A stretch of DNA of 64,000 nt from positions 78,591 to 142,590 of the forward strand of contig DAOUDG010000084.1 in the NCBI GenBank assembly GCA_034431435.1. Direction: 5' to 3'. The stretch is from Anaerolineae bacterium (lineage in GTDB: Bacteria; Chloroflexota; Anaerolineae; Epilineales; JAHCIE01). Shown piece after piece: positions 1 to 64,000 of the stretch; positions within the stretch are counted from its first letter, which is position 1, and the number at the start of each line of letters is the position of its first letter. The notes beneath the pieces were generated by a model. It did not search any database. It was not told the DNA's origin and worked only from the letters and a program-made list of their open reading frames with translations. Both the position numbers and the translations under genes were made by a program.

Positions 1-1
1 A

Positions 2-930
2 GCGTGGGACGCCGCCGGCCTGTATCAGGTGGGGAGCTTCATCGGGGATGCCTGGAAGGAGTGGAATGGCCGCTTCCGGGACGACACCCGCGACTTCTTC
101 CGTGCGGCGCACGGCTCGGTCGGCCGGTTCGCCGACCGGCTGGTCGGCAGCCCCAGCATCTATGGCCACGAGCATCGCGAAGTAGAGCAAAGCATCAACT
201 TCGTGGCCTGTCACGATGGGTTCACGCTCAACGATGTGGTGTCATACGAGCACAAGCACAACGAGGCGAACGGCGAAGACAACCGCGACGGCGGCGATGA
301 CAATCGTACCTGGAACTGCGGTGTCGAGGGGCCGACCGACGATCCGGCGATAGAGGAACTGCGTAACAGGCAAGTGAAGAACTTCCTGGCCGTGACGCTC
401 CTGGCGCTGGGCGTGCCCATGATCCTGATGGGCGACGAGGTGAGGCGCACCCAGTTGGGCAACAACAACGCCTACTGTCACGACGACGAGTCGACGTGGT
501 TCGACTGGTCGCTGCTGGACAAGCACCCGGATATCCAACGCTTCGTGAGCCTGCTCACGAAGCGGCGACTGCTGCGGGACGTGGCGCATGAAGAGCAGCG
601 GGTGAGCCTGAGCCGGTTGATTCAGCAGGCGCGCCAGGCCTGGCACGGGGTGCGGCTCGACCAGCCTGACTGGGGCGACGACTCCCACAGTATTGCCTTC
701 ACCGTGGTGATGGAGCGGGAGGGGCTGACCGTCCACTTCATCCTGAATGCGTACTGGGAGGCGCTCGACTTCGAACTGCCCGCCACGGGCGGTCAACCCT
801 GGCGGCGCTGGATCGACACGTCCCGCCCGCCGCCCGAAGACATCGTTGAGTGGCAGACGGCTACGCCGATTCCCAATGACAACTACCGGGCTGGCCCCCG
901 GTCCGTAGTCGTGCTGTATGCGGCCGTCGA

Positions 931-934
<4 letters not shown>
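2..934 (+). CDS. glgX: Glycogen debranching enzyme GlgX/TreX, C-terminal part (5' end lies outside the window)
   Basis: Translation (FVACHDGFTLNDVVSYEHKHNEANGEDNRDGGDDNRTWNCGVEG...ILMGDEVRRTQLGNNNAYCHDDE) matches the conserved C-terminal catalytic/C-domain of GH13 debranching enzymes. The ORF runs in from the window edge. Confidence 0.8.
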
Positions 935-3723
<2,789 letters not shown>

Positions 3724-3740
3724 CGGCCTGCAATGGCGCC

Positions 3741-6374
3741 ATGTCTGCACCCATTCTAGCCACCAAGCTCTACATTCCCACACCCCCGGCCAGGGTGGTG
3801 CGCCGCCCGCGGCTGGTCGCGCGGCTGAACGAGGGCGTGCGCCACAAGCTGACCCTGGTCTCAGCCCCGGCCGGCTTCGGCAAGACGACCCTAGTCAGCG
3901 AGTGGGTTGCCGAGGCCGAGCGGCCGGTCGCCTGGCTGTCGCTAGACGGCGGGGACAACGACCCCGCCCGCTTCCTGGCTTACCTCGTAGCGGCCCTGCA
4001 AACCGTCACCCCGAAGGTGGGCGACAGGGTATTGCCCGTCCTCGAGTCCCCTCAGCCGCCACCGACCGAGTGGATGCTGACCACGTTGCTCAACGAAGTC
4101 GCCGCTCTCGCCGTTGAACTCGTCCTGGTCCTCGATGACTACCACGTCATCGAGGCGAAACCGGTGGACGAGGCCCTCCGTTTCCTGGTGACTCACCTGC
4201 CACCCCAGATGCGCCTGGTCATCGCCACCCGGGAGGATCCGCCGCTACCCCTGGCGCGGCTACGCGCCAGGGGCGAATTGACCGAAGTACGCGCCGCCGA
4301 CTTACGCTTTACCCCCGCCGAGGCCGCCCACTTCCTCAATGGGGCGATGGGTCTCGACCTCACGGCGGAGGACATCGCCGCGCTGGAGACTCGCACCGAG
4401 GGCTGGATCGCTGGCCTGCAACTGGCCGCGCTTTCGATGCAGGGTCACGACGACCCGGCCCGCTTCATCGAGTCCTTCACGGGCAGCCACCACTTCATCC
4501 AGGACTATCTCATCGAGGAGGTCTTGCAGCAGCAGCCCGACAACGTGCAGACGTTTCTGCTGCGCACCTCGATTCTCGACCGCCTGTGCGGCCCGCTGTG
4601 CGCCGCCGTCCTGAGTAGCGCCGCGACCGCCGCCCAGGACACCCTGGAATCCCTCGACCAGGCCAACCTCTTCGTCATCCCCCTGGACGACGAGCGTCGC
4701 TGGTACCGCTATCATCACCTGTTCCGGGAACTGCTGCGCCAGCGCCTCGGCCAGACCGGGGCAGACGTGGTAGAGTTGCACACCCACGCCAGCCAGTGGT
4801 ACGAGGACAATGGCCTGGCGATTGAGGCCTTCCACCACGCGGCGGCCGCCAATGATGTCGAGCGCGCGGAGCGGCTCATCAGCGGCGACGGGATTCCCCG
4901 CCACCTTCGCGGCGCGGTGACAGCCATCCTATCCTGGCTGTCATCGTTGCCCAAGAGCGTGTTGGACGCTCGGCCGGGGCTGTGGTGGCGCTATGCCTCG
5001 CTGCTGCTGGTCAGCGGTCAGACGACGGGGGTGGAAGAGAAACTCCAGGCGGCATTGGCTGCCCTGGGAAACGCGGCGGAGGACGCCGAGACCCGCGCCC
5101 TGGTCGGCCGCATCGCCACCGCACGGGGCGTGCTGGCTCTCACGCGCTACGATGTCGACGCCATGCTGACCCAGTCGCGCCTCGCCCTGGCGCACCTGCC
5201 CCCCGAAGACCTGACACAGCGAGCAAACGCGACCTGGATGCAGGGGCAGGCCTACCTGTGGCGAGGGGATCGAGGGGCGGCCCGCCAGGCCCTGACGGAT
5301 GCCGTATCCCTCGGCCAGGCGGCTGGCAGTGTCTTTGTCACCATGCTGGCAACCATCGTCCTGGGACACGTCCAGGAACTGGAAAACGACCTGCATCGAG
5401 CCGCCGACACGTACCAGCGCGCCTTGCAGATGGCCGGCGATCAGCCGCTGCAAATTGTCAACGAGGCGCATCTGGGCCTGGCCCGCATCCTCTACGAGTG
5501 GAACGACCTGGCGGCCGCCGAGGAACACGGGCGGCAAAGCCTGGACCTGGCGCGGCAGTACGACGCGGTTATCGACCGCTTCATCGTCTGCCAGGTGTTC
5601 CTGGCTCGGGTGCGCCTGGCCCAGGGCGATGTCGCGGGGGCCGCCGCGATGTTGGCCCAGGCCGCCCACGAGGCGCGCCAACGCAACTTCGTGCACCGTA
5701 TCCCCGATGTGGCCGCCGCCCAGGTGGCGGTCTTGCTGCGCCAGGGCGAACTGGCGGCAGCGGCGCGGCTTGTCGAGGCCCACGACCTCCCCATGAGCCG
5801 CGCCAGGGTGTCCCTGGCCCAGGGCGACCCGTCGGCCGCCCTCACGACCCTGGAACCGCTGCGCCGCCACGCCGAGAGCATGGGCTGGGCGGATGAGCGG
5901 CTCCAGGTCGCGGTCCTCCAGGCCGTTGCTCTGGATGCGCAGGGCGACCGGGACGCGGCGGTACGGACCCTCGATGACGCGCTGGCGCTGGCCGAGGCGG
6001 GCGGTTTCATCCGCATCTTTGTCGACGAAGGCCCCCCGATGGCCCAACTTCTGTTCGCGGCGGCGGCGCGGGGCAGCGCGCCGGAGTACGTTGGCCGACT
6101 TCGGGCCGCCTTCGCGACCGGCCAGCGAGCGACTGAACCGCCTGCCCCTCGTCTCCCCGCCTCCCCCGCCCACCCCCTGGCGGAGCCGTTGAGCGAACGC
6201 GAGCTAGAGGTACTCCGCCTCGTCGCCGAGGGCCTCTCCAATCGCGAGATTGGCGAGCGGTTGTTCCTCGCCTTGAATACGGTCAAGGGCTACAACCGGG
6301 TTATCTTCGAGAAGTTGCAGGTCGCAAGGCGGACCGAAGCGGTAGCCCGGGCACGCGAACTCGGCCTGCTATGA
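3741..6374 (+). CDS. LuxR-family large ATP-binding (LAL/MalT-like) transcriptional regulator
   Basis: N-terminal 'KLYIPTPP...LVSAPAGFGKTTL' P-loop NTPase typical of MalT/LAL regulators. TPR-like middle region. C-terminal LuxR HTH (LSERELEVLRLVAEGLSNREIGERLFLALNTVKGY). Confidence 0.85.
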   Translation: MSAPILATKLYIPTPPARVVRRPRLVARLNEGVRHKLTLVSAPAGFGKTTLVSEWVAEAERPVAWLSLDGGDNDPARFLAYLVAALQTVTPKVGDRVLPVLESPQPPPTEWMLTTLLNEVAALAVELVLVLDDYHVIEAKPVDEALRFLVTHLPPQMRLVIATREDPPLPLARLRARGELTEVRAADLRFTPAEAAHFLNGAMGLDLTAEDIAALETRTEGWIAGLQLAALSMQGHDDPARFIESFTGSHHFIQDYLIEEVLQQQPDNVQTFLLRTSILDRLCGPLCAAVLSSAATAAQDTLESLDQANLFVIPLDDERRWYRYHHLFRELLRQRLGQTGADVVELHTHASQWYEDNGLAIEAFHHAAAANDVERAERLISGDGIPRHLRGAVTAILSWLSSLPKSVLDARPGLWWRYASLLLVSGQTTGVEEKLQAALAALGNAAEDAETRALVGRIATARGVLALTRYDVDAMLTQSRLALAHLPPEDLTQRANATWMQGQAYLWRGDRGAARQALTDAVSLGQAAGSVFVTMLATIVLGHVQELENDLHRAADTYQRALQMAGDQPLQIVNEAHLGLARILYEWNDLAAAEEHGRQSLDLARQYDAVIDRFIVCQVFLARVRLAQGDVAGAAAMLAQAAHEARQRNFVHRIPDVAAAQVAVLLRQGELAAAARLVEAHDLPMSRARVSLAQGDPSAALTTLEPLRRHAESMGWADERLQVAVLQAVALDAQGDRDAAVRTLDDALALAEAGGFIRIFVDEGPPMAQLLFAAAARGSAPEYVGRLRAAFATGQRATEPPAPRLPASPAHPLAEPLSERELEVLRLVAEGLSNREIGERLFLALNTVKGYNRVIFEKLQVARRTEAVARARELGLL

Positions 6375-6499
6375 CAATCGCTCGCTAAAGCCCCCACAAC
6401 AACACCCTCAATTGATACTTTGGTGTCTTCACGGGCACACCTTTCCGGCGATACGATGTCCGCGGACTTCGGTACAATCGCTGGGAGGAGCAATGACCG

Positions 6500-6658
6500 A
6501 TGAAGCCAAGACGGCTCGGTGGCCTGTCAGCCCTGATCCTCGCCGCGGCCTACGTGGCGGGCGCGGCGAGGATTCCTTGGCGACGGCCCAAGCACGGCGC
6601 GGATTCGCGGCAAGTCCCAGCCCATGATGAGAGAGTAGAGATAAGGAGTGTCAGATGA
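6500..6658 (+). CDS. Small ORF (52 aa), hydrophobic N-terminus, hypothetical small membrane/secreted peptide
   Basis: ATG at 6500 preceded by GGGAGGAG 9 nt upstream. Product is MKPRRLGGLSALILAAAYVAGAARIPWRRPKHGADSRQVPAHDERVEIRSVR. Its TGA overlaps the ATG of the next gene (AGATGAAC). Below the 60-aa cutoff of the ORF track. Confidence 0.3.
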   Translation: MKPRRLGGLSALILAAAYVAGAARIPWRRPKHGADSRQVPAHDERVEIRSVR

Positions 6659-7152
6659 ACACCAGGCACACGAGTGCAGGCTTCGAGCGCCGACGAATGG
6701 TGCTCTCAACGCTGTGGATCTTCGCGGTCCTCAACTACATCTACGCGGACATCTACACACTGTTCTTCAATCCGGTCTTGCAGCCGGAGGTGACCAAGAG
6801 GTTCGCCGAGGGCTACGTGGGGGACATTCAGATTACGCAAGGGTTCGTTCTGGTGACGGCGATCCTGATGGAGACGGCCATTGCCATGGTACTGCTGTCC
6901 CGCGTGTTACCCTATCGCGCCAACCGCTGGGCGAACATCCTGTCGGGCGGGCTACATACCTTGTTCGTCGCGTGGTCGCTGCTCGGCGACACGCCGACTG
7001 CCTTCTATGCAATGTTCGCAGCGATCGAGATCGCCTGCACCCTGTTCATCGTGTGGTATGCCTGGAGGTGGCCCGTCGTTGCTGACCAGCCGGAGGGATT
7101 TCACGCCATCCAGGACAACCCGCAGGGCAGCGCTTCGGTGTCTGGCGATTAG
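6655..7152 (+). CDS. Hypothetical integral membrane protein (DUF6326-like, 4 TM)
   Basis: AAGGAG RBS 6 nt upstream of the ATG. 165 aa with four hydrophobic helices (LSTLWIFAVLNYIYADIYTLF...). Confidence 0.6.
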   Translation: MNTRHTSAGFERRRMVLSTLWIFAVLNYIYADIYTLFFNPVLQPEVTKRFAEGYVGDIQITQGFVLVTAILMETAIAMVLLSRVLPYRANRWANILSGGLHTLFVAWSLLGDTPTAFYAMFAAIEIACTLFIVWYAWRWPVVADQPEGFHAIQDNPQGSASVSGD

Positions 7153-7230
7153 CGCCGACCTGCCGATATGCTACTCGTGGTTGAGCAGGCGACGACAGCC
7201 ATGATCGCCTGACGCCGCTGGGACAGGCAT

Positions 7231-7503
7231 ATGCTGAACGAACTCTCTCCCAAACGCGACTCAGATGGGCCGATGGTCTATCAGATCCGCCTCGAGGGCC
7301 ATCTGGGGCCGCAATGGGCCGACTGGTTCGAGGGCCTGATCATCACCGGCGACGATGGCGACACGCTGCTGACCGGCCCCGTCGTCGATCAGGCTGCGCT
7401 GCACGGGCTGCTGCGAAAAGTGCGCGATCTGGGGCTGGCCCTGGTGTCGATCCATCGCATCCCATCAGCGGAACAGCCCCGCCACAAGGAGGCGGACCAA
7501 TGA
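7231..7503 (+). CDS. Hypothetical small protein (90 aa)
   Basis: ORF with plausible codon usage (MVYQIRLEGHLGPQWADWFEGL...DQAALHGLLRKVRDLGLALVSI). No recognised function. Confidence 0.45.
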   Translation: MLNELSPKRDSDGPMVYQIRLEGHLGPQWADWFEGLIITGDDGDTLLTGPVVDQAALHGLLRKVRDLGLALVSIHRIPSAEQPRHKEADQ

Positions 7504-7583
7504 CTGCCACAGAATCAAACTCGATATCGTCGTTGGGGACCATTCGAGCCTTTCTGCGTGAAGGGACCTGATCAGAAGCCATC

Positions 7584-8348
7584 ATGAGCGTCGTTGACGC
7601 TGCCTTCGAGCGCCCGTTGAAGACCGAGGAGGAAGCCGCCACGCCCCTGGCGGGCGGTCTCCTGGGAAACGGGTACCAGTGCGGCATGCTGTGGGGGGCT
7701 ACCCTGGCGGCGGGGGCGGAGACCTACCGCCGACTTGGTCCCGGTCCGCAGGCCGAGGCCACGGCGGTTATGACAGCTCAACGCCTCGTCGACGCCTTCC
7801 GTGCCCGTGCCCGGCATGTCGACTGCTCCGATATCACCGAAGTCGAATGGAAGACGGCAACGAAGGGCCAGATGGTCAGGTTCGTTGCCAGGGGCGGGCC
7901 GATTGGCTGCTTCCGGCTGGCTGCCGACTATGCCCCACTGGCATTCAACGCGGCCAATGCCGCCCTCGCCGAGCCTCCCAGCGCGGCGCCCGTCCCCCCC
8001 GTGAGCTGCGCCGCGCAGCTCGCGCAAGCAATGGGCGCGTCCGATTTGCATACGGTCATGGCGGCGGGGCTGGCAGGCGGCATTGGCCTGTGCGGCGCGG
8101 CGTGCGGCGCGCTGGGCGCGGCGATCTGGCTGACGGGGATGGCCCGGCCGGAGGCGGGCGGCACGCTCGACTACAGCAACCCGGCCTATACCCGGCTCGT
8201 CGAGCGGTTTCTCGAAGCCTCGGACTACGAGTTCGAATGCGCCGCCATCGTCGGCCGCCAGTTTGAGAACGTCGCGGACCACGCGGCGTATCTGCGCCAG
8301 GGGGGCTGCTCAAGAATCATAGCCGCCTTGGCTCGTCAGGAAGGATAG
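7584..8348 (+). CDS. C_GCAxxG_C_C family putative redox-active protein
   Basis: Two motif blocks typical of the family: GNGYQCGMLWGATLAAG and GGIGLCGAACGALGAAIWL. 254 aa. Confidence 0.7.
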   Translation: MSVVDAAFERPLKTEEEAATPLAGGLLGNGYQCGMLWGATLAAGAETYRRLGPGPQAEATAVMTAQRLVDAFRARARHVDCSDITEVEWKTATKGQMVRFVARGGPIGCFRLAADYAPLAFNAANAALAEPPSAAPVPPVSCAAQLAQAMGASDLHTVMAAGLAGGIGLCGAACGALGAAIWLTGMARPEAGGTLDYSNPAYTRLVERFLEASDYEFECAAIVGRQFENVADHAAYLRQGGCSRIIAALARQEG

Positions 8349-8351
8349 ACC

Positions 8352-9086
8352 ATGAACGCGCATCGCCGAACGGCGATTCTCGTCGGAGTGTTGTACATCA
8401 TCGGGACCGTTGCCGGCGTCCTGAGTATTGTTGTTGCCGGGCCTATGGTAGGCGGCCCGTCTCACGCGGAGCCAGACTACCTGGCTAAGATCGCTGGTCA
8501 AGAGACCCAGCTCATCATGGGCGCCCTGTTCCTGCTGACGATGGGTCTGGCCCTGGCGATGATTCCGGCCGTCGCGTTTCCCCTCCTGAAGGGAGCGAAC
8601 GAGGTTCTCGCGCTGGGCTATGTGGTCTTCCGGGGCGCGTTGGAGACGAGCATCACCATTGGCACGGCTGTCTGCTGGCTCCTGCTCCTGCCTGTCGCAC
8701 AGGGGCTTGCTGGCGGAGGAGTGACGAGCGTGTCCTACTATCACTCCACCGGCGCCCTCGTGCTGGAAGCATCCAGCATGCTGGGTGCAATGCTGGCGAT
8801 CGTTTTTCCCCTGGGAGCGCTGATGTTCTACGCGCTACTGTATCAGTCGAGGCTGGTCCCTCGCTGGCTGTCTGGGTGGGGTCTCGTGGCAGCCATTCCG
8901 TACCTCGGAGCCGGCCTTCTCAGCCTGTTCGGCATCGTCACGTCCAGTTCTGCCAGCTATAGCATCCTGGTCGTTCCCATGCTGGTCCAGGAGATGGTTC
9001 TCGCAGCATGGTTGATTGTCAAGGGCTTTAGCCCCCTGGCCCTGGCCTCCCGGCCACCACTTCAGGTCGAGCTTGTAGCGAGCTAG
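8352..9086 (+). CDS. DUF4386-like integral membrane protein
   Basis: 244 aa with about six TM helices. N-terminus RRTAILVGVLYIIGTVAGVL is typical of DUF4386. Confidence 0.6.
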   Translation: MNAHRRTAILVGVLYIIGTVAGVLSIVVAGPMVGGPSHAEPDYLAKIAGQETQLIMGALFLLTMGLALAMIPAVAFPLLKGANEVLALGYVVFRGALETSITIGTAVCWLLLLPVAQGLAGGGVTSVSYYHSTGALVLEASSMLGAMLAIVFPLGALMFYALLYQSRLVPRWLSGWGLVAAIPYLGAGLLSLFGIVTSSSASYSILVVPMLVQEMVLAAWLIVKGFSPLALASRPPLQVELVAS

Positions 9087-9111
9087 TGGCTCGCCCCAGA
9101 AAAGGACACCC

Positions 9112-10083
9112 ATGAAAGCAATCGTGATCTCCGGATACGGCCCGCCCGAGCGACTCCAGTTGCGGGACGTGAACAAGCCCACGCCGGGGGACGGTGAAGT
9201 CGTGCTCAAGGTCCACGCGGCGTCGCTCAATGCGGCCGACGTTCATCTTCTCACGGCCGACATCGTCCTGGTCCGCCTGTACGCCGGGCTGCTGAAGCCG
9301 AAGTTTAGCATCTGCGGCGCGGATGTCGCAGGGCGCGTCGAGGCCGTCGGCAACGGCGTGACGCGCTTCCAGCCAGGTGACGAGGTGGTCGGCGACATAT
9401 CGGGGTCGGGCTTCGGTGGCCTGGCGGAGTACGCCCGCGCCCGCGACGATGTGTTGGTCCCCAAGCCGGCTAACCTGTCCTTCGCGATGGCCGCCGCCAT
9501 CCCCCTGGCGGCGACGACGGCCCTGCAAGGCCTGCGTGACCAGGGCGGGCTTCAGGCGGGGCAGAAGGTGCTCATCAGCGGCGCGTCAGGCGGCGTGGGC
9601 ACGTTCGCCGTGCAGATTGCGAAGGCTCTCGGCGCGGACGTCACGGCCGTGTGCAGCACGCGCAACCTGGACATGGTGCGCGAGTTGGGCGCTGACCACG
9701 TCATCGACTACACCCGCGAGGACTTTACCCAGAATGGGCAGCAGTATGACCTGATTCTCGCCGTCAACGGCTACCATTCCCTGTCCGACTACCAGCGCGC
9801 CCTCACGCCCAACGGGGTCTATGTCATGGCCGGTGGCACGGGACGGCAGATACTGGAAGCGATGACCCTGGGCCGGCTGCGTTCCAGGAGCGCGGGCGCC
9901 AGGTTCGTGGTCCTGACGGCCAGGCCAAGCCAGAAGGACCTGGCGTTCATCCTGGACCTGGTAGAGGCGGGCAAGGTCACACCGGTCATCGACCGCAGCT
10001 ACCCTCTCGACCAGACGGCCGATGCCTTCCGCTACCTGATTGAGGAGCACGCCAGAGGCAAGGTTGTCATTACACTAGACTAA
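9112..10083 (+). CDS. NADPH:quinone oxidoreductase / zinc-binding alcohol dehydrogenase family (MDR superfamily)
   Basis: MKAIVISGYGPPERLQL...GEVVLKVHAASLNAAD...ISGASGGVGTFAVQIAKALGA: MDR Rossmann GxGxxG and QOR-like N-terminus. Confidence 0.85.
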   Translation: MKAIVISGYGPPERLQLRDVNKPTPGDGEVVLKVHAASLNAADVHLLTADIVLVRLYAGLLKPKFSICGADVAGRVEAVGNGVTRFQPGDEVVGDISGSGFGGLAEYARARDDVLVPKPANLSFAMAAAIPLAATTALQGLRDQGGLQAGQKVLISGASGGVGTFAVQIAKALGADVTAVCSTRNLDMVRELGADHVIDYTREDFTQNGQQYDLILAVNGYHSLSDYQRALTPNGVYVMAGGTGRQILEAMTLGRLRSRSAGARFVVLTARPSQKDLAFILDLVEAGKVTPVIDRSYPLDQTADAFRYLIEEHARGKVVITLD

Positions 10084-10119
10084 GGCGGCTTGGGAGAGAC
10101 CCGAGCCTGGGGAGGCGAA

Positions 10120-11115
10120 ATGAACGCAACGGTGTATACACAGTACGGACCACCCGAGGTGCTTCACTGCCAGGCAGTAGCCACGCCCCTGCCCACGGAC
10201 AACGAGATACAGGTGCGGGTCAGCGCCGCGTCCGTCAACTACGGGGACATCCTCGCCCGTGACTTCGGGAACCTCTCCCCGCGTGAGTTCAACATGCCCA
10301 TGCTGCTGTGGCTGCCGGCGCGGCTGAGCTTCGGGGTCCGCACGCCCCGCAAGCCCATCCTGGGCAACGAGTTTGCGGGGACCGTCGCGGCCGTGGGGGC
10401 CAGCGTCAGCCGCTTCAGGGTGGGCGATCGCGTGTTTGGCTATCTAGGCCCGCGCATGGGCGCGTACGCCGAGTACCTCTGTCTGCCCGAAGACGGAGCG
10501 GTCGCCCTGACGCCGCGCACCATGACCGACGCGGAAGCGGCGACCGTGCCCTACGGGGCATTGATGGCGTTGGGGCTACTGCGCAAAGTGGGCATCCAGC
10601 CAGGCCAGCGGGTGCTAGTCAATGGGGCCAGTGGTGGGATCGGGTCAGCCGCCGTCCAGCTCGCCAAGTACTGGGGCGCGGAGGTCACCGGCGTATGCAG
10701 CGCGCCCCGGCTGGCGATGGTGAAAGCCCTGGGGGCGGACAGAGTCATCGACTACACCCGCCAGGACTTCACGCAGCAGAACGAGACCTACGATCTCATC
10801 TTTGATGTGCTGGGGCGGAGTTCGTTTGCCCGCTGCAAGCGCGTGCTGACGGCGAACGGCGTCTATCTGCTGGCCAGCTTCAAGTCGAGGCAGCTCGGCG
10901 AGATGCTCTGGACCTCCGTCGCGGACTCTCAGAAAGTCGTGTGTGTGCTGGCCAGCGAGAAGGCCGACGATCTGGACTTCATCAGGCAACTCATCGAGGC
11001 CGGGAAGTACAGGGCCATCGTCGATCGCTGTTTTCCCCTGGCACAGGCCGCCGAGGCTCACAGGTACGTGGAGGATGGACATAAGCAGGGAGCCGTCGTC
11101 ATCACGATGGGCTGA
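10120..11115 (+). CDS. NADPH:quinone oxidoreductase / MDR family paralog
   Basis: MNATVYTQYGPPEVLH...VNGASGGIGSAAVQLAKYWGA. Paralog of the preceding gene. ORF opens at 10090 but the ATG at 10120 gives the canonical N-terminus. Confidence 0.8.
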   Translation: MNATVYTQYGPPEVLHCQAVATPLPTDNEIQVRVSAASVNYGDILARDFGNLSPREFNMPMLLWLPARLSFGVRTPRKPILGNEFAGTVAAVGASVSRFRVGDRVFGYLGPRMGAYAEYLCLPEDGAVALTPRTMTDAEAATVPYGALMALGLLRKVGIQPGQRVLVNGASGGIGSAAVQLAKYWGAEVTGVCSAPRLAMVKALGADRVIDYTRQDFTQQNETYDLIFDVLGRSSFARCKRVLTANGVYLLASFKSRQLGEMLWTSVADSQKVVCVLASEKADDLDFIRQLIEAGKYRAIVDRCFPLAQAAEAHRYVEDGHKQGAVVITMG

Positions 11116-11116
11116 C

Positions 11117-11143
11117 GCCCCCCGTGCGCGAAACGGGGGCTTG
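11117..11143 (+). terminator. GC-rich hairpin directly after the oxidoreductase stop (putative terminator)
   Basis: gccccccg-tgcgcgaaa-cgggggc immediately 3' of the TGA at 11113-11115. Only a weak T-tract (ttgtcg). Confidence 0.3.
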
Positions 11144-11288
11144 TCGCGCCCCGATGATGAAACCGCGCGGACGCAACCAGGCTTGGCGCAGCCGTCGGCG
11201 TCCCCCTATGACCATGATACCCCTCTAGGCGGGGTGTCCAATGGAGAACCGTTCACCCAACGGGAAGCTTAGGGGCGTGATGGCTGAC

Positions 11289-12077
11289 TCACCGGAAGTA
11301 GACGCGGCGACCCGTCAGGCGGCTGATCACCTGATGCAAGACGTAGATGACCACGCCGATTACCAGATCGATGACCAGGGTGAGGGTGAACGCAAACAGT
11401 AGCGTGTCGAGGGTGCGGCGAACCGCAGCCAGTAGCTCCGGCGGCGGCTGGCGGACGCCCGTCAGGATGACGACGATGGTAGCCAGGGCGATGAGGTAGA
11501 GGGCGGCCGCCCACCAGTCGCGCCGGTCGGACGCGCTCGGCATCAGGCTGTTGCTGATGCTAAACGTCAGGTACAGCCACAGCCAGGCGTCAGCCACGCG
11601 GAACAGGTCCGCCAGGTGGGTGACGACGGCGGTGATGATGCTCGTCGGCGGCAGATCGACCGCGAGCGCCTGGCGAAAGCCATAGTTGCCGATGAGGACA
11701 ATCGCGGCGGTGCCGAAGATAAACGGGGCGACACCAATCAGGCTGGCGCGAATCGGGTCGGTCTTGCCAATCATCACGTAACCCATCGTCACCTGCACCT
11801 GCTGGCCGCGAGTGACATGGCGCGACGGCCCCAGCGAGAACTGACCCGTGGGGACGAACAGCAGCTTGGCGGTCAACCAGTGGCTAAACTCGTGGAGGAA
11901 GATGCCCGGCGCGAGCACGAGGAAACGCAGCCAGATGGCGCGGTAGTCGCTGCCCAGGGTGATGACGCCCAGCGCGTGCAGGTGAATCATCACCCAGCGC
12001 TTGAGCAACGTGACAGGGACCATGAGCAGCCCCAGCCATAGCAGGCTGGTCCAAAGATCGGGCATGGCGGGCGTCAT
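11289..12077 (-). CDS. Integral membrane protein with intramembrane HExxH motif (putative membrane-embedded zinc metalloprotease-like, DUF3267-like)
   Basis: 262 aa, multiple TM helices, HEFSHWLTAKLL (HExxH) inside a hydrophobic segment. Confidence 0.55.
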   Translation of the reverse strand: MTPAMPDLWTSLLWLGLLMVPVTLLKRWVMIHLHALGVITLGSDYRAIWLRFLVLAPGIFLHEFSHWLTAKLLFVPTGQFSLGPSRHVTRGQQVQVTMGYVMIGKTDPIRASLIGVAPFIFGTAAIVLIGNYGFRQALAVDLPPTSIITAVVTHLADLFRVADAWLWLYLTFSISNSLMPSASDRRDWWAAALYLIALATIVVILTGVRQPPPELLAAVRRTLDTLLFAFTLTLVIDLVIGVVIYVLHQVISRLTGRRVYFR

Positions 12078-12093
12078 CAGCCAGTGGTGCTCA

Positions 12094-12163
12094 TTGGTAC
12101 GGCGGGACCAGGGACGGAGGACGAAGGACCACTAGCGACCAGCCCTTTGGTCCTTCGTCCCTG
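12094..12163. repeat. Long imperfect inverted repeat / hairpin (GGACCAGGGAC...GAAGGACCA : TGGTCCTTCGTCCCTGGTCC), member of a short intergenic repeat family
   Basis: About 24-bp stem with a 16-nt loop between the tpiA stop (12177, minus) and the start of 11289..12077. A degenerate copy sits at 60576-60645 after pcrA. Confidence 0.55.
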
Positions 12164-12176
12164 GTCCCTGGTCATC

Positions 12177-12941
12177 CTAGCCCTTCGCCTGGGCGGCGGC
12201 CTGGATGATGGCCGTGAAGTCCGCGCTCTTGAGGGCGGCGCCGCCGATCAGCCCGCCGTCGATGTCAGGCTCGCTCAGCAACTCCAGCGCGTTCGCCGCG
12301 TTCATCGAGCCACCGTACTGGATGCGGATGGCGTCGGCGACAGCGTGGTCGTACCGCTGGGCCAGGACGGCGCGAATCTCGCGGTGAACCGCGTTCGCGC
12401 CCTCCGGCGTCGCGGCGCGGCCCGTGCCGATGGCCCACACTGGCTCGTAGGCGACCACTGTGCCCTGCGCCTGCTCCGCGCTCAGCCCCTCGTAGGCGGC
12501 CCGCACCTGGCGCGCCACGACCGCACTGGTGTGGCCTGCCTCGTTCTCCTCCAGCGTCTCCCCGACGGCGATGATGGGGATGAGGTTGTGAGCCAGGGCC
12601 GCATGGACCTTCTTGTTCACTGTCTCATCGGTCTCGCCGAACATCTTGCGCCGCTCCGAGTGGCCGAGGATGACGTAGTCCACCAGACCTTGCAGCATGA
12701 CCGGCGTCACCTCGCCTGTATAGGCCCCCGACTTCTCCCAGTACATGTTCTGCGCGCCGACCTTGAGGAATGTCCCCTTCAGGCGCTCGGCGACAGGGTA
12801 GAGGGCCGTGAAGGGCGGACAGACGACCATGTCGACGCCCTGGACGCCCTCCAGGCTGATCAGCAACTCGTTGACCAGGGTCAACGCCTCCGCTGCGGTC
12901 TTATTGGCTTTCCAGTTTCCGGCAATGATAGGTTTGCGCAT
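12177..12941 (-). CDS. tpiA: Triosephosphate isomerase
   Basis: MRKPIIAGNWKANKT...IAYEPVWAIGTGRAATPEG...QYGGSMN: canonical TIM motifs. Confidence 0.95.
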   Translation of the reverse strand: MRKPIIAGNWKANKTAAEALTLVNELLISLEGVQGVDMVVCPPFTALYPVAERLKGTFLKVGAQNMYWEKSGAYTGEVTPVMLQGLVDYVILGHSERRKMFGETDETVNKKVHAALAHNLIPIIAVGETLEENEAGHTSAVVARQVRAAYEGLSAEQAQGTVVAYEPVWAIGTGRAATPEGANAVHREIRAVLAQRYDHAVADAIRIQYGGSMNAANALELLSEPDIDGGLIGGAALKSADFTAIIQAAAQAKG

Positions 12942-12950
12942 AGGGCCTCC

Positions 12951-15434
12951 TTAAGGCTCACGGGTTTCGATGTCGGCGAGGTCGCGTTTGATGACGACCA
13001 GCGCATAATCATCAAATTGAGGGGCATCCTCAGTGAAGGTTGTGACAGCGGCGATGATGGCCTCGATGATGTCGGCGGCGTTCTGGTTGTGATACGTATG
13101 GACCGTCTCAGCGAGACGCGCGTCGCCGAAGTCGGCCTCCTGTGGGTCGATGGCCTCAGTCACGCCGTCGGTATAGAGCACGAGCACATCGCCCAGGTTG
13201 AGAATCGTCTGGCACTCCTGCAACTGGATAGTATCCACCGCGCCGAGGACGATGCCTCGGCTCTCCAGGTATTCGGTAGTACCGGTGGCGGCGCGATAGA
13301 CCAGCGGCGGCGTGTGGCCGGCGTTGACGTAGGTGAGAGCGCCCGTCGCTGGCTCCAAGATACAGTAGCACAGGGTCACGAACATGTCGGCGCGCGTGTC
13401 GTTGAGCAGCAGCGCGTTGGCGCGGACCAGCGCCTCGGCGGGTGGGCGGCGGCCCAGCACCGAGGCGCGAATGGAACTCCGCGCCACGGCCATAAAAATG
13501 GCGGCCGGGATCCCCTTGTCCGACACATCGGCGATGACGAACCCCCAGCGCCCCTCTGTCAGGGCCAGGAAGTCATAGAAGTCGCCCGCCATTTCCAGGG
13601 CGGGCCGCCAGAAGGCCGCCGCCTCCCAGCCTTCGATCTGGGGCGGACTTTCGGGCATCAGCGACGACTGAATCTCGGCCGCCAGCGCCAGTTCCTGCTC
13701 AAGCCGCTGCCGCGCCAGCGTCTCCTCGTAGAGGCGCGCCTCCTCGATGGCGATGGCGATCTGGTCGGCCAGCGTCTGCAACACGAACAGGTCGTCGCGG
13801 TCAAAGGCGTTGAGGCGGCTGCTCTGCACGTCCAGCACACCCACCACCCGCGACTCTACCTTCAGGGGCACGGCCAGTTCAGACCTGGTGCCGCGCAGCA
13901 CGGCCTCTGGGTCGCGCACGTAGCGCGGCTCGGCGGCCACGTCGTTCGCCATCAGCGGCTCGGCCTGGTTGGCGACCCAACCAATGATACCCCGATCGGT
14001 AGGCACGATGTATCCCCGCGCGCGCCGCGCCTCATTCAGGTAGCCCGTGCTGGCGCGGAAGACGGCCTCGCCGCGGTCGTTGACGGTCAGAATCTGCACG
14101 AAATCATAGCCGAAGCTGGCCTGCACCAGCTGCACCACCCGGCTGAACAGGTCTTCCAGGTTGATGATCGCCGCCACCTGACGACTCACCTCGCTAATGG
14201 CGCTCAACTGGATAGCGCGCTTCCACTCACGCTCGTACAGGCGCGCATTCTCGACGCCCACGGCCAACTGGCTCGCCAGAGTGGTCATCATGCGCGCCTG
14301 GTTGTAGCTGAACGCCCCCGGCGCCGGACTCTGCACCAGGATGCCGCCGATGACATCGCGCCCTGACTGGAGGGGCACAGCCAGCACCGAGCGCGTGTCA
14401 GACGCGAGGGTCAGGCCGGGCAAGGCATCGGCGGCGGCGGTGGCGCGCAGCGCCTGCGCTTCGGGCGCCTCCCGCAGCCACTCGGTGACGCCAGCCAGCG
14501 GCATCTGGTCCAGGGGCTGCCGCTCACCGTTCTGCACCCACAGCGCCGGCCGTAGCGCGTTCTTCTCGCTGTCCAGCAACACCAGCCGGAAGTCGGAGCC
14601 GCTGACGATACGCGTCGTGTACTGGTAGGCCAGATCCGCCAGGCGCTTGACGTCCATCTGCGCGCCGACGATGGCCTGCCCCAGCTCCTCGAAGGTCGTC
14701 AGTTCCGTCACTCGCTCGCCCAGGGCCTGCCGTGTGCGGCCCAGGCTCTGGATGAGCAGGCTCACGGCCAGCAGCATCAGGGCCAGAATGCTGAACTCAG
14801 CTGGTCCCAGCACCGCATACACGGCCGCCATGAGCGGCGCGAAGGGCAGGGGAATCAGCTCCACCGCGATTGCGGTGGGTCCGATGCGCCGCAGCGTGCC
14901 CCACGCCGCCCGCCAGCCGTCGACGAGGGCCACGCGCAGGAACCAACCCACTGTGCCAATCATGAACCATGTCAGGAACAGCCCCAGCATGGGTAGGGTC
15001 TGGGGGATCTGGATGTGGCTGGGTGGGATGCGCCCCCCCAACGCCAGGTATACCCAGCCCCCCGCCAGAGCCATGATGGCGCTCAGGCCAGCCTCGAACA
15101 GGGGCGCTGCCACGTGAGTCCAGGCGTTGAACGGGTAACGGCGGAAGGTATGGGCCGTGAGATAGATGGTCTCGCTGCTGGCCGCGACCAGCGCGCCAGT
15201 GATGGGGCCGAACAGGAGCAGCGCCGCGATATCGACAATCCCCACCAGGCTGTGGGTCGCGTCGGGGACAATCCGAAACCCCGCCCGCTTGACCATCGTC
15301 GACAGGAGAATGAAGACGACCACCGCCAGTGGCGGCCCGGCGATGCCGTCGCGCAGAATGAGATAGGCCAGCGCGCCAAGCCCGCCGATGGCGACCAGCG
15401 TCTGGTAGATGCGCGCACCGAGAGTAAGTCTCAT
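12951..15434 (-). CDS. Membrane-anchored GAF-GAF-PP2C (SpoIIE/RsbU-like) serine phosphatase
   Basis: 827 aa. About 8 N-terminal TM helices, two GAF domains, C-terminal PP2C/SpoIIE block (AGDFYDFLALTEGRWGFVIADVSDKGIPAAIFMAVARS...LVLYTDGVTEA). Confidence 0.85.
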   Translation of the reverse strand: MRLTLGARIYQTLVAIGGLGALAYLILRDGIAGPPLAVVVFILLSTMVKRAGFRIVPDATHSLVGIVDIAALLLFGPITGALVAASSETIYLTAHTFRRYPFNAWTHVAAPLFEAGLSAIMALAGGWVYLALGGRIPPSHIQIPQTLPMLGLFLTWFMIGTVGWFLRVALVDGWRAAWGTLRRIGPTAIAVELIPLPFAPLMAAVYAVLGPAEFSILALMLLAVSLLIQSLGRTRQALGERVTELTTFEELGQAIVGAQMDVKRLADLAYQYTTRIVSGSDFRLVLLDSEKNALRPALWVQNGERQPLDQMPLAGVTEWLREAPEAQALRATAAADALPGLTLASDTRSVLAVPLQSGRDVIGGILVQSPAPGAFSYNQARMMTTLASQLAVGVENARLYEREWKRAIQLSAISEVSRQVAAIINLEDLFSRVVQLVQASFGYDFVQILTVNDRGEAVFRASTGYLNEARRARGYIVPTDRGIIGWVANQAEPLMANDVAAEPRYVRDPEAVLRGTRSELAVPLKVESRVVGVLDVQSSRLNAFDRDDLFVLQTLADQIAIAIEEARLYEETLARQRLEQELALAAEIQSSLMPESPPQIEGWEAAAFWRPALEMAGDFYDFLALTEGRWGFVIADVSDKGIPAAIFMAVARSSIRASVLGRRPPAEALVRANALLLNDTRADMFVTLCYCILEPATGALTYVNAGHTPPLVYRAATGTTEYLESRGIVLGAVDTIQLQECQTILNLGDVLVLYTDGVTEAIDPQEADFGDARLAETVHTYHNQNAADIIEAIIAAVTTFTEDAPQFDDYALVVIKRDLADIETREP

Positions 15435-15449
15435 GCCACCTTCGAAGGC

Positions 15450-16211
15450 TTAGCCAAAGGCCGCAACGGCCTGCTCTTCCGTGTCGTACATGGGCAGAAT
15501 CATGTCAAAGCCTGCCATGCGGAAAATCTTGCGCACCGCCGGGTTGAGGTTGCACAGCTTCACATCGCCCTGGTTGCGCCTCGCTCGCCGTACCGCCAGC
15601 AGTAGCGTGCGCAGGCCGGTGGAACTGACATAGGTCACCTGCTGGAAGTCAACGACCAGACGATGAAGGTTCTCGTTCGCCAGGTTCTGCAGTTCAGCCT
15701 CCAGATACTGGGAGCCGTTGGCGTCGAGCCGCCCGCGCGGTACGACGATCGTGACCCCGTGGCCGTGGCGCGACGGGTGGCTGGACACGGCCCGCCGCCG
15801 CCGCACCATGATGAGTTCGTTCCATCCCTCCTCATCGAAGCGAAAGTCTACCTGGTCCATCAACCGGCGCATGAAGTATAGCCCCAGGCCGCCTATCTCG
15901 CGCTTCTCCAGCGGGGCAGAGATGTCGGGTTCCGTCACCAGGTTGGGGTCGAAGGGGCGGCCGTGGTCGCGCAGCGTGACGATGAAGTCCTCCCCGCGCC
16001 GCTCGGCAATGACCTCGATCGGGCCTTCCTGCGCCTGGTAGGCGTGCTCGATGATGTTGGTCACGGCCTCATCGACGGCCATCTGGATGTAGTAGGCCTC
16101 GTGCTCCGTCATGCCGAAATTGGCCGTCACGTGGCCGATGAACTCGGCAATGCGCGCCAGGTTTTCGGGTCGGCTGGTGACGTTGAGGACGTAGCGGTCG
16201 TTCATAGTCAT
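15450..16211 (-). CDS. Fusion protein: RsbW-like anti-sigma-factor serine kinase (HATPase_c) + STAS anti-sigma-factor antagonist domain
   Basis: N-terminus (MTMNDRYVLNVTSRPENLARIAEFIGH...DEAVTNIIEHAY...REIGGLGLYFMRRLMD) is RsbW/SpoIIAB-like. C-terminus (VTIVVPRGRLDANGSQYLEAEL...VDFQQVTYVSSTGLRTLLLA...FDMILPMYDTEEQAVAAF) is STAS with the conserved phosphorylatable Ser. Start ATG at 16211 has a GGGAG RBS; the ORF-track start at 16289 is upstream of it. Confidence 0.8.
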   Translation of the reverse strand: MTMNDRYVLNVTSRPENLARIAEFIGHVTANFGMTEHEAYYIQMAVDEAVTNIIEHAYQAQEGPIEVIAERRGEDFIVTLRDHGRPFDPNLVTEPDISAPLEKREIGGLGLYFMRRLMDQVDFRFDEEGWNELIMVRRRRAVSSHPSRHGHGVTIVVPRGRLDANGSQYLEAELQNLANENLHRLVVDFQQVTYVSSTGLRTLLLAVRRARRNQGDVKLCNLNPAVRKIFRMAGFDMILPMYDTEEQAVAAFG

Positions 16212-16292
16212 GGTAGGCTCCCAGAACCACAGAGATGGGGGGCTGGCGACTATCGGCCACGCATTGGCCGCCAGTCGCCAAACACCCATCCG

Positions 16293-18854
16293 TCAGCCGC
16301 TTGCGGCCAGTTTTCTCAGAATGACCAGCGTGATGTCATCAAAGGCCGGCTGACCCGCCGCGAAATCGGCGACAGCGCCGACCACTCTCCCTGCCACGTC
16401 GCAGGCCAGCGCCTGGTGCGCGGCGCGGGCCACGGCGAGCAGACGCTCCTCGCCAAAGGCGCCACCCCGACTGTCGATGGCCTCGGTCACGCCGTCGGTG
16501 TACAGCAGCAGCAGGTCGCCCGCCGCCAGGGATGCCGTAGCCTGCTGCCATTCCATGTCGGGCAGAATGCCCAACGCCGGCCCGTGCGCCTCCTGGCCCA
16601 CCCATTCCATGCGCCCATCGGCGCGCAGCAGGAGGGGCGGGTTATGGCCCGCGTTGACGTAGCACACCGTCCCGTCCGGGGCGAGCGTCATGTAGAAGGC
16701 GGTCACGAACATGCTCGACTCAGCATCGGCGGCGATGAGCCGGTTCGATTGGCCGATGGCCCTGGCCGGCGTCGCGTCAGCCAGGATGCTCGCCCGCAGC
16801 AGACTACGGGACACGGCCATGAAGATGGCGGCCGGCGCGCCCTTGTCCGACACGTCGGCGATGACGACCCCCAACCGTCCATCATCCAGCGGCACGAAGT
16901 CGTAAAAGTCGCCCGTCACCACCCGCGCCGGTTCCCAGTGGGCGCACACATCCCAGCCCTCGACGCCGGGCGCAGCGTCGGGTAGGAAGCTGCGTTGGAT
17001 GTGCCGCGCCAGCTCCAGTTCGCGCGCCAGCCGCTGCGCCTCGATCTCCGCCCGCCGTAGTCGCTCGTTCTCGATGGCGATGGCCGTCTGGTTCGCCATG
17101 CCCGCCGCGATCTCCAGCAGACGCGGCGTAAAGCGCGGGTCCTCCAGAGAGGGATCGAGCACCATAGCTCCCACCAGCAGGCCGTGGGCGACCAGGGGGA
17201 CCAACAGGGCCTGCTCCACCTGGAGGGCATCTAGCAAGGCCACGTCGTCGCCCTGGCTGCGCTGGACGAGGATCGGGCTGCGCTCGGCCAGCAGCCGCTC
17301 GAACGCGCGGGTCTGCTCGCTGGTCAGGGCGCGGAAGCGGGCCTCACGGGTGGCGGAGCCGTCCAGCGCCGTGACCAACTGGCGCGGGGCGAAACGCGCG
17401 GCCTCAGAGTCCCACAGGAAGAAGGCGCATTGGCTGGCCCCCAGAAACATGGGTGCGATGCGTCCGACCCGCTCCAGGATATCCTCGATGGTTTCGGCGT
17501 CCCGCAAGTTCTCGGCCACCTGGAGCAGCGCGTTGCGATGCCACGCCTCTTCGGCCTTCTCCTCGTACTCGCGGGCGTTGCGCACGGCCAGCGCCGCCTG
17601 CGCCGCGATAAGGCCCAACAGGCGCGCATCGTCGTCGTCGAAGTGGCTCGGAACCCTGCTATTCACGGACAGGACACCGATGCACTCGCCGTCGAGTTCC
17701 ACCGGCACGGCAACCGCCGACCGCCAGCCGTGCAGCCGACTCAGGTCGGCCTCCACCGGCTCGACCGCCTGTAGCTCGGCCTCGACCACCGGCGCCCGCG
17801 ACGCGAACACCCTCTCCAGCAGGCCGCCCGGCGCCCGCCGCACTTCGCCGTCGCGCCGGATGTCCTCTCGCCACCCCCACGTCGCCAGCATCGAAAGGTC
17901 GTTGGCCTCGCCGTACAGGAGGATGGCGGCGGCGTCGCCGCGCAGCACACTGGCAGCCTCCTCGACGACCATCTCCGTCACCTGCTGCGGGTCGAGGCTG
18001 GACAGCAGGGCCTGCGACAGCCGCAGCAGCATCGCCTGCTCGCGCAGGTGGCGGCCGCGCGCCACATCCAGCAGCCGGGCGCGCTCAATCGCCATGCCCA
18101 GCTGATCGCCGACAGCTCCCAATACGTTCAGGTCGGCGGCGCTGAAGATCTCGCGCGCGGGGGCGGTGACGTTCAGAATGCCGAGCATACGCTTCCGGGC
18201 GCGGATAGGGATGCTGGCGTGGTAGCGGAGGCCGCGCGTGTCGCCCGGCGCATCGGCCAGGCGACTGCACTGGATGATGTTGACAGCCCGCTTCAGCTGC
18301 CCCGTGCGCAACTGGTACTGGCATTCACACTCGGGCAGGCGTCGCAACTCGCGGGCGTCGTCCTCGGCCAGGGCGGGCGGCAGGCCGATAGCGTCGATGG
18401 GCACAAACGTGCCCGTCTCGTCGAGTAGGAACACCCAGCCGGTACTCAGCTCCAGGAGGTCCGTCACCTCGGCCAGGGCGGCCGCCACGGCCTCTTCGAC
18501 CGAGACGGCCTCGTTCAGCCGTTCCGCCACCGAGCGCAGGGTGTGCAGTTCGCGCAACGCGCGCTCCAGGCCCGCGCGCTCATCCAGCCCGCTCATCGCT
18601 TCAGTCTGTTCCTGCCACGCGACAAAGTCGCGCACCGGCGCCAGGCGCTGGCGCAGCGTCTCGCGATCTGGCCGGGTCGTTGCCGCCAGATGGGCGCGAT
18701 ACTTCACCAGGGCCGTGCGGGAGGCGGCCGCCGTAGCATCCGTGGCGCGCAGCCAGTCGAGAAAGGCTGCGACCTCTTTCAGCGCGGCCGACGCCGCCTC
18801 CGGCGCGATGTGCCTCTCTTGTAGGATGCGCGCGTAGTCTGACAAATGCTCCAT
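16293..18854 (-). CDS. Cytoplasmic multi-GAF PP2C (SpoIIE/RsbU-like) serine phosphatase
   Basis: 853 aa. About 90-aa helical N-terminus, then about three GAF domains, then PP2C (TGDFYDFVPLDDGRLGVVIADVSDKGAPAAIFMAVSRS...LLLYTDGVTEAID). Its stop overlaps the next gene's start (16289/16293). Confidence 0.85.
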   Translation of the reverse strand: MEHLSDYARILQERHIAPEAASAALKEVAAFLDWLRATDATAAASRTALVKYRAHLAATTRPDRETLRQRLAPVRDFVAWQEQTEAMSGLDERAGLERALRELHTLRSVAERLNEAVSVEEAVAAALAEVTDLLELSTGWVFLLDETGTFVPIDAIGLPPALAEDDARELRRLPECECQYQLRTGQLKRAVNIIQCSRLADAPGDTRGLRYHASIPIRARKRMLGILNVTAPAREIFSAADLNVLGAVGDQLGMAIERARLLDVARGRHLREQAMLLRLSQALLSSLDPQQVTEMVVEEAASVLRGDAAAILLYGEANDLSMLATWGWREDIRRDGEVRRAPGGLLERVFASRAPVVEAELQAVEPVEADLSRLHGWRSAVAVPVELDGECIGVLSVNSRVPSHFDDDDARLLGLIAAQAALAVRNAREYEEKAEEAWHRNALLQVAENLRDAETIEDILERVGRIAPMFLGASQCAFFLWDSEAARFAPRQLVTALDGSATREARFRALTSEQTRAFERLLAERSPILVQRSQGDDVALLDALQVEQALLVPLVAHGLLVGAMVLDPSLEDPRFTPRLLEIAAGMANQTAIAIENERLRRAEIEAQRLARELELARHIQRSFLPDAAPGVEGWDVCAHWEPARVVTGDFYDFVPLDDGRLGVVIADVSDKGAPAAIFMAVSRSLLRASILADATPARAIGQSNRLIAADAESSMFVTAFYMTLAPDGTVCYVNAGHNPPLLLRADGRMEWVGQEAHGPALGILPDMEWQQATASLAAGDLLLLYTDGVTEAIDSRGGAFGEERLLAVARAAHQALACDVAGRVVGAVADFAAGQPAFDDITLVILRKLAASG

Positions 18855-18898
18855 GACCAGGCCACTCTTCTACGGCGGCCAGCCAGCCGCCGAATGGG

Positions 18899-19234
18899 CT
18901 AGAAACTGCCCACGGCCTCCACGGAGTCGTCATAGATGTTGAAGATGCGGGTGAAGCCCACGAGTTCGATGGTGTCCTTGACGTAGGGCTGGAGTCCCGA
19001 CAGTCGCAGGTCGCCGCGATTCCAGCGCTTGACCGACTTGCGGACGGCCAACAGGACGCGCAAGCCGGCGGAGCTGATGTACGTGACGGCAGACATGTCG
19101 AGGACAAGCTTGAAGTGGCCGCCGTTGATGAGATCGTCCAGGGTCTTCTGCAGCTGCGGCGCGGTCTGGTGGTCGATGCGGCCCACCGGAGCCACCAACG
19201 TGACGCGCTTGAGGTCTTTGGTGCTGATTTCCAT
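18899..19234 (-). CDS. STAS-domain anti-sigma-factor antagonist (RsbV/SpoIIAA-like)
   Basis: 111 aa: VLDMSAVTYISSAGLRVLLA...FNIYDDSVEAV, a classic SpoIIAA fold signature with a conserved Ser. Confidence 0.85.
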   Translation of the reverse strand: MEISTKDLKRVTLVAPVGRIDHQTAPQLQKTLDDLINGGHFKLVLDMSAVTYISSAGLRVLLAVRKSVKRWNRGDLRLSGLQPYVKDTIELVGFTRIFNIYDDSVEAVGSF

Positions 19235-19339
19235 CCAGGCCTCCTAAGGGGGAAATTAGGCATGTCGGGGTCGCCCCCATTATATCACGGCCTGGAAGCC
19301 AGGCGCAAACAGTTTGGCGGAAAGTACGTTGGAACAAGC

Positions 19340-20506
19340 TCAGTCGGCGCGCTCATGTACCATCAGCGCCAGAATCAGCGCCGATATCAGCGTCAGTCCG
19401 GCGGCCAGCGCCACGTTGCCCCACAGCCCCACCGTTGCGTACAGTGGCGGCCCCACCAGCGCGCCAATCACGCGCCCTGTCTGATTACCGGTGCTGTTGA
19501 TGGACACGGACGTGGCCCGCGCTGTCGGCGCCGACTCGCTGACCAGCGGGATCGTGGACACCAGGGTGAACTCGAAGCCGAGCAGGATGAGGGCCAAGGT
19601 GAACACCGCCCCAACCAGACCGTAGCCCGCCAGGAAGGGCAGCAGCGAGTACGCCACCGTCAGGGCCAGCAGCCCCAGCAGGATACCCCGCTTCTTGCCG
19701 ATGCGATCGAGGAAGGCGCTCGATAGCCCCTCGCCGCCCAACTCGGCCAGGCCCGTGGCGATGGATACCGAGCCGAGGGCGGCTGCTCCCAGGCCGAACT
19801 GCCCTTCCAGCCACGCCCCATAGACGATGAACACGATTTCATTCGCCAGCACCAGGCACAGCATCATCGGCCACATCCAACGCACATTGGGCACGCGCAA
19901 CGCCCGCCCCAGGCTACTGAGGATGTGACCGCCGTCGTGGTGGGGCGCGTGGTCGCCGACGGGGAAGGCCCACACAGCCACGACCAGACTCAGCGCGCCC
20001 AGCGCGGCCAGTCCCCAGTAGGGGGCCTGCCAGCCGTAGCGGGCGATGGTCCAGCCCACCAGGGGGATGCCTACCAGGGCGGCCAGCGCCCAGGGTATCT
20101 CCAGGATGCCCGTCGCCCGCGCGCGCATCGCATAGGGCACGCGGTCGCTTATATAGGCAATCGACGTCGGATCGAGGATGACCTTCGCCAGACCCATGCC
20201 GACGAAGCCGACGGCGAACACGGCGAACTGGCTGAAGCCCGCCGCCAGCAGCGCCGTCACGACGAACAGGCCGAGGGCGACCAGGATCAGGCTGCGGCGG
20301 CGGTGGCGGTCGGCCAGCGGCCCGACGCCCAGGCTGGCGTAGCCCGTCGCCGCCCGTAGCGCCATCAACGAGGCCGCCGTCTCCAGGGGCACGCCCAGGC
20401 CGCGCGCGATGAAGGGCAGGAAGGGGTACGCCATGCGCGTCGCCGTGTTGAGCGTCGTCCGCGCCAACACCATCGCCGCCATCGGTTTGCGGAGGGAGGC
20501 GGTCAC
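19340..20506 (-). CDS. MFS transporter
   Basis: 388 aa, 12 predicted TM helices, MFS-type loop motifs (GPLADRHRRRS). Confidence 0.8.
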   Translation of the reverse strand: MTASLRKPMAAMVLARTTLNTATRMAYPFLPFIARGLGVPLETAASLMALRAATGYASLGVGPLADRHRRRSLILVALGLFVVTALLAAGFSQFAVFAVGFVGMGLAKVILDPTSIAYISDRVPYAMRARATGILEIPWALAALVGIPLVGWTIARYGWQAPYWGLAALGALSLVVAVWAFPVGDHAPHHDGGHILSSLGRALRVPNVRWMWPMMLCLVLANEIVFIVYGAWLEGQFGLGAAALGSVSIATGLAELGGEGLSSAFLDRIGKKRGILLGLLALTVAYSLLPFLAGYGLVGAVFTLALILLGFEFTLVSTIPLVSESAPTARATSVSINSTGNQTGRVIGALVGPPLYATVGLWGNVALAAGLTLISALILALMVHERAD

Positions 20507-20591
20507 GAGGGAGGATACCTGTGAGCAATTTGAATGATACAGGCCCGGCGGACATTGCGCCTGCCGGGCCTTGTCGTTGATGGCGGCGCGG

Positions 20592-21821
20592 CTACTGCAC
20601 CGTCACCTGCACCGAGAAGGTCTCGGCGGGGGGGACGCCGGTTTCCCACGGGCGGCGGTAGACCATCTGTAGGGTGGTAGCGCCCGCGCCCGTCGGCTGG
20701 AAGCGAAAGGTCTGCGTGCCTGACGCGCCGATGGCTGCGCTGGCTGGGGTGTACACCGGGTCGCCCAGTTGGGTGAGCAGCGCGTTGGCCGGATCGACCT
20801 GCCAGGTGTAGCCCGTGGTCGGGTTACCCGCCAGGCTGACGACCAGGGTGTTAGCCTGCTGCATGCTGACGCTGCCGCCATTGTTGGCGTCAGTCACTGT
20901 CACATCCTGCCCCGCGCTGGGTGAGGGCGTCGCGGTGGCAGCGGGCGTAGCAGCGGCGGCGGGCGCATCGGCGATGACCACCCGCACCGAGAACGTCCTG
21001 GCCGGGGCGACGCCGGTCTCCCAGGGGCGAACATACACCATCTCCAGCGTGGTCGAGCCGGCGCCCGTTGGCGTGAAGAGGAACGTCTGAACGCCGCCGA
21101 CGCCGGGTGGAGCGTCGGCGGGGCGGGTGTAGGTGGGGTCGCCCTGCGGCTGCAAGAGTGGGTTGGGCGCGGCCTGCCAGGTGTAGCCCGTCGAGGTATT
21201 CGCGCTCAGGTTCACCCGCAGCGTGTCGGTCGGCCTGAGGCGCACCTCGCCGCCGCTATCCTGCTCAGTGACGGTGACGACCGCGCTGGTCGGGCGGCCT
21301 GGCGTCGCCCCACTGGCGGTGAAGGCCTGCTTGACCTGATCGACGGTCATGAACAGCGACTCGTAGGTCGTGGCGGCCGCGCTGCCGTCAGGGTAGGGGT
21401 TCGACTGGGGCAGAAAGGCGACGAAGACGCTCGTCGCTGTCTCGGCGATGGGGACGCCGGGTAGGGCAATCGGCTGGCTCGCCAGGTTGTCCCAATAGGC
21501 CCTGTCGTAGACGTAGATGCTCAACAGCGGCGCTTCGGTCCCGCCGCCGCTGGGCGTGTACACCCAATCGGTGATGAACTTCGTGCCCGGCCGCCGCTGG
21601 TCGGCCGGCGCGCCCCAGTACTCGTACCACCGAAAGCCGTGGCTCACCCATGTCGCGGGTAGCGCCAGGCTGTAGCCTGCCTGCGGGTTGGTATATACGC
21701 CATTCTGAACGCTACCCTGGGGTGCGCCGCTGGGACGGCTGCCCTGGGCGTGACTCGTACCCGCTGCCACGGCGAGTAGCGCGACCGCGACAATCACCGC
21801 CAGTCTCACGCGCGTTGCCAT
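20592..21821 (-). CDS. Secreted protein with two tandem chagasin-family (MEROPS I42) cysteine-peptidase-inhibitor-like domains
   Basis: Signal peptide (MATRVRLAVIVAVALLAVAAGTSHA). Domain 1 approx. nt 20973-21281 and domain 2 approx. nt 20595-20906 each carry the chagasin loop motifs NxxTGYTWQ (NTSTGYTW / NPTTGYTW), GxGG/GASG and RPWE (VYVRPWETG / VYRRPWETG). About 150-aa N-terminal domain of unknown function. Confidence 0.65.
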   Translation of the reverse strand: MATRVRLAVIVAVALLAVAAGTSHAQGSRPSGAPQGSVQNGVYTNPQAGYSLALPATWVSHGFRWYEYWGAPADQRRPGTKFITDWVYTPSGGGTEAPLLSIYVYDRAYWDNLASQPIALPGVPIAETATSVFVAFLPQSNPYPDGSAAATTYESLFMTVDQVKQAFTASGATPGRPTSAVVTVTEQDSGGEVRLRPTDTLRVNLSANTSTGYTWQAAPNPLLQPQGDPTYTRPADAPPGVGGVQTFLFTPTGAGSTTLEMVYVRPWETGVAPARTFSVRVVIADAPAAAATPAATATPSPSAGQDVTVTDANNGGSVSMQQANTLVVSLAGNPTTGYTWQVDPANALLTQLGDPVYTPASAAIGASGTQTFRFQPTGAGATTLQMVYRRPWETGVPPAETFSVQVTVQ

Positions 21822-22091
21822 CGTGCCTCCTCGTTAGCCGCGCTACCTGGTGGGTTGGGCCTCAGACATCCATCTCGCCCAGCGTCAGGATGCGCCAGTG
21901 CGTGACACGGCGCAACATTGTTCGCCTGGAGTCAGGCGCTCTGCCTGGCGGATTATCGCCGCAAGTTCCCTCGACGCCATGTTTCGCCCCCTGTCCCAAC
22001 GGCTCGTCGCCGCCCAACCTCAATTATACGGCAAGCGCCGGGCGGCGCGAACAGCTGGCTTCGTCGCCTCGACGCGGGCATAGGCCCGCCA

Positions 22092-23612
22092 TCAGCGCGG
22101 CGCAGGCGCGGGCAGCGTAGTGGATGGCCGCGTAGCGAGCGCGGGCGACTCAGCCTCGGCGCGCTGTCGCACGGGCAGAGTCGCCGCCGTCGCCGTCAGC
22201 GACAGGACGAACCAGAACAGGGTGACGGAGGCCGGGAACTTGATGTTGACGAAGTAATGGTCCAGCGCGCCCGCCACCAGCACGCCGAAGATGGCCGCCG
22301 TGCCGCCCAGGATGACCGGCTCCAGGTCCAGGTCGCCGCTACGCAAGCCGTCGCGCGCCGCCCAGAAGAACACCAGCGCGACGGCGGCGAACGCTGCCAG
22401 TCCCACCAGCCCTATGTTCTCCGCGAGCAGCAGATACATGCTCGATACGCCGATGTACAGATCGATGTCGGGCGTCGCCGCGTAGCCGACGCCGAACCAC
22501 GGGTGACGGCCGATAAGGTTGATGGCGTCCTTGTACTCGCCCAGGCGCATCTGTGTCGACAGGTCCTGCCCACGCGCGCCGGCAAAGAAGCTCGCCACGT
22601 ATTCCTGGGTCCAGGGCAGGACGAGCACCAGGGCGACGGCGGCTACCAGCCACAGGGCCAGGCGGCGGTAGCGCAGCAGGGCCAGGAAGGCCGCGGCGGC
22701 CAGCAGGCCGAGCATCGAGCCGCGCGAGCGAGAGGCAAACAGGGCCAGGCCCATGACGCTGACGAGGCCCCACGCCAGCCAGCGCGGCAGGATGGGACGC
22801 CGGGCGAACAGGTTGGGAATGGTCAGCGCGGCGACGACGATGAGCAGCCCGCCGAAAGCGTTGGGGTCCACCGAGGTGCTGGTGGCGCGCTGGGGCAGCG
22901 ACGGGTCGTCGTTGATGTAGCGCAGGATACGGTCGCCGGTCGGGTAATCGAAGATGCGCAGTATGGACAACAGGCGCGTCTCGGTGGCGTCGGGTAGCGC
23001 CCACAGCCCGAGGCCCAGCGCCGCCGCCACGCCGCCGGAGAGGACCAGGGCGCGGGTGGCGTTGATCACGTCCGCGTAGCTGCGCAGGACCGTGGGCAGT
23101 AGCCATACCAGGCTCAGCGTCAGCAGGAACTCGGCGAAGCGGCGCAGCAGGTCGCGGGTCAGCAGGGCATTCTCGCTGCCCAGGAGAAAGGCGAAGACAG
23201 CCAGCGCGCCGTAGACAAGGGTCGGCAGCCATAGCGGGGTGGTGCGCCAGCCGAACTCGCCACGGCCCGCCACCACCATGAGCCAGGCGGCGAGCATCAA
23301 GATGAAGGCCAGATTCAGCAGGGTAGGGTTGAAGCCGATGCCCAGGGGCAACGCGCCGAAGGGCAGCAGGGTCAACACGGCGGCCAGCGCCCACACCGCC
23401 CACTGGAGGTGTTGCAGCAGCGCGACGCCGATGACCCCCGCCACGACCGCCGCGATGGCGATGGCGGGCTTACCCCACGCCACCGCCGCCCCGGCGGCAA
23501 TTCCCAACAGGAGTATCCCAAGCAGGAAGAGGAGACTAGAGACTGGAGATTGGCGATTGCTAGATCCGAATCTCCAATCCCTAATCCCGAATCTCCAATC
23601 TCTAATTCCCAC
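22092..23612 (-). CDS. Polytopic membrane protein, O-antigen ligase/polymerase-like (Wzy_C-type) glycan transferase
   Basis: 506 aa, more than 10 TM helices, Wzy_C-like loop (LFASRSRGSMLGLL). The N-terminal 16 codons (GIRDWRFGIRDWRFG) are encoded by a short tandem DNA repeat, so the true start is probably downstream on a non-ATG codon. Confidence 0.6.
   Translation of the reverse strand: MGIRDWRFGIRDWRFGSSNRQSPVSSLLFLLGILLLGIAAGAAVAWGKPAIAIAAVVAGVIGVALLQHLQWAVWALAAVLTLLPFGALPLGIGFNPTLLNLAFILMLAAWLMVVAGRGEFGWRTTPLWLPTLVYGALAVFAFLLGSENALLTRDLLRRFAEFLLTLSLVWLLPTVLRSYADVINATRALVLSGGVAAALGLGLWALPDATETRLLSILRIFDYPTGDRILRYINDDPSLPQRATSTSVDPNAFGGLLIVVAALTIPNLFARRPILPRWLAWGLVSVMGLALFASRSRGSMLGLLAAAAFLALLRYRRLALWLVAAVALVLVLPWTQEYVASFFAGARGQDLSTQMRLGEYKDAINLIGRHPWFGVGYAATPDIDLYIGVSSMYLLLAENIGLVGLAAFAAVALVFFWAARDGLRSGDLDLEPVILGGTAAIFGVLVAGALDHYFVNIKFPASVTLFWFVLSLTATAATLPVRQRAEAESPALATRPSTTLPAPAPR
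23538..23612. repeat. Short tandem/palindromic repeat (CCGAATCTCCAATCYCTAATYCC x2 plus inverted GGAGATTGG), related copy at 40590-40632
   Basis: Direct inspection: ...ggagattggcgattgctagatccgaatctccaatccctaatcccgaatctccaatctctaattccc. Compare 40596-40625: cccgaatccctagtctccaatcgctcatc. Confidence 0.5.
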
Positions 23613-23615
23613 CCC

Positions 23616-24005
23616 CTAGCTCCGGTACACCATGAACACCCCCGCGATGATAGTCAGCACGCCCGCGATACGCCAGGCCGTGACCGGCTCGTTGAGCAGC
23701 CACGCCGACAGAAACACGACGAGGATGTAGCTCATGCTGAGCATGGGGTAAGCCCAGCTCAGATGGGCCTTGGAGAGAACCGACAGCCAGAAGAGGGAGC
23801 CGCCGAAGATGAGGATGAAGCCGATCAGCACAGCCGGCGTGGTGAAGGCGCGGATGAGCGTCGGGATGGCATGCATCCCCGTCAGGTCCAGGTTGCCCAC
23901 CTGGTTCATACCGACTTTGAGGAGCATCTCGCCGCAGACGGAAAAGCTGATGGCAATGAGCAGAGCGACAATCGGTGACATAGCGAAGCGACCTTTAGCT
24001 TTCAA
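23616..24005 (-). CDS. Small 4-TM EamA/SMR-like protein, ArnE/ArnF-like (lipid-linked aminosugar flippase subunit-like)
   Basis: 129 aa (alternative start MSPIVALL at 23981). Block AYPMLSMSYILVVFLSAWLLNEPVTAWRIAGVLTIIAGV resembles ArnE/ArnF (AYPMLSLNFVWV...). Confidence 0.6.
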   Translation of the reverse strand: MKAKGRFAMSPIVALLIAISFSVCGEMLLKVGMNQVGNLDLTGMHAIPTLIRAFTTPAVLIGFILIFGGSLFWLSVLSKAHLSWAYPMLSMSYILVVFLSAWLLNEPVTAWRIAGVLTIIAGVFMVYRS

Positions 24006-25113
24006 CCGTCGCGCGCTCGCCCAACGACTGCACTTGCAGGGCGACGTAGACGACTTCCTCGTCGGTGAGCTCGGGGTAGATGGGCAGCGACAGGACTTCC
24101 TGCGCCGCCGCCTCTGCCTGGGGAAAGGCGCCGGGGCCGTAGCCTAGCTCGGCGTACGCGCCCTGACGATGGGCAGGCGTCGGGTAGTGGACCATCGTCC
24201 CCACGCCGTGGGCGTGGAGGTGCGCGGCCAGCGCGTCGCGGTCGGGGGTGCGCACGACGTACAGGTGGTAGACCGGCTCCACGTCGGGGGCGACGTAGGG
24301 CACGACGACCGCGCTGCCCGGCAGCAAGGCATCATAGCGCGAAGCGATGGCGCGGCGGCGGGCGTTGTCCTCGTCCAGGTGCGCCAGCTTCACGCCCAGA
24401 ATGGCCGCCTGCATCTCGTCCAGGCGGCTGTTGAGGCCAAGACTATCGTGGGCGTAGCGTGCGCTCTGGCCGCCGTTGCGCAGCCGCTTCACCCGCTCGG
24501 CGATCGCCTCCGAGGCCGTGACAACCATGCCGCCGTCGCCATACGCGCCGAGATTCTTGGTAGGATAGAAGCTGAAAGCCGCCGCGTCGCCCAGCGTGCC
24601 GACCGGCTGGCCGCGATAGCGCGCGCCGTGGGCCTGGGCGCAATCCTCGACCACTCGCAGATCACACTGGTCGGCCAGTTCCAGCAGTGGCCCCATGTCC
24701 GCAGGCTGCCCATAGAGGTGGACGGGCATGATGGCGCGCGTGCGCGGGGTGATGGCTGCCGCGACGCGGTCAGGGTCAAGGTTGTAGGTACGCGGGTCGA
24801 TATCGACGAAGACGGGTGTCGCGCCTGTCGCCGAGATGGCGAACACGCCGAACGCGGCCGTCAGCGGCGAGGTGATGACCTCGTCGCCGGGACCAATCCC
24901 CAGCGCGCGGAAGGCTAGCTCAATAGCGTCGGTCCCCGAATTGCAGCCTACGGCGTGGGGCATGCCCAGGTAGGCGGCGAACTCTTCCTCGAAGCGCTCC
25001 AGCTCCGGCCCCAGGATGAACCAACCTCGGTCGAGCACGCGGCCGAGGGCCGCGTCGATCTCTGGCCGCAGGCGGGCCACCTGACGCTCGAAGGTGTTGA
25101 AGGGAATCCTCAT
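23995..25113 (-). CDS. DegT/DnrJ/EryC1/StrS family PLP-dependent sugar aminotransferase (ArnB-like)
   Basis: MRIPFNTFERQ...GCNSGTDAIELA...FSFYPTKNLGAYGDGGMVVT. Start ATG at 25113 overlaps the upstream gene's stop (ATGA). Confidence 0.9.
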   Translation of the reverse strand: MRIPFNTFERQVARLRPEIDAALGRVLDRGWFILGPELERFEEEFAAYLGMPHAVGCNSGTDAIELAFRALGIGPGDEVITSPLTAAFGVFAISATGATPVFVDIDPRTYNLDPDRVAAAITPRTRAIMPVHLYGQPADMGPLLELADQCDLRVVEDCAQAHGARYRGQPVGTLGDAAAFSFYPTKNLGAYGDGGMVVTASEAIAERVKRLRNGGQSARYAHDSLGLNSRLDEMQAAILGVKLAHLDEDNARRRAIASRYDALLPGSAVVVPYVAPDVEPVYHLYVVRTPDRDALAAHLHAHGVGTMVHYPTPAHRQGAYAELGYGPGAFPQAEAAAQEVLSLPIYPELTDEEVVYVALQVQSLGERATVES

Positions 25114-25883
25114 AATAGTTGCTTCTCTCTCGGCGGCGCGACCGGCGCCGTCGGCCCGGCCGGTGCGGGCTGGCTGCCCTTCAGCAGCACCAGGCTGACC
25201 CACAGCGTGCCAATGTCGCGCACGACGCGCACCAGGCGCGGGAAGTTGAAGAATTGGGAGATGCCGTAGACGCGGTGATAGTGGTGGACCGGCACTTCCT
25301 CGAACACGAAACCCGCGTCGGTAAACTTCTTGACCATCTCCAGCGGCAGCGTGCCATCTTTAGACACCAGCGTCACGGCGTCGAAGCACGAGCGGCGAAT
25401 CAGGCGAAAGTCGCAGTCCACGTCCCGAATCGTGAAGCCGAACAGGAGCTTCATGCCGTGGTGGTAGAGGCGGCCGATAACGATGCGATGCCAGGGATCG
25501 TTGCGGCTGATCTTATAGCCGTTGATGATATCCACCTCCGGCCGCATACGATCGGTGAGCTTGAGAAGCTCCCGCACGTCGTATTGCGCGTCGCCGTCGG
25601 TGTAGAACACCCAATCCTTGCTGGTCTGGGCGAACAACGAGCGCAGGTTGCCACCGTAGCCCAGGTTCTTGGGGTGGTGAAATACACGCAGGCGGGGCAC
25701 GACGCCCGTCAGAATATCCAGAATCTGGCCGGTATAGTCGGCGCTGCCGTCGTTGCCCACCAGAATCTCATAATCGTCGGTGACTTGCTTCAACATGGCG
25801 TCGGCCATGAGAACCATGCTGGCGATGGTGCCGCCGTCGTTGTAGGCGGGGAAGACAGCCGATATGCTGGGTCGGGGCATCCG
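25110..25883 (-). CDS. GT2 family glycosyltransferase, polyprenyl-phosphate sugar transferase type (ArnC/DPM1-like)
   Basis: MPRPSISAVFPAYNDGGTIASMV...VGNDGSADYTG...DGDAQYD. Small GT-A with DxD and a C-terminal amphipathic region. Confidence 0.85.
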   Translation of the reverse strand, partial: RMPRPSISAVFPAYNDGGTIASMVLMADAMLKQVTDDYEILVGNDGSADYTGQILDILTGVVPRLRVFHHPKNLGYGGNLRSLFAQTSKDWVFYTDGDAQYDVRELLKLTDRMRPEVDIINGYKISRNDPWHRIVIGRLYHHGMKLLFGFTIRDVDCDFRLIRRSCFDAVTLVSKDGTLPLEMVKKFTDAGFVFEEVPVHHYHRVYGISQFFNFPRLVRVVRDIGTLWVSLVLLKGSQPAPAGPTAPVAPPREKQLL

Positions 25884-26010
25884 AGACTCCTGGCGAGGCG
25901 AATTGTGGCGAATCTTAGCACGTTCCGCCACGCGCGGCAAAAAGGGCGCTACGTGTTTGTCGCCACGCCCCCCGGACGCTACAATTGGAGTCACTCACAG
26001 CGAGGAAACT

Positions 26011-27825
26011 ATGCCGACGCTTTATCGTAGAGTAATACGCATCCCTGCCCGTTACGCCGCGCGCGGTACGCGCCGCGCCGCACGGCTAACGCTGAGCGTT
26101 GTAGAAGGAACAGTATCCATGCCCGCGAAGATCGCGCCGCCCCAGTCAAGAGTCTCCGATATGCTTGCCAACGCGGTCCGCTGCGTATCCAACCTGCGCC
26201 GCGAGATGCCTAACCAGCCCCTGCCCGACTACGTCCTGCTCGACATCACGGGCGACTTCGTTGAACGCGAGGAGTTGCAGCCCTGGCCGTTGCGCTTCCT
26301 GCCCCAGACACGCCGTCCCTCCGTCGAGAGCCTGCGCCAGGCGATGGAACTGATTGCCGAGGACCCACAGGTCCAGGGCGTCGTGCTGCGCATTCACGCG
26401 CTTAGCAGCGCGCTGGCAACGATCCAGAGCCTCCGCCAGATCATCCTCCGCTTCCGCGACAGCGGCAAGCGTGTCGTCGCCTACCTCGAAGACATCGACC
26501 TGCGTAGCTACTATCTTGCCACGGCCGCCGACGACATCCTCGCGCCGGAGAGCGCCACCTTCCTCGTCCTCGGCCTGGCCGTGCAGAGCGTCTTTCTCAA
26601 GGATGCCCTGGGCCGCATCGGCATCAAGGGCGATTTCCTGGCCGTCTCGCCCTACAAGTCGGCTGCCGACCAGATCACTCGCTCTGACATGTCGCCGGAG
26701 GTCCGTGACCAGTTCAACTGGCTGCTCGACTCCAACTGGCAGACCATCCTGAGTGACATTGGCGATAGCCGTGGTCTCACGCCCGACGTGGTGAGCGATT
26801 TGCTCGACCGCTCGCCCATGTCGGCGTCGAAGGCGGTCGATAGCGGCCTCATCGACCACATCCTGTACGAGGACGACCTGGGCGACTTTCTGGGCGGTGA
26901 GCCGCGCGTCATGCCCTGGCCGGAAGCCGTCAATCACCTGTACCAGCCCTACACCTGGCACGCTGACAAGGCCATCGGCGTCATCAGCGTCGAGGGCGCT
27001 ATCACGCCCGGCGAGAGCCGCCGCAACCCCTTCCCGCTGCCCATGCCCATCGTCCAGGATGGGCGCGCCGGCGCGGAGACGGTGGTGCGCATCTTTCGCC
27101 AGGCCGAGAAGAACGATAGGGTGGCCGCCATCGTGATGCTGGTCAATTCGCCCGGCGGCGATGTCGTGGCTTCGGACCTTATCGCCCGTGAGGTGCAGCG
27201 GGTGCGCGCCAATAAGCCGGTGGTCGTCTACATGGGCGACGTGGCGGCGTCGGGCGGCTACTACGTGTCCACCCACGCCGACCGCATCGTGGCCCAGCCA
27301 GCGACGATTACGGGGTCCATCGGCGTCATCATGGGCAAGCTCGTCACTGGCGGCCTGTTCGACCGCCTGCACGCCAACGTCGAGACCGTCAAGCGCGGCG
27401 CGACGGCCACGATGCTGTCGTCGGACGAGCCGTTCACCGACACCGAGCGCGAGCGCCTGCACGACATCCTGATGGATACGTACGACCTGTTCAAGCGTCA
27501 GGTCGTCGAGGGGCGCGGCCTGTCTCCCGACCGCGTCGAGGAGATGGCGCAGGGCAAGGTGTGGACCGGGCAGCAGGCTCAGGAACTGGGATTGGTCGAC
27601 GACCTGGGCGACTTCGAGGTGGCTGTCAAGAAGGCGGCGCAACTGGCCGGGCTGCCCGACGACCGCAAGGTGTCGGTAGTTGCCCTCAGCGCGCCGCGCA
27701 CCCCCATCCTGCCGCCGCGCCTGGCCGACCCCAAGGCGTGGCTCCAGGAGGCGCGGGAGAGCCTGGGCCTGTTCTTCAACGGCCGCGTCCTGGCCCTCTT
27801 GCCCTACGATATCCAGATCAAGTAG
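26011..27825 (+). CDS. sppA: Signal peptide peptidase SppA (peptidase S49, 67K type, tandem S49 domains)
   Basis: Two ClpP/crotonase-like S49 repeats (GKRVVAYLEDI...; VNSPGGDVVASDLIAREV...GDVAASGGYYVS). Start ambiguous: 26011 or 26122, both with an RBS. ORF opens at 25864. Confidence 0.8.
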   Translation: MPTLYRRVIRIPARYAARGTRRAARLTLSVVEGTVSMPAKIAPPQSRVSDMLANAVRCVSNLRREMPNQPLPDYVLLDITGDFVEREELQPWPLRFLPQTRRPSVESLRQAMELIAEDPQVQGVVLRIHALSSALATIQSLRQIILRFRDSGKRVVAYLEDIDLRSYYLATAADDILAPESATFLVLGLAVQSVFLKDALGRIGIKGDFLAVSPYKSAADQITRSDMSPEVRDQFNWLLDSNWQTILSDIGDSRGLTPDVVSDLLDRSPMSASKAVDSGLIDHILYEDDLGDFLGGEPRVMPWPEAVNHLYQPYTWHADKAIGVISVEGAITPGESRRNPFPLPMPIVQDGRAGAETVVRIFRQAEKNDRVAAIVMLVNSPGGDVVASDLIAREVQRVRANKPVVVYMGDVAASGGYYVSTHADRIVAQPATITGSIGVIMGKLVTGGLFDRLHANVETVKRGATATMLSSDEPFTDTERERLHDILMDTYDLFKRQVVEGRGLSPDRVEEMAQGKVWTGQQAQELGLVDDLGDFEVAVKKAAQLAGLPDDRKVSVVALSAPRTPILPPRLADPKAWLQEARESLGLFFNGRVLALLPYDIQIK

Positions 27826-27829
27826 GCCG

Positions 27830-28594
27830 CTACGACGAGGAAGCGCGGCCAGACTCGGTGAGCGACGCGGGGGCGTGGTGAACGCCGCACGCCCTCACAA
27901 ACGCCTCGAACAGCGCGCGCATCTCCGGCGCGTCGGGCAGCGCCTCTGGATGCCACTGCACAGCCAACCCGAAGGGATGTCCTTCGATCTCCACCGCCTC
28001 GACCACCCCATCTGGCGCCCGCGCCACCACCCGCAGCCCCGCCGCCACGTCGCGCACCGCCTGATGGTGCAGGCTGTTGACGGCCAACGTGGGGCGGTTG
28101 ACAATCTGCGCCAGCAGCGAGTCCGGGGCCAGGCTCACGTCGTGCGGGCGCAGGTCGAAGGGCAGGCCGGGATAGTAGGCGTGGCGCTCGGCGTCGGCGT
28201 GGTCGCCGGTGTCCACGTACAACGAGCCACCCAGCGCCACGTTCAGCACCTGCGAGCCGCGACAGATGCCAAACACTGGCTTGCTGTCGGCCACCACCCA
28301 CCGCGCCAGGTCCAGCTCCACCCGGTCGCGGTCGGCGTCCACACCCCCCACTGATGCGGTCGTCTCGGCGCCATAGCGGTCGGGGGCCACGTCGCCGCCG
28401 CCTGGCAGCAGCACCCCGTCCAGCCGCTCGTAGAGCGCGCGGAGCGTGTCGGAGCCAATCGCCAGCGGGATGAGCACGGGCAGCCCGCCCGCGTCCTCCA
28501 CGCCCTGCACGATAGCCTGCAACAGGTTGTCGAGACTGTCGCGGTCAGGCGCGTCGGCGGGGTTGGCAGTAATTCCGATCAGCGGGCGGGTCAT
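27830..28594 (-). CDS. Class I glutamine amidotransferase-like, gamma-glutamyl-GABA hydrolase (PuuD/peptidase C26) family
   Basis: LIGITAN...VLLPGGGDV...FGICRGSQVLNVALGGSL...LHHQAV: C26 catalytic Cys-His signature. Confidence 0.85.
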   Translation of the reverse strand: MTRPLIGITANPADAPDRDSLDNLLQAIVQGVEDAGGLPVLIPLAIGSDTLRALYERLDGVLLPGGGDVAPDRYGAETTASVGGVDADRDRVELDLARWVVADSKPVFGICRGSQVLNVALGGSLYVDTGDHADAERHAYYPGLPFDLRPHDVSLAPDSLLAQIVNRPTLAVNSLHHQAVRDVAAGLRVVARAPDGVVEAVEIEGHPFGLAVQWHPEALPDAPEMRALFEAFVRACGVHHAPASLTESGRASSS

Positions 28595-28606
28595 ACGAAC
28601 TCCCCC

Positions 28607-29776
28607 CTATTCCATGCTCGTGGTAATGGGCAGGCCGCGCTCGCGGCGGCTACGCTCGCCCCAGATCAGGATGCGCTCGCCCAGGTCGCGGGCGGCGGTG
28701 GGTCTGGCCAGGGCCAGGCAGCGCGTCTGCATGTCGGCCAGCGTGGCGTTGCCGGGGCGCAGCCACTCGCGCAAGGTGTCGACCACGGCCTCCGACGTGA
28801 AGGCCGCTGCCCCTACCTCCTCGTTGACGACATAATCGACGTTGGCCTTCTCCTGGCCGGGCACGTAGCCTGAGAGGAGCATGGGCAAGCCCTCGATGAG
28901 CGCCTCAGCGATGGTGCCGGGGCCGGCCTTGGTGACGATCACGTCCGACGCCGCCATCCACTCCGGCATGTTCCGCACGAAGCCGGTCACGACCGTCGGC
29001 GCGGTCCAGTCGAAGGCGTCCAGCTCCTCCTTGAGGGTAGCGTTGCGGCCGGCGATGACGGCCATCTGCACATCCAGCTCGCTGGCGTCAATGGCGACCG
29101 CCGTGTCGTACACGTTGCCCATGCCCTCGCCGCCGCCGACGATGAGAATGGTGGTCGTGTCGGGGCGTAGTCCGAGGCGACGACGCAGCGCGGCGCGCTC
29201 GCCGCTGAACGGCTGGAAGCGCGGGCTGACGGGCTGCCCTACCACCTCGATGCGCCCCGGTTCCAGGCCCAGGCGTATGCCCTTGTCGCGCGCCGGCTCA
29301 GTCGGCACGTAGGTGAAGTTCACTCGACCATCGTACCACGCCGCGCTGCCGTCTACCAGGTCAGTCACCACTGTCAGGACAGGGATGGGCTGTGGCAAGG
29401 CGCGCGCCGCCACCGCCATCGGTGTCGAGGCCAGGGGATGCACCGACACCACCACATCAGGGTCGTGGGCCTGGATGAGCCGCACGAAGCGGCCCTTCAT
29501 CGTTGGCAGCAGGGCGCGCCAGAGCGGGTCGCGCACCAGGCGGTACTCGCCCAGCTTCCATGACATGTGCCATGTCCAGTCGGCCTTGTTGACCATCGGC
29601 CCATACAGCGCGCCGGTGCGGTTGAGGGGCGGCGGGAACGCTTCCACGTAGAAATCGGCCAGCGATACCTCGGCCCGGCCCGGCCAGTACAGGTCGATGG
29701 CTTCGTGGATAGCCTGCGCCGCGCTGCGGTGGCCGCCGCCAGTGTCGGAGAAAAGGAAGAGGATGCGAGTTGGCAC
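28607..29776 (-). CDS. Monogalactosyldiacylglycerol synthase-like glycosyltransferase (GT28; MGDG/diglucosyl-DAG synthase family)
   Basis: ILFLFSDTGGGHRSAAQAI N-terminal motif diagnostic of MGD1/UgtP-type GT28 enzymes, plus a C-terminal GT-B Rossmann half. Confidence 0.8.
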   Translation of the reverse strand: MPTRILFLFSDTGGGHRSAAQAIHEAIDLYWPGRAEVSLADFYVEAFPPPLNRTGALYGPMVNKADWTWHMSWKLGEYRLVRDPLWRALLPTMKGRFVRLIQAHDPDVVVSVHPLASTPMAVAARALPQPIPVLTVVTDLVDGSAAWYDGRVNFTYVPTEPARDKGIRLGLEPGRIEVVGQPVSPRFQPFSGERAALRRRLGLRPDTTTILIVGGGEGMGNVYDTAVAIDASELDVQMAVIAGRNATLKEELDAFDWTAPTVVTGFVRNMPEWMAASDVIVTKAGPGTIAEALIEGLPMLLSGYVPGQEKANVDYVVNEEVGAAAFTSEAVVDTLREWLRPGNATLADMQTRCLALARPTAARDLGERILIWGERSRRERGLPITTSME

Positions 29777-29782
29777 GCTATC

Positions 29783-29998
29783 TCACTCTGCGGGGGGCGC
29801 GGCCGGTCCGCGCTGCAAGACGACCTTGACGCTCTTCTCGAACTTGGGGCGCGGGATGAGGACGCGATGGCCGCAGGTGCGGCAGGTGACGCCGATGTCA
29901 GCGCCGAGGCGCACCACTTCCCAGTCCGTGCCGCCGCAGGCGTGCGGCTTGCGGAGGCGGACTATGTCACCCAGGTAGAACTGCGGGATGTCAGGCAT
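29783..29998 (-). CDS. DUF951 family small protein
   Basis: 71 aa: [48 protein letters not shown] matches the DUF951 consensus (Firmicute YyzM-like). ATG with an AAGGAG-like context. Confidence 0.7.
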
Positions 29999-30098
29999 CG
30001 TGCCGCGATTATAGCACGGCGGGCCACGGCGGGCGAAGTTTGCCGCTGCCTACCGGACGTGCTATGATTCGGCGTGCGATTGGAGCAAGGAGTACCGT

Positions 30099-30731
30099 TT
30101 GCTGAACCTGACTTTGTCGGCGGTCATCGCCCGCGCCCTGGTCCTGTTGGTGGCCTTCCCGGCCCACGAGGGGGCGCATGCCGTCGTCGCTGACCGGCTG
30201 GGCGACCCTACGCCGCGCCGCATGGGCCGCATGACATGGAATCCCATCAAGCACCTGGACCTCGTTGGCTCGCTGTTGTTCCTGGTTTTTGGCTTTGGCT
30301 GGGCCTCCACGCCAGTCGACCCGTCGCGGCTGGGGCGGCGCAACATGTCTCTCGTGTCCATCGCTGGCCCCGTCGCCAACCTGCTCGTGGCTGTGCTGTT
30401 CGCCCTCCCTGCCCGCTACGTGCTGGCGTCGCCGACGCTACGCAACATGTTTGGCTACGGCGAGATCTTCCCCTCCCTGGGGACGATCATGTTCGATATG
30501 GTATATCTGAACTTGCTGCTCTTCCTGTTCAACCTGCTGCCCTTGCCGCCGCTAGACGGCTTCAGCATCCTGATGGGTATTGTCCCGTATTCGGTGGCGC
30601 AGCCGCTGGCGAAGGTGGGGCAATTCGGGCCGCTGCTGCTCTTTGGTATCATTCTCCTCGTGCCCGGCTTCCTGTCCTCGCTGCTGGGGCCGCTGTTGGA
30701 GTTCATGACACGTCTGTTATTGGGCCTATGA
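30099..30731 (+). CDS. Site-2 protease family (peptidase M50B) membrane zinc metalloprotease
   Basis: HEGAHAVVADRLGD (HExxH in a TM helix), NPIKHLDLVGSL (NPxxxLD), C-terminal LPLPPLDG motif. Confidence 0.75.
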   Translation: MLNLTLSAVIARALVLLVAFPAHEGAHAVVADRLGDPTPRRMGRMTWNPIKHLDLVGSLLFLVFGFGWASTPVDPSRLGRRNMSLVSIAGPVANLLVAVLFALPARYVLASPTLRNMFGYGEIFPSLGTIMFDMVYLNLLLFLFNLLPLPPLDGFSILMGIVPYSVAQPLAKVGQFGPLLLFGIILLVPGFLSSLLGPLLEFMTRLLLGL

Positions 30732-31270
30732 TCGCATCCCTGAGCGCGACGGTAGCCGTGCGCGTCGGTCAGGTGGGCCACGCGCTCGCCGCCCACTGGG
30801 CGCGTCCTGATGACCACCTTGCCGCCGTCCTCTCGCCTCGCGAGCGCGCGCTTTTCGACCGCCTACCGGCCGCCGACCGCGCCCATGCCCTGCGCGTGGC
30901 CGGCCGTCTGTACCGCGCCGGCTACGATGGCCGGCATGAGGAGACGCGCTCCCTGCTGCAAGCCGCGCTCCTGCACGACATCGGCAAAGCCGACCAGGGC
31001 GTGCGCCTGCCGCATCGCGTGGCCCACGTGGCGCTCAAGGCCATCGCGCCCGACTGGCACGCCCGGCTGGTGGCCGATCGGCGCGGCTGGCGGCGTCCCT
31101 TCTTTGCCCTGGCCCGCCACGCCGAGTTGGGCGCGGAGATGCTGACGAGCGTGGGCAGCGACCCACTGACCATCAGCCTGGTGCGCTACCACGACGATAC
31201 CCTGCCCGCTCCGCTGGGGCGCTACGATCACCTGCTGGCCGCGCTACGCCGCGCCGACGACGAAGGCTGA
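30728..31270 (+). CDS. HD-domain phosphohydrolase
   Basis: ATGA overlap with the preceding gene. ALLHDIGK and later RYHDD motifs. The longer six-frame ORF from 30236 overlaps the M50 gene in another frame and is rejected. Confidence 0.65.
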   Translation: MIASLSATVAVRVGQVGHALAAHWARPDDHLAAVLSPRERALFDRLPAADRAHALRVAGRLYRAGYDGRHEETRSLLQAALLHDIGKADQGVRLPHRVAHVALKAIAPDWHARLVADRRGWRRPFFALARHAELGAEMLTSVGSDPLTISLVRYHDDTLPAPLGRYDHLLAALRRADDEG

Positions 31271-31330
31271 GCCGCGCGCGGCGCGACAGCCCTGCATCCA
31301 GTCCGTTCCAACACAGCAACGGAGGCTCAC

Positions 31331-32302
31331 ATGGCAAGCCAACCTCGCATCACCATCATCGGCACTGGCTTCGTCGGCACATCGCTGGGGCTGGGGCTGG
31401 TCAAGGCCCGTAGCCAGGGCAGCACCTACGCGGTCATCGGCCACGACCGAGACGCCAACATCAGCGGCGCAGCCAAGAAACGCGGCGCTGTCGACCGCGT
31501 CGAGTGGAATCTGCCCGCCTCGGTCGAGGGCGCGGACATGGTGTTTCTCGCCACGCCCGTCGAGGCGATGGAGGCTATCTTCGAGATCATCGCGCCCGCG
31601 CTCAAGCCCGGCGTCATCGTGACGGACACCGGCGGTACGAAGGCTGAGGTGATGCAGTGGGCGGCGGCCAGGCTGCCTAACTCCGTCAACTTCATCGGTG
31701 GTGACCCACTGCTTGGCCGCGACGGCTGGCGAACCGACGAGGCCAGCGCCGACGTCTTCCACGACACGCTCTACTGCCTCACCCCCGCCGTCAACGCTGA
31801 CGCCGACGCCATCCGCATCCTGGCCGACTTCGTGTCGAGCCTCGGCGCGCAGCCCTACTTCCTCGACCCGTTGGAGCACGACGGCATCGTGGGCGGCGTG
31901 ACGCATTTGCCGTTCCTCATGTCATGGGCGCTAGTGCGCGCGCTGGCGAACAGCCCCAGCTGGACCGAGGCCCAAAAGTCGGTCGGAGTGAACACGATGA
32001 TGATGGCGTCCCTTGTCGGGGCTTCGCCGTCCTACTGGGTGGGACCGGCCTTGACCAACGCCGCCGCCCTGGGCCACTGGATCGACGCGGCGGTCCGCGA
32101 ATTGCAGGCCCTCAAGGGCGCGCTGGCCGCCGGCGACCCCGACGAGATTCGCGGCGGGTTGGACAAGGCCGGCGCAGACTACCTGAAACTGGTGGCCCGC
32201 GGCCGCGAGGAGCACAACCCGCTTGAGGACATAGGCAGGGACCGGATGCGCCAGATGTTCTTGGGTGGGCTGGGTGCGAAGCGCCGGGACAAGGGCAGTT
32301 GA
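31331..32302 (+). CDS. tyrA: Prephenate/arogenate dehydrogenase
   Basis: ITIIGTGFVGTSLGLGL Rossmann N-terminus. TyrA catalytic blocks (GGDPLLGRDG, HDGIVGGVTHLPF). Confidence 0.85.
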   Translation: MASQPRITIIGTGFVGTSLGLGLVKARSQGSTYAVIGHDRDANISGAAKKRGAVDRVEWNLPASVEGADMVFLATPVEAMEAIFEIIAPALKPGVIVTDTGGTKAEVMQWAAARLPNSVNFIGGDPLLGRDGWRTDEASADVFHDTLYCLTPAVNADADAIRILADFVSSLGAQPYFLDPLEHDGIVGGVTHLPFLMSWALVRALANSPSWTEAQKSVGVNTMMMASLVGASPSYWVGPALTNAAALGHWIDAAVRELQALKGALAAGDPDEIRGGLDKAGADYLKLVARGREEHNPLEDIGRDRMRQMFLGGLGAKRRDKGS

Positions 32303-32547
32303 TGCCCATCGTCTACATGGTCGAGTGCCGCGACGGCTCCCTGTACACGGGCTGGACGACGGACCTGGCGGCGCGCGTGGCGGCTCACAACAACGGTACG
32401 GGTGCGCGCTACACACGCTCGCGGCGTCCCGTGCGCCTGGTCTACTGGGAGGAGGCCCCCAACCGCTCGGCGGCGCTGCGCCGCGAGGCAGTCCTGCGCC
32501 GCCTGCCGCGCGCCACGAAGCTGGCTTTGGTGAAACGTGAGGCGTGA
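32299..32547 (+). CDS. GIY-YIG nuclease-superfamily small protein (UPF0213/YhbQ-like)
   Basis: 82 aa: VYMVECRDGSLYTGWTTDLAARVAAHNNG...RREAVLRRL. ATGA overlap with the tyrA stop. Confidence 0.8.
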   Translation: MMPIVYMVECRDGSLYTGWTTDLAARVAAHNNGTGARYTRSRRPVRLVYWEEAPNRSAALRREAVLRRLPRATKLALVKREA

Positions 32548-32622
32548 GACGTGATGCCCGTAACGTGAGGCGTGAGAACCCTCGATGTACTTCACGCTGC
32601 ATTCATCCCGTCTCACGCCCCA
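32534..32622. repeat. Direct repeat AACGTGAGGCGTGAGA (x2) plus inverted copy TCTCACGCC, forming a hairpin spanning the GIY-YIG stop codon
   Basis: 32534-32549 and 32562-32577 are direct copies; 32611-32619 is the reverse complement. Possible terminator or regulatory stem-loop. Confidence 0.4.
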
Positions 32623-32656
32623 CGCATTACGCCCCGCACGACGATAGTTAGCCTTT

Positions 32657-33964
32657 ATGACTCACTCCACCCCCGCCGAGCATGACTCGGCCCTGCATGT
32701 CCTGATGGTCGCCCCGACGAGCTTCTTTGCCGACTACGGCTGCCATGTTCGCATCCTGGAAGAGGCTCGCGTCCTCCAGGCCCTCGGCCATCGGGTGACC
32801 ATCGTGACCTATGCCCAGGGCCGCGACGTAGCCGACGTGACCCTGCGCCGCACTGCGCCGCTGCCCTGGCACGCCGACTACGAGGTCGGCTCCTCGCGGC
32901 ACAAGTTCGCCTTCGACGCCTACCTCGCGCCCCTTGTCCTCCGCGTCGCCCGCTCATTGCGCCCCCACGTGGTTCACGGCCACCTGCACGAGGGCGCGCT
33001 GCTCGGCTGGCCCGCCGCGCGAATGCTGGGCGTACCCCTCATCTTCGACTACCAGGGGTCCATGACCGGCGAGATGCTCGACCACGGCTTCATCCAGCCC
33101 ACTGGCGCGGCGTATCGGCTGGCGCGCTGGGGCGAGGATCGTATCAACCGCCTGGCCGACGCCGTCATCACCAGCTCGACGCGCGCCGCCGATCAGTACA
33201 TGGCCGCGACGCCCGGGCGCGGGGCGCGGGCCGTGCCCGATGTGGTCAATCCCCACGTCTTCCACCCAGCAACCCTCACAGCCGACGAGCGGCGAGCACA
33301 GCGGGCGACGCTCGGCATCCCGCCAGACGCGGAGGTCGTCGTATACCTGGGTCTGCTTGCCCCGTACCAGGGCACCGACCACCTGCTACGCGCGGCAGCG
33401 CGGGTGTGCGCCACCCGGCCCGCCGCCCACTTCCTCGTCATGGGCTACCCGAATGTGGAACGCTACCGCGACCTGGCCGACCGTCTGGGCCTGGCGGGCC
33501 GCGTCACTTTCACAGGGCGCGTGCCCTACGAGGATGCGCCGCGCCGCCTCGCGCTGGGTGACGTGGCCGTGGCCCCCAAGCTGTCGAGTACCGAGGGCGC
33601 GGGCAAGCTGCTCAACTACATGGCGATGGGTCTGCCGACGGTCGCCTTCGACACCGAGGTGAGCCGTGAATATATGGGCGCTGCCGGGCTGTACGCCGTC
33701 CCCGGCGATGACGATGACCTGGCTGACCGCGTTGCCGCCATCCTGAGCGACCCCGACCGCGCTGTCGTGGGCCGTCGCCTCCGTGCCCACGTCACGCGCG
33801 CCTTCCCGTGGCAGGGGATGGGACAGGCCCTGCTGGATGTCTACGAGGAGGCGCGCGCGCGCCCCACGGGTTACCGCCCCGCGCCTGCGCCCGCTGCGGA
33901 GCTGCGCCCCGCGCGAGAGGAGCCGTCTTCCCCCGCCGTTTCGGCGGCCGGGAAGCGAGGATAG
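32657..33964 (+). CDS. GT4 family (group 1) glycosyltransferase
   Basis: GT-B N-terminus (VLMVAPTSFFADYGCHVR) and C-terminal EX7E-like region (GLPTVAFDTEVSREY). Confidence 0.85.
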   Translation: MTHSTPAEHDSALHVLMVAPTSFFADYGCHVRILEEARVLQALGHRVTIVTYAQGRDVADVTLRRTAPLPWHADYEVGSSRHKFAFDAYLAPLVLRVARSLRPHVVHGHLHEGALLGWPAARMLGVPLIFDYQGSMTGEMLDHGFIQPTGAAYRLARWGEDRINRLADAVITSSTRAADQYMAATPGRGARAVPDVVNPHVFHPATLTADERRAQRATLGIPPDAEVVVYLGLLAPYQGTDHLLRAAARVCATRPAAHFLVMGYPNVERYRDLADRLGLAGRVTFTGRVPYEDAPRRLALGDVAVAPKLSSTEGAGKLLNYMAMGLPTVAFDTEVSREYMGAAGLYAVPGDDDDLADRVAAILSDPDRAVVGRRLRAHVTRAFPWQGMGQALLDVYEEARARPTGYRPAPAPAAELRPAREEPSSPAVSAAGKRG

Positions 33965-33967
33965 AGC

Positions 33968-34807
33968 ATGACGGTCATGGTCAACCGCCGCCAGCAACGC
34001 CTGTCGGCGCGGCTGGCGGAGCTATGGCGCTATCGCGACCTGGTACGCAACCTGGCGTTGCGCGACCTCAAGGCGCGCTACAAAAGCTCGGTGCTGGGCT
34101 TTGTCTGGTCGCTGCTGAACCCGCTGCTGATGACGGTGGTCTTCACCATCGTCTTCACGGTCATGCTGCCTAGCAACATCGAGAAGTACCCGGTATTCAT
34201 CCTGGTGGGTCTGCTGCCGTGGAACTGGTTCTCTAGCTCCCTGTTCGGCTCTGTCCAGAGCATTGTCGGCAATGCCAATCTCGTGAAGAAGGTCTACTTC
34301 CCGCGCGAGGCGTTACCCACCGCCGTGGTCGTCGCCAATGGCGTCAATTTCCTGCTGGCGGGGATTGTCCTGTTCGCCCTGATTCTGATCTATCGTATTC
34401 CCATCACCGCCTGGGTGTTCTTCTTACCCGTCCTGGTTGTCATCCAGTTCGTGCTTACGCTGGGCCTCGGCCTGTTCGTGGCCGCCCTCAACGTGCGCTT
34501 TCGCGACACGGCTGTTATTCTGGAAGTCGTTCTCCAGGCCTGGTTCTTCCTCACCCCGGTTGTCTACGATATGCGGGTGCTGCCCGAGGCCAAGAACATC
34601 ATGGGTATGGACGTGGAAATACGCCGCTGGGCCTATATCCTCAATCCCATTGGGTCGCTCATCGCCAGCTACCGCGACATCCTATACTGGACGACACCAC
34701 CCGGCCTCGATTTCGTTGCCCGCACCGCCGTCGAATCGGCTATCATTCTGGTCGTCGGCTACCTGTTCTTCAACCGGCTGGCCCCCACCTTTGGCGAGGA
34801 TGTCTGA
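33968..34807 (+). CDS. wzm: ABC-2 type polysaccharide/O-antigen export permease (Wzm/KpsM/TagG-like)
   Basis: 279 aa, 6 TM, ABC-2 signature region (YKSSVLGFVWSLLNPLLMTVVF). Confidence 0.9.
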   Translation: MTVMVNRRQQRLSARLAELWRYRDLVRNLALRDLKARYKSSVLGFVWSLLNPLLMTVVFTIVFTVMLPSNIEKYPVFILVGLLPWNWFSSSLFGSVQSIVGNANLVKKVYFPREALPTAVVVANGVNFLLAGIVLFALILIYRIPITAWVFFLPVLVVIQFVLTLGLGLFVAALNVRFRDTAVILEVVLQAWFFLTPVVYDMRVLPEAKNIMGMDVEIRRWAYILNPIGSLIASYRDILYWTTPPGLDFVARTAVESAIILVVGYLFFNRLAPTFGEDV

Positions 34808-36177
34808 TGGCGGACCAGGCGACGCAGAACGGCGCGCTGGAACGGGAGGTCGCGGTCGAGTTCGACCATGTCTCCAAGCGGTTCACCCTGTACCACGACC
34901 GGCCGCGCTCGTTCCAGGAGTGGATGGTCGGCATGTTCCGCCGCGCCGAGCGCCACGAGGAGATGTGGGCGCTGCGCGATGTGAGCTTCCGTATCGGGCG
35001 CGGCGAGGTGGTGGCCTTCATCGGCTCCAACGGCGCGGGCAAGAGCAGCCTGTTGAAGCTGGTCAGCGGCATTCTCGCCCCGACCGAAGGCGCGGTTCGC
35101 GTCAACGGGCGCATCTCTGGCTTGTTGGAGTTGGGCGCGGGCTTTCACCCCGACCTGACGGGGCGTGAGAACGTGTACCTGAACGGCTCCATTCTCGGCC
35201 TCGACCGCCGCGAGGTGGATCGCCTCTTCCCGGCCATCGTTCGCTTCGCCGAGATGGAAGCCTTCATCGACATGCCTGTCAAGCACTACTCGTCGGGCAT
35301 GTACATGCGGCTGGGGTTCGCCGTCGCTATCCACTCCAAGCCGGATATCCTGCTGGTGGACGAGGTGCTGGCGGTAGGCGATGCCGCCTTCCAGGCCAAG
35401 TGTCTCAATCGCATCCTCGACCTCAAGAAGCGCGGCGCGACCATCCTGTTCGTCAGCCACGATCTAGACTCGGTCCGTAAGTTGTGTAACCGCGCCATAT
35501 GGATCGACCGCAGCCGGGTGCGCGCCGAAGGCCCGCCCGCGCAGGTCATCGCCGCCTACCTGGACAAGGTGGCCGCGCAGCAACTTGCTGACCGCGCCGA
35601 GGAGGACGCCGCCGAGGCGGTTGCGGCCGCGCCTGCTGCGGACAACCGGGCGGCGGACACGGTCACCCCCAATCCCCCGTCCCCAACCCCAAGCCCCTCC
35701 TCCGGCGCGCGCTGGGGGACGCGCCAGGTAGAGATCACCGCGGTCGAGTGCCTGGGCGCAGACGGCCAGCCGTCCGATGCCTTCGACACCGACGCGCCGT
35801 TCTGCGTGCGGATTCACTACGACGCCCATCAGCCCATCGAGCATCCCATGTTCGGCATCGCCATCCACCACGAGGAAGGCGCGCACGTGTCGGGGCCGAA
35901 CACCGTCTACGCGGGCTTCGACATCCCGCGCATCCACGGCGTTGGCTACGTCGACTACGCGGTGGACGCCTTGCCCCTGCTGGCGGGCCAGTACACACTG
36001 ACGGCGGCCATCTACGACCACTGGGAGACGGGCGCGTACGATCACCACGACCAGATGTACCGCTTCCGTGTCCGACCCGGCCATGCGGAGCGCTATGGCC
36101 TTGTCACCCTCAACGGGCGCTGGAGCGCGACCGTGGCCGAGGTGTCGACGCTATCCCTGGCCGAGGATGCGCCATGA
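34807..36177 (+). CDS. wzt: Polysaccharide/O-antigen ABC transporter ATP-binding protein with C-terminal glycan-binding domain (Wzt-like)
   Basis: Walker A GSNGAGKSSL, LSGGQ-like YSSGMYMRL, Walker B ILLVDE. About 160-aa beta-rich C-terminal extension (RQVEITAVECLGADGQ...YRFRVRP) like the O-PS terminal-residue-binding domain of E. coli O9a Wzt. Confidence 0.9.
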   Translation: MADQATQNGALEREVAVEFDHVSKRFTLYHDRPRSFQEWMVGMFRRAERHEEMWALRDVSFRIGRGEVVAFIGSNGAGKSSLLKLVSGILAPTEGAVRVNGRISGLLELGAGFHPDLTGRENVYLNGSILGLDRREVDRLFPAIVRFAEMEAFIDMPVKHYSSGMYMRLGFAVAIHSKPDILLVDEVLAVGDAAFQAKCLNRILDLKKRGATILFVSHDLDSVRKLCNRAIWIDRSRVRAEGPPAQVIAAYLDKVAAQQLADRAEEDAAEAVAAAPAADNRAADTVTPNPPSPTPSPSSGARWGTRQVEITAVECLGADGQPSDAFDTDAPFCVRIHYDAHQPIEHPMFGIAIHHEEGAHVSGPNTVYAGFDIPRIHGVGYVDYAVDALPLLAGQYTLTAAIYDHWETGAYDHHDQMYRFRVRPGHAERYGLVTLNGRWSATVAEVSTLSLAEDAP

Positions 36178-36767
36178 GCAGTCGCCCGACCGACGTGATC
36201 GAGATTCGGGACACAGCCGTCGATGTCGAGGCCTTGATGACGCTGATTCGCGACCGCGCCGCCCAACGGCGCGCCGGAGTCGATACCTCCCTGGACCTCG
36301 ACGCCACGACGCGCTCGGTGTTCGCGGCAGCGGGGGTCGCGCCAGCCGCCGACATCGACACCCGCCAGGCAATCCCGCTGCCCGCGACCCCGCCCCCCGG
36401 CCAGGAGACCCTGCCTGCCCTGCGGGACCTCAATGCCCAGTGGATGATTCGCGAGCAGCCCTTCACATCCAACGCCCCCCTGATTGGGCCGCTCATCGTC
36501 AGGGTGCGGGATGCCTGGAATTGGATGTCGACCAAGTGGTACGTGCGGCCCCTGCTCCAACAAATCACAGCCTTCAACCTGTCTGTCGTCCGCGCCTTCC
36601 GCGATGTCGAGGCGGAGCAGGGTCGCGTTGCCGACCGCATCCGCGATCTGGAAGCCCTGACGCGGCAACAGGCCGCCGAGATTGAGGCTCTACGCCACGA
36701 CGTGCAGCGCCTGCGCGCCGAGGGCCGCGCCGACGCGGGGCCAGAGGACCCCTACGCGCGCTCATGA
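36174..36767 (+). CDS. Hypothetical protein with conserved 'WNWMSTKWYVRPLLQQ' motif + C-terminal coiled coil (copy 1 of 3)
   Basis: ATGA overlap with the wzt stop. 197 aa. Motif EQPFTSNAPLIGPLIVRVRDAWNWMSTKWYVRPLLQQITAFN, then a heptad-like region (RIRDLEALTRQQAAEIEALRHDVQRLRAEG). Confidence 0.6.
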   Translation: MSSRPTDVIEIRDTAVDVEALMTLIRDRAAQRRAGVDTSLDLDATTRSVFAAAGVAPAADIDTRQAIPLPATPPPGQETLPALRDLNAQWMIREQPFTSNAPLIGPLIVRVRDAWNWMSTKWYVRPLLQQITAFNLSVVRAFRDVEAEQGRVADRIRDLEALTRQQAAEIEALRHDVQRLRAEGRADAGPEDPYARS

Positions 36768-37852
36768 CGACGGTGCATCAGCTGGCATCGTCGTTTGCGT
36801 ATGGGGACGCCATCACGAACCACATCCTCGCCCTGGATGCCGCGCTCCGCGACTGGGGCTACACGAGCCGCATCTATGCCGAGCGGGTAGAGTCGCGGTT
36901 GCACTCGCTGGCCCAGCCTGACTCGGCCTACCTGCCCGCCATCGAGCGACCCGACGACATCCTCATCTATCACTACTCGGCCTACTCGCCCAACACGCAA
37001 CTCTACCAGCGGTCCCGCAACCGGCGATTGTTGGTCTATCACAACATCACCCCGGCCGAGTACCTCGCCGCCTACGATGCCGACCTGGCGGCGGTCTGCC
37101 GCCTGGGGCGCGACGCATTGCCGCAACTGTGCGACGCCGACCTCGCCGTGGGAGTCTCCGACACCAACCGCCGCGAGCTACTGGCCGCCGGCTTCGACCC
37201 CCGGCGCGTCGCCGTCCTGCCCATCATTCTCAACCTGGCGACCTGGGACGCTACGCCGCCCAATGCGCGCCTCGCCGAGCGGCTATCGGACGGGCGGGTC
37301 AATATTCTCTTTGTGGGTCGTGTCGTGCCCAACAAGGCCTTCGAGGATGTGATCGCGATTTTCGCCGCCTATCGCCGCGCCATCCAGCCCCACGCGCGGC
37401 TGTCCCTGGTGGGAGCGCGCCTCCTGCCACGCTACAGCGCGGTCCTCGACCGGCTGGTAGAACGGCTAGGGCTGAGCGACGCCGTGACCTTCACTGACCG
37501 CGTCTCCCTCGCCGACCTGAGAGCCTACTACGACACGGCCCACGTCTTTCTGTCGGCGAGCCGCCACGAGGGCTTTTGCGTGCCCCTCCTGGAGAGCATG
37601 TACTTCGGTGTGCCCATCCTGGCCTACGCGGCGGCCGCCGTGCCCGAGACCCTGGGCGCGTCGGGGGTCGTGTATCACGCCTTCGACTACCCCGTGCTGG
37701 CCGAGACACTGCATCTCCTGGCGACCGACGGCCCGACGCGGGCCAGGCTCATCGCCGGGCAGCGGGCGCGGCTGGCCGACTTCGCCCCGCCGCTCGTCGC
37801 AGGCCAATGGCGTGTCGCGCTTGAGCAGGTGGCCGCCCCTGGCGCGCACTAG
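36764..37852 (+). CDS. GT4 family glycosyltransferase
   Basis: ATGA overlap with the previous stop. GT-B fold blocks (NILFVGRVVPNKAFEDVI; EGFCVPLLESMYFGVPILAYAAAAVPETLG). Confidence 0.85.
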   Translation: MTTVHQLASSFAYGDAITNHILALDAALRDWGYTSRIYAERVESRLHSLAQPDSAYLPAIERPDDILIYHYSAYSPNTQLYQRSRNRRLLVYHNITPAEYLAAYDADLAAVCRLGRDALPQLCDADLAVGVSDTNRRELLAAGFDPRRVAVLPIILNLATWDATPPNARLAERLSDGRVNILFVGRVVPNKAFEDVIAIFAAYRRAIQPHARLSLVGARLLPRYSAVLDRLVERLGLSDAVTFTDRVSLADLRAYYDTAHVFLSASRHEGFCVPLLESMYFGVPILAYAAAAVPETLGASGVVYHAFDYPVLAETLHLLATDGPTRARLIAGQRARLADFAPPLVAGQWRVALEQVAAPGAH

Positions 37853-37899
37853 CCATGCTTTTGCTTGGCGAACGGCGAACCTCGCGGTACAATACTCGC

Positions 37900-39078
37900 A
37901 TGCGTGTCTCCATCGTCGTACAGCGATACGGGCCGGACGTCCTGGGGGGAGCCGAGCGCCACGCGCGCCAGGTAGCCGAGCGGCTGGCCGAGCATTATGA
38001 GGTCCAGGCGTTGACGACCTGCGCCCACGACTACGCCACGTGGGCCAACGCCTATCCGCCGGGCGAGAGTGTGATCAACGGGGTGCGGGTGCTGCGCTTC
38101 CCGACCCTCCAGCCCCGCGCCACCAATCTGCCCCAGCTTTGGGACCGCGTTCACCTGCGCGTTCACACGTTGGCCGATGAGATGACGTGGCTGCGCGCCC
38201 AGGGTCCCTACGCGCCGGGGCTGCTGGATTACCTGCGTCAGCAGCGCGACGAGAGCGACGTCTTCATCTTCTTTACCTACCTGTACTACCCGACGGCGAT
38301 GGGCCTGCGCCTCGTCGCCGACAAGTCCATCCTCGTCCCCACCGCCCACGACGAGGACCCCATCTACCTCAACCTCTTCCGCGACGTGTTCCATTCACCG
38401 CGCGCCATCCTCTACAACACCGAGGAGGAGCGGCGCTTCGTCGAGCGCCACTTCGACAACGGCTATGTGCCCAACGCGGTGGTCGGTGTGGGCATCGACC
38501 TGCCGGACGCGCCGCAGCCCGAACGCTTCCGCGCCCGCTTCGGCCTGGACAGGCCCTATTTCCTGTACCTGGGGCGCATCGTGCCCGACAAAGGCTGCGC
38601 TGAGATGCTCGACTATTTCGACGCCTACCGTCGCGCCTTCCCCGACGAGGCGATTCTGACCCTGGTCGGCGCCGGCGAGATGCCGCTACCCAGCGCGCCC
38701 TGGCTGGTCCCGACCGGCTTCATCCACGACGAAGACAAGGTGGACGCCATCGCCGGCGCCGAGGCGGTCATCGTGCCCTCGCGCTACGAGAGCATGTCGC
38801 TAACCACCCTGGAAGCATGGAGCCTGGGGCGGCCTGTCGTCTGCACCGCCCACTCGCCGGTGGTGCGTGGGCTGGTGCGTCGCGCCGGGGGCGGCCTGTA
38901 CTACGGCGACAGCGACGAGTTCGTCGAGGCGTTGCACCTGTTAGTGTCGGACCGGGACACGGCAGATGGGTTGGGCCGCCAGGGCCGTAGCTTCACTCGC
39001 GCCACCTATCGCTGGCCGGAGGTAATCGCCACCTATCAGCAGTTCATTGAGGACATCGCCGCCCAGCCCTGGCGCTGA
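37900..39078 (+). CDS. GT4 family glycosyltransferase
   Basis: N-terminus MRVSIVVQRYGPDVLGGAERHARQ parallels MRILHIIQRYWPAVGGAERHLHE of the 42051 gene. C-terminal E..E GT4 block (YESMSLTTLEAWSLGRPVV). ORF-track start 37855 rejected in favour of the ATG at 37900. Confidence 0.85.
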   Translation: MRVSIVVQRYGPDVLGGAERHARQVAERLAEHYEVQALTTCAHDYATWANAYPPGESVINGVRVLRFPTLQPRATNLPQLWDRVHLRVHTLADEMTWLRAQGPYAPGLLDYLRQQRDESDVFIFFTYLYYPTAMGLRLVADKSILVPTAHDEDPIYLNLFRDVFHSPRAILYNTEEERRFVERHFDNGYVPNAVVGVGIDLPDAPQPERFRARFGLDRPYFLYLGRIVPDKGCAEMLDYFDAYRRAFPDEAILTLVGAGEMPLPSAPWLVPTGFIHDEDKVDAIAGAEAVIVPSRYESMSLTTLEAWSLGRPVVCTAHSPVVRGLVRRAGGGLYYGDSDEFVEALHLLVSDRDTADGLGRQGRSFTRATYRWPEVIATYQQFIEDIAAQPWR

Positions 39079-39094
39079 CGCGACGCACCCACCG

Positions 39095-40615
39095 ATGGCT
39101 GAGCCTACCGTCGCCGTTGGCCTCCTGACCTACAATGGCCGTGCCTTCGTCGAGGCCTGTCTGGCGTCCGTGCTGGCGCAGAGTCCCTCTGCTGACGAGT
39201 TCCTGGTAGTCGACAACGCCTCCACTGACGCAACCCCTGATGTGATCGCCGCTCGCTATCCCCAGGTTCCCCTTGTCCGGAACGACACCAACGTCGGTGT
39301 GGCGCTGGGCCTCAACCAGTTGGTGGCCGCGACGACGGCCCCCGTCGTCGTTCTCCTGAACCAGGATGTCGAACTGCGACTCGGCGCCCTGGCCGCCATC
39401 AGCGACGCCTTCGCCGACCCCCAGGTGGGTGTCGTCGGCATCAAGCTGCTCTACCCGGACGGGCGGACGATGCAACATGCCGGTGGCTGGCTAGAGTGGC
39501 CCCTATACCTGGCTCAACATTACGGCTACGGCCAGCCGGACGATGGTCGCTGGGATACGCCGGCCGAAGTCGATGTGGTCACGGGAGCTGTCTTCGCCGT
39601 CCGCCGCGTGGCATGGGATGCCCTGGGCGGCATGTCCGACCTGTTCTCACCGGCCTACTTCGAGGAGACCGACTTCTGCCTGCGGGCGCGGGGAGCAGGC
39701 TGGAAGGTTGTCTATGCCCCGGCCGCCATCGCGCTGCACCACGAGTCCACTACCCTGGGGCGGGGCAGCCGTCGCTACCTGGACCTCTATCACAACCATC
39801 GGTTGCGCCTGGCGCTCCGCCACGGTTCCATCGACCACCTGCTGACCTATTTCGCCCGCGCCGAGGCGCGCCGCACGGCCCACCTGCGGCAGCTGCCCGA
39901 GGCCGCCGACGAGGTGGCCGCGCTGACGGCTGCCTACGCCGACGCGCGTCGCCAGTGGCCGATCCTGGCGGCCACGCGCGGCGATGCGCCCCTGTCGCCC
40001 GGCGCCATGTGGGCCATCGATGAGATGCTGACCGCGCTGCACGGCCTGGCCGAGACCTGTGGCGACGCCGACGGCTGGAAGCGGCTGGTGTTGCCGTCAA
40101 CGGCTCTGCTGCGCACGCGGGATGCCATCCTCGCCAGTGATCCGACGCACGCGCGGGGGGAACTGCGGCCCAACGCGGCCGCGACGCAGGCGGCGCTGGC
40201 GGCGTTGGCTGCCGCTCAGACCGTCCACGAGCAGCCCTTCCGGTCGGATGCCCCGCTGGTGGGGCCGCAGATTGCCCGGATGCGGGACAGCTGGAACTCG
40301 GTGTCAACCAAGTGGTACGTCCGCCCGCTACTAGAGCAACAGAATCGCTTCAACGCGGCCGTCACCGCCGCGCTTCGCGCGCTGACCGAGGAGGTCGAGG
40401 GCCGCGACGGCCTGGAAATCAGCCTCTCGGCCGCGCTGCGCGAGATGCTGGCAGTCATGGAGGAGATGCGCACGGCCCAGGAGGCGCTGCGCTTCGACCT
40501 CGACGCGCTTCACGCGCGCGAGGATGCCCGCTACGCCGAACTGTCGGCGCGCCTCGATGCCCTTGCCGGGCAGCCACCGACCACCGACGACGACTCGGTC
40601 ATCCCGAATCCCTAG
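39095..40615 (+). CDS. GT2 family glycosyltransferase fused to C-terminal conserved-motif + coiled-coil module (copy 2 of 3)
   Basis: GT-A N-terminus (VAVGLLTYNGRAFVEACLASVLAQ...VVDNASTD...DVELR). C-terminal region repeats EQPFRSDAPLVGPQIARMRDSWNSVSTKWYVRPLLEQQNRFN, followed by a coiled coil. Confidence 0.8.
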   Translation: MAEPTVAVGLLTYNGRAFVEACLASVLAQSPSADEFLVVDNASTDATPDVIAARYPQVPLVRNDTNVGVALGLNQLVAATTAPVVVLLNQDVELRLGALAAISDAFADPQVGVVGIKLLYPDGRTMQHAGGWLEWPLYLAQHYGYGQPDDGRWDTPAEVDVVTGAVFAVRRVAWDALGGMSDLFSPAYFEETDFCLRARGAGWKVVYAPAAIALHHESTTLGRGSRRYLDLYHNHRLRLALRHGSIDHLLTYFARAEARRTAHLRQLPEAADEVAALTAAYADARRQWPILAATRGDAPLSPGAMWAIDEMLTALHGLAETCGDADGWKRLVLPSTALLRTRDAILASDPTHARGELRPNAAATQAALAALAAAQTVHEQPFRSDAPLVGPQIARMRDSWNSVSTKWYVRPLLEQQNRFNAAVTAALRALTEEVEGRDGLEISLSAALREMLAVMEEMRTAQEALRFDLDALHAREDARYAELSARLDALAGQPPTTDDDSVIPNP

Positions 40616-40632
40616 TCTCCAATCGCTCATCA
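40590..40632. repeat. Intergenic copy of the CCGAATC...CTCCAATC repeat family
   Basis: tcatcccgaatccctagtctccaatcgctcatc between the GT2 fusion and the next GT4 gene. Related to the 23538-23612 repeat. Confidence 0.4.
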
Positions 40633-40639
40633 CCTGCCC

Positions 40640-42007
40640 ATGTCCGACCCTTCCTTTCGCCATCGCCTACGCCGCCTGCGCGCCGCCTGGCGCGACACCA
40701 CACCCGCCGCGGAGACCGATGCGCGGGCTACCCAGGCCGACTTGCGCGCAGCCGAGCACGCGCTCCTCGCCGTCCAACGCCAGATCGCCACGCTGACGGC
40801 GCGTGTCGCGGCCCTCGAGGACGGCATCAACGCCCTGCGGCGGACCCACGTGCGGCCGCGCGTGGCGTTCTTCAGCCCCCTCACGCCCCAGGCCAGCGGC
40901 ATCGCTGCCTACAGCGAGGCGCTGCTGCCCGCCCTGGCCGCCCTGGCCGACGTGGACGTCTACGTAAGTGACGTGACGCCCACGTCGCCCGCGCTGACGT
41001 CCCTGCCCGTCTTCGACTATCGCGCCTATCCCGCCCGCCGCCGGGCGCAGGCCTACGACGCGACCTTCTACCAGATGGGCAACGACGTTCGCTATCATCG
41101 CTTTATCTACGCTACCCTGGCCCGCTACCCAGGGGTGGTGGTTCTGCACGAGTTCCTGCTGCACCACTTTATGGCGGGCTATACCCTGGACCACGGGCAG
41201 CGCGTCGACTATCCGTGGGAGGTGGGCTACGCCGCTGGGCAGGACGCTCTGGCCGTCGCTCGCGCCGCTGAACGGGGCGAGCGCGAGCTGCCCTTCTTCG
41301 ACTATCCCCTGGTGGAGCACGTATTGGACCTGAGCCAGGGGGCGTTGTGCCACAGCCACTACGTCCGCGATTCCGTCGCCGCCACCCGCCCTGATCTGCC
41401 CGTCGCGGTCGTGGCTCACCCGACAACCGTCACCGCGGCCGCGCGCCCGCTGGTCGCCGACCATCCCTTCACGGTCATCACCGCTGGCTACCTCACGCCG
41501 GCCAAGGGCCTGCTGCCTGCCCTGGAGGGCTTCGCCGAGTTCGCCCGCGCCGTGCCTGGGGCGCGCTACGTGCTGGTGGGGGCAGTCGAGCCGGAGTTCG
41601 ACCTGGCGGCCTGGATTCGCGACAGTGGCGTCGCCGACCGCGTCGAGCTACGCGGCTACGCGCCGACCCTGGAGGGCTTCGACGCTCAGGTGGCCGAGGC
41701 GGACGTCTGTCTCAACCTGCGCTACCCGACCGGCGGCGAGACATCCGGTAGCCTGCTGCGGGTGCTGGGGGTGGGGGTGCCGGCCGTCGTTACCGATAGC
41801 GGCTGGTTCAGCGAGGTTCCCGATACCGTCGTCGTCAAGATAGCCGCGCCGCCGACGCGGGACGCCGTCGCGGGCGCGCTGCGCGCTCTGGCGAATCCTG
41901 ACCGCCGCGCCGCCATGTCGACCGCCGCCCGGCAGTGGGTGGCGGAGGCTCACAACCCGGCTCGCACCGCCCAGGGCTACCTGGACTTCGTCGCCGCCCT
42001 CACGTAA
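40640..42007 (+). CDS. GT4 family glycosyltransferase with N-terminal coiled-coil segment
   Basis: N-terminal about 60 aa heptad-like (ADLRAAEHALLAVQRQIATLTARVAALEDGINALRR), then a GT-B fold (VAFFSPLTPQASGIAAYSEALL...). Confidence 0.8.
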   Translation: MSDPSFRHRLRRLRAAWRDTTPAAETDARATQADLRAAEHALLAVQRQIATLTARVAALEDGINALRRTHVRPRVAFFSPLTPQASGIAAYSEALLPALAALADVDVYVSDVTPTSPALTSLPVFDYRAYPARRRAQAYDATFYQMGNDVRYHRFIYATLARYPGVVVLHEFLLHHFMAGYTLDHGQRVDYPWEVGYAAGQDALAVARAAERGERELPFFDYPLVEHVLDLSQGALCHSHYVRDSVAATRPDLPVAVVAHPTTVTAAARPLVADHPFTVITAGYLTPAKGLLPALEGFAEFARAVPGARYVLVGAVEPEFDLAAWIRDSGVADRVELRGYAPTLEGFDAQVAEADVCLNLRYPTGGETSGSLLRVLGVGVPAVVTDSGWFSEVPDTVVVKIAAPPTRDAVAGALRALANPDRRAAMSTAARQWVAEAHNPARTAQGYLDFVAALT

Positions 42008-42050
42008 CCTGGCGCGCGGCCCCTTAGCGCGCCGCAGCGGCTGCCACATC

Positions 42051-43355
42051 ATGCGTATCCTGCACATCATCCAGCGTTACTGGCCCGCCGTGGGCGGAGC
42101 CGAGCGCCATCTGCACGAAATCAATCGGCGGCTCGTCGCCGACGGCCACTCCGTCACCGTCTTCACCACCGACGCCGACGACTTCGCGGCCTTCTGGGAT
42201 CCGCGCAAGCCGCGCCTCGCCACCCGCCGCGACCTTCACGACGGCGTGGTTATTCGCCGCTTCCCCCTGCGTCACCTGCCGGCCGCCCCGTTCACCTACC
42301 CCGCCGTCCGCCGCCTCATGGCGACCCTGTCCGACCTGCCTCTGGACACGACCTCGGCCCTGACCGCCATCGGCCGCTTCACACCCTGGGCGCCCGAACT
42401 GGCCGCCGAGCTGGCTGTCGCCGCGCCGGCCTGGGACGTGGCGGGCGGCATGACCGTCACCTACGACAGCCTGTTGTGGCCCGCGGCGCGCTGGGCGGCG
42501 CGCTGGCGCCGCCCCTGGCTCTTCTATCCGCTGACCCATCTCGGCGAGGGGCCAGGCTCGACCATGCGCCGCTACTACACGATGCGCCACCAACTGGAAC
42601 TGAGCCGCCGCGCCGCGACGGTCTTCGCCCAGACCGAGACGGAGAGCCGCTTCCTGGCCGGCCAGGGCGTCGACCCCGACCGCCTCGTCGTCGCCGGGGT
42701 GGGCATCAACCCGGCCGAGTATGTCGGCGGCGACGCCGCGCGGGGCCGCGCCCGGCTGGGACTCGCGCCGGGGACGCCCCTGGCGCTATCCCTCGGCACG
42801 GCCAGCCGCGACAAAGGCAGCCTCACGACCCTGGCCGCGCTGCGGCGGCTGTGGGCGGCGGGCCACCCGGCCCACTGGGTCGTGGCGGGCGCGGCGCAGG
42901 ACGATTTCACCCGCGCCCTCGACCGCCTGCCGCCCGTCTACCGTAGTCGAGTTCACGTCCTGGGCCGGGTGGACGAGGCGGCGAAGCAGGACTGGTTGGC
43001 CGCCGCCGATGTCCTGGCCATGCCCTCGCGCGCCGACTCCTTTGGCATTGCCTACCTGGAGGCCTGGGCCTACGGCCGACCGGTCATCGGCGCGCGCGTC
43101 GGCGGCATCCAGGATGTGATTCAGGCTGGCGACGATGGCCTGCTGGTCGCCTTCGGCGATAGCGGCGCTCTGGCGGTGGCTCTGGCGACGCTGCTCGACG
43201 ACCCGGCCAGGGCGCGGACGATGGGGGCGCGGGGGCGGGCGAAGGTGATGGCTCGCTACACCTGGGACGCCGTGTATGCTCGCGTGCGCCCGGCCTACGC
43301 GGCAGCGGGCCGAGATTGGCCCCCCGCGAGCGGCGGGACTACAATACGCGCATGA
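42051..43355 (+). CDS. GT4 family glycosyltransferase
   Basis: MRILHIIQRYWPAVGGAERHLHEINRRLVADGHSVTVFT...; C-terminus ADSFGIAYLEAWAYGRPVIGARVGGIQDVI. Confidence 0.85.
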   Translation: MRILHIIQRYWPAVGGAERHLHEINRRLVADGHSVTVFTTDADDFAAFWDPRKPRLATRRDLHDGVVIRRFPLRHLPAAPFTYPAVRRLMATLSDLPLDTTSALTAIGRFTPWAPELAAELAVAAPAWDVAGGMTVTYDSLLWPAARWAARWRRPWLFYPLTHLGEGPGSTMRRYYTMRHQLELSRRAATVFAQTETESRFLAGQGVDPDRLVVAGVGINPAEYVGGDAARGRARLGLAPGTPLALSLGTASRDKGSLTTLAALRRLWAAGHPAHWVVAGAAQDDFTRALDRLPPVYRSRVHVLGRVDEAAKQDWLAAADVLAMPSRADSFGIAYLEAWAYGRPVIGARVGGIQDVIQAGDDGLLVAFGDSGALAVALATLLDDPARARTMGARGRAKVMARYTWDAVYARVRPAYAAAGRDWPPASGGTTIRA

Positions 43356-43831
43356 GTGAACGACGTGTGAACGGCGCGGCCGATGCGCGGCCTGCGTCGA
43401 CCGAGCGCCAGGCGCGGGCCGAAGCGGCGCTCCGCGACGCCCTCGCCGCCCGCCGCCGGGCCGTTGCGCCGCCCGGTTGGGACGACGCCGCCTTGAATCG
43501 CGGCGCGGTACGCATGGAAGCCGCAGCCAACGTCAACCCGCATCAGCCGATTGCCTGGCCCACCTGGCCGCCGGGTCTCGTCCCCAAACTGACGGCGGCG
43601 GCGCAGAAGACGCTGCGGCGCGGCCTGCGCTGGTACATCGACCCTATCGTCGCCCAACAGAACGACTTCAACCGCGCCAGCGCCGACACGGCCCAGGAGA
43701 TGCGCGAGTTGCTGCGCGCCCTGGCCGTGGAGAATGCGCGCCTGACGCGGCGGCTCGCCGAGGTCGAGGCGCGCCTGGCCGACCTGGAGAGCGAGGTCGC
43801 GCCACCTGTCCCCCCCCCAACCCCGCTATGA
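43352..43831 (+). CDS. Hypothetical protein with degenerate copy of the conserved motif + coiled coil (copy 3 of 3)
   Basis: ATGA overlap with the preceding stop. PGLVPKLTAAAQKTLRRGLRWYIDPIVAQQNDFN, then a coiled coil (MRELLRALAVENARLTRRLAEVEARLADLESE). Confidence 0.5.
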   Translation: MSERRVNGAADARPASTERQARAEAALRDALAARRRAVAPPGWDDAALNRGAVRMEAAANVNPHQPIAWPTWPPGLVPKLTAAAQKTLRRGLRWYIDPIVAQQNDFNRASADTAQEMRELLRALAVENARLTRRLAEVEARLADLESEVAPPVPPPTPL

Positions 43832-44880
43832 AACACATTATCGTCTGCAACGCCCAGGTTCCGTTCCATCAAGGCGGGGCCGAAATTCATGCCGACGGCC
43901 TGGTGCACGCCCTGCGCGCGCACGGCCACGCTGTGGAGCAGGTCAACCTGCCCTTTGCCGACTACCCACGCGCCGAGATCCTCAAGGGCGCGCTGGCCTG
44001 GCGACTGTTGAGCCTCGAAACCATCATGGGTAGCTCCGACAGGGTAGACGCGGTCATCTGCCTCAAGTACCCGTCCTACGTCGCCCAGCATCCCCACAAG
44101 ATCGTGTGGCTCATCCATCAGTACCGCGCCGCCTACGACCTGCTAGGCACAGCGTACAGCGACCTGCGTGACAGCGCCGAGGATCGCCGCGTCATCCGCA
44201 TGCTGCGCCGGATGGACAACAAAGCCCTCGGCGAGGCGAAGGCGCTGTACACCAACGCGCGCAACACAGCCCAGCGGCTGGCGCGCTACAACGGCCTGCA
44301 CGCCGCGCCCCTGTACCACCCGCCTCAGTACGTGGGCCGCTACCGCTGCGACAGCTACGGTGACTTCATTTTCACCGTATCGCGTCAAGATCCACTCAAG
44401 CGCGTCGATCTGCTCATCCGCGCCGCCGCCCTCACGCCGGCCCACATTCGGGTCGCCATTGCCGGGCGCGGCCCGCTGCTGGAAGAGCACATGGCCCTGG
44501 CGCGGGACCTCGGCATCGCCGACCGCGTCGACTTCCTCGGCTTCGTGGACGAGGAGCAGTTGCTGGACCTCTACGCCCGCTGCGCCGGCGTCTACTACGC
44601 GCCCTACGACGAGGACTACGGCTACGTCACCCTGGAAGCCTTTATGTCCGCCAAGCCCGTGCTGACGGCCACCGACTCGGGCGGGCCGCTGGAATTCGTC
44701 ACCGACGGCGAGTCCGGCGTCGTCTTCGCGCCGGACGATGTGGCCGCCCTGGCGCGCGGCATGCAGCGCCTGATAGACGACCGCCGCGCGGCCCAGCGCA
44801 TGGGCGAGGCGGGCTTCGAGCGCGTCAAGGGCATCACCTGGGACCACGTGGTCGAGACGCTAACGCGGGGCATCCCATGA
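43828..44880 (+). CDS. GT4 family glycosyltransferase
   Basis: ATGA overlap. MKHIIVCNAQVPFHQGGAEIHADGL...; C-terminal GT4 E-x7-E block (DEDYGYVTLEAFMSAKPVLTATDSGGPLEFV). Confidence 0.85.
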   Translation: MKHIIVCNAQVPFHQGGAEIHADGLVHALRAHGHAVEQVNLPFADYPRAEILKGALAWRLLSLETIMGSSDRVDAVICLKYPSYVAQHPHKIVWLIHQYRAAYDLLGTAYSDLRDSAEDRRVIRMLRRMDNKALGEAKALYTNARNTAQRLARYNGLHAAPLYHPPQYVGRYRCDSYGDFIFTVSRQDPLKRVDLLIRAAALTPAHIRVAIAGRGPLLEEHMALARDLGIADRVDFLGFVDEEQLLDLYARCAGVYYAPYDEDYGYVTLEAFMSAKPVLTATDSGGPLEFVTDGESGVVFAPDDVAALARGMQRLIDDRRAAQRMGEAGFERVKGITWDHVVETLTRGIP

Positions 44881-45071
44881 ACGACCCGCTCATTGACGCC
44901 CTGGCCGACCTGCTGGCCGCCCTCGACTTCAGCGAGGACGACGAGCCGGTCATCAGCGCCCTGGCCGCCGCCCTGGTCGATCTCGACCTGGACGCAGACG
45001 AGCCACGCGGTACGCCCGACATCGCCGCGACCGAAGGCGATTCTGCGCTGCCCCGCCCAGCGCAAGACTGA
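44877..45071 (+). CDS. Small acidic hypothetical protein (64 aa), translationally coupled to the last GT4 gene
   Basis: ATGA overlap with the upstream stop. MNDPLIDALADLLAALDFSEDDEPVISALAAALVDLDLDADEP... No known domain. Confidence 0.35.
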   Translation: MNDPLIDALADLLAALDFSEDDEPVISALAAALVDLDLDADEPRGTPDIAATEGDSALPRPAQD

Positions 45072-45120
45072 GTCGGTAATGCGCTCGCGGCGGATGTGGC
45101 CATCCGCCGCGAGCGCAGAC

Positions 45121-45699
45121 CTACCGGCCCGGCGACAGCACGGCCGCGATGCGTTTGCCCGCCGCCGAATCCTCGATGAGGGTCGCCAGCCGCCTCTGGC
45201 GCGTCTCTTCGCGCTTGGCGCTCATCACCCACCAGCTCGCGTTGCGGCGGTAGCCCGGCGGCTGCGCCTGCCAGAAGGCCCACGCCGTTGGGTTCGCCTG
45301 TAATTGCGCCTCGTAAGTCGGGTCGAGACCCTGGCTACGCTGCTCGTAGGAGTACTGCCGCGATTTCACCTCGTCGCGGGCCGCGAAGGCGGCCAGGCCG
45401 GGCGGGGCCATGCGCCCCATCGCCGTCAACTCCTCCACGCGCTGGATGTTCACGCCGCTCCAGATGCTGCCCACCCTGCGCGGCGAGAAGCGGATGGTGT
45501 AGCTCTCAGCGCCCAGACTCTTGCGCACGCCGTCAATCCAGCCGAAGGCCAGCGCCTCGTCTAGCGCCGCAGCGTAGGTGATGCCGCCCCGGCCCGACGC
45601 CTTCTTGTGGAAGCCGAGCAGCAACGCGGTCGCGGCGGCGTGATTGTCGGCGAGCCACGCCCGCCACGCCTCCCCATCGGCAAAGAACACCGGCTCCAT
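45121..45699 (-). CDS. YdeI/OmpD-associated family protein
   Basis: FADGEAWRAWLADNH...LLGFHKKASGRGGITYAAALDEALAFGWIDGVRKS...YTIRFSPRR matches the YdeI family consensus. Confidence 0.7.
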   Translation of the reverse strand: MEPVFFADGEAWRAWLADNHAAATALLLGFHKKASGRGGITYAAALDEALAFGWIDGVRKSLGAESYTIRFSPRRVGSIWSGVNIQRVEELTAMGRMAPPGLAAFAARDEVKSRQYSYEQRSQGLDPTYEAQLQANPTAWAFWQAQPPGYRRNASWWVMSAKREETRQRRLATLIEDSAAGKRIAAVLSPGR

Positions 45700-45900
45700 G
45701 CAAGCTCCAGTCTATGGCAACATCCAAGACCCTGGGACGCAGACGCACGCGGGCGGGCGCTGATAAGAGAACAGAAGGCCTTCTTCCCCCTTCGTACCTT
45801 CGTGTCAGGTGAGACCGGTATGCAACCGTGGGTCACCACCGAAGAGGGCCGGCGCGGGGCCAGGGCAGGCACGGGGGCGGGCAGGCGCGGGAGCCTGCCC

Positions 45901-46686
45901 CTACGTCAGGTCGTCGCGCTCGAAGCGTGGCGAGGGGCTGGTGGCCGTCCAGCCGCCGTCGACGATGAGGGTCTGGCCGTTGACGAAGCCCGCCGCGTCG
46001 GAGGCCAGGAACAGGGCGGCAGCGGCGATATCCTCCGGGTAGCCCGCGCGGCCGACGGGAATGGCCGTCGCCCACTTCTCGGCGTATAGCGGCTCGTCGC
46101 CCAGGTTGCGTTCGTTGACGATGGAGCCGGGGGCGATGGCGTTGATCGTAATGCCGTAGGGACTCAGCTCCAGGACGAGGTTGCGGGCCAGCATCCGCAC
46201 GCCGGCCTTGGTCATGCCGTAGGCTGAGAGATACTGAACGGCCTGCACACCGGTGACCGACGCGGTAAGTACAATCCGCCCGCCACGCCCCTGGCGAATC
46301 ATCTGGCGGGCGGCGGCCTGGGTGAGGAAGTAGGTCCCCTTGAGGTTGACGGCCACCACGCGGTCGAAGCTGGCCTCGCTGGTGTCGAGGAACGCCCCCC
46401 AGGTGGTGATGCCCGCGTTGCAGCAGCAGATGTCGAGGCTACCGAAGGCCTCGACGCAGCGCTCGACCATCGCCTGGCAATTGGCGACGGCCCCCGAGTC
46501 GCCGCCGAAGGCGACCACCCGCGCGCCCGTGTCCCGCAACCCGGCCGCGGCCTGCTCGGCCAGGTCGGCGTCGATGTCGTTGAGGAGCACCGCCGCCCCC
46601 GCCCCCGCGAAGGCGGTCGCCATCGCCAGGCCGATGCTCGCCCCTGCCCCCGTCACGAGGGCGACTTTGCCGGTCAGGTCGGTCAT
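45901..46686 (-). CDS. SDR family oxidoreductase (FabG-like)
   Basis: GKVALVTGAGASIGLA (TGxxxGxG), NAG motif, catalytic YxxxK (LSAYGMTKAG). Confidence 0.9.
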   Translation of the reverse strand: MTDLTGKVALVTGAGASIGLAMATAFAGAGAAVLLNDIDADLAEQAAAGLRDTGARVVAFGGDSGAVANCQAMVERCVEAFGSLDICCCNAGITTWGAFLDTSEASFDRVVAVNLKGTYFLTQAAARQMIRQGRGGRIVLTASVTGVQAVQYLSAYGMTKAGVRMLARNLVLELSPYGITINAIAPGSIVNERNLGDEPLYAEKWATAIPVGRAGYPEDIAAAALFLASDAAGFVNGQTLIVDGGWTATSPSPRFERDDLT

Positions 46687-47543
46687 ACGTTTTCTCTCTC
46701 CCGCGCGTAGAAAAACAGCTCGCCCGGCTGGAGCCAGTGGTACTTCTGGCGTGGGTAGCGACGGTCCATGTCCTCGGCCAGCATGGCCGGGCTGAGGCGG
46801 TTGCCCGCGAACAGGTCGTTGTGCAGCGGCAGGAACACGTCCGCGCCGACGGCCGCCACCAGGTCGGCCGCCTCCTGGGGATACAGGTTGCCGACAATGT
46901 CCTGCTGGTCGCGCCAGTAGTCGCGCCCGTTGACGGGCAGCGCGGCAATGTCCACCCGCCGGCCCTTGAGCGCGTCCAGTAGCTCCGGGACGAGCACCGT
47001 GTCGCCGGAGTGGTACAGGGTCACGCCATTGAGGTCGACCAGATACCCCAGGTAGCGATGCTGGCCCGCCGCGTCGCGCTCGACGGCGTAATGCGCGGCG
47101 GGGATGGGGATGACCGTCAGCGCGCCCAGGGTCAGCGACTGGCCCACCGGCGCGGCGTGGACCCGGTCATCGCCCACGCCCGCCGCCTTGAGAATGGCGC
47201 GGCTCCACGACGAGCCGACGAACACCGCCTGGGGTGAGGCCTTCGCCAGCGGGCCGACCGTCGCGGCGTCGGTGTGGTCCAGGTGATCGTGGGTCAGCAG
47301 CACGACGTTGGCGTTCGTGACGCGGTCGGGCGCGAGGGGCGGCGGGAACATGCGCCTGAAGGGTTCGGGCGGCGCGCCAGCAGGGTTGGCCTCGCCGGTC
47401 AGGTACGGGTCGATGTAGACGACCGTGTCGCCGCCCTTCAGGATCAGGCCCGCCTGGCCGAGGAACCACACGGCCAGGGCGTCGGGCGGGACAGGCAGCC
47501 GGTCAACCTGATGCAGGAGAGCGGGGCCGGTTGGCATGGGCAA
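46683..47543 (-). CDS. MBL-fold metallo-hydrolase
   Basis: LLTHDHLDHTD (HxHxDH) and downstream His/Asp ligands. Stop overlaps the next gene's start. Confidence 0.8.
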   Translation of the reverse strand: MPMPTGPALLHQVDRLPVPPDALAVWFLGQAGLILKGGDTVVYIDPYLTGEANPAGAPPEPFRRMFPPPLAPDRVTNANVVLLTHDHLDHTDAATVGPLAKASPQAVFVGSSWSRAILKAAGVGDDRVHAAPVGQSLTLGALTVIPIPAAHYAVERDAAGQHRYLGYLVDLNGVTLYHSGDTVLVPELLDALKGRRVDIAALPVNGRDYWRDQQDIVGNLYPQEAADLVAAVGADVFLPLHNDLFAGNRLSPAMLAEDMDRRYPRQKYHWLQPGELFFYARERENV

Positions 47544-48557
47544 TCACCTCATCTCCCCCCGCAAGTTCATCTCCATCTGGCGGCGGATCTCGGCGGGCGG
47601 GTAGCTCTTGCTGGACAGGTAGAACAGCTTGGTGAGGGCGGCCTCGGTGGTCATGTCGTGGCCGCTGATGACGCCGGCCCGCGCCAGGGCCGCGCCGGTT
47701 GCGTAGTCGCCCAGATCGACCGTCCCCGACAGGCACTGGCTACAGTCGACGATGACCACGCCGCGCGCCGTCGCCTCGGCCAGGGCGTCCAGGAAAGCGG
47801 CGTCCTGGTCGGGACCGTTGCCGACGCCGTAGGTCTCCAGCACCAGCCCGACCAGGGGCGGGGCCAGGATGTGGCGCACGAAGTCGGCGGCGATGCCGGG
47901 GAACAGGCGCAGCGCGCCGACACGCGGTTCACCCAGCTCCTGCACGCCGAGGGAGGTGTTCGACGCGGCCGGGCGACGCACGCGCGGCCAGTCGATCTCG
48001 ATATCAATCCCCACCCGACCCAGGGGCGGGAAGTCGGGCGAGTCGAAGGCCTGGAAGCCGTCCGCGCTCACTTTCACGGCGCGACAGCCGCGCAGCAGCC
48101 GGCCGCCAAAAAACAGGCACACTTCGGGCACGGGGTAGTGGGCGGCGAGGAGCAGGCTGGTGATGAGGTTCTCGCGGGCGTCGTTGCGTATCTCGCACAG
48201 GGGAATCTGGGAGCCGGTCAGGATGACCGGCTTAGCCAGGTCCTCCAGCATGAAGGCCAGCGCGGACGCCGTATAGGCCATCGTATCCGTGCCGTGGAGC
48301 ACGATGAAGGCATCGTAGTCGGCGTAGTGGGCGGCCAGGTCGCGGGCGATGGCGTGCCAGTGGCGCGGCGTCATGTTGGACGAGTCGAGCAGCGGCTCGT
48401 ATTCGGCCAGCGTGTAGGCGGGCATGCTCTCGGCCTGCAACTCAGGCATGGCCGCCATCTGCGCGGCCAGGAAGCCGGGCGCGGGCGCGTAGCCAGAGGG
48501 TGTGCGCCGCATGCCGATAGTCCCGCCGGTATAGGCGATGTAGACGCGGGGAGGCAC
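47544..48557 (-). CDS. L-asparaginase, type I (AnsA-like)
   Basis: VYIAYTGGTIGM...HGTDTMAYTASALAF...LTGSQIPL: canonical asparaginase catalytic threonine motifs. Start set to GTG at 48557 (M-PPRVYIAYTGGTIGM), as in E. coli AnsA. The 90-aa S/T/R-rich N-terminal extension of the ORF-track call (to 48833) is rejected as a frame artefact. Confidence 0.8.
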   Translation of the reverse strand: MPPRVYIAYTGGTIGMRRTPSGYAPAPGFLAAQMAAMPELQAESMPAYTLAEYEPLLDSSNMTPRHWHAIARDLAAHYADYDAFIVLHGTDTMAYTASALAFMLEDLAKPVILTGSQIPLCEIRNDARENLITSLLLAAHYPVPEVCLFFGGRLLRGCRAVKVSADGFQAFDSPDFPPLGRVGIDIEIDWPRVRRPAASNTSLGVQELGEPRVGALRLFPGIAADFVRHILAPPLVGLVLETYGVGNGPDQDAAFLDALAEATARGVVIVDCSQCLSGTVDLGDYATGAALARAGVISGHDMTTEAALTKLFYLSSKSYPPAEIRRQMEMNLRGEMR

Positions 48558-48564
48558 GCGCAGC

Positions 48565-49584
48565 CTATGCCTGCTTGAAGGCGTCGTCGAAGGCGACGCT
48601 CGACGGCGTGAGGTCGAGGCGGCGCACCAACGCCAGCGACTCGGGCGCGCCCTGGTCGCGGTGCATCCCGTTGTCCTCCCACTCGATAGAGTAAGGACCG
48701 CGATAGTCGATGTCGTTGAGGGCGCGGAAGACGCGCTCGAAGGGCACGCCGCCCCGCCCCGGCGATACGAAATCCCAGCCCCGGCGGTGGTCACCGAAAT
48801 ACAGGTGCGAGCCGAGGATGCCGTTGCGCCCATCCAGGCGATGTACCGACTCCTTGACGTGCATGTGGTAGATGCGGTCAGCGTACTCGTAGACGAAGGC
48901 CACCGGATCTACCATCTGCCAGTATAGATGGCTGGGGTCGAAGTTGATGCCGAAGGCCGGGTGATTGCCGATGGCGTCCAGGGCGCGGCGCGTCGTCCAG
49001 AAGTCGTAGGCAATCTCGCCGGGGTGGACCTCCAGGCCGAACTTGATGCCCTCCTTCTGGTACTCGTCCATGATCGGCCCCCAGGTATCGGCGAACGCCT
49101 GGTAGCCAGCGTCAATCATCGCCGGTGGCACGGGCGGGAACATCGCCACCACATGCCAGATCGGGGAACCGGTGAAACCGTTGACCACGGACACACCCAG
49201 CTTCGCCGCGGCCCGCGCCGTGTCGATCATGCGCTGCGCCGCGCGTTTCCGCACGCCGCCCGGCTCGCCGTCGCCCCAGATATCGGGTGGCAGGATACTC
49301 TGGTGGCGGGCGTCGATGGCAAAGTCGCTGACCGCCTGGCCGACGAGATGGTTGCTGATGGCGAAACACTGGAGATTGTAGCGGTGGAGGGTGTCCCAGA
49401 CAGACCTGACGTAGGCGGCGTCGGACAGGGCGCGCGGCACATCAAACTGCTGATTCCAGCAGGCGAGTTCCAGGCCATCGAAGCCCCATTGGCTGGCCTT
49501 GCGCGCCACCTCGTCGATGGTCAGGTCGGCCCACTGGCCAGTAAAGAGAGTAACAGGTCGCGGCACCATCGCCTCCTTTGACAT
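48565..49584 (-). CDS. Sugar phosphate isomerase/epimerase (xylose-isomerase-like TIM barrel)
   Basis: 339 aa: [12 protein letters not shown]...[12 protein letters not shown]...HMHVKES, metal-binding E/D/H/E pattern of the AP-endonuclease-2/XI-like TIM family. Confidence 0.8.
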
Positions 49585-49695
49585 CGCTATGGCATCGCCC
49601 CGCGCGGGGCAAGAAGTTGCATGCAGCGCAGCCGCCGGGCGTGTCGGCCGCCGGGCGTAGGATAGCCCAATCGGAGCGTTTGGTCAACGCGCGCC

Positions 49696-49724
49696 TTGAC
49701 GCGATCCCGCGTGTTCCCTATCAT
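49696..49724 (+). promoter_or_regulatory. Candidate sigma-70-type promoter (TTGACG-17 nt-TATCAT) upstream of mutY
   Basis: Read directly from the sequence. The -10 ends about 7 nt before an in-frame GTG at 49731, compatible with a leaderless transcript. Confidence 0.3.
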
Positions 49725-49754
49725 CTCCGTGTGAGGCCCAGGGACGATGCTGCC

Positions 49755-50855
49755 GTGACTCTTCCCCTCGACTCTGCCTGGCGTGACGAGTTCGTGGCCC
49801 GCCTGCTGGCCTGGGGCGCGGACCAGCGCAGCCACCTGCCGTGGCGCGCCGCCGACGATGACGGCCGCCGTGACCCGTACCGCGTCTGGGTCGCCGAGAT
49901 CATGCTGCAACAGACCGGCGTGACCACCGTCGGCCCCTACTACGACCGCTTTCTGGCGCGCTTCCCGACCGTCGCCGCGCTGGCCGCCGCGCCCGTGGAC
50001 GACGTGCTCAAGGTATGGCAGGGCTTGGGCTACTATGCCCGCGCCCGCCATCTGCACCGCGCCGCCCAGATCATCGTCGCCGAGCATGGCGGCCGGGTCC
50101 CCAGCGATACCGATGCCCTGGCGCGGCTGCCGGGGATTGGCCGCTACACCCTGGGGGCCATTCTCAGCATCGCCTTCGGCCAGCCCGCGCCCATCCTCGA
50201 CGGCAACGTGCGGCGCGTCCTGGCGCGAGTCTTCGCCATTGCCGACAACGTGCGCGCCCCGGCCATCGAGCGGCGACTGTGGGCCTTGTCCGAGGCGCTC
50301 GTGCCCCTCGCCGCGCCCGGCGCATTCAACGAGGCCCTCATGGACCTGGGGGCGACGATCTGCATTCCGGCGCGGCCGCGCTGCCTGGCCTGCCCGGTTA
50401 TGAGCCTGTGTCAGGGGCGAGCGATGGGCATCCAGGACGAGCTACCGGCGCGGCCGCCACGCCGGCAGACGCCCCACTACGACGTGACGGCGGGGGTCAT
50501 CTGGCGCGGCGACGAGTTCCTGGTTGCCCAGCGCCCGCTGGACAAGATGCTAGGTGGGTTGTGGGAGTTTCCGGGCGGCAAGTGCGACCCTGGTGAGGCG
50601 CTGGCCGACTGCCTGCGCCGCGAGTTGCGGGAAGAACTGGCAATTGAGGTGGAGGTGGGTGACGCGGTGACGGTGGTGCGCCACGCCTATACCCACTTCC
50701 GCATCACCCTGCACGCCTTCCACTGCCGCATCGTCGGCGGCGAGCCGCAGACTCTGGAAGTCGCCGCTATCGCCTGGACGACCCTGGCCGACGTGGACCG
50801 CTTCGCCATGGCCGTCACCGACCAGCGGATTCTGGCCGCGCTGCGGCGCAGCTAG
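49755..50855 (+). CDS. mutY: A/G-specific adenine DNA glycosylase MutY with C-terminal NUDIX domain
   Basis: HhH-GPD core (IMLQQTGVTTVGPYYDRF...LPGIGRYTLGAILSIAFG), 4Fe-4S Cys cluster (C-x6-C-x2-C-x5-C: CIPARPRCLACPVMSLC), NUDIX box (GGKCDPGEALADCLRRELREELAI). No in-frame ATG, so start inferred as GTG at 49755 (alternative GTG at 49731). Confidence 0.8.
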   Translation: MTLPLDSAWRDEFVARLLAWGADQRSHLPWRAADDDGRRDPYRVWVAEIMLQQTGVTTVGPYYDRFLARFPTVAALAAAPVDDVLKVWQGLGYYARARHLHRAAQIIVAEHGGRVPSDTDALARLPGIGRYTLGAILSIAFGQPAPILDGNVRRVLARVFAIADNVRAPAIERRLWALSEALVPLAAPGAFNEALMDLGATICIPARPRCLACPVMSLCQGRAMGIQDELPARPPRRQTPHYDVTAGVIWRGDEFLVAQRPLDKMLGGLWEFPGGKCDPGEALADCLRRELREELAIEVEVGDAVTVVRHAYTHFRITLHAFHCRIVGGEPQTLEVAAIAWTTLADVDRFAMAVTDQRILAALRRS

Positions 50856-50956
50856 GGCGGCCCCCCGTGGCCGGGCGCGCCTGGCGGCGACGTGGTCCCC
50901 GCGAGCGCCCACGAGGCCGGGGCGCGGACCAGGCGGGAGCAGCGGAGGCTAAACCT

Positions 50957-51433
50957 ATGCGGGATGAGATCATGGCCGTCTTGCGGCATCTGGATCGCGA
51001 TCTGGATGGGGTGGTGTGGGTCATCACCGGCAGCGTGGGGTTGGCGTTGCAGGGGATGCCGCTGGAGCCGCGTGACGTGGACCTCCAGACCGACGAGGCG
51101 GGCGCGTATGAGATTCAGCGCCGCCTTGCCACCTACACGACGCGCCCCGCCACCTTCGTGACGCGCGAGCGAACCCGCTCCCATTGGGGGGCATTCAGCA
51201 TCGACGGCGTCGAGGTCGAGGTCATGGGCGACATCCAGCAGCGCGCGCCCGACGGCGACTGGGACCCCGCGCCCGATCTGTCGCAGCTCGCCCGCTGGGT
51301 ACAGGTGGACGGCCTGCGCATGCGCGTCCTGCCCCTGGCCTACGAGGCCGACGCCTACCGCCGCATGGGCCGCGTCGAGAAGGCCGCGCTTATCCAGGCA
51401 TACGCTGACGCGAACGCGACCACCGACCAGTGA
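50957..51433 (+). CDS. Hypothetical protein, minimal nucleotidyltransferase-like fold
   Basis: GGAGGC RBS. ITGSVGLALQGMPLEPRDVDLQTDE fits the GS...[DE]xD minimal-NTase signature. Confidence 0.55.
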   Translation: MRDEIMAVLRHLDRDLDGVVWVITGSVGLALQGMPLEPRDVDLQTDEAGAYEIQRRLATYTTRPATFVTRERTRSHWGAFSIDGVEVEVMGDIQQRAPDGDWDPAPDLSQLARWVQVDGLRMRVLPLAYEADAYRRMGRVEKAALIQAYADANATTDQ

Positions 51434-51484
51434 AGACCGACTACCGACCACGGAAGAGGCGTCGCGGTGGTCAGTGGTCGGTAG

Positions 51485-52651
51485 TCATTCCCCGCACCAG
51501 CGCCGCGCCGTCTCGATGAGGACGCGGGCGCACTGCACCACCGACTCTGCCTCCACCCACTCGTCGATGCTGTGCCAGCCGCCGCCGGTGTTGCCGAACA
51601 GCACCGTCGGGATGCCCGCCGCTTGTAGCAGGGCGGCGTCGGTCCACGCCGTCTGCCCTACCAGCGCGGGGGCGCGGCCCAATACGCTTTCGGTCGCCGC
51701 CGCCACCGCGCGCGCGATGGGCGCATCGGCGTCGATGCCGAACGGCTCGCGGCTGAACACCAGGCGGGCCGTGGCGCGGAAAGCCGGGTCGGCGGCCGCC
51801 AGGCGGGCCAGGATGGCCTCAATCTCGGCCAGCACGGCCTGGGGCGTCTCGCCGCTGACGGTGCGTCGCTCTAGCTGGACCTGGCACACGTCGGGGTACA
51901 TGCTCCACTCGCGCCCACCCGATACCATCGAGGCGTGCGCCGACGGCGGCGTGACCAGGGCGGGATGGGGCCGCGCCTGCAACTCACGCCCGTAGTCCTC
52001 GAACGCCACCAGGAAGCGACCCATATGGGTGATGGCGTCGACACCCTCGTTGGGGCGGCTGCCGTGGGCGGCGCGGCCGATGGTCTCCACCTCCACCCAC
52101 ACGAAGCCCCGGTGCGCCAGGCACAGGCCCAGGTCCGTCGGCTCGGTGACGATGGCTGCGTCGGCGGTGTATGCCCGCGCCAGGGCCTCGGTGCCGATGG
52201 AGGCGTACTCCTCGTCCACAACGCATGCGATGAGTAGATCGCCCTTCAGATGGACGTCCGCCTCGCGCAGGGCGCGCGCCGTCCACAGCATCGCGGCGAT
52301 GCTGCCCTTCATGTCGGACGAGCCGCGCCCCAGGATGTGGCCGTCGCGACGGCGCGGGCTGAACGGCTCGGCCATGCCCTCGACGCCCACCGTATCGACG
52401 TGGCCGTTGAGCATCAGCGAGCGCCCGCCGCCCGCGCCGCGCAGGACGCCGATGACGTTGGGGCGGCCAGGGGCCACCTCCTGGACCTCCACGGCGAGAC
52501 CTGCCTCGCGCAGGAAGTGGGCACAGTAGTCGGCAATGGCGGCCTCGCCGGGCGCATCGGCGGCCAGATCGGGGTTGATGGACGGGATGGCGATCAGGTC
52601 ATCCAGAGTCGCCAGGACAGCCTCAGGGTCGATAGGCACGCTATGACTCAC
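51485..52651 (-). CDS. M20 family metallopeptidase (ArgE/DapE-like deacylase)
   Basis: GHVDTVG...SDMKG...EEYASIG...HRGFVWVE: M20 zinc-binding and catalytic residues. Confidence 0.85.
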   Translation of the reverse strand: MSHSVPIDPEAVLATLDDLIAIPSINPDLAADAPGEAAIADYCAHFLREAGLAVEVQEVAPGRPNVIGVLRGAGGGRSLMLNGHVDTVGVEGMAEPFSPRRRDGHILGRGSSDMKGSIAAMLWTARALREADVHLKGDLLIACVVDEEYASIGTEALARAYTADAAIVTEPTDLGLCLAHRGFVWVEVETIGRAAHGSRPNEGVDAITHMGRFLVAFEDYGRELQARPHPALVTPPSAHASMVSGGREWSMYPDVCQVQLERRTVSGETPQAVLAEIEAILARLAAADPAFRATARLVFSREPFGIDADAPIARAVAAATESVLGRAPALVGQTAWTDAALLQAAGIPTVLFGNTGGGWHSIDEWVEAESVVQCARVLIETARRWCGE

Positions 52652-52812
52652 ACAGCCTCCACAGTGCGCGATTGAGAGATGGCCTGAATTGTGCCGAACA
52701 ACGGAGACGTGTCAAGGCGGCGCGAGGCGTGCGGTGAAACTTTACTATTGCCACTGCGTGCTTACACTTAGCCGCACCGCTCCGCCCGTTGTTCATCGAG
52801 ACCAGTCAGCCC

Positions 52813-54144
52813 ATGCCCACGGTCCCAGCGCCCGCCTCGGACAAACCGCCGCGCTTCGCTGCCTTCAGGTATCATGACTTCCGCCTCATGTGGGCCGGTC
52901 AGTTGATCTCGGGCGCTGGCACCCAGATGCAGTTCGTCGCGCTCAACTATCAAATCTACGATTTGACCGGCAGCCCGATCTACTTGGGGCTGACCGGTCT
53001 TGTGCGTGTTGTGCCTATCATCATTTTCTCGCTGCTGGGTGGTGTCATTGCCGACAACGTGGACCGCCGCAAGCTACTGCTGGTCACCCAGACGCTGATG
53101 ATGCTCGTGGCAGCGACGCTAGGCGCGCTGACCAACGCCCAGCTTATCACCCCCTTGATGATTTACGCCCTGACCGCGGTCGGCGCGGCCGCCGTCGCCT
53201 TCGATAGCCCGGCCCGCCAATCCATCGCCCCCAACCTTGTCCCGCGCGAGGCCTTCAGCAACGCTGTCAGCCTCAATACCATCGCCTGGCAGGGCGCCAA
53301 CATCGCTGGCCCGGTACTGGCAGGCTTCGTCATCCAACGCTTTGGCATCGGCCAGGTGTACTGGGTCAACGCCGCATCCTTCATTGCCTCGCTGGCCGCC
53401 CTGGCCCTCCTGCACACGCGCTTCGCCGTCGCAGCGAAGCGCAACGTCAGCTTTGGCGCGCTGAAGGAAGGCTGGAAGTTCGTCTTCAGCCAGCCCCTCG
53501 TCCGCGTCACGATGCTCCTCGACTTCGTGGCGACCTTCTTCTCGTCGGCCAACCAGTTGTTGCCCGTCTTCGCCAAGGACGTTCTGGACGTGGGTGCACA
53601 AGGCTTCGGCATCCTGTCCGCGGCGTCGGCCGTCGGCGCAGTGAGCGCCAGCGTTGTCATGACCTTCATCCCGCGCCTGCGCCATCAGGGACCATTGCTG
53701 CTGATCGCTGTAGGCCTCTACGGCTTTGGCACGATCATCTTCGGCGCGTCGCACCTGTTCTGGCTGTCCTTCGCCGCCCTGGCCCTCCTCGGCGCTGCCG
53801 ATATCGTCAGCACCGTTATCCGCCAGACGATTCGCCAGCTGGTAACGCCCGACCGTCTACGCGGGCGTATGGTATCGGTCAACATGGTCTTCTTCATGGG
53901 CGGCCCGCAATTGGGCGAGCTGGAGGCGGGCTTGTTAGCGGCCGCCGTCGGCGGGCCGCTGTCTGTCGTCATCGGCGGCGTCGCCACCATCATCATTACC
54001 GCCTGGACTGCCTTTGCTTCGCCCTCGCTACGCACCTATGACGAGCACCCACCGGAACCGCCCACGACACCTACTGTCCTCGACGCGCCGCCAGCCTCCG
54101 CCGCGTCACCGGCCGGTGGGTCGCTGACGCCGGGGGGGCAATAG
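52813..54144 (+). CDS. MFS transporter (EntS/YbdA-like family)
   Basis: 12 TM helices. LGGVIADNVDRRKLL (MFS loop 2-3 motif). Alternative start 52789. Confidence 0.8.
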   Translation: MPTVPAPASDKPPRFAAFRYHDFRLMWAGQLISGAGTQMQFVALNYQIYDLTGSPIYLGLTGLVRVVPIIIFSLLGGVIADNVDRRKLLLVTQTLMMLVAATLGALTNAQLITPLMIYALTAVGAAAVAFDSPARQSIAPNLVPREAFSNAVSLNTIAWQGANIAGPVLAGFVIQRFGIGQVYWVNAASFIASLAALALLHTRFAVAAKRNVSFGALKEGWKFVFSQPLVRVTMLLDFVATFFSSANQLLPVFAKDVLDVGAQGFGILSAASAVGAVSASVVMTFIPRLRHQGPLLLIAVGLYGFGTIIFGASHLFWLSFAALALLGAADIVSTVIRQTIRQLVTPDRLRGRMVSVNMVFFMGGPQLGELEAGLLAAAVGGPLSVVIGGVATIIITAWTAFASPSLRTYDEHPPEPPTTPTVLDAPPASAASPAGGSLTPGGQ

Positions 54145-54187
54145 GACGCTCTCCGCCCCGCCCCTCGCTCTGATCGTCGCCCCATCC

Positions 54188-55903
54188 TCAGCCTGAGTAC
54201 GCCACCCGGTACAGCACACCCGCCTGGTCGTCGGAGACGATCAGGCTGCCGTCGGGGGCGGCGATGACGCCCGCCACTCGCCCCCAGCGCTGCCCGTTGG
54301 GGAATTGCCAGCCGGTGATGAAGTCCTCCGCACCGACGGCCTGGCCGTTCTCGAAGCGGATGCGCAGCAGCTTCGGCTCGGCGGGCGGTTGGCGGTTCCA
54401 TGAACCGTGCTGGGCAACGATCAGGTTGCCCTGGTAGGCGGTGGGGAACTGGCTGCCGGCATAGAAGGTCAACCCCAGCGGGGCAGCGTGTGCGCCGATG
54501 GGCACGGTGGGTGGGGTGACGCCGCTGCAGTCGGCGCCTGGCGTCTGGGGTGTGGCGTTCGGCGGCAGGCAGCGCGGCCAGCCGAAGTCCTGGCCCTGGC
54601 CGACGATGGTCACCAGGTCGGGCGGGATGTCGTTGCCCTGGTTATCGCGCTCGTTGACCGTCGCCCACAGCCCGCCCGTCCCAGGCTGGAAGGCCAGGCC
54701 GACCGCGTTACGCAGGCCCCAGGCGAAACGCTCGTAGCCGCTGCCGTCGGGGTTGTAGCGCAGGATGGCGGCCCGCCGCTCGTCCTGCTCCTGGCAGATG
54801 TTGCACGACGAGCCGACCGACACGTACATCTTGCCGTCGGGACCAAAGACGACGGTGCGCGTGAAGTGGCCCGCGCCGCTCGGCAGGCTAACGACCGTCT
54901 CGCGCCCGCTGGGCAGGCCGTCGGGCGTGTAGCGATAGCGGCTGATGCGGTCCGTCTCCCCCACGTACAGGTACACCCCGTCGGCCGCCTGGTACAGGGC
55001 CAGGCTCGACGGCGTGTTGAGGCCGCTCAGGATGGGGGCGGGTGCGGCCGCGGTCGGCTGGAGCGCGCCGTTGGCGGTCGGGTAGCGGTAGACGCTGCCA
55101 GTCTGGTCCGCCACCAGCAGGTTGCCCGCCGTGTCGAAGGTCATGAAGCGCGGCTGGCGCAGCCCGGCGGCCACCACCGACACGCTGACGCCCTGGGGCG
55201 CGCGCATCGCTCGCGCCGGCATGTTGATACCCGGCGGTACGCTCAGCGTCGTATCCACGAGGCCGGTGGGTGGGGCGCTCGGCGCGCTGACGTCGCCGCC
55301 GCGCGTCACGAACGGCACGTTCCCATAGTCACCGTTGGCGACATAATAGACACGCACCTGGCCGCTGCCCAGGTTCTCGGCGCGCTGCGCCGCGTAGGCC
55401 ACGCCTTCGACGGTCAGATTGAACTCCGGCGAGTTGGGCACGAAGCCATCGGCGAAGATGCGCTTCTGAAGCGCGGCGTTCGGGTTGAACTGGATGACCT
55501 GGCGACCTTCGCCTTCGGCCAGCAGCGTGTTGGGCACACTTCCCCCGCTGCCTGCGCCGCGAGTAACGGATAGGATGTTGCCGTAATCGTTCCCCATGAC
55601 ATAGTAGACACGCACCTGACCGCTGCCCAGGTTTTCGGCGCGCTGCCCTGAGTAGCCCGCGCCGTTGATGATCACCGAGAACTCCGGCGAGTTGGGCACG
55701 AAGCCGTCAGCGAAGATGCGCTTCTGGAGGGCGGCGTTCGGGTTGAACTGGATGACTTGATGCTGCTCGCCCGCCGCCAGCAGGGCGTCGGCGGGCGACG
55801 TGTCGGCATGGGCGGTAGGGCGGCGTGCGGCGGCGAGCAACGTCAACGCGGTGGCGACCAGTAGGGCCAGCGCCAGTGCGCGGCGGGGCATCGATTCACG
55901 CAT
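54188..55903 (-). CDS. Secreted PQQ-dependent soluble sugar (glucose/sorbosone) dehydrogenase-like beta-propeller protein with tandem duplicated N-terminal domain
   Basis: Signal peptide MRESMPRRALALALLVATALTLLAAA. Two nearly identical about 86-aa N-terminal repeats (DNA 55271-55783). C-terminal SGDH/YliI-like propeller (MTFDTAGNLLVADQTGSVYRY...GWPRC...). Confidence 0.8.
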   Translation of the reverse strand: MRESMPRRALALALLVATALTLLAAARRPTAHADTSPADALLAAGEQHQVIQFNPNAALQKRIFADGFVPNSPEFSVIINGAGYSGQRAENLGSGQVRVYYVMGNDYGNILSVTRGAGSGGSVPNTLLAEGEGRQVIQFNPNAALQKRIFADGFVPNSPEFNLTVEGVAYAAQRAENLGSGQVRVYYVANGDYGNVPFVTRGGDVSAPSAPPTGLVDTTLSVPPGINMPARAMRAPQGVSVSVVAAGLRQPRFMTFDTAGNLLVADQTGSVYRYPTANGALQPTAAAPAPILSGLNTPSSLALYQAADGVYLYVGETDRISRYRYTPDGLPSGRETVVSLPSGAGHFTRTVVFGPDGKMYVSVGSSCNICQEQDERRAAILRYNPDGSGYERFAWGLRNAVGLAFQPGTGGLWATVNERDNQGNDIPPDLVTIVGQGQDFGWPRCLPPNATPQTPGADCSGVTPPTVPIGAHAAPLGLTFYAGSQFPTAYQGNLIVAQHGSWNRQPPAEPKLLRIRFENGQAVGAEDFITGWQFPNGQRWGRVAGVIAAPDGSLIVSDDQAGVLYRVAYSG

Positions 55904-56137
55904 GGTGTGTATCTCACTCTCCCAACAGCGTCGCGACGGGAAGATACGTCTTGGGGCGAGTTGGACGTCGTGCCGTGGCGACGACTGCCACATCCGCTGC
56001 CCGAACCCGGTCCGGATTGCGGCGACTATGGATGCCCATTCATAGCCCAATTATAGCCGAACTCAGACCCTCTCGCATTTCGCCCGGCGCGCCGGTCGGC
56101 GGTATAATTCGACGGATATTGGAGCACCGGTTTCCCC

Positions 56138-57202
56138 ATGAGTGACGATCTATACGCCATCCTGGGCGTCGCCGCCAACGCGACGCCCGACCAAATCGAG
56201 GCGGCCTACCGCACCCTCGCCCGCCAGTACCACCCCGACGTCAACCGTGCGCCGGAGGCGGCCGACCGCATGCGGGACATCAACGCCGCCTACCGAGTGT
56301 TGCGCGACCCCCAGCGCCGCGCGGAGTATGACCGCACGCGCCTGCTCACCCAGCGCGCCGCCGCGCCCGAGCGCCGCGCCGAGTGGCAGGATTTCGCGGC
56401 CTTCGAGGCGCGCCGCCCGCCGCCCCCGCCCACTACCCCACCCGCCGCCTCCGCTCCGCGCGTCTCCATGCCCCTCATCGTCGGTGGGGTGTTGGTGCTG
56501 TTGCTGGCCGGTCTGGCCCTGGTCGCTCTCGGTGGCCGTGGCGGCGACAGCGGGCCTGCCTCCGCTACCCTAGTCGCCGGGAGCAACGGCCAGCGCCAGA
56601 CGCCGGGCGCGACGCCGGTGCGCGCCGGCCAGCCGACCGCGACCGGGGCCGCCGTAATTCTGGCGGCGACAGGTCCGACGGCCACCATGCCACCCGCTGT
56701 GACCAGCACCCCGCGCTCCTCGCCGACCCCGAGCATCACGCCGACGCCGACGGAGACGGCCACTGAGACGCCGACGCCGACCGACACACCGACCGCGGCC
56801 CCGGCGCGCCCGGTCGGCCCGCCCCTGGCAGTGACGGCCAGCGAGTTCTACAACGAGCAGGAAACTCGCGCCGGTGGGCGCAAGTTTCAGATCAAGTTGA
56901 ACATCCTGAATCAGGGGCCGCAGACGTTGAATCCGCCCTGGCGGCCGCGCTTCCTGGTATACGCGGGCGAGCGTCCCAAGGGCTGGGTCGAGGCCAACTA
57001 TTATGGGCCGGAGGCGGGCGGTGTGGACATCTCCCAGCAGCAGCCCCTGCCGCCCGGCCAGCAGCAAACCTGGGCCTGGTACACCATCACCGCTGGCCCC
57101 GACGAGTGGGTGCGCCAGATCGAGTTCAGCGCCCTCGGCACACGCTGGACCTGGACCTTCGACCCCGCCTTCCAGAATGCCCAGTTGAGCATCGGCCGCT
57201 GA
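56138..57202 (+). CDS. J-domain (DnaJ-like) membrane protein with Pro/Thr-rich linker
   Basis: DLYAILGV...YRTLARQYHPDVN (J domain with HPD), one TM helix (MPLIVGGVLVLLLAGLALVAL), P/T/A-rich low-complexity linker, about 130-aa C-terminal domain. Confidence 0.8.
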   Translation: MSDDLYAILGVAANATPDQIEAAYRTLARQYHPDVNRAPEAADRMRDINAAYRVLRDPQRRAEYDRTRLLTQRAAAPERRAEWQDFAAFEARRPPPPPTTPPAASAPRVSMPLIVGGVLVLLLAGLALVALGGRGGDSGPASATLVAGSNGQRQTPGATPVRAGQPTATGAAVILAATGPTATMPPAVTSTPRSSPTPSITPTPTETATETPTPTDTPTAAPARPVGPPLAVTASEFYNEQETRAGGRKFQIKLNILNQGPQTLNPPWRPRFLVYAGERPKGWVEANYYGPEAGGVDISQQQPLPPGQQQTWAWYTITAGPDEWVRQIEFSALGTRWTWTFDPAFQNAQLSIGR

Positions 57203-57217
57203 TTGTTCGGAGCCTGC

Positions 57218-60200
57218 ATGGACCTGTCCCATCTCAACGACCGCCAGCGCGAGGCCGTCACCGCCCCCGATGGCCCCACCCTGGTTCTGGCCGGGCCTGG
57301 CTCCGGCAAGACTCGCGTCCTCACCTACCGCGTCGCCCACCTGGTCAAGGACCGCGGCATCTCACCCCGCGCCATCATGGCCGTGACCTTTACCAACAAG
57401 GCGGCGCGGGAGATGAAGGCGCGGCTGGGCAAGGTCATCGGTGAGGCGGCCCTGGCCGAGCTGACCATCGGTACGTTCCACGCCGTGTGCGCCCGCATCC
57501 TGCGGGTCGATGGGCAGTATGTCGGCCTGGAACGCGCCTTCGTCATCTTCGACACTGATGACCAGACCGCCCTGGTCAAGCAGATCGTCCAGGACCTGAA
57601 TCTCAACGATAAGCTGTACCGCCCGGCGGCCCTGCTGGGGGCCATCTCCAACGCCAAGAACGACCTCATCCCACCCGAGGCCTACACCCCACCCACCCAC
57701 TGGCACGAGATCGCCCGCCGCGTCTACGAGCGCTATCAGGCCGCGCTGCTCACCAATAACGCCGTCGACTTCGACGACCTGCTGATGAAGACGGCCGAGT
57801 TGCTGCGCGACAACCCGGCCGTGCTGGACAAGTACCGCCGCCGCTACGCTCACATTCTGGTCGACGAGTTCCAGGATACCAACAGCGCGCAGTACCAGCT
57901 CGTCCGTCTCCTGGCGGGCGACGGCGGCAACCTGTTCGTCGTGGGCGACGAGGATCAATGCCTCCCAGCGGGCACGCCGGTTGCCACGCCTGACGGCCCG
58001 CGCCCCATCGAGACTCTGGCCGTCGGGAACAGGGTGACGGCGGCCCACGGGCGCGGCGTGGCGGGGGCGGCGACCATCGAGCGAGTGCGCGAGAAGGTGT
58101 ACCACGGGCCGTTAGTGAGCATCGTGACGCAGCGCGGCCATCAGCTGCGGGCCACCCCCAACCACATGCTGTTCGCCCGCCTGGGCCTGCCCATCGACCG
58201 CCACTATGTCTATCTCATGTACCGTCGCGACAAGGGCTATCGCGTCGGCCTGGCGCAGGGCGCGCATGGCGACGGCGTTCACCCCGAGTTGGTGTCCGGC
58301 CTGCGGCAGCACGGCAACCAGGAGCACGCCGACAAGCTGTGGCTGCTGCGAGTGTGCGCCTCCCGCGCCGAGGCCCAGTACTACGAAGCCCTGTACGCCG
58401 CCGAGTATGGCCTGCCGACATCCGTCTTCCACACCACAGGCCGCCCCACGGCGCTAGACCAGCCCTGGCTCGACCGCCTGTACGCCGAGATCGACACCGA
58501 GGCGCGGGCGCGGCGGCTGATGGCCGATCTTCACCTGTATGCCGACTACCCGCATCACCGCCCGAAGGGTGTGGCCGGCGAGCGTCTGCCTGACCGGATC
58601 GCGGTCCAGGTGACCATGTTCAGCGCTACGCGCCGCTCCGCTGGCGGGCAGTGGCACGCCCACCGCGCTACCCTAAACACGACGGACGCGGCGTTGCGCG
58701 AGCGCCTGGAGGCGCGGGGCTACGCCACGCGCCCCGGCCGACGCGCCGCGTGGCGCTGGGATGGGCAGCGGCTCGCTTTTGGCGAGGTGGAAGGGCTGGC
58801 GGCGGCGGTCTCTGAGGCGGGGGGTAGGCTGGAGGTGGCGCGGGCGGCCTGCCTGACCGAGACGCGCCGTACGGACGGCACGACCCTCAAGTTCGATTTC
58901 CACCCAGCCAGCCACATTCACCCGACGATGATCGTGCCGGTTCTGGAAGACGGGCGCATCGTCGACGACGATGTCGTGACGGTGGAGTGGCTCGACTACG
59001 AGGGGCGCATCTACGACCTGGACGTGACCGCCGTCCACAACTACGTGGCGGGTGGCCTTGTCGCCCACAACTCCATCTACTCCTGGCGAGGGGCTGACTT
59101 CCGCAACGTGATGCGCTTCCGCGACGACTACCCCGAGGCGCAGGTCATCCTGTTGGAGCAGAACTACCGCTCCTCCAAGAACATCCTCGACGCGGCCCAG
59201 GGCGTCATCCGTGGCAATCGCATGCGCCACCCCAAGGCGCTGTGGACGGAGAAGGCTGAAGGGCTGAAGATTCAGGTCTACGAGGCGTACAACGAGCAGG
59301 AAGAGGCCGATTACGTGGTTGGCGAGATTCAGCGTCTGGTGGCCCGCCAGCAGGCGCGCTATAGCGACGTCGCCGTCATGTATCGTACCAACGCCCAGTC
59401 GCGCTCGCTGGAAGATGCCTTCGTGCGGCGCAGCATCCCCTACAAGCTGGTCGGCTCGACGCGCTTCTACGAGCGGCGTGAGGTCAAGGATATCCTGGCC
59501 TACCTGCGCCTGGCCCACAACCCCTTCGACACCATCAGCCTGCGCCGCGTCATCAACGTGCCGGGGCGCGGCATCGGCGACAAGACCGTCGCCCTGCTGT
59601 GGGCGTGGGCCGAACGCCTGGACGTGCCGCCCTACACCGCCCTCAGCCTGCTGCGCGACGCCCACACCGCCGCTACGCCGCTGCCCATGCCGTCGCCCTT
59701 CGACAAGCGCGCCGAGCGCGCCCTGCTGGACTTCGCCGCCATCCTCGACGACATGGTGGCGGCCAAGCTGGCCCTGGACGCGCAGGCGCTCCTCGACCGT
59801 ATCATCGAGCGCATCGGCTACCAGGACTATCTGCGCGACGGGACGGCCGAGGGTGACAGTCGCTGGGAAAACGTGCTGGAACTACGCACGGTGGCGGGCG
59901 ACTACGCGGCGTTGCCGCTGGACGAGGGCCTGCCGACGCTGCTGGAGGAGGTGTCCCTCGTCGCCGACGTGGACGAACTGGATGAGAAGAAGGACGCCGT
60001 GACGCTGCTGACCCTCCATGCCGCCAAGGGGTTGGAGTATGGCACGGTGTTCCTGGTCGGCCTGGAAGAGGGCATCCTGCCCCACAAGCGCAGCCTGGAG
60101 GACCCATCCCCCGACGCGCTGGAAGAGGAGCGCCGCCTGGCCTACGTGGGCATGACCCGCGCCCAGGAGCGACTCTACCTGGTGTATGCCTTCCGCCGCG

Positions 60201-60568
60201 CCCTGTGGGGGCAGAGCAACCTCACCGAGCCGTCGCGCTTCCTGCGCGACGTGCCCCACCCCCTGGTCGATGCCAGGACCGAGCGCAAAACCGCGCCGCT
60301 GCCACCGCGCCAGGGCATCGCCGCCAGTCGCGGCCTGCCTGGCCCGTCGAGCGCGTCCGCGGCCGGCCGCAACAGCTTCAAGTTCGGCGAGCGCCCCGCC
60401 GCTACCCCGGCCGCCGCCCGCTACCGCCCTGGCGACAAGGTGACGCACCCCGTCTTCGGCGACGGCACGGTCCTGGCGAGCAAGACCAGCGGCGACGACG
60501 AGGAGGTGGACGTCATCTTCAAGGGCGGCGCCAAGAAGCTGCTGGGGAGCTACTTGAAGAAGAAGTAG
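57218..60568 (+). CDS. pcrA: ATP-dependent DNA helicase PcrA/UvrD (SF1) interrupted by an intein
   Basis: Motif I AGPGSGKT, motif Ia, motif II DEFQDTN, motif III split (VVGDEDQ | SIYSWRGA). C-terminal PcrA-type Tudor-like tail (GDKVTHPVFGDGTVL...). 1116 aa from the ATG at 57218, versus about 740 aa for intein-less homologs. Confidence 0.9.
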   Translation: MDLSHLNDRQREAVTAPDGPTLVLAGPGSGKTRVLTYRVAHLVKDRGISPRAIMAVTFTNKAAREMKARLGKVIGEAALAELTIGTFHAVCARILRVDGQYVGLERAFVIFDTDDQTALVKQIVQDLNLNDKLYRPAALLGAISNAKNDLIPPEAYTPPTHWHEIARRVYERYQAALLTNNAVDFDDLLMKTAELLRDNPAVLDKYRRRYAHILVDEFQDTNSAQYQLVRLLAGDGGNLFVVGDEDQCLPAGTPVATPDGPRPIETLAVGNRVTAAHGRGVAGAATIERVREKVYHGPLVSIVTQRGHQLRATPNHMLFARLGLPIDRHYVYLMYRRDKGYRVGLAQGAHGDGVHPELVSGLRQHGNQEHADKLWLLRVCASRAEAQYYEALYAAEYGLPTSVFHTTGRPTALDQPWLDRLYAEIDTEARARRLMADLHLYADYPHHRPKGVAGERLPDRIAVQVTMFSATRRSAGGQWHAHRATLNTTDAALRERLEARGYATRPGRRAAWRWDGQRLAFGEVEGLAAAVSEAGGRLEVARAACLTETRRTDGTTLKFDFHPASHIHPTMIVPVLEDGRIVDDDVVTVEWLDYEGRIYDLDVTAVHNYVAGGLVAHNSIYSWRGADFRNVMRFRDDYPEAQVILLEQNYRSSKNILDAAQGVIRGNRMRHPKALWTEKAEGLKIQVYEAYNEQEEADYVVGEIQRLVARQQARYSDVAVMYRTNAQSRSLEDAFVRRSIPYKLVGSTRFYERREVKDILAYLRLAHNPFDTISLRRVINVPGRGIGDKTVALLWAWAERLDVPPYTALSLLRDAHTAATPLPMPSPFDKRAERALLDFAAILDDMVAAKLALDAQALLDRIIERIGYQDYLRDGTAEGDSRWENVLELRTVAGDYAALPLDEGLPTLLEEVSLVADVDELDEKKDAVTLLTLHAAKGLEYGTVFLVGLEEGILPHKRSLEDPSPDALEEERRLAYVGMTRAQERLYLVYAFRRALWGQSNLTEPSRFLRDVPHPLVDARTERKTAPLPPRQGIAASRGLPGPSSASAAGRNSFKFGERPAATPAAARYRPGDKVTHPVFGDGTVLASKTSGDDEEVDVIFKGGAKKLLGSYLKKK
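57959..59071 (+). mobile_element. Intein (371 aa) inserted in helicase motif III of PcrA/UvrD
   Basis: Begins with Cys (CLPAGTPVATPDG, block A), block B TPNH (LRATPNHMLF), C-terminal blocks F/G (IYDLDVTAVHNYVAGGLVAHN) followed by +1 Ser of the extein (SIYSWRGA). About 220-aa central region, larger than a mini-intein. Confidence 0.85.
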
Positions 60569-60575
60569 GGAGGAC

Positions 60576-60645
60576 GCAGGGCGAAAGACCAACGACCAAC
60601 AGGCCGGTCGCGTGGTCCTTCGTCCTTCGTCCCTGGTCCTTTACC
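60576..60645. repeat. Degenerate second copy of the GGTCCTTCGTCCCTGGTCC hairpin repeat family
   Basis: gcagggcgaaagacca...tggtccttcgtccttcgtccctggtcc between the pcrA stop and the ndk start. Compare 12094-12163. Confidence 0.45.
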
Positions 60646-60681
60646 ACGAGCATCCACACCCACGAAAGGATTACCCCACCC

Positions 60682-61131
60682 ATGGAACGCACCTTTTTCA
60701 TGATCAAGCCCGATGGCGTGCAGCGCGGCCTCGTCAGCGAGATTCTTGGCCGCGTCGAGCGGCGCGGCTTGAAGCTCGTCGCCATGAAGTTCATGCAGGT
60801 CAGCCGCCCGCTGGCCGAGGAGCACTACGCCATCCACCAGGGCAAGGGCTTCTACGACGGCCTCATCGAGTACATCACCTCGGGGCCGGTCGTGGCCTGC
60901 GTCGTCGAGGGGCCAAATGCCATCGCCCTGGTGCGCCAGACCGTCGGCGCCACCCGCCCCCACGAGGCCGCCCCCGGCACCATCCGCGGCGACCTGGCCG
61001 TGATGGTCGGCCGCAATCTGGTCCACGCCTCCGACGGTCCAGAGACCGCCGCCACCGAGACGGCGCTGTGGTTCCAGCCCGACGAGATCGTCGCGTGGGA
61101 GCAGCCCGCGCTGAAGTGGATCGTCGAGTGA
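60682..61131 (+). CDS. ndk: Nucleoside diphosphate kinase
   Basis: MERTFFMIKPDGVQRGLV...NLVHASD. Canonical NDK including the catalytic His in the NxxHxSD motif. Confidence 0.95.
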   Translation: MERTFFMIKPDGVQRGLVSEILGRVERRGLKLVAMKFMQVSRPLAEEHYAIHQGKGFYDGLIEYITSGPVVACVVEGPNAIALVRQTVGATRPHEAAPGTIRGDLAVMVGRNLVHASDGPETAATETALWFQPDEIVAWEQPALKWIVE

Positions 61132-61140
61132 TCGTCCGTA

Positions 61141-61185
61141 GAGCGTGGAGCGTGGAGCGACTCAGAACATCGCTCCACGCTCCAC
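61141..61185. terminator. Bidirectional hairpin terminator between convergent ndk and Fe-ADH genes
   Basis: agcgtggagcgtggagcga-ctcagaaca-tcgctccacgctccac: about 16-bp perfect stem between the two stop codons (61131 and 61189). Confidence 0.55.
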
Positions 61186-61188
61186 GAC

Positions 61189-62349
61189 CTAAAGACTCGC
61201 TGCCAGGATGCGCACCCAGTCCTCGCGGCTCGGTCGGACGGGACTACGGACGATGAAACGCTCCTCGCGCATGATCCAGTCGGCGAGGTCGGGCAGGTCG
61301 GCCGGGCCGACGCCGGCCGCCTCCCCCAGCCCCGGCAACCCCACCCGCTCGTAGAGGGCAGCCACCAACGTCGGCGCGTCGGCGTCGACTACATCCAGAT
61401 ACCGACAGGCGGGGGCCAGGGCGCGCCCCGCCGTCGCCAGTTGCGCCTCTGTCGCCGGCTGGATGAAGTCGAGGGCCGGGCCGAGACTGACGGTGCAGCA
61501 CAGGCCGTGGGGCAGGTGGTAGCGCGTGCCCAGGGCATGGCCCGCCGCGTGCCCCAGGTGCAACAGGCCGCTAGGGAAGGCCAGCCCCGCCAGCAGCGCG
61601 GCCTGGCTCATGCCGCTGCGCGCCTCCAGGTCGCGGCCGTCCTCGACAGCGCGCACCAGGTAGCGGCCCACCAGGTCCAGCGTGCTCGTGGCGAGGGCGT
61701 CGGCCAGGGGGTTGGCGAAAACCGTCGTCATGGTCTCGATGGCGTGGGCCAGAGCGTCCATGCCGGTCGCGGCCGTCAGGCGCGCTGGCATCGAGAGGGT
61801 CAGGGTCGGGTCGACCAGAGCGACGCGGGGCGCGATGGCAGCGTCCGATAGGGATTTCTTGATCCGCATCACGGGGTCAGTGACAACAGCGACCGGCGTC
61901 ACCTCCGAGCCGGTCCCCGACGTGGTGGGCAGACAGATAAGGGGGGCGATCGGCGGGACCGCGCGGGTTGCGTTCGGAATGGCGTAGGCCAGGATGTCGT
62001 CGCTGTCGTCGGCGGCCAGCACGGCAAAGGCCTTTGCGCTATCCATAGCCGAGCCGCCGCCCAGCGCCACCAGACCATCTGCCCCGCTATCGCGCAGCGC
62101 GGCCGCGCCGCGCCGAATGTCGTCGGCGTCTGGGTCCAGGGCGACATCGCTGTAGAGGGTGACGGCCAGACCCGCGTTAGCCAGCGTGCGGCGGATGTCG
62201 TCGGGCATGCCCGTCGCCGTCAGGCCGGAGTCGGTGACCAAGAAGACACGACGCATGCCGAGTCGCCGGGCGTGGTCACCCACCTTCTGGGCCTGGCCGA
62301 CGCCGAAGAAGATGGCCGTAGGCGCATGGAAGCGGAACTCGCGCGTCAT
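61189..62349 (-). CDS. Iron-containing (group III) alcohol dehydrogenase
   Basis: GGGSAMDSAKA (Fe-ADH glycine-rich signature) and a His-rich metal site (HLGHAAGHALG). Confidence 0.85.
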   Translation of the reverse strand: MTREFRFHAPTAIFFGVGQAQKVGDHARRLGMRRVFLVTDSGLTATGMPDDIRRTLANAGLAVTLYSDVALDPDADDIRRGAAALRDSGADGLVALGGGSAMDSAKAFAVLAADDSDDILAYAIPNATRAVPPIAPLICLPTTSGTGSEVTPVAVVTDPVMRIKKSLSDAAIAPRVALVDPTLTLSMPARLTAATGMDALAHAIETMTTVFANPLADALATSTLDLVGRYLVRAVEDGRDLEARSGMSQAALLAGLAFPSGLLHLGHAAGHALGTRYHLPHGLCCTVSLGPALDFIQPATEAQLATAGRALAPACRYLDVVDADAPTLVAALYERVGLPGLGEAAGVGPADLPDLADWIMREERFIVRSPVRPSREDWVRILAASL

Positions 62350-62408
62350 AGCAGACCTCCTGGGGCGAGGCGGCGGGCCGCACGGATGCGGGGATTATAG
62401 CATCGGTG

Positions 62409-62417
62409 TGGTATAAT
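62409..62417 (+). promoter_or_regulatory. Extended -10 promoter element (TGgTATAAT) upstream of the glutamine-synthetase-family gene
   Basis: tgTGgTATAATcg at 62409-62417. AGGAGG RBS at 62430-62435, 8 nt before the ATG at 62444. Confidence 0.3.
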
Positions 62418-62443
62418 CGTCCTCACCAGCCAGGAGGCGACGC

Positions 62444-63799
62444 ATGACACGCGACGAGGTGGTGCAGCGGGCAAGGGAGCACGGCGCGCGCTTTATCCGA
62501 TTCTTGTATTGTGACACAGCGGGGGTGATTCGCGGCAAGGCTGTCCACATCGATATCCTCGGCGACCGGCTGCGTAACGGCGTGGGATTGCCGATCGCGC
62601 TGCAAGGGCTGAACATCCTCGACCAGCTTCAGCCTGTCGAGAACCTCGGCCCGGTCGGCGAAGTGCGCCTCGTCCCCGACACGTCCACCTTCCACGCGCT
62701 ACCCTACGTCCCCCATCAAGCGGCCCTGACATGTGACCTTCTCGATAGCGACGGTGGGCCGTGGGCGCTCGACGCACGCTCGCTGCTGCGCTACCACATC
62801 GACCGCGCGGCGACACGCGGCCTGGGCATGCAGGTGGCCTTCGAGAACGAGTTTACGCTACTGAACCGCACGCCGGAAGGCCAATACCTGCCCTTCGACC
62901 AGTCACCGACATATAGCGCGGTGGGCATGACCAACGCGGCGGGCTTCATCGACGACCTGGGCGCGACCTTCGAGATGCAGGGCCTGACCGTCGAGCATTA
63001 CCACCCGGAGGGGGGGCCGGGTCAGCAGGAGCTGACCATCCGCCATGCCGACACCATGCGCGCCGCCGACAATCAGGTCATCTTCCGCGAGACGGTCCGC
63101 GGTGTCGCCAGCAAGCACGGCATCCTGGCCTCCTTTGCCCCCAAGCCCATCGCTGACCAGCCCGGCAACGGGGCGCACATCCACTTCAGCCTGTGGGACT
63201 CGGGCTTCATTCGCAACCGTCTCTACGACCCCGAGGCGTTGTATGGCCTGACACCCCTGGCCCGCTCGTTTCTGGCGGGCGTACTGGCGCACCTGCCCGC
63301 GCTGACCGCCCTCACCTGCCCCACCTACAACAGCTACCGCCGCCTGCACCAGCCGCGCAGCTGGACGTCGGCCTTCACCGCCTGGGGGCCGGACAATCGC
63401 GAGGCGGCGGTGCGTGTGGCGTCGGGGCTGTGGGGAGCCGACGGTCGCACGGTCAACCTGGAGCTGCGCCCCGTCGACCCCAGTTGCAACCCGTACCTGG
63501 CCCTGGCGGGCCTGATCGCGGCCGGCATCGACGGCGTGGACAAGGAGATGGACCCCGGCGAGCCGGTCCAGGTAGACCCGGCGACCCTGCCCAACGAAGA
63601 CCGCGAGGCGCAGGGCATTCAGCTGCTGCCGACCAGCCAGATGGAGGCGATGCTGGCCTTGCGCGCCGACCCGGTCATGATGAGCGCCCTGGGGCGGGAG
63701 CTGGCCGCCGTCTACCTGGCGGTGCATACGTCGGAGTACGCCGCCTTCCGCCGCGAGACGGCCGGCTTCGAGATTCAGCACCATCTGCTGAAGTTCTAG
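62444..63799 (+). CDS. Glutamine synthetase family protein (type I-like catalytic domain; possibly gamma-glutamyl-amine ligase)
   Basis: 451 aa. GS beta-grasp N-terminus and catalytic-domain blocks (FENEFTL; HYHPEGGPGQQE; GAHIHFSLWD; NSYRRL). Confidence 0.8.
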   Translation: MTRDEVVQRAREHGARFIRFLYCDTAGVIRGKAVHIDILGDRLRNGVGLPIALQGLNILDQLQPVENLGPVGEVRLVPDTSTFHALPYVPHQAALTCDLLDSDGGPWALDARSLLRYHIDRAATRGLGMQVAFENEFTLLNRTPEGQYLPFDQSPTYSAVGMTNAAGFIDDLGATFEMQGLTVEHYHPEGGPGQQELTIRHADTMRAADNQVIFRETVRGVASKHGILASFAPKPIADQPGNGAHIHFSLWDSGFIRNRLYDPEALYGLTPLARSFLAGVLAHLPALTALTCPTYNSYRRLHQPRSWTSAFTAWGPDNREAAVRVASGLWGADGRTVNLELRPVDPSCNPYLALAGLIAAGIDGVDKEMDPGEPVQVDPATLPNEDREAQGIQLLPTSQMEAMLALRADPVMMSALGRELAAVYLAVHTSEYAAFRRETAGFEIQHHLLKF

Positions 63800-64000
63800 C
63801 GGTCTTCAGCCCTGACAGGTCTGCCAAGACCCAGGTTAGAGTTTCCTCATCCCACGCCACCCGGCGTTAGAACCCGTTCCCCCATCACCTCAAAGCATAG
63901 GACCGGCCGCCGGTCGGCGCTGCGTGTTTGCCGCTGCGCTGAATGTGGTCATAATTGGGACTCTGGCTGCTGGGCAGCGTTCTCCAACGAGGTATCTCCA

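Follow-up and report, generated by a model that had tools for sequence, protein, structure and literature searches.

The minus strand between positions 12177 and 19234 of the window (the whole 64,000-nt stretch of DNA that we analysed) carries five co-directional genes in the order stand-alone STAS, phosphatase PP2C_A, kinase::STAS fusion, phosphatase PP2C_B and tpiA. The explanation that we favor as a whole, with a probability of roughly 55%, is a five-gene operon whose partner switch acts on an unlinked target, probably a sigma factor, and in which tpiA is a passenger. Comparison with related loci shows the first four predicted genes to be a lineage-specific elaboration of a Chloroflexota cassette. 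All ingredients of the RsbU/RsbV/RsbW-like switch proposed in a first-pass annotation are present, namely STAS domains with a phosphorylatable serine, a GHKL serine kinase and PP2C phosphatases with metal-binding motifs. What is defined here is a phylum-wide, self-contained cassette without a linked output that combines a rare MASE9-like 7TM sensor with GAF domains.

Gene layout and junctions

All five minus-strand open reading frames listed in the first-pass annotation were recovered, coordinates included. Their GC content at third codon positions (0.83–0.89) is what coding sequence typically shows in a window of 67% GC. The host is an uncultured Anaerolineae bacterium (Chloroflexota). The 64-kb window contains no tRNAs, and an Rfam search of positions 11000–20700 (E up to 1) returned just sub-threshold miRNA-like matches to a hairpin.

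The STAS gene (18899–19234, 111 aa) is preceded by a Shine–Dalgarno (SD) sequence, AGGAGG, at 19240–19245 and by a promoter-like site on the minus strand at 19279–19308 (TTGCGC, 18 nt, extended −10 element TGATATAAT at 19279–19287). TGnTATAAT recurs at equal distance 5′ of the STAS gene in six related loci (L010, L090, L093, L092, L011 and L013), with a near match in L012; 7–8 lineages conserve it. A consensus promoter scan missed the site because its −35 element matches just 3/6. We also considered a small hairpin 3′ of the STAS gene as an attenuator and discarded it as not significant (z −1.75).

A gap of 44 nt separates the STAS gene from that of PP2C_A (16293–18854, 853 aa). The kinase::STAS gene that follows starts at 16211 and ends at 15450 (253 aa); the ATG at 16289 is just the start of the longest open reading frame. 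This start was chosen because 22/22 aligned homologues agree on it, because identical metagenome contigs carry that gene call and because in relatives the kinase gene adjoins the preceding PP2C gene directly or overlaps it. The 279-aa long form starting at 16289 had no exact match on look-up and the 253-aa form is on record, so the long form was rejected. With the start at 16211, the near-overlap previously proposed at 16293/16289 gives way to an 81-nt spacer (16212–16292, minus strand) that harbors a stable hairpin (−47.2 kcal/mol, z −2.9). L010, L090 and L093 lack this spacer hairpin, and their PP2C_A and kinase genes abut or overlap. The two other tight junctions of that annotation stand: 15 nt (15450/15434) lie between kinase::STAS and PP2C_B (12951–15434, 827 aa), and 9 nt (12951/12941) between PP2C_B and tpiA (12177–12941, 254 aa).

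The SD sequence of tpiA, GGAGG, overlaps the PP2C_B stop codon (TAAGGAGG). Just 3′ of the tpiA stop codon lies a long GC-rich hairpin (12104–12177, minus strand; −54.6 kcal/mol, z −5.3), matched in stability by 0/200 shuffled sequences, which is likely the operon end, acting as a terminator or an RNA stabiliser. A similar element is found 3′ of uvrD at about 60570–60640. Beyond the tpiA hairpin, also on the minus strand, lies a gene for a 262-aa HExxH membrane protein (11289–12077) with weak M50-like character (Peptidase_M50, E 0.007).

Domain architecture of the encoded proteins

The free STAS protein is RsbV/SpoIIAA-like (Pfam STAS, 2.1e-21; TIGR00377, 1.5e-22). Its predicted phosphorylation site, Ser55 (codon 19070–19072), is invariant in 47/47 cassette STAS proteins. 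In the fusion protein, which consists of kinase and STAS domains only with the PP2Cs encoded by separate genes, an RsbW/SpoIIAB-like serine kinase (15804–16178; Pfam HATPase_c_2, 2.9e-27) is followed by a tethered STAS domain (15468–15761; Pfam STAS, 1.9e-20) with a predicted phosphorylation site at Ser197 (codon 15621–15623), invariant in 23/23 sequences. Both serines lie in an S-x-G-L context. The N, G1 and G2 boxes of the kinase are intact, with E48, N52, D82, G84 and G107–G110 invariant or nearly so among 23 sequences. An AF2 model of the fusion (pLDDT 90.8) resembles SpoIIAB/RsbW plus SpoIIAA/RsbV in fold, with TM scores of 0.8–0.9 in Foldseek (1tid, 6m36, 8ih8). Against the NCBIfam equivalogs, the kinase scored 59.3 bits for RsbW (cut-off 145) and 47.9 bits for SpoIIAB (cut-off 135), both below threshold; the model spore_II_AA likewise gave 52.3 bits (cut-off 114.75).

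PP2C_A is a predicted cytoplasmic phosphatase (Pfam three GAF plus SpoIIE/PP2C, 1e-49), and a search for transmembrane segments in it found none. An N-terminal helical region (aa 1–100) precedes GAF1 (18084–18506), GAF2 (17583–17996), GAF3 (17067–17495) and the PP2C domain (16314–16886), in which the metal-site motifs GDFYD, DVSDKG, TDG and DDIT are present. Its occurrence is restricted to the window's clade (L010, L090, L091 and L093). PP2C_B, by contrast a membrane phosphatase as judged from hydropathy and motifs (Pfam two GAF plus PP2C, 1.6e-50), comprises a MASE9-like 7TM domain of about seven hydrophobic helices (14730–15434), GAF1 (14247–14657), GAF2 (13743–14162) and a PP2C domain (12984–13556) with the metal-site Asp motifs GDFYD, DVSDKG, TDG and DDxT/A.

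An exhaustive homologue search gathered 85 representatives of the PP2C_B transmembrane family, which is fused also to GGDEF and HD-GYP domains. The domain itself found no match in Pfam at E up to 10, PF20972 (MASE9) included, and none in a profile search of PDB sequences. Its homology to MASE9 is a transitive link through a MASE9-HD-GYP protein (P0325), which the family profile matches with 98% probability in hhalign and which itself matches MASE9 at 5e-8. A stressosome (RsbR/RsbS/RsbT) was rejected as a description of the module: the free STAS protein has 111 aa and no extra domain, the kinase is best matched by RsbW and SpoIIAB, and the PP2C N-termini are GAF and 7TM domains.

TpiA is an ordinary 254-aa triosephosphate isomerase without any extra domain. 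It covers the Pfam TIM model over its full length (1–245 of 245; 5.8e-91), scores 188.9 bits against TIGR00419 (cut-off 130.6) and carries the catalytic motifs NWK at 9, GHSERR at 93 and YEPVWAIGTG at 165.

A Chloroflexota cassette and its relatives

The core cassette, in which STAS is joined by a kinase, a second STAS either fused to that kinase or encoded beside it, and a 7TM-GAF-PP2C protein, is present in most of 80 Chloroflexota loci, including Roseiflexus, Chloroflexus, Herpetosiphon and Kouleothrix. Among the 55 loci having a called kinase ORF, 34–35 encode the kinase–STAS fusion. Since the cassette occurs in the cultured strains Herpetosiphon giganteus DSM 589 and Kouleothrix aurantiaca COM-B as well as in MAGs classified as Chloroflexus or Roseiflexus, it is experimentally accessible. 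Our literature search found no paper joining RsbW with any Chloroflexota name.

In line with the first-pass annotation, no sigma factor or Sigma70 domain was found in the 64-kb window, nor any sigma factor among the genes called on related contigs. Around the ~80 related Chloroflexota loci, no neighbor family occurred in more than 9/80 and none of the common ones was sigma-like; a heuristic motif scan of 1.44 Mb around related loci likewise found no group 1–3 sigma signature. The significance that the annotation implied for the missing sigma gene is nevertheless not supported, as sigma-less partner switches are common (icfG/Slr1861–SigC, chlamydial Rsb, Anabaena HenR/All4160), and the kinase–STAS fusion has a precedent in Rv1364c. 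Unlinked sigma targets and kinase–STAS fusion are documented (PMC12329169, PMC11619594, PMC9138534, PMC10950880).

The same three protein families make up Bacillus RsbU/RsbV/RsbW and SpoIIE/SpoIIAA/SpoIIAB, and PP2C_B is, like SpoIIE, a polytopic membrane-anchored phosphatase. The module differs from the Bacillus systems in having no sigma gene, a kinase fused to a second STAS domain, two GAF-input phosphatases and tpiA as its last gene, and every NCBIfam equivalog score is far below cut-off here. Rv1364c of Mycobacterium tuberculosis (PAS-PP2C-kinase-STAS) likewise places an RsbW-like kinase N-terminal to a fused phosphorylatable STAS domain, which is phosphorylated at Ser600 by its own kinase and dephosphorylated by the PP2C (PMC9138534); structure 3ke6 was among the fold matches of our fusion. 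Here, however, the phosphatases are separate and contain GAF rather than PAS domains, and a free STAS protein is added. The kinase–STAS fusion is widespread in Chloroflexota, whereas the Rv1364c type is restricted to pathogenic mycobacteria.

The icfG cluster of Synechocystis (slr1856, slr1857, slr1859, slr1860, slr1861) resembles the module in that a single operon encodes two STAS proteins, an RsbW-like kinase, a PP2C and a carbohydrate enzyme but no sigma factor. Its kinase Slr1861 acts as anti-sigma factor on SigC, whose gene is unlinked, and the cluster affects glucose and carbon metabolism (PMC12329169). By its description, icfG has one PP2C, no kinase–STAS fusion and no membrane/GAF phosphatase, and its enzyme is isoamylase rather than TpiA. 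Chlamydial Rsb (RsbU, RsbV1, RsbV2, RsbW) likewise combines a single kinase with two STAS antagonists and a sensor PP2C anchored in the membrane; its sigma target, sigma-66, is unlinked, and its RsbU has been reported to sense alpha-ketoglutarate and PEP (PMC11619594). Its genes are dispersed and without a fusion, and RsbU has a periplasmic sensor in contrast to the MASE9-like 7TM and GAF domains here.

The tight linkage to tpiA, which the first-pass annotation had singled out as unusual and proposed to check by comparative genomics, proved to be limited to one clade. In a neighbor-joining tree, the tpiA-linked loci form a single clade that is sister to unlinked loci; the linkage is absent in these sister lineages and in every other Chloroflexota cassette examined, pointing to a single origin. 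Within the clade, the PP2C–tpiA junction measures 9–21 nt in the window, L010, L090 and L093 (a run of N in L091), and the linkage persists down to 52% kinase identity (L012) and 61% TpiA identity, which is compatible with selection for co-expression. In L012, a hairpin separates PP2C from tpiA. TpiA relatives at 62–64% identity lack the module and keep the downstream HExxH membrane-protein gene, homologues of which lie directly 3′ of tpiA in L012, L091, L094 and L095, module-less loci among them. Because the linkage arose once and was added to this older pair, tpiA is most likely a passenger acquired in one small lineage, and its linkage probably reflects chance in the evolution of gene order. 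The gene for the HExxH protein is the older conserved neighbor 3′ of tpiA, and the protein probably does not belong to the switch. We rejected it as a proteolytic output, since it pairs with tpiA without the switch and a hairpin separates the two genes in the window.

Proposed mechanism and competing explanations

In the mechanism that we propose, a housekeeping-type extended −10 promoter would drive STAS, PP2C_A, kinase::STAS, PP2C_B and tpiA up to the hairpin after tpiA. Judging from the protein families, the kinase would phosphorylate two serines at the expense of ATP, Ser55 in the free STAS protein and Ser197 in the STAS domain tethered to the kinase itself, and the two GAF-regulated PP2Cs, one with a MASE9-like membrane sensor and the other cytoplasmic, would strip these phosphates. 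STAS domains without phosphate would then take up the kinase, from which they displace a partner whose gene lies elsewhere; by comparison with Slr1861/SigC, chlamydial RsbW/sigma-66 and Rv1364c/SigF, this partner is most probably a member of the sigma-70 family. The tethered STAS domain may act as an intramolecular competitor that sets a threshold, as in Rv1364c, and thus offers a natural test of intramolecular competition tuning a partner switch. The cassette would once have landed upstream of the older pair of tpiA and HExxH gene, and transcription from the cassette promoter would now run on into tpiA. Such a linkage implies constitutive transcription of signalling genes together with a housekeeping gene.

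Less probable, though the most serious competitor, is an output other than a sigma factor, in which one phospho-state of the free STAS protein, or of the kinase, binds and controls a client encoded elsewhere (for instance an enzyme, a diguanylate cyclase or a transporter), as for SypA, HsbA and Anabaena All4160. No conserved sigma gene adjoins the cassette in ~86 loci, and the second STAS domain holds the operon position of the sigma gene in rsbV-rsbW-sigB operons. Non-sigma outputs of STAS proteins are documented (PMC8256260; bioRxiv 10.64898/2026.04.08.717354; discussed in PMC11619594), as are RsbW-type kinases and STAS proteins with non-sigma targets in other bacteria (bioRxiv 10.64898/2026.04.08.717354). 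However, the proteins that the kinase domain resembles most, by sequence as well as by fold, are RsbW, SpoIIAB and UsfX, all true anti-sigma factors, and the two sigma-less comparators consulted here, icfG and Chlamydia, have been reported to act on unlinked sigma factors.

Co-transcription of the switch genes through tpiA, as the first-pass annotation suggested, is likely. Read-through is the simplest reading because of the 9-nt gap, the SD sequence over the stop codon, the lack of a promoter-like site upstream of tpiA and the position of the strong hairpin only after tpiA. An internal promoter in the 3′ end of the PP2C_B gene may instead drive tpiA, but we regard transcription independent of the switch genes, leaving mere adjacency, as improbable. 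Relatives of tpiA elsewhere are indeed stand-alone units outside glycolytic operons, and Chloroflexota promoters are so poorly defined that the consensus scan missed even the STAS promoter. On the other hand, no TGnTATAAT or other −10-like element was found within 200 nt 5′ of tpiA in five loci (the window, L010, L012, L090 and L093; a run of N in L091), in genomes that show the STAS promoter plainly, and the PP2C_B/tpiA junction of the window holds no terminator. Still less probable is a functional coupling to glycolysis, in which the switch regulates TpiA directly or its GAF domains read triose-phosphate or carbon status, and co-transcription would be selected for producing the enzyme jointly with its regulators. 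The short conserved junction, the persistence of the linkage in L012, the enzyme gene and metabolic influence of icfG and the metabolite sensing of chlamydial RsbU speak for it, as does a reported partner switch acting directly on an enzyme (bioRxiv 10.64898/2026.04.08.717354). Against it stand the single-clade origin, the unlinked sister and other Chloroflexota cassettes, the ordinary TpiA, its older association with the downstream membrane protein rather than the switch, and the hairpin between PP2C and tpiA in L012. The possibility to which we give the least credence is a partner switch that targets the co-transcribed TpiA itself, or whose state is set through its GAF domains by triose-phosphate or carbon status; if true, the DHAP/GAP branch point would be under a post-translational phospho-switch instead of a transcriptional output, and the tethered STAS domain would take the place of the absent sigma factor.

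Phosphatases aside, the GAF regions matched NifA and PtsP best among the NCBIfam models. GAF domains of NifA and PtsP sense 2-oxoglutarate and glutamine, and these matches leave room for a carbon-flux-related metabolic input to the predicted GAF domains of the switch.

The module genes and their products

Five open reading frames run in the same direction on the minus strand at 12177-19234, and their third-position GC contents of 0.83-0.89 in a window of 67% GC indicate that they are real genes. Pfam matches identified a stand-alone STAS protein (18899-19234; 111 aa), a phosphatase combining three GAF domains with a SpoIIE-type PP2C domain (PP2C_A, 16293-18854; 853 aa), a HATPase_c_2 kinase domain with a second STAS domain C-terminal to it (kinase::STAS, longest reading frame 15450-16289), a second phosphatase that pairs two GAF domains with a PP2C domain (PP2C_B, 12951-15434; 827 aa), and a full-length triosephosphate isomerase (tpiA, 12177-12941; 5.8e-91) with all of its catalytic motifs (NWK, GHSERR and YEPVWAIGTG). 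The gene order and domain content proposed in the first-pass annotation were thereby borne out. Its tight junctions held in part: the near-overlap at 16293/16289 is really an 81-nt spacer, since the predicted start of kinase::STAS is the ATG at 16211 (253 aa) and not 16289. This assignment follows from all 22 aligned homologues, which begin at the matching position, from gene callers that place the start at 16211 on identical metagenome contigs, and from relatives whose kinase gene carries no N-terminal extension and directly adjoins or overlaps the PP2C gene before it. An exact look-up found no record of the 279-aa form. The corrected junctions measure 44 nt (STAS/PP2C_A), 81 nt (PP2C_A/kinase::STAS), 15 nt (kinase::STAS/PP2C_B) and 9 nt (PP2C_B/tpiA), the last two remaining as tight as first described.

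The kinase domain retains the N box (E48, N52), G1 (D82, G84) and G2 (G107-G110) in an alignment of homologues, and it most closely matches RsbW, SpoIIAB and mycobacterial UsfX in both sequence and structure. All NCBIfam equivalog scores fall far under their cut-offs, which argues for a member of the superfamily that is no orthologue of RsbW or SpoIIAB. Ser197 of the tethered STAS domain is invariant and lies in the same S-x-G-L context as SpoIIAA Ser58; Ser55 of the free STAS protein is likewise invariant (47/47). A confident AlphaFold model of the fusion (pLDDT 90.8, pTM 0.66) matches the SpoIIAB and SpoIIAA chains of solved complexes as well as the Rv1364c structure 3ke6.

Both phosphatases keep the metal-site motifs GDFYD, DVSDKG, TDG and DDxT/A. 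Sub-sequence scans located the GAF domains of PP2C_A at residues 117-257, 287-424 and 454-596 and those of PP2C_B at residues 260-396 and 425-564. By hydropathy, the first 235 residues of PP2C_B contain about seven membrane helices and PP2C_A contains none. This rare 7TM sensor domain (14730-15434, minus strand; aa 1-235) had no match in Pfam or the PDB. A search of 1.84 billion proteins gave just 85 representatives of its family; the domain is N-terminal in every case, and S62, L63, E192 and a P195-L196-P197 motif are invariant. Ten sampled members included four fused to GAF-PP2C, two to GGDEF and one to HD-GYP; Pfam identifies MASE9 in the HD-GYP member, to which the family profile aligns with 98% probability. 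These fusions and this alignment point to a modular MASE9-like membrane sensor, distantly homologous to MASE9. The N-terminus of PP2C_A (aa 1-100; 18555-18854, minus strand) is helical and weakly resembles Phage_int_SAM_1 (E 0.006, below cut-off); a phage-integrase SAM-like segment would be an odd partner for a GAF-PP2C protein.

Conservation of the cassette and history of the tpiA linkage

The nearest kinase::STAS homologue, at 93% identity, comes from an Anaerolineae MAG, and identical loci are present on many metagenome contigs. Samples containing the organism include the ENA ERZ27298980 series, JGI 3300006092 and SRR34831158, and MAGs of its clade include GCA_046328525.1 and GCA_039810265.1. 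Scanning a single genome for each species returned 592 relatives, of which the best 80 loci, almost all from Chloroflexota, were compared by tblastn maps and ORF clustering. They share a core cassette in the order STAS, RsbW-like kinase accompanied by a second STAS that is either fused or adjacent, and large 7TM-GAF-PP2C, with carriers in Anaerolineae, Roseiflexus, Chloroflexus, Kouleothrix, Oscillochloris and Herpetosiphon giganteus DSM 589. Kinase and second STAS form a single reading frame in 34-35 of the 55 loci with a called kinase ORF. Outside the three core families, each neighbour family is limited to 9 or fewer of the 80 loci; among the commonest are a beta-lactamase-like protein, an Mrp ATPase, an O-antigen ligase and a hydantoinase.

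None of the commonest neighbours in these 80 loci is sigma-factor-like, and the whole 64-kb window encodes no sigma factor, gap or pgk, in agreement with the earlier description of a module without a sigma factor. A heuristic scan for sigma-70 region 2 and ECF motifs across 1.44 Mb of loci and the window gave no hit apart from an ECF-like one, about 7 kb off, in two sister loci. A 409-aa protein carrying a pair of chagasin-type Inhibitor_I42 domains (20592-21821, minus strand) is encoded two genes 5' of the STAS gene and is followed by an MFS transporter; neither is conserved beside the cassette in other lineages.

Directly after the membrane PP2C gene, tpiA was found in the window and in five homologous loci from related genomes (L010, L012, L090, L091 and L093); it was absent from this position in L011, L092 and all more distant cassettes. 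A neighbour-joining tree built from the kinase::STAS proteins grouped all six linked loci in a single clade, with L011 and L092, both unlinked, as its sister, implying that the linkage arose once, so that no independent recurrence argues for functional coupling. PP2C_A is confined to the inner part of this clade and absent from L012. Fragmented gene calls in L091 are explained by a scaffold gap, a run of N at about 4215-4320 inside the end of the PP2C_B homologue, whose TM and PP2C parts were both recovered by tblastn.

Just downstream of tpiA lies a gene for a 262-aa multi-pass HExxH membrane protein (11289-12077, minus strand; motif LHEFSHW, weak Peptidase_M50 match). Homologues occupy the same position in L012, L091, L094 and L095, even where partner-switch genes are lacking: in L094 and L095 (TpiA 62-64% identity) the genes upstream of tpiA are unrelated. 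This distribution suggests that tpiA and the membrane-protein gene are an older unit upstream of which the cassette came to lie. The linkage is best explained by inherited gene order.

Candidate outputs of the switch

In a scheme based on the protein families, the kinase would phosphorylate the serines of both STAS domains, and the two GAF-regulated PP2Cs would remove the phosphates in answer to one membrane and one cytoplasmic signal. Unphosphorylated STAS domains would then occupy the kinase and set free a partner encoded elsewhere, with the tethered STAS acting as a built-in competitor as in Rv1364c, whose kinase phosphorylates its own STAS at Ser600 and whose PP2C domain takes the phosphate off (PMC9138534; PMC10950880).

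The released partner is most likely a sigma-70-family protein, because the kinase resembles true anti-sigma factors and because both sigma-less comparators have an unlinked sigma factor as their target: SigC for Synechocystis Slr1861 (PMC12329169) and sigma-66 for chlamydial RsbW (PMC11619594). A non-sigma client is a serious rival to this assignment, given that the Anabaena HenR/All4160 switch targets a polysaccharide biosynthetic enzyme (bioRxiv 10.64898/2026.04.08.717354). Direct control of TpiA by the switch, or sensing of triose-phosphate status, we consider very improbable.

Among described arrangements, the Synechocystis icfG cluster comes closest; it is tied to carbon metabolism and combines two STAS genes, one kinase, one PP2C and an isoamylase gene with no sigma gene. 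A sigma-less switch in an operon with a carbohydrate enzyme therefore has precedent. The components and logic of the module are familiar from known systems; what sets it apart is a stand-alone RsbW::STAS fusion, a phosphatase with MASE9-like and GAF domains, and a further phosphatase bearing three GAF domains. The literature searched yielded no paper combining RsbW with any Chloroflexota name, and within it the Chloroflexota cassette appears uncharacterised.

Transcription signals and hairpins

A near-perfect extended -10 element, TGATATAAT, lies 5' of the STAS gene at 19279-19287, with TTGCGC 18 nt further upstream; the gene itself has an AGGAGG ribosome-binding site. The STAS genes of L010, L090, L093, L092, L011 and L013 are preceded by TGnTATAAT at an identical distance, and that of L012 by a near match; the element is therefore a predicted conserved promoter, overlooked by a generic promoter scan because its -35 is weak. 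At the other end of the module, tpiA starts 9 nt past the PP2C_B stop codon, which its GGAGG overlaps (TAAGGAGG). The 200 nt preceding tpiA contained no -10-like element in the readable linked loci (the window, L010, L012, L090 and L093; L091 has a run of N at that point), and the window shows no terminator-like structure between PP2C_B and tpiA. Directly 3' of the tpiA stop, a GC-rich 74-nt hairpin (12104-12177, minus strand) is built from short repeated, GGACGAAGGACC-like units (-54.6 kcal/mol, z -5.3; equally stable shuffles 0/200). Taken together, these features make one transcript from the STAS promoter through tpiA, as the first-pass annotation supposed, the simplest reading of the sequence.

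The 81-nt spacer between PP2C_A and kinase::STAS (16212-16292, minus strand) contains a second hairpin (-47 kcal/mol, z -2.9). Relatives, whose two genes are contiguous or overlap, lack this spacer, which may represent an insertion or an attenuator within the operon. In L012, a GTCAAAC-repeat hairpin lies between the PP2C gene and tpiA at about 6740-6785, and a hairpin similar to that after tpiA follows uvrD in the window (about 60570-60640). These repeat-built, GC-rich hairpins directly after genes, two in the window and one in L012, have the look of a terminator- or REP-like family. The uvrD reading frame (57203-60568, plus strand) encodes 1121 aa of a UvrD/PcrA helicase with Intein_splicing and Hint_2 Pfam matches within the helicase domains, apparently an intein-containing helicase. 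Also on the plus strand, a large GT4/GT2 glycosyltransferase cluster with a Wzm/Wzt-type ABC exporter (32657-44880) suggests a locus for polysaccharide or O-antigen-like biosynthesis.

Follow-up and report, generated by a model that had tools for sequence, protein, structure and literature searches.

The window analysed here, a stretch of 64 kb of DNA from an Anaerolineae (Chloroflexota) genome, encodes a protein in which a serine kinase domain of the RsbW/SpoIIAB type is joined in a single polypeptide to a STAS domain resembling the antagonists RsbV and SpoIIAA. This two-domain architecture is genuine, conserved and abundant, and apparently unstudied. The fusion gene belongs to a four-gene cluster with a stand-alone STAS gene and two genes for PP2C phosphatases (Table 1). 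Guided by the domains present, the conservation of catalytic and acceptor residues and the conserved gene neighbourhood, we lean, with a little better than even confidence, towards a partner-switching cluster in which the fusion would be an RsbW-like kinase carrying a tethered RsbV-like antagonist.

Table 1. Coordinates of the cluster genes, of the domains and motifs of the fusion, and of the regions compared in a distant subfamily
Feature	Coordinates	Strand	Description or basis
Kinase-STAS fusion gene	15450..16211	(-)	Pfam HATPase_c_2 + STAS; 253 aa plus stop
RsbW/SpoIIAB-type GHKL serine-kinase domain	15798..16199	(-)	residues ~5-138; Pfam, Foldseek
STAS (anti-sigma-factor-antagonist) domain	15453..15788	(-)	residues ~142-253; Pfam, Foldseek
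Predicted phospho-acceptor Ser197	codon 15623..15621	(-)	alignment to SpoIIAA Ser58
Kinase N-box E48/N52	16070..16056	(-)	
Kinase G1 region		(-)	D82/G84 (D82-H-G84)
Kinase G2-box G107-G110	15893..15882	(-)	
Stand-alone STAS protein, 111 aa, first cluster gene	18899..19234	(-)	Pfam STAS E 2.1e-21
Cytoplasmic GAFx3-SpoIIE (PP2C) phosphatase, 853 aa	16293..18854	(-)	Pfam, SpoIIE E 1e-49
Membrane-GAFx2-SpoIIE (PP2C) phosphatase, 827 aa	12951..15434	(-)	Pfam, SpoIIE E 1.6e-50
ECF-adjoining subfamily regions	L010 5305-6864; L011 5349-6801; L012 1471-3013		

Domain composition and conserved residues of the fusion

An earlier reading made from the sequence only had described a single chain that starts with a HATPase_c kinase and ends with a STAS domain, and had proposed to check this with domain HMMs. 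Both domains score above their Pfam cutoffs, with E-values far beyond chance: in the numbering of the longest reading frame (279 aa), HATPase_c_2 (PF13581) covers residues 38-162 (E 2.9e-27, 95.6 bits for a cutoff of 27.4) and STAS (PF01740) residues 177-274 (E 1.9e-20, 73 bits for a cutoff of 22.6). The C-terminal half is indeed STAS, and it also passes the NCBIfam model of anti-sigma factor antagonists, TIGR00377 (73.9 bits, cutoff 53.45). The N-terminal half matches the NCBIfam equivalog models of RsbW and SpoIIAB with E-values of 1e-12 to 1e-16, at scores under their cutoffs (NF003144 for RsbW, 59.3 bits against 145; TIGR01925 for SpoIIAB, 47.9 bits against 135), which makes it a relative of these kinases and not an orthologue. 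In a sequence search of the PDB, residues ~150-253 matched SpoIIAA, TM1442 and RsbV, and residues ~8-124 matched RsbW (6m36_A, E 2e-8) and SpoIIAB. Judged by these comparisons, the fusion is related to RsbW/SpoIIAB and to RsbV/SpoIIAA without being an orthologue of either pair.

Two ATG codons are candidate starts of the minus-strand reading frame that stops at 15450: one at 16289 (16289..15450) and one at 16211, which gives 253 aa. We prefer the latter because a GGGAG Shine-Dalgarno motif precedes it with a 6-nt spacer, and because the N-termini of the full-length homologues, of ~253 aa, all fall at the alignment column of this start. The start at 16289 was rejected, as the 26 residues that it adds are without counterpart in homologues. 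The length of 254 aa given previously is off by one, since the 254 codons include the stop. Between the stop codon of the upstream PP2C gene and the preferred start, 81 nt (16212-16292) are open in frame from the ATG at 16289; the corresponding gap in the related locus L003 is of 1 nt only.

GHKL kinases are defined by an N-box (E..N), a G1 motif (DxG) and a G2 motif (GxGxG-like). The N-box and the G2-box (G107-G108-L-G110) are intact in the query and the G1 region is partly so. The motif VSSTGLR, in which the acceptor serine had been placed by the sequence-only reading, spans residues 195-201. In the HMMER alignment to 1auz, Ser197 (in YVSSTGLR) stands opposite Ser58 of SpoIIAA, the established phospho-acceptor of that protein.

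Conservation of these residues was followed in 73 sequences, namely 72 representatives of 50%-identity clusters and the query. E48 and N52 of the N-box and G107, G108 and G110 of the G2-box are present in all 73. D82 of the G1 region is found in 71/73 and G84 in 49/73, with Ser or Ala taking the place of G84 in roughly one third of the family. Position 197 is Ser or Thr in 71/73, in agreement with the proposed acceptor. The conservation of E48, N52, D82, G107-G108-x-G110 and Ser/Thr197 shows that purifying selection acts on catalysis and on the acceptor alike. It is also the strongest indirect sign that the STAS attached to the kinase would be a real phosphorylation substrate.

Predicted structure and linker

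An AlphaFold model computed from 38 fusion sequences has a mean pLDDT of 91.2 and a pTM of 0.68. In this model the helix 197-212 begins at Ser197, to be compared with the acceptor Ser58 of SpoIIAA at the N-terminus of helix 2. With Foldseek, the kinase half is matched to SpoIIAB, RsbW and UsfX (TMt 0.77-0.91) and the STAS half to SpoIIAA/RsbV (TMt ~0.82); the halves match separately, and no solved chain spanning both was retrieved.

The junction is compact: the kinase ends with strand 131-138 and STAS opens only a few residues later with strand 142-146, at a pLDDT of ~89-90 throughout. From M135 to the GRLD motif there are 24 residues in the query, for a family median of 31 and a range of 11-40. 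As a full STAS N-terminus takes ~17 of those residues, judged from the free STAS, the linker would amount to ~4 residues in the query and to ~10 in a typical member. With such a short linker Ser197 may not reach the ATP site of its own chain, the pTM of 0.68 leaving the orientation of the two domains unfixed. RsbW and SpoIIAB are dimers. Ser197 may be phosphorylated in cis, but only where the way the domains dock allows it, or in trans within a homodimer.

Organization of the cluster

The four genes run co-directionally and tightly on the minus strand from 19234 to 12951, in the order free STAS, GAFx3-PP2C, kinase::STAS and membrane-GAFx2-PP2C. Kinase, STAS and PP2C, the components of a partner switch, are encoded together, an association that is kept in six related loci (L002, L003, L004, L006, L007 and L009). 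Elsewhere in the 64-kb window no kinase, STAS or PP2C domains were found, and its STAS domains number two. The gene of the 827-aa phosphatase begins 15 nt past the fusion stop codon; its product starts with a ~240-aa domain that displays ~7 hydrophobic segments. The PP2C metal-binding motifs GDFYD, ADVSDKG, TDGVTEA and FDD, read from the translations, are kept in both phosphatases.

PP2C genes on both sides of the fusion, one for a membrane protein and one for a cytoplasmic protein with three GAF domains, had already been recognized, and Pfam agrees with this GAF-SpoIIE composition. The membrane domain stands too, the eight transmembrane segments attributed to it being an approximate count. 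The earlier description of the module had left out the free STAS gene, 44 nt upstream of the GAFx3-PP2C gene. Its product has its own acceptor, Ser55 in ISSAGLR, and is 42% identical to the fused STAS. It is encoded upstream of the fusion in five of the six related Anaerolineae-like loci inspected as well as in the window, and across loci its acceptor Ser is invariant and its C-terminus VEAVGSF conserved.

No sigma factor gene or other evident output partner is found within ~10 kb of the cluster in the window, where the neighbours comprise an MFS transporter, a chagasin-type inhibitor protein, polysaccharide genes, tpiA and dehydrogenases. A promoter and terminator scan of positions 11000-22000 gave nothing over the shuffled background.

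The triosephosphate isomerase gene tpiA (12177-12941, minus strand) starts 9 nt after the stop codon of the membrane GAF-PP2C gene and looks co-transcribed with it. This linkage is kept in L003 (11249-12007), a relative with 64% identity, but not in more distant loci, and is therefore probably a lineage-specific gene order. Just downstream of tpiA, 11289-12077 (minus strand) encodes a multi-pass membrane protein of 262 aa that contains an HEFSH motif and resembles Peptidase_M50, the site-2 protease family, only weakly and below threshold. On the other side, 20592-21821 (minus strand) encodes a 409-aa protein with two peptidase-inhibitor domains of the chagasin family (I42; Pfam E 8e-47) and an apparent signal-like hydrophobic segment at its N-terminus. 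Further away, a gene for a GH63/MGH1-like glycoside hydrolase (930 aa) and then one for an 877-aa MalT-type AAA-TPR-LuxR regulator occupy 931-6374 on the plus strand; this pair looks like a carbohydrate-utilisation regulon unrelated to the fusion.

Related loci

The neighbourhoods compared were those of relatives 37-64% identical to the fusion. In L003, L004/L005, L006, L007 and L009, a free STAS gene (111-116 aa) is followed by the fusion and then by a GAF-SpoIIE phosphatase gene (821-1159 aa), which overlaps the fusion gene by 4 nt in L003, L004 and L009. Synteny with the window is identical in L002 and L003: the extra GAFx3-PP2C is common to L003 and the close relative L002, and tpiA is also present in L003. 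The related Anaerolineae-like loci inspected were without a sigma factor gene. A HEAT-repeat protein of ~360 aa, which could be a partner or an output, is encoded directly upstream of the free STAS in L004 (5995-7086), L005 (390-1481) and L007 (611-1693); it is not present in the window.

Two other settings were met. In L008 (232-7774), a HAMP-SpoIIE gene stands ahead of the fusion, no free STAS gene is nearby, and MscS and trehalose genes (TreT-like, trehalose-phosphatase, GT20) adjoin, which suggests an osmotic-stress context. The fusions of L010-L012 form a distant subfamily (~32% identity, ~260-287 aa), again with no free STAS nearby. They are all divergently oriented beside an operon headed by an ECF sigma factor gene and ending, in the two loci long enough to show it (L010 and L011), with PrsW protease and SpoIIE genes. 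The ECF sigma factor may there be under the control of the RsbW-type fusion.

A proposed partner switch with a tethered antagonist

In partner switches, phosphorylation inactivates the STAS antagonist and frees the kinase/anti-sigma domain. We infer every biochemical step of the cycle that follows, and the very existence of a target. The kinase domain, using ATP, would phosphorylate the tethered Ser197, either within its own chain or in trans between the two chains of an RsbW-type homodimer, and probably also Ser55 of the free STAS. The phosphorylated STAS would then leave the docking face of the kinase, which would become free to hold a target, perhaps a sigma factor, perhaps some other protein, whose gene would lie elsewhere. 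Either PP2C, once its own sensor is triggered, would strip the phosphate, the inputs being perceived by cytoplasmic GAF domains in one case and by a membrane domain together with GAF domains in the other. The dephosphorylated tethered STAS, present at very high local concentration, would rebind and displace the target. Such a tether would hold kinase and antagonist at a 1:1 ratio and shield them from paralogous modules.

The conserved catalytic motifs and acceptor Ser fit a phosphorylation of the fused STAS. The resemblance of each half to solved SpoIIAB/RsbW and SpoIIAA/RsbV structures also speaks for a partner switch, as do the conservation of the fusion among full-length homologues over 27-93% identity and the linkage, in five of the six related loci and in the window, to a GAF-SpoIIE gene downstream and a free STAS gene upstream. 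Further points in its favour are the precedent of Rv1364c and the faster evolution of the fused STAS compared with the free STAS and the kinase domain across six loci; the latter, suggestive only in so small a sample, would be expected if the tether relaxes the need for high affinity. Four points count against it: no sigma factor or other obvious target was found within ~10 kb in the window, nor in the related Anaerolineae-like loci; the linker is so short that Ser197 may be out of reach of its own ATP site; the conserved free STAS with its acceptor Ser could be the main substrate; and G84 of the G1-box is not universal. The sequence-only reading had called the fusion a self-inactivating switch. 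This wording is inexact, because autophosphorylation would switch off the antagonist and release the kinase, in other words reset the switch. That interpretation is supported in part: the fusion is genuine and conserved, self-inactivation is not retained, and the idea has a precedent.

The free STAS (19234..18899) could instead be the real diffusible substrate and output, as are HsbA, SypA and BtrV, with the fused STAS acting as a pseudo-substrate, a timer or a dimerisation element that sets kinase activity. We consider this possible, although rather unlikely. The co-occurrence of the free STAS with the fusion, its invariant serine and its conserved C-terminus are in line with such a role. It is also the most conserved part of the module, with a mean pairwise identity across six loci of 53%, against 47% in the kinase domain and 34% in the fused STAS. 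In this small sample, suggestive only, the slow evolution of the free copy would be expected if it must satisfy several partners. Published systems include cases where one kinase has two STAS substrates and cases where the output is not a sigma factor (Anabaena All4160, HsbR/HsbA, SypE/SypA). However, the fused STAS keeps Ser or Thr at the acceptor position in 71 of the 73 sequences, and it must act alone in the distant subfamilies, where no free STAS lies near L008 and L010-L012.

A further proposal, which we regard as speculative and improbable, would give a role to both STAS domains. The free STAS, the fusion and the GAF-PP2C would form a sigma-independent switch in which the nearly rigid tethered STAS, trans-phosphorylated across the dimer, would serve as an intramolecular competitor or timer, gating the free STAS as the true output carrier to a non-sigma target. 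If this were true, the module would be a two-antagonist comparator integrating two phosphatase inputs. To our knowledge, no such comparator has been described for any partner switch.

More doubtful still is a stressosome-like scheme, in which an RsbT-like kinase would be held by an RsbS/RsbR-like STAS and, once released, would activate the downstream PP2C, as RsbT does with RsbU. The gene order STAS, kinase, PP2C does resemble rsbS-rsbT-rsbU, and the PP2C appears translationally coupled to the fusion through the 4-nt overlaps in L003, L004 and L009. Yet the kinase half is closest to RsbW (59 bits with NF003144; 6m36_A, E 2e-8) and to SpoIIAB, and no match to RsbT was reported in the PDB, NCBIfam or Foldseek comparisons. 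The two STAS domains of the window include no RsbR-like sensor-STAS protein, and the PP2Cs carry N-terminal GAF domains, not the RsbT-binding N-domain of RsbU. A covalently tethered kinase, moreover, makes release impossible. The set of RsbT-like kinase, RsbR-type sensor-STAS and RsbS that marks a stressosome module is not found here.

Abundance of kinase-STAS fusions

Searches for the same architecture in other genomes, suggested at the outset, showed that it is widespread. A first homology search returned 37 clusters (90% identity), 35-93% identical to the query and all of ~250 aa with both Pfam domains. Their named members come from Anaerolineae/Chloroflexi MAGs and carry the NCBI name 'anti-sigma factor antagonist'. 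The closest relative, P0001, is 93% identical and occurs on 24 contigs. An exhaustive HMMER scan of 1.84 billion representatives of 50%-identity clusters gave 46 matches at E <= 1e-30. The best 150 clusters of that scan comprised 76 kinase-STAS proteins (median 264 aa), five kinase-STAS-STAS, five STAS-kinase and several giant multi-STAS proteins. With a profile built from 73 divergent fusions, at least 404 clusters (90% identity) were obtained at E <= 1e-20, and both domains were present in 120/120 clusters among the matches listed. A scan of genome contigs found matches in two close Anaerolineae MAGs only.

An artefact, in which a frameshift or a mistake in sequencing or assembly had joined separate rsbW and rsbV genes, has in its favour the abundance of RsbW-only homologues of ~140 aa, but is refuted by the conservation data and is practically impossible: the continuous ~250-aa architecture recurs in 37 and then at least 404 clusters, hundreds of independent sequences from independent assemblies (NCBI, JGI, ENA, Logan), P0001 recurs on its 24 contigs, L002 and L003 have identical synteny, and the junction is modelled at a pLDDT of ~89-90.

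Pfam scans of selected matches revealed a range of arrangements, including SpoIIE-kinase-STAS, kinase-STAS-STAS, kinase-HAMP-SpoIIE-STASx3, STAS-kinase and STASx3-kinase, so that the association of an RsbW-type kinase with STAS in one chain appears as a recurrent theme. Some of these are giant single-chain partner-switch proteins, such as P0124 (1511 aa; kinase-HAMP-SpoIIE-STASx3), in which an entire signalling module is contained in one polypeptide, or P0132 (563 aa; STASx3-kinase). In P0130 (1438 aa), a sequence search places matches to the kinase and STAS halves of the query in the same order as in P0124.

Comparison with known systems

The closest sequence and fold matches for each half are the Bacillus pairs RsbW-RsbV and SpoIIAB-SpoIIAA, with which the system shares a conserved N-box, G2-box and acceptor Ser and PP2C genes alongside. 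Unlike in these switches, kinase and antagonist are here covalently joined through a linker of a few residues, the operon is without a sigma factor gene, and the kinase half scores under the RsbW/SpoIIAB equivalog cutoffs.

The nearest precedent for the fusion itself is M. tuberculosis Rv1364c. Passages of two articles (PMC7693655, PMC9138534) describe it as a single PAS-PP2C-GHKL kinase-STAS chain and, quoting Greenstein 2009, King-Scott 2011 and Misra 2019, report that its kinase domain phosphorylates its own STAS at Ser600 and that its own PP2C reverses this modification. Both proteins unite an RsbW-type kinase and a STAS antagonist in one polypeptide and in the same order. The two differ in that our protein has two domains only, instead of four in a single chain, while sensor and PP2C reside apart from it in two further proteins whose inputs come through GAF or membrane domains. 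In addition, the module described here contains a conserved extra free STAS and shows no visible link to SigF or to another sigma factor. Rv1364c was not a direct match in the PDB sequence search; SpoIIE-kinase-STAS proteins resembling it are found among the homologues (P0262, P0206). By analogy, the fusion would work like the C-terminal half of Rv1364c. Neither the sharing of a chain by kinase and STAS nor the autophosphorylation of a STAS Ser is new, both being documented for Rv1364c in the passages cited.

Other systems distribute the same parts differently. In P. aeruginosa HsbR/HsbA and V. fischeri SypE/SypA, as here, partner-switch components are fused in multidomain proteins, STAS is the phosphorylated element and the output is not always an adjacent sigma factor. 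HsbR and SypE, however, combine the kinase with a phosphatase and a receiver domain and leave the STAS substrate as a separate protein, whereas here the kinase is fused to STAS and the phosphatases are free. Anabaena HenR/All4160 is likewise described as a system, one with multiple STAS proteins and no sigma factor beside them, in which an RsbW-like kinase phosphorylates a STAS, a PP2C reverses the reaction and the targets are non-sigma; there, STAS is fused to an output enzyme and not to the kinase.

Public sequence data hold many such fusions and Rv1364c offers a studied precedent, so that the fusion is a modest variant and no surprise. A full-text literature search, of incomplete coverage, returned no paper specific to the two-domain kinase-STAS family.

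Significance

Partner switches are, beside two-component systems, one of the main routes of bacterial signalling by Ser/Thr phosphorylation. As the design principle is established by Rv1364c and the component families belong to the textbook, what is gained here is incremental and not conceptual. The family is nevertheless large, with hundreds of clusters found mainly in uncultured Chloroflexota-like organisms, and a minimal two-domain protein uniting kinase and substrate would be a handy object for questions of phosphorylation in cis or in trans, of the effect of a tether on kinetics and of insulation between paralogues.

Follow-up and report, generated by a model that had tools for sequence, protein, structure and literature searches.

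How are the chains of a glycan finished in a gene cluster that encodes a Wzt ATPase with a carbohydrate-binding domain, when no methyltransferase, kinase or WecA/WbaP-type enzyme is found in any plausible ORF of the window, the 64-kb stretch of DNA analysed here? Methyltransferases are the classic terminators. The cluster is a single operon (32657–45071) of an uncultured Anaerolineae-type Chloroflexota bacterium and consists of 12 ORFs, all on the + strand, that encode Wzm, Wzt with a carbohydrate-binding domain, seven glycosyltransferases and three non-enzymatic proteins, with four coiled-coil segments among them. An initial annotation had described a 12-gene plus-strand ABC-dependent glycan cluster, a description with which the ORFs and the Pfam assignments agree, and judged from its sequence the operon is an ABC-transporter-dependent glycan assembly and export pathway that is ordinary in kind.

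Gene organization, exporter and glycosyltransferases

The limits of the operon are marked by a structured leader and a hairpin. The leader (32541–32619, + strand) lies between the upstream GIY-YIG gene (32299–32547) and g1, folds as RNA with a dG of −43.7 kcal/mol (z −4.0) and carries GTGAGGCGTGAGA three times, two direct and one inverted, where 0.12 copies are expected. It has no Rfam match, and its motif was found in none of the fetched loci. A perfect 17-bp GC-rich hairpin (45072–45128; dG −46.4 kcal/mol, z −8.1, with 0/200 shuffles equally stable), located between the convergent genes g12 and OmdA/YdeI, likely marks the operon end. Within the operon, genes meet in ATGA 4-base overlaps at 36174, 36764, 43352, 43828 and 44877 and in a TGATG 1-base overlap at 34807. 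Though the initial annotation had included 33964/33968 together with these overlaps, that junction is a 3-nt spacer; the remaining intergenic gaps are 2, 16, 24 and 43 nt.

The Wzm ABC-2 permease is g2 (33968–34807, 279 aa; Pfam ABC2_membrane 3.2e-13), and its top NCBIfam match is the galactan export permease Wzm/RfbD (2.9e-20, under the cut-off of that model). The Wzt ATPase, g3 (34807–36177, 456 aa; Pfam ABC_tran 8e-20), consists of a nucleotide-binding domain (aa 1–265) that matches A. aeolicus Wzt (8dku) at 1.6e-70, a linker rich in Ala and Pro, and a carbohydrate-binding domain (aa ~300–456, nt 35674–36174) that passes the Pfam Wzt_C cut-off of 30.4 bits with 94.7 bits (6.3e-27). In an AlphaFold model of the C-domain (pLDDT 86, pTM 0.81), 17/17 top PDB matches found by Foldseek are Wzt carbohydrate-binding domains, including 5hno (E 8e-10, TM 0.71), 2r5o (E 3.5e-9, TM 0.72) and 8dky/6o14; in sequence, the C-domain matches its E. 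coli O9a counterpart weakly (7.3 bits). The C-terminal extension is a true O-PS-type carbohydrate-binding domain, and its proposed resemblance to the O9a-type domain is borne out by the Wzt_C match and by the comparison with 2R5O-type folds.

The conserved first gene upstream of wzm is g1 (32657–33964, 435 aa), which encodes a GT4 glycosyltransferase (Pfam Glycos_transf_1 4.6e-24, Glyco_trans_4_4 1e-18). The g1-wzm-wzt order is kept in loci L017, L020, L037 and L053, and in L032, L047 and L059 g1 adjoins wzm with wzt 3–4 kb downstream. Three further GT4 glycosyltransferases are g6 (37855–39078, 407 aa; Glyco_trans_1_4 5e-16, Glyco_transf_4 4e-7), g9 (42051–43355, 434 aa; Glyco_trans_1_4 6e-26, Glyco_trans_4_4 2e-12) and g11 (43828–44880, 350 aa; Glycos_transf_1 4.8e-29). 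A GT-B (GT4-like) enzyme is encoded by g5 (36764–37852, 362 aa; Glycos_transf_1, GT1-type C-domain, 3.7e-24), and g8 (40640–42007, 455 aa) joins an N-terminal coiled coil (aa ~25–72), in which 85 % of the heptad a/d positions are hydrophobic, to a GT4-like glycosyltransferase (GT1-type C-domain, weak, 7e-8). The last gene, g12 (44877–45071), encodes a small acidic protein of 64 aa without a Pfam family. It is probably real, as the g11-like genes of L017, L037 and L053 are followed by a sequence that conserves its first 40 residues; high GC3 is seen in an antisense ORF (44622–45065), too.

There are no glycogen, trehalose or mycothiol enzymes among the glycosyltransferases, and no NCBIfam equivalog cut-off was approached, which disposes of an origin in trehalose or glycogen synthesis, considered in the initial annotation. 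A specific activity could be assigned by the NCBIfam search to 0/7.

A shared coiled-coil module and its partners

Previously the coiled-coil proteins had been listed as unrelated items. However, g4, the C-terminus of g7 and g10 have one conserved domain in common, the most informative feature of the locus, and by sequence comparison are paralogous copies of one unannotated module, here named CORE-cc. Its motif, E.PF.S.P..GP.IV.VR..WNWMSTKWYVRP..QQ..FN, spans ~45 residues and continues into a long helix; in A1, one of the family alignments (A1 and A2), W122, Y123, Q130 and N135 are invariant. Heptad patterns are found in g4, g7, g8 and g10.

The stand-alone CORE-cc protein g4 (36174–36767, 197 aa; motif aa 86–135, nt 36429–36578) matches the g7 C-terminus at 4e-24 (blastp), and in its AlphaFold model residues 105–187 form a single continuous long helix, mostly with pLDDT >90. 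With ATGA overlaps at both ends, it is coupled in translation to the preceding wzt and the following g5. In g7 (39095–40615, 506 aa), a GT2 domain (Glyco_tranf_2_3 6.5e-18) is followed by a helical linker, the CORE motif (nt 40187–40378; 4.6e-30 with the CORE HMM) and a coiled coil with a weak Pfam TolA_bind_tri match at 443–512. The start of g7 is most likely the ATG at 39095 rather than the TTG at 39047, because it is from this ATG on that g7 aligns with the fusion protein P0269. The second stand-alone copy, g10 (43352–43831, 159 aa; motif nt 43499–43696), is divergent, matching the CORE HMM at 4.4e-21 and the g7 C-terminus at 6e-5 (blastp), retains the invariant W-Y, Q and N residues and, with ATGA overlaps at both ends, is translationally coupled to g9 and g11.

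Neither Pfam nor NCBIfam includes a family for this module, and g4 and g10 are without any family. The precomputed Pfam entry was '-' for 63/63 matches of the first CORE search and, among the 120 matches listed by the profile search, for every one except P0137, which has glycosyltransferase domains only. A PDB search returned generic coiled coils only. In a set of 1.84 billion proteins, the family numbers 673 representatives when the threshold is E<=1e-10, rising to 1633 when it is relaxed to E<=1e-3.

The gene context of CORE-cc was examined in 59 Chloroflexota loci, and as these were picked by a narrow peptide pattern an apparent restriction to Chloroflexota may be an artefact of the search. 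Each locus has 1–5 copies, and the 109 CORE ORFs include 64 that stand alone and 28 GT2-CORE fusions. CORE genes are usually found directly 3′ of wzt and directly 5′ of particular glycosyltransferase classes: a glycosyltransferase gene directly follows 54 of the 64 stand-alone ORFs, with g5-like genes in this position 18 times and g8-like genes 24 times (and a further eight times after GT2-CORE genes). The order CORE then g11-like also occurs in L017, L037, L039 and L053. A CORE copy and its nearest CORE relative in another locus had the same partner class in 79 % of comparisons, whereas shuffling gave 27 % and never more than 44 %. On these patterns g5 would be the cognate partner of g4-type and g11 that of g10-type CORE-cc.

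Fusions point in the same direction. P0269 corresponds to g7 and g8 as a single GT2-CORE-cc-GT4 chain, with an N-terminal half 55 % identical to g7 and residues 430–858 that are 54 % identical to g8 residues 34–454; g8 is therefore predicted to be the other half of a split GT2-CORE-cc-GT4 enzyme. CORE-cc is fused to a SAM-methyltransferase domain in P0190, P0191, P0199, P0238 and P0254, and such fusions are also present in L036, L043, L049 and L055. In L036 and L043 they lie directly upstream of a g8-like glycosyltransferase gene, the slot held here by g7. Further arrangements are CORE-GT4 (P0213) and GT4-CORE (P0157).

Chain termination and the role of the module

An extended coiled coil on an enzyme is a published marker of terminator or ruler proteins, glycosyltransferase terminators included, and all characterised systems in which Wzt has a carbohydrate-binding domain combine it with capped chains and a terminator protein that has a coiled coil (PMC11231755). 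Though the initial annotation was correct that the cluster includes no methyltransferase or kinase, its statement that there is no recognisable terminator was too strong, since g7, with GT2 and coiled coil, fits this marker and is a candidate capping or terminating glycosyltransferase. The domain order of the fusions varies (GT2-CORE-cc but CORE-cc-methyltransferase or CORE-cc-GT4), so that the terminator cannot be told from one fixed geometry. Similarly, the absence of an initiating enzyme holds for the whole 64 kb but is not unusual, because the prototype E. coli O9 cluster (strain HS: manC, manB, wzm, wzt, wbdD, wbdA, wbdB, wbdC) also lacks one.

With modest confidence, we favour an ABC-transporter-dependent, cap-controlled pathway in which several coiled-coil tethers, not one, would assemble the enzymes as a putative scaffold. 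The glycan would be assembled on the cytoplasmic face of the membrane and exported through Wzm/Wzt. If the characterised systems with such a Wzt domain are a guide, chains would be finished with a cap at the non-reducing end, Wzt would read the cap before export, and a coiled-coil protein would couple capping to polymerisation and set chain length. The CORE-cc modules may act as catalysis-independent tethers that gather g5, g7, g8 and g11 into one polymerase/terminator complex beside the exporter, with the g7 GT2 domain as the leading candidate capping enzyme; complexes of polymerase modules spread over several proteins are known from ABC-transporter pathways (PMC11231755). The initiating transferase and final acceptor would be encoded elsewhere, and the acceptor could be S-layer protein, wall or lipid.

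In tethering separate enzymes, CORE-cc would fill a role that in enterobacteria falls to single multi-module coiled-coil proteins (WbdD with WbdA, or WbbB). Against this reading, the coiled coils here are short, the g4 helix being 83 residues (about 12 nm) compared to ~120–130 residues for the heptad region of WbdD. Even a search with every filter disabled gave no match of the CORE profile to WbdD of E. coli O9, and hence CORE is without homology to the one well-studied ruler. To our knowledge, four coiled coils per cluster are without precedent among characterised rulers. The non-canonical chain-length control previously proposed is better seen as the coiled-coil ruler in a varied form, with several tethers in place of one, which is new within a known type of pathway and involves a previously unannotated module.

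Alternative explanations

The adjacency, fusion and co-inheritance of CORE-cc fit a complex but would also fit other shared roles. One, which we consider somewhat unlikely, is that the modules are adaptors that dock soluble glycosyltransferases to the membrane or to Wzm/Wzt, coupling synthesis to export without measuring length. In its favour, the gene after wzt bears CORE in 17 of the 19 loci with an identified neighbour and in the window itself, and a 4-base overlap between the two is frequent. Trp and Tyr abound in the motif, as they often do in interfacial segments, and conservation of the motif spans every residue rather than a single helix face, pointing to a buried surface for docking. 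However, as a helix the motif would not be amphipathic (hydrophobic moment 0.17 for g4 105–125, whereas the known membrane helix of WbdD reaches 0.76), there is no transmembrane segment, and a CORE gene may have no ABC transporter anywhere within 10 kb, as in L061, or may lie, in the shorter locus L062, beside a 259-aa ABC ATPase that lacks Wzt_C; these two loci, with no Wzt bearing a carbohydrate-binding domain in the fetched stretch, also weigh against the favoured reading. That the paralogues within a locus sort by glycosyltransferase class likewise fits partners specific to each enzyme better than a dock common to all.

It is unlikely, too, that two pathways were merged by a rearrangement that inserted g4-g5-g6 into g1-wzm-wzt-g7-g8-g9-g10-g11-g12, yielding two glycans or a primer and a polymer. 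The closest syntenic loci (L017, L020, L037 and L053) do run g1-wzm-wzt-GT2CORE-g8-g9-CORE-g11-g11-g12, without a g4-g5 pair after wzt and with CORE and a g6-like gene further downstream, and a g4-g5-g5-g6 block is found alone, after wzt or elsewhere, in other lineages (L005–L008, L012). Yet the 12 genes in the window lie close together or overlap, all on one strand, with no internal terminator signal above chance, both blocks share one transporter and one tether family, and separate glycosyltransferase sets for adaptor (WbdB/WbdC) and polymer (WbdA) regions are normal within one ABC-dependent pathway, that of E. coli O9a.

Finally, a reading in line with the earlier no-terminator view, in which no cap sets the length, the Wzt C-domain binds an internal or lipid-proximal feature and the coiled coils merely oligomerise single enzymes, as they do in many stand-alone glycosyltransferases, would accommodate the weak O9a sequence match, the unassigned activities and the lack of a methyltransferase, a kinase or any known Kdo-transferase family in the operon or window, but is very doubtful given the strong fold match to cap-binding domains, the company that such domains keep in all characterised systems (PMC11231755), the methyltransferase fusions in the g7 slot of relatives, and the single g7-g8 chain, which, like WbbB and ORF6(O7), places a coiled coil between two enzymes.

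The glycan operon and its transporter

The twelve plus-strand ORFs at 32657–45071 (g1 to g12) have the codon-position G+C pattern of real genes in a window that is 64–73 % G+C throughout, and their Pfam assignments bear out the initial annotation of a Wzm/Wzt cluster with seven glycosyltransferases. g2 is an ABC-2 permease (Wzm; ABC2_membrane, 3.2e-13, 50.1 bits against a cut-off of 26.9) and g3 is the ABC ATPase (Wzt; ABC_tran, 8e-20). All seven glycosyltransferases match GT1/GT4-type or GT2 domains above the gathering score: g1, g6, g9 and g11 are GT4, g5 and g8 are GT-B enzymes detected via their C-terminal domain, and g7 is a GT2 (PF13641/PF00535) with a helical region at the C-terminus, the classes being those of the Pfam domains and not of CAZy. 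The remaining three proteins, g4, g10 and the small acidic g12, have no Pfam family. No glycosyltransferase approached an NCBIfam equivalog cut-off, be it for glycogen, mycothiol, sucrose or other functions, so that donor and acceptor cannot be assigned from these matches; an origin in unrelated pathways, considered at the outset, is not borne out. Searched against the PDB by sequence, g7 gave eight weak GT2-type matches (best E 1.6e-4), among them no Kdo transferase and no WbbB.

Pfam found neither a Wzx nor a Wzy family in any of the twelve operon proteins, and a Wzx/Wzy-free set of seven GT2/GT4 genes fits a chain built in the cytoplasm before export. No methyltransferase or kinase family was found by Pfam in any operon protein, and there are no sugar-nucleotide genes (rml or other) in the operon. 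As the initial annotation had stated, an initiating transferase is not encoded: no plausible ORF of the window matches PF00953 or PF02397. This is normal and does not exclude membership of the pathway, because the E. coli HS O9 cluster is also without one, the initiating enzyme lying outside the cluster in both cases.

Most gene junctions had been described as short overlaps, which is correct for the TGATG at 34807, where wzt overlaps wzm by one base, and for the ATGA at 36174, 36764, 43352, 43828 and 44877, but not for 33964/33968, which is a 3-nt spacer. An alignment with a fused homologue begins at ATG 39095, which makes this the most probable start of g7. The last gene, g12, is probably real, as judged from its N-terminal 40 residues, which are conserved behind g11-like genes in three related loci. 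An antisense ORF (44622–45065, minus strand, 147 aa, GC3 0.89, no Pfam family) overlaps g12 over its full length and g11 at its end, and is probably a high-GC artefact since g12 is conserved in the plus frame.

The upstream border of the operon is a structured leader at 32541–32619. The stem of this leader, ahead of g1, is formed by GTGAGGCGTGAGA, which is present three times at 32537–32623, twice in direct and once in inverted orientation. There are no further copies in the window and none in 65 related loci and, hence, there is no evidence for a conserved operator. Between the prephenate dehydrogenase gene and the operon lies a gene for a small GIY-YIG protein (32299–32547, plus strand, 82 aa). 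The downstream border is a hairpin with a perfect 17-bp stem (dG −46.4, z −8.1) that lies between convergent genes. Within the operon, scans for promoter and terminator consensus sequences gave counts no higher than in shuffles, and Rfam gave no match across the operon and leader.

The C-terminal extension of Wzt had been likened to the carbohydrate-binding domains of O-PS exporters, and this likeness was upheld when it was checked. Wzt_C (PF14524) matches g3 at 6.3e-27 (94.7 bits against a cut-off of 30.4) over profile positions 3–142 of 143, and is also carried by 13 of 13 database relatives of the g3 C-domain. An AlphaFold model of the domain, built with 14 sequences (pLDDT 86, pTM 0.81), has ten strands, and the first 17 Foldseek ranks are exclusively Wzt domains (5hno, 2r5o, 5hnp, 8dky, 6o14, 8dku and 7k2t; TM 0.62–0.72), with the next fold class, RhoGDI, four orders of magnitude weaker. 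The best structural match is the Kdo-cap binder 5hno and the E. coli O9a domain 2r5o has a TM of 0.72, the fold scores being such that they do not separate Kdo-, methyl-phosphate- and methyl-mannose-binding relatives. The C-terminal 167 residues gave no direct sequence match in the PDB using phmmer, and a profile of 24 Chloroflexota C-domains aligns in register with residues 282–390 of E. coli O9a Wzt at only 7.3 bits. It was the Pfam match and the fold search, not direct sequence matching, that settled the nature of the extension, and the two together identify it as an O-PS-type carbohydrate-binding domain.

The closest solved relative of the g3 nucleotide-binding domain is that of Aquifex aeolicus WzmWzt (1.6e-70; cryo-EM structures 7k2t and 8dku), of which the transporter alone is comparable; the TarH/TagH teichoic-acid exporters match at 1e-57 to 1e-58. 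The A. aeolicus C-domain (8dky, 6o14) has the same fold as that of g3 and is bound to 3-O-methyl-D-mannose in 8dky. The two domains of g3 are separated by a long Ala/Pro-rich linker.

A conserved motif and coiled-coil module

The initial annotation listed the coiled-coil proteins of the operon as unrelated items. However, the ~150 C-terminal residues of g7 have paralogues in g4 and g10 (blastp 4e-24 and 6e-5, respectively). The module that they share, here called CORE-cc, comprises a conserved motif, E.PF.S.P..GP.IV.VR..WNWMSTKWYVRP..QQ..FN, and a heptad-repeat region; more fully, the motif reads E.PF.S.P..GP.IV.VR..WN.(M/V)ST(K/T)WY(V/I).P....QQ..(F/x)N and is followed by a heptad-repeat helix. 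W122 and Y123 are invariant across all 145 sequences of the larger alignment (A2), and Q130 and N135 vary in none of the 25 sequences of the smaller one (A1) and are conserved at 90 % or more in the larger. An HMM of the motif region (CORE HMM) scores g4 at 1.7e-35, g7 at 4.6e-30 and g10 at 4.4e-21. As modelled by AlphaFold (145 sequences, pLDDT 80), g4 is predicted to have one uninterrupted helix, residues 105–187, that starts with the motif and is mostly above pLDDT 90. Heptad bias is present in g4, g7 and g10, and also in g8.

CORE-cc corresponds to no Pfam or NCBIfam family. The precomputed Pfam field was empty for 63 of 63 CORE relatives found in the first search, and for all of the 120 relatives listed by a profile search except P0137, which has glycosyltransferase domains only. 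The A1 profile found only generic coiled coils (tektin, GCN4, BST2) in the PDB, which includes WbdD 1–600. An exhaustive HMM search of 1.84 billion representative proteins recovered 673 clusters with an E-value limit of 1e-10 and 1633 with a limit of 1e-3, of which some of the weakest may be coiled-coil noise. The new architectures described below came from this search and not from a word-indexed protein search with the family profile, which returned close small relatives only and no new architectures. CORE-cc is a protein family of at least ~670 clusters at 50 % identity and deserves a domain entry.

Partner enzymes and fusions

A peptide-pattern scan using one genome per species yielded 59 loci, and all 59 are from Chloroflexota MAGs (Anaerolineae, Ardenticatenaceae, Promineifilaceae, Thermoflexales and Ca. 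Leptofilum), though the scan pattern was narrow and this result does not prove restriction to the phylum. When the six-frame ORFs of these loci were searched with the CORE HMM, 109 CORE ORFs were found, one to five per locus and nearly all on one strand. Stand-alone small proteins account for 64 of these and GT2–CORE fusions resembling g7 for 28. A glycosyltransferase gene directly follows 54 of the 64 stand-alone genes, and is g8-like (24), g5-like (18), g11-like (4), GT2 (4), g6-like (3) or g9-like (1). The multi-copy, unannotated CORE-cc tether is a real and reproducible feature, on account of which the locus is best seen as a new variation on the coiled-coil ruler.

A Wzt with a binding domain is encoded no more than 10 kb away in 26 of the 59 loci, and the gene right after wzt is CORE-bearing in 17 of the 19 loci with an identified neighbour, as it is in the window. 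That the CORE motif docks onto Wzt is a live alternative to a tether matched to its partner enzyme. On the side of the partner enzyme, CORE paralogues sort by partner class, which agrees between a CORE module and its nearest relative in a different locus in 79 % of cases, compared to 27 % in shuffles (maximum 44 %). This sorting shows that CORE modules and their partners are cognate pairs that have been co-inherited over the long term, and by itself is not proof of binding.

Proteins with two tandem CORE motifs are encoded in two of the fetched loci, L011 (9143–10492, 449 aa) and L040 (8489–9817, 442 aa), and a third, L022 (5241–7631), encodes a 796-aa protein with two tandem CORE motifs and a glycosyltransferase domain. 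Such tandems are a further sign of CORE modules acting together.

Fusion architectures were defined by Pfam scans of the longer members of the CORE family. In addition to GT2–CORE, the architecture of g7, the module is found after a GT4 domain (P0157), before a GT4 domain (P0213), before a class I SAM methyltransferase domain (P0190, P0191, P0199, P0238 and P0254) and, in P0269, in the middle of a single 862-residue GT2–CORE-cc–GT4 chain. P0269 shares 55 % identity with residues 22–473 of g7 and 54 % identity with residues 34–454 of g8. Hence, g7 and g8 each represent one half of a protein that is a single chain elsewhere, and the coiled coils at the C-terminus of g7 and the N-terminus of g8 together occupy the position of the single central helix region of P0269.

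Among the 59 loci, CORE–methyltransferase fusions are present in L036, L043, L049 and L055, and in L036 and L043 the fusion gene is directly upstream of a g8-like glycosyltransferase gene, which is the slot of g7 in the window. An extra C-terminal Ig-like domain (N_BRCA1_IG, 6e-6) is found in P0199 (534 aa) and in the fusions of L049 (8292–10340) and L055 (9854–11566), a layout that recalls the carbohydrate-binding module of the K. pneumoniae O7 terminator (PMC11231755). Two JGI records name CORE proteins of ~190 residues 'O-antigen chain-terminating methyltransferase'; because CORE–methyltransferase fusions exist, this label appears to have been transferred via the shared tether.

Known systems, a possible mechanism and neighbouring genes

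Nearly all that is known of ABC-transporter-dependent glycans comes from a small number of enterobacterial O-antigens, whose chain length is measured by a single coiled-coil protein that also links capping to polymerisation. The Chloroflexota are abundant and mostly uncultured, their envelope chemistry is poorly known, and a literature search on Wzm/Wzt in Chloroflexi found nothing related. Apart from the CORE-cc module, the cluster is an unremarkable example of a well-described type of pathway, found in an under-studied phylum. With a host from the Chloroflexota, which are generally regarded as being without LPS, the product is unlikely to be an LPS O-antigen, and may be an S-layer glycan, a wall polymer or a lipoglycan.

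The E. coli O9a and K. pneumoniae O3 polymannose systems consist of Wzm, a Wzt with a binding domain, the WbdA polymerase, the WbdD terminator/ruler and the WbdB/WbdC adaptors. The operon has in common with them an ABC-2 permease, the fold of the Wzt C-terminus (2r5o), GT4 enzymes and a coiled-coil component. Unlike them, it is without a methyltransferase-kinase, and it has four short coiled coils on four proteins in place of one long one. Two further readings of the CORE motif were considered. That it is a membrane-anchoring amphipathic helix is disfavoured, as its hydrophobic moment is 0.17–0.44 compared to 0.76 for the C-terminal helix of WbdD, by what is a crude measure. Homology to WbdD was rejected, as the CORE HMM gave no match to E. 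coli HS WbdD with all filters off, and CORE has no sequence similarity to any part of WbdD, including the C-terminal membrane and WbdA-binding region.

In WbbB (K. pneumoniae O12 and Raoultella terrigena), a terminating Kdo-transferase, a coiled coil and two polymerising glycosyltransferases are on one chain, and the O12 Wzt binds the Kdo cap via the domain, 5hno, that is closest in fold to the g3 C-domain. The WbbB terminator is a glycosyltransferase, not a methyltransferase (PMC11231755). Its enzyme–coiled coil–enzyme layout is matched by g7 and g8 taken together, and literally by the fused P0269. However, the distal enzyme is a GT2 (GT-A) in g7 and a GT99 in WbbB, and there is no GT99 domain in the operon; g7 and g8 are split over two genes where WbbB is one chain, and the g4–g5 and g10–g11 pairs have no WbbB counterpart. 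The locus would work like the O9a (WbdA/WbdD) and O12 (WbbB) systems but is a member of neither protein family, because it includes no methyltransferase-kinase and no GT99 and the CORE HMM misses E. coli WbdD.

In K. pneumoniae O4 and O7, the polymerase and terminator activities are spread over several interacting polypeptides, of which the terminator is recognised by its coiled coil (Kelly et al. 2024, PMC11231755). The O7 terminator is reported to have orthologues, with variable glycosyltransferase fusions, in cyanobacteria and proteobacteria (PMC11231755). The O4 and O7 terminators are GT137 or methyltransferase-kinase enzymes, each cluster has one coiled-coil protein, and no motif like CORE is described for them (PMC11231755).

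In the enterobacterial prototypes, a Wzt carbohydrate-binding domain goes with chains capped at the non-reducing end, and the polymerase modules are fused to the coiled-coil terminator protein or recruited by it as separate polypeptides (PMC11231755). By analogy, from the transporter, its binding domain and the enzyme–coiled coil–enzyme geometry of g7/g8, we infer a cap-controlled, ABC-transporter-dependent glycan pathway in which the CORE-cc modules would be catalysis-independent tethers that gather g5, g7, g8 and g11 in one complex near the exporter. Such a complex would serve as the ruler, and the GT2 domain of g7 would be the best candidate for the capping transferase. A fuller version of this scheme, which we consider improbable as it stands, would have the CORE-cc modules of g4, g7 and g10 and the coiled coil of g8 form a hetero-oligomeric helical bundle, docked via the CORE motif on Wzt/Wzm, that holds four glycosyltransferases at fixed positions. 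This would be a modular scaffold fixing sugar order and chain length, unlike the single homo-oligomeric WbdD/WbbB ruler, and would be widespread in the envelope biogenesis of Chloroflexota.

The locus suggests that Chloroflexota share the transporter logic but have the enzymes spread over many small genes, with each enzyme having its own copy of a coiled-coil module that is conserved but unannotated. Tethers that are split, fused and multiplied would be useful and somewhat surprising to a glycobiologist, the mechanism being read from context. If CORE-cc modules do assemble enzymes, they would provide a sequence marker by which metagenomes can be searched for such pathways, a natural series of split and fused forms in which to study the construction of ruler complexes, and portable tethers for glyco-engineering.

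Upstream of the operon on the minus strand, 22092–25994 encodes a Wzy_C/O-antigen-ligase-type membrane protein (506 aa), an EamA-like protein (129 aa), a DegT/ArnB-type aminotransferase and an ArnC-like GT2. By their families, these look like a polyprenyl-phosphate amino-sugar modification system with a ligase, and the set could decorate or attach the exported glycan. Counterparts of the Wzy_C, DegT and ArnC-like genes were not found near CORE genes in the 59 loci; in a separately fetched locus, L062, a Wzy_C–TPR gene lies near the CORE fusion. Geobacillus stearothermophilus-type slg clusters include Wzm/Wzt, the rhamnosyltransferases WsaC–F, a methyl cap and WsaB, a Wzy_C-type oligosaccharyltransferase. 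The likeness to slg would be that of an ABC-dependent, capped glycan in an LPS-free bacterium. The Wzy_C-family protein encoded 9 kb upstream (22092–23612) could transfer the glycan to an acceptor, but its gene is outside the operon, which also has no rml genes.

A GT28/MGDG-synthase-like glycolipid glycosyltransferase is encoded 3 kb upstream of the operon (28607–29776, minus strand). It is syntenic only in the closest relatives (L017, L020 and L037), and it may provide a glycolipid anchor, or its shared position may be due to chance.

Elsewhere in the window, 12951–19234 (minus strand) is a partner-switching module with two GAF–GAF–SpoIIE (PP2C) phosphatases of 827 and 853 aa, an HATPase_c_2–STAS fusion and a stand-alone STAS anti-anti-sigma-like protein. 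A 409-aa protein encoded at 20592–21821 (minus strand) has two chagasin-type (I42) peptidase inhibitor domains, and a 1121-aa UvrD/PcrA helicase (57203–60568, plus strand) includes an intein (Hint, Intein_splicing) between its N- and C-terminal helicase domains.

Follow-up and report, generated by a model that had tools for sequence, protein, structure and literature searches.

Three copies of a non-catalytic coiled-coil module in a Chloroflexota glycan-assembly cluster: a possible enzyme scaffold

Three proteins encoded in one glycan-assembly gene cluster carry the same small module, whose highly conserved head of about 45 aa is preceded by a short N-terminal helix and runs on into a heptad helix of variable length. 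Profile comparisons identify the stand-alone protein A, a C-terminal cassette of protein B and the stand-alone protein C as paralogues of this one unannotated, non-catalytic module. Homology, architecture, fusions and gene linkage were established computationally. Coiled-coil rulers of O-antigen synthesis are already known; a conserved head and stalk free of any enzyme had not been annotated. We consider the chances about even that the module is a portable coiled-coil scaffold or adaptor for glycan-assembly enzymes and, by analogy with known systems, possibly a ruler.

The gene cluster and the anatomy of the module

The cluster was analysed within the window, that is, the whole stretch of 64,000 nucleotides. 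On re-checking, the gene positions were the same as in the initial annotation, all on the + strand:

32657-33964, + strand: GT4, first gene of the operon
33968-34807, + strand: wzm (ABC2_membrane match 3e-13)
34807-36177, + strand: wzt with C-terminal Wzt_C carbohydrate-binding domain (Wzt_C match 6e-27)
36174-36767, + strand: protein A, stand-alone module, 197 aa
36764-37852, + strand: GT4, '36764 type'
37900-39078, + strand: GT4, '37855 type' (start 37900 from public gene calls; alternative ATG at 37855)
39095-40615, + strand: protein B, GT2 plus module, 506 aa
40640-42007, + strand: GT4, '40640 type', with N-terminal coiled-coil extension
42051-43355, + strand: GT4, '42051 type'
43352-43831, + strand: protein C, diverged stand-alone module, 159 aa
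43828-44880, + strand: GT4, '43828 type'

The Wzm/Wzt pair (33968-36177) is the exporter of this cluster. The start of the protein A gene overlaps the wzt stop and its own stop overlaps the start of the GT4 at 36764; the protein C gene similarly overlaps the stop of the upstream GT4 (42051-43355) and the start of the downstream GT4 (43828). The GT4 at 36764-37852 is translationally coupled to A, and the GT4 at 43828-44880 to C. Neither a methyltransferase nor a kinase is present in the window, and a search of its complete six-frame translation with the core HMM found no further copy of the module (next match E > 1).

The three proteins had been described as having in common a block of about 45 aa followed by a coiled coil, with the copy in 43352-43831 the more diverged, and both statements hold. 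A and B match by BLASTP at E 1e-22 (45% identity over 98 aa), and an A-family profile of 28 proteins, B and C not among them, matches B at E 1.5e-23. BLASTP found nothing significant between C and A, and between C and B only the 17-aa core WY..P...QQ..FN (E 2e-4). Homology of C is supported by profile methods. The A-family profile matches the C sequence with a probability of 96.5% (E 7e-10), and direct comparison of the A-family and C-family profiles, the check originally named for the relationship, is significant (98.2%, E 4.7e-14) over 133 columns, from the N-terminal helix through the block into the coiled coil.

In protein A, an N-terminal helix motif (VIEIRD..VDVEALM..IRDR..QRR) precedes the block (aa 92-135, nt 36447-36578; EQPFTSNAPLIGPLIVRVRDAWNWMSTKWYVRPLLQQITAFN) and a coiled coil (aa 136-183, nt 36579-36722). 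The block of protein C (aa 62-107, nt 43535-43672; NPHQPIAWPTWPPGLVPKLTAAAQKTLRRGLRWYIDPIVAQQNDFN) is likewise followed by a coiled coil (aa 108-148, nt 43673-43795). Protein B begins with a GT-A (GT2) catalytic domain (aa 1-225) and a helical domain (aa 226-350); its block lies at aa 377-420 (nt 40223-40354), and a single long helix or coiled coil then runs to aa 491 (nt 40355-40567). The copy in B had been assigned to the C-terminal 150 aa, and the module is indeed there, but the shared cassette is larger and takes in the helical domain at aa 226-350. Residues 233-436 of B are 47% identical to the N-terminus of a related protein (L020), where this cassette recurs fused to a GT4. In all three copies the long helix opens with the superfamily core W-Y-x2-P-x3-Q-Q-x2-[FY]-N, whose positions are invariant or nearly so in the A-type and C-type alignments. 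Over the 28 A-family proteins 10 residues are invariant, and the invariant residues hold across deep Chloroflexota lineages.

The head of about 45 aa comprises an extended segment and then the first part of the long helix. AF2 monomer models show one helix at aa 106-187 in A and an uninterrupted helix at aa 390-491 in B (stalk pLDDT 50-75), so that in both a helix of about 80-100 residues begins inside the block. Read directly from the alignment, the invariant residues V109, R112, N116, T120, Y123, Q130 and F134 form one 3.5-residue stripe, which is continuous with the downstream heptads. The prediction of an extended coiled coil in A and B combines these single helices, seen in monomer models, with heptads readable in the sequence. 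The stalks of A and C are short, at about 42-48 aa or 6-7 nm.

A fourth coiled-coil segment had been noted at the N-terminus of the GT4 at 40640. Its heptads were borne out, but it is not a full module. The extension of about 75 aa has a conserved RLRRLRAAW motif and about five heptads, clean on direct reading at aa ~30-68 (nt 40727-40843); the block is absent according to both hhalign (probability 1%) and the core HMM. This GT4 starts 24 nt after B and in frame with it, a coincidental position because orthologues are out of frame. In a few relatives (L020, L029, L064, P0153) the 40640-type GT4 carries a fused full module at its N-terminus, exactly where the GT4 of the window carries its heptad extension. 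The same type is also the commonest gene downstream of stand-alone modules in relatives. Upstream of this GT4 the module occurs stand-alone, fused to it, or fused to the upstream GT2 as in the window.

A Chloroflexota family linked to glycan enzymes

The family comprises 2,367 clusters at 50% identity (E <= 1e-3), and every source-named member, as well as all 63 genome loci, belongs to the Chloroflexota. Neither A nor C has a match in Pfam-A 2025 at E <= 0.01 or in NCBIfam 20.0 at E <= 1, and searches of PDB chain sequences, with the single sequence of A and with a profile, returned generic coiled coils only and no glycan-assembly protein. The description of the module as uncharacterised is therefore upheld against Pfam, NCBIfam and the PDB. 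The Pfam and NCBIfam searches found no catalytic domain in A or C and only the GT2 in B, in agreement with the original statement that the module lacks kinase and methyltransferase domains.

Most family members examined (173 of 227) are stand-alone proteins of <=210 aa. When 48 longer members were compared with Pfam, a GT2 was found in 11, a class I methyltransferase in 8, a GT4 in 2 and a sulfotransferase in 1-2; tandem-module proteins without any enzyme domain also exist. The module precedes the methyltransferase in the methyltransferase fusions, with about 80-115 aa between them on direct reading of the sequences, and is placed after the enzyme in the sulfotransferase fusions. The best PDB match of the fused methyltransferases is 3DLI. 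A and C align to the N-terminal ~140 aa of these coiled-coil methyltransferases at 1e-23 and 9e-27, respectively. Two small homologues have been named 'O-antigen chain-terminating methyltransferase' by JGI.

Linkage was counted in 64 non-redundant related loci with 118 module ORFs. Of these ORFs, 43 encode GT fusions and 63 encode stand-alone modules directly upstream of a GT gene, together 106; adjacency to GT genes is partly expected in any GT-rich operon. Each of the three copies in the window is likewise either part of a glycan-assembly enzyme or encoded directly before the gene of one. The module is thus tied to glycan loci, as first proposed, and was not found broadly outside polysaccharide loci. 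Pairing is type-specific: long A-type modules go with the 36764-type GT4, short A-type modules with the 40640 type and C-type modules with the 43828 type. For example, the 36764-type GT4 has 19 stand-alone modules upstream in relatives. The 37855 type has its own upstream module in some relatives (L041, L043, L044, L057), and in one locus (L030) a 42051-type GT4 bears an A-type module at its C-terminus. The loci have 1-5 modules each, and in many a single module stands beside a single GT4 (L003, L014, L023, L036, L049-L051). Since some loci have one module only, hetero-oligomers cannot be obligatory.

Proposed role and alternative readings

As a scaffold, the module would oligomerise through its stalk, and each copy would carry or recruit one enzyme, namely the GT fused to it or encoded immediately downstream. 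Several GTs, and elsewhere capping methyl- or sulfotransferases, could then form one membrane-associated complex that works on a single lipid-linked glycan. The choice of partner enzyme would depend on the variable parts of the module, and the near-invariant head would have a ligand that occurs in every system: other heads, in setting the register of a bundle, the membrane, or a shared membrane protein. Both oligomerisation and GT recruitment, the latter suggested by gene linkage and fusions, are steps that we infer, as are a ruler function and the identity of a terminator.

A long stalk that bears an enzyme at its far end might also keep capping apart from polymerisation, following the ruler logic of WbdD and WbbB. 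Far-end layouts occur as module, ~80-115 aa, methyltransferase, or as module, stalk, GT4. In characterised systems, the carbohydrate-binding domain of Wzt recognises the chain-terminating cap. Because the window has a Wzt with a cap-reading domain and no methyltransferase or kinase, the cap would be a sugar from a coiled-coil-bearing GT, with the GT2 at 39095 or the GT4 at 40640 as candidate terminator. However, the sulfotransferase and GT2 fusions put the enzyme beside the head, so that not all members can share one 'terminator at the tip' geometry, and stalks of 6-7 nm make A and C weak candidates for a ruler.

The best-surviving alternative, possible though on the whole doubtful, is that the module is a plain self-association tag that di- or trimerises its own GT, or a subunit dedicated to assisting or stabilising the downstream GT, with neither scaffold nor ruler. 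The many loci with one module next to one GT4 are consistent with this, as are the short stalks of the stand-alone forms and the overlap of module and partner genes, which suggests translational coupling and a 1:1 pair. However, conservation of the head is far above the need of a generic coiled coil; the same head accompanies unrelated enzymes (GT2, several GT4 types, methyltransferases, sulfotransferases), and a given module may be joined to the enzyme encoded before it or to the one encoded after it. Up to five paralogues per locus and enzyme-free tandem-module proteins also argue against a simple tag and for the scaffold.

A far-reaching form of the scaffold proposal, which we think unlikely, is a Chloroflexota plug-in docking system. 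The near-invariant heads would form a register-locked bundle, the variable parts would set the height of each enzyme, and the count (1-5 modules) and stalk length would programme the enzymes and the glycan length. If true, this would be a molecular ruler built from several modular subunits instead of one protein, and would resemble the docking domains of polyketide synthases.

It is decidedly unlikely that the module serves as a membrane tether, its Trp/Arg/Lys-rich head lying in the membrane interface and bringing soluble GTs to the lipid-linked acceptor, as Alg14 does for Alg13 or as the C-terminal helix of WbdD does. Trp, Tyr and basic residues are abundant in the head, whose net charge is +3 to +5; the hydrophobic moment of the head helix is 0.51 in C (0.5-0.58 for the C-type), and the Wimley-White interfacial energy of the A-family consensus is favourable at -2.5 kcal/mol. 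WbdD has a membrane-associated amphipathic helix beside its coiled coil (PMC11231755). The moments of A (0.18) and B (0.26) are low, however, which makes membrane binding by the non-amphipathic A-type helix doubtful, and B has an unfavourable interfacial energy of +1.8 kcal/mol. The module has no transmembrane segment, and its invariant stripe includes polar residues that on direct reading better fit a protein core than a lipid face.

About as improbable is docking to the exporter, as the initial annotation had suggested, in which the head would bind Wzt (its nucleotide- or carbohydrate-binding domain) or Wzm and tether GTs to the ABC transporter. The A gene begins inside the wzt stop codon, and by their coordinates about 13 relatives seem to have a module gene directly after wzt (for example L005, L006, L009, L010, L016, L033, L066 and L067). 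However, the module does not constantly co-occur with wzm/wzt: only 28 of 65 related loci have a Wzt with a carbohydrate-binding domain within 10 kb. Among the 28 fully flanked loci, only 13 have a Wzt-like gene over that distance; the other 15 have no weaker Wzt or Wzm match there, and 12 of these carry a polytopic membrane protein of ~720 aa instead. In one genome a single contig carries the gene set of the window split between a Wzt-containing locus (L025) and a Wzt-less one (L043), so that lack of Wzt within 10 kb does not prove a genome without it. Nevertheless, since Wzm/Wzt are near only about half of the loci and modules follow GT types rather than wzt, exporter docking is unsupported as a general rule.

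Decay of terminator methyltransferases or other enzymes into remnants without catalytic domain or function of their own, which the alignment of A and C to the N-terminal ~140 aa of coiled-coil methyltransferases and the JGI name might suggest, is hardly credible and largely refuted, because intact reading frames and kept synteny with specific GTs indicate purifying selection, residues are invariant across deep Chloroflexota lineages, and 173 of 227 members stand alone at <=210 aa.

Comparison with characterised systems

Coiled-coil proteins have been called 'a characteristic marker' of ABC-transporter-dependent, terminator-controlled glycan assembly, in which separately encoded enzymes form multiprotein complexes and enzyme modules are flexibly split between fused and separate proteins (PMC11231755). 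The module is analogous, not homologous, to WbdD and WbbB. WbdD (Escherichia coli O9a/O8, Klebsiella pneumoniae O3/O5) is a chain terminator with a coiled-coil molecular ruler. The two have in common a Wzm/Wzt pathway with a carbohydrate-binding domain on Wzt (Wzt_C 6e-27 in the window) and an extended coiled coil, predicted in the module. In relatives of the module a methyltransferase lies beyond the ~80-115 aa segment, a layout that by analogy echoes the terminator-on-a-stalk logic of WbdD. Those methyltransferases, however, are of another family (best PDB match 3DLI), and A, B and C have no kinase or methyltransferase in the coiled-coil polypeptide. Searches of all PDB chain sequences, with A alone and with a profile, found no sequence similarity to WbdD. 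WbdD associates with the membrane and recruits its polymerase GT, which is encoded separately, through a region at one end of its coil (PMC11231755). Polarity is reversed, the head of the module being N-terminal to the coil and the recruitment region of WbdD C-terminal, and there are several module paralogues per locus rather than one protein.

The AF2 model of B (GT-A plus helical domain) gave Foldseek matches to GalNAc-transferases and to GlfT2, the mycobacterial galactan polymerase, a GT2 with a C-terminal helical domain. The match to GlfT2 (E 6e-12, TM-score 0.47) is limited to a generic GT-A with helical extension, GalNAc-transferases scoring equally, and both the head and the coiled coil are absent from GlfT2.

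In WbbB (K. pneumoniae O12) and ORF6 (K. pneumoniae O7), a single polypeptide contains the terminator, the coiled coil and the polymerase GTs. GT and coil also share one chain in B (GT2-module-coil) and in L020 and P0153 (module-coil-GT4), but neither a Kdo transferase (GT99 or GT137) nor a methyltransferase-kinase is present. No chain in the window has catalytic domains at both ends of a coil; B has its GT2 at one end, and the GT4 at 40640 is a separate gene. A conserved head motif is not reported for WbbB or O7 ORF6 in PMC11231755.

In K. pneumoniae O4, every activity is on a separate polypeptide, and ORF7 is a stand-alone terminator with a C-terminal coiled coil. Unlike A and C, which have no catalytic domain, ORF7 retains a catalytic GT137 domain. 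The likeness to the O4 system lies in polymerising and terminating activities on separate proteins that need to be assembled into a complex, and in a coiled coil that marks the system.

Module copies in the window

A single plus-strand operon spans 32657-44880 in the window and encodes the three proteins referred to here as A, B and C. The genes of A and C overlap the stop and start codons of their neighbours.

Genes of the operon, in window coordinates
32657-33964, plus strand: GT4
33968-34807, plus strand: wzm
34807-36177, plus strand: wzt, encoding a Wzt_C carbohydrate-binding domain
36174-36767, plus strand: protein A, 197 aa
36764-37852, plus strand: GT4
about 37900-39078, plus strand: GT4
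39095-40615, plus strand: GT2, protein B, 506 aa, module at the C-terminus
40640-42007, plus strand: GT4
42051-43355, plus strand: GT4
43352-43831, plus strand: protein C, 159 aa
43828-44880, plus strand: GT4

The window has a G+C content of about 68%, and the closest relative is an Anaerolineae MAG protein at 85% identity; both assign the window to the class Anaerolineae of Chloroflexota. Annotation was examined between 26000 and 45100, public gene calls being available for about 26174-46767. In that interval these calls, combined with Pfam, include no initiating phosphoglycosyltransferase, no ligase, no methyltransferase and no gene for nucleotide-sugar synthesis. Upstream of the operon, an MGDG-synthase-like GT28 lies on the minus strand (about 28607-29776). 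At the other end, a 64-aa ORF without a Pfam match (44877-45071), a gene call on public contigs, overlaps the stop codon of the last GT4.

The initial annotation had A, B and C sharing a block of about 45 residues (the head) followed by a heptad coiled coil (the stalk); the module as described here also has an N-terminal helix. For A and the C-terminus of B the similarity was borne out by BLASTP (E 1e-22; 98 aa aligned at 45% identity). A profile built from 28 members of the A family, from which B and C were excluded, matched B with an E of 1.5e-23 and C with an E of 7e-10 (probability 96.5%). By BLASTP, C showed no similarity to A and had only a 17-aa core in common with B (E 2e-4). Comparison of the profiles of the families around A and around C (A-type and C-type) agreed with the description of C as a diverged copy: the match had a probability of 98.2% and an E of 4.7e-14 over 133 columns, and covered N-terminal helix, block and coiled coil. 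A core HMM run on the six-frame translation of the whole 64 kb found the copies in A, B and C and no others. Judged from these sequence comparisons, the repeated module is real.

The GT4 at 40640 had been described as carrying a fourth coiled-coil segment, fused N-terminally. This region is a coiled coil, as described, but not a module copy, a possibility ruled out by an hhalign probability of 1% and the absence of a core-HMM match. It has a conserved RLRRLRAAW motif and five clean heptads (L5-A8-L12-V15-I19-L22-V26-L29-I33-L36 of TQADLRAAEHALLAVQRQIATLTARVAALEDGINALRR), which were read by eye, a crude heptad-periodicity score having given no information. At 40613-40642, the stop codon of B and the ATG of this GT4 share a frame, with 24 nt between them. 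Stop-codon read-through or a split gene was nevertheless rejected, as the frames differ in the related loci L038 (an 85%-identical orthologue), L021, L025, L041 and L057; the shared frame is therefore coincidental.

Family size, fusions and taxonomic range

The block had no match in Pfam, NCBIfam or the PDB, and PDB sequence searches and Foldseek returned only generic coiled coils or generic GT-A/GT-B folds. When 1.84 billion representatives were searched exhaustively with a profile, 2,367 clusters matched at E <= 1e-3, and 872 at the stricter E <= 1e-10; their taxonomy was read from the best-scoring members only. Among 227 members examined, 173 were stand-alone proteins no longer than 210 aa, two or three tandem modules were present in 19, and 35 were longer fusions. 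The tandem proteins (P0128, P0130, P0212 and 16 others) are 240-450 aa long; the three named, when inspected, had C-like tandem modules, 'VSAHWPL...RRLLRWYINPIVEQQNEFN', and no recognisable enzyme domain, and would be natural test cases for module-module packing.

Pfam analysis of 48 longer members identified GT2 domains in 11, a class I methyltransferase in 8, GT4 in 2 and a sulfotransferase in 1-2. Methyltransferases follow the module after about 80-115 aa, with heads of both A-type and C-type, and the N-termini of these fusions align with A at 1e-23 and with C at 9e-27. In P0153 the order is module, coil, GT4 of the type found at 40640; in other fusions the GT4 or the sulfotransferase precedes the module. 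The module-fused methyltransferases are not WbdD-like, their closest PDB match being 3DLI. Two A homologues of 190-197 aa, P0013 and P0020, are named 'O-antigen chain-terminating methyltransferase' by JGI; their sequences and alignment show stand-alone modules too short for a methyltransferase domain. Since A and C align to module-methyltransferase fusions, the name was probably transferred from these.

All members with a named source are from Chloroflexota (Anaerolineae, Ardenticatenaceae, Promineifilaceae, Thermoflexales and Thermomicrobiales). A genome scan with a strict A-type motif found 63 loci, all 63 in Chloroflexota, a result that covers the A-type alone because of the query used. A module-only alignment as homologue query returned only proteins of <=130 aa, which added further Chloroflexota names and nothing on fusions. 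When 72,556 plasmids were searched by tblastn with a C-type module, only chance matches (E >= 3) were obtained. On a plasmid of Deltaproteobacteria bacterium Smac51 (CP026659), a gene beside manC, gmd and GT genes encodes a 401-aa protein (L068, 9785-10990) that combines '...APFIIFVGKVLRRVMGYFLVPVFGDQNKFN' with a coiled coil and a class I methyltransferase. Its similarly placed '...RRVMGYFLVPVFGDQNKFN' and coil gave a weak core-HMM match (8 bits, E 0.02), suggestive of a possible remote relationship to the module beyond Chloroflexota. Similar motifs may occur in cyanobacterial and proteobacterial methyltransferases.

Glycosyltransferase partners and the proposed adaptor

In 64 non-redundant related loci, raw counts gave 118 module ORFs, of which 43 were fused to a GT and 63 were stand-alone and directly upstream of a GT gene, together about 90% as a raw rate; 11 were neither, and one lay at a contig edge. 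The pairing is type-specific. With GT4 types named after the gene starts in the window, long A-type modules (IEIRDP N-terminus) lie upstream of the 36764 type and C-type modules upstream of the 43828 type, in both cases including the window, while short A-type modules precede the 40640 type and another subtype the 37855 type.

Upstream of the 40640-type GT4 the module takes three forms: a separate gene, a segment joined to the GT4 N-terminus (L020, L029, L064 and P0153), or, in the window and 11 further loci, the C-terminal part of the GT2 that precedes it. These arrangements form a Rosetta-stone pattern. In L020, from an Anaerolineales MAG, the place of the GT2 catalytic domain is taken by the gene of a class I methyltransferase (2540-3601), and helical domain, module and coil are joined to the next GT4 in a 650-aa protein (3598-5550). 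The N-terminal helical domain and head of this protein, which lead into the coil and then the GT4, are 47% identical to aa 233-436 of B.

The data fit a reading of the module as a portable, non-catalytic coiled-coil adaptor that would tie glycan-assembly enzymes together. Partner specificity would come from its variable parts, and the head, being near-invariant, would attach to a target that all copies have in common, for instance another head, the membrane or some shared membrane protein. In WbdD, WbbB and the K. pneumoniae O4/O7 systems, coiled coils are the mark of ABC-transporter-dependent assembly under terminator control, and enzymes encoded by separate genes come together in complexes (PMC11231755). 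The proposed adaptor agrees with the principle of coiled-coil-linked enzyme assembly in these systems but has no homology to them, and it differs in being often enzyme-free, present in multiple copies, provided with a conserved head and not obligatorily associated with an exporter at the locus level. The Wzt of the window has a cap-reading domain and the operon lacks a methyltransferase or kinase, so the cap would probably be a sugar, and the coil-bearing GT2 at 39095 or GT4 at 40640 would be candidate terminators.

To our knowledge, a coil built into the terminator enzyme, as in WbdD and WbbB, is the only understood organiser of polymerases, terminators and chain length in ABC-transporter-dependent synthesis. 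For WbdD, insertion or deletion of heptads was shown to shift the modal chain length proportionally. The cell-surface glycans of Chloroflexota, an environmentally dominant phylum, are essentially unstudied. If the adaptor reading is true, the coiled coil can also be a separate, enzyme-free, multi-copy element with a conserved docking head, shuffled among GT2s, GT4s, methyltransferases and sulfotransferases and abundant in Chloroflexota. The new domain model provides a signature for finding glycan-assembly loci and pairing the enzymes inside them; the module is a small, tractable target for the study of multi-GT complex building, potentially useful for glycan length engineering.

Head anatomy, exporter context and alternative readings

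In the A-family alignment, E94, F97, S99, V109, R112, W115, N116, T120, W122 and Y123 are invariant, and L86, P102, G105, V124, Q130 and N135 nearly so; across A- and C-types jointly, only W-Y-x2-P-x3-Q-Q-x2-[FY]-N stays conserved. AF2 monomer models predict an extended E-x-P-F-x-S-x2-P-x2-G-P stretch followed by an unbroken helix, at 106-187 in A, where stalk pLDDT is high, and at 390-491 in B (about 100 residues), where it is 50-75. In the model of B, residues 1-220 also form a confident GT-A domain and residues 226-350 a helical one, a combination that by Foldseek resembles GalNAc-transferases and the galactan polymerase GlfT2.

By our reading, the invariant residues V109, R112, N116, T120, Y123, Q130 and F134 line up along a single 3.5-residue stripe, in continuity with the heptads further downstream. 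Rather than forming a domain of its own, the head thus resembles a stretch of coiled coil whose core is polar and aromatic. A plain self-association tag is a reading that we consider possible but rather unlikely. A fixed heterotrimer of the three modules was rejected as a general rule, since loci hold 1-5 modules. That the module is a membrane tether is unlikely. The hydrophobic moment of the head is low in A (0.18) and B (0.26) and moderate in C (0.51), so that a classical membrane-surface helix is not established.

Docking to the exporter, as proposed in the initial annotation, would have the module accompany wzm/wzt. The window conforms to this, but co-occurrence is not constant: a Wzt with a carbohydrate-binding domain was found in 28 of 65 related loci. 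Of the 28 loci that are fully flanked, 13 had such a Wzt, and the other 15 had no weaker Wzt or Wzm matches. L001 (Ardenticatenaceae) arranges its three modules as the window does and has no wzm/wzt within 10 kb. On one contig of one genome, however, the gene set of the window is split between a Wzt locus (L025) and a Wzt-less one (L043), so that a Wzt missing within 10 kb may still be present in the genome. An exporter docking element is a distinctly doubtful reading. That the modules are decayed remnants is highly improbable in a family with invariant head residues.

Of the 15 Wzt-less fully flanked loci, 12 instead encode a conserved, roughly 720-aa membrane protein that contains at least 11 hydrophobic segments and matches nothing in Pfam or the PDB; the copies in L001 (11704-13881) and L003 (7747-9900) are 51% identical. 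It is absent from the window and occurs in 34 related loci, several Wzt-positive ones among them. At a guess, this protein could act as an extracytoplasmic glycan transferase. In Ardenticatenaceae, the last genes of the three-module locus encode a Gal-3-O-sulfotransferase-like protein and a class I methyltransferase (L001 18698-20369; L002 9277-10194), which suggests that its glycan is sulfated and/or methylated.
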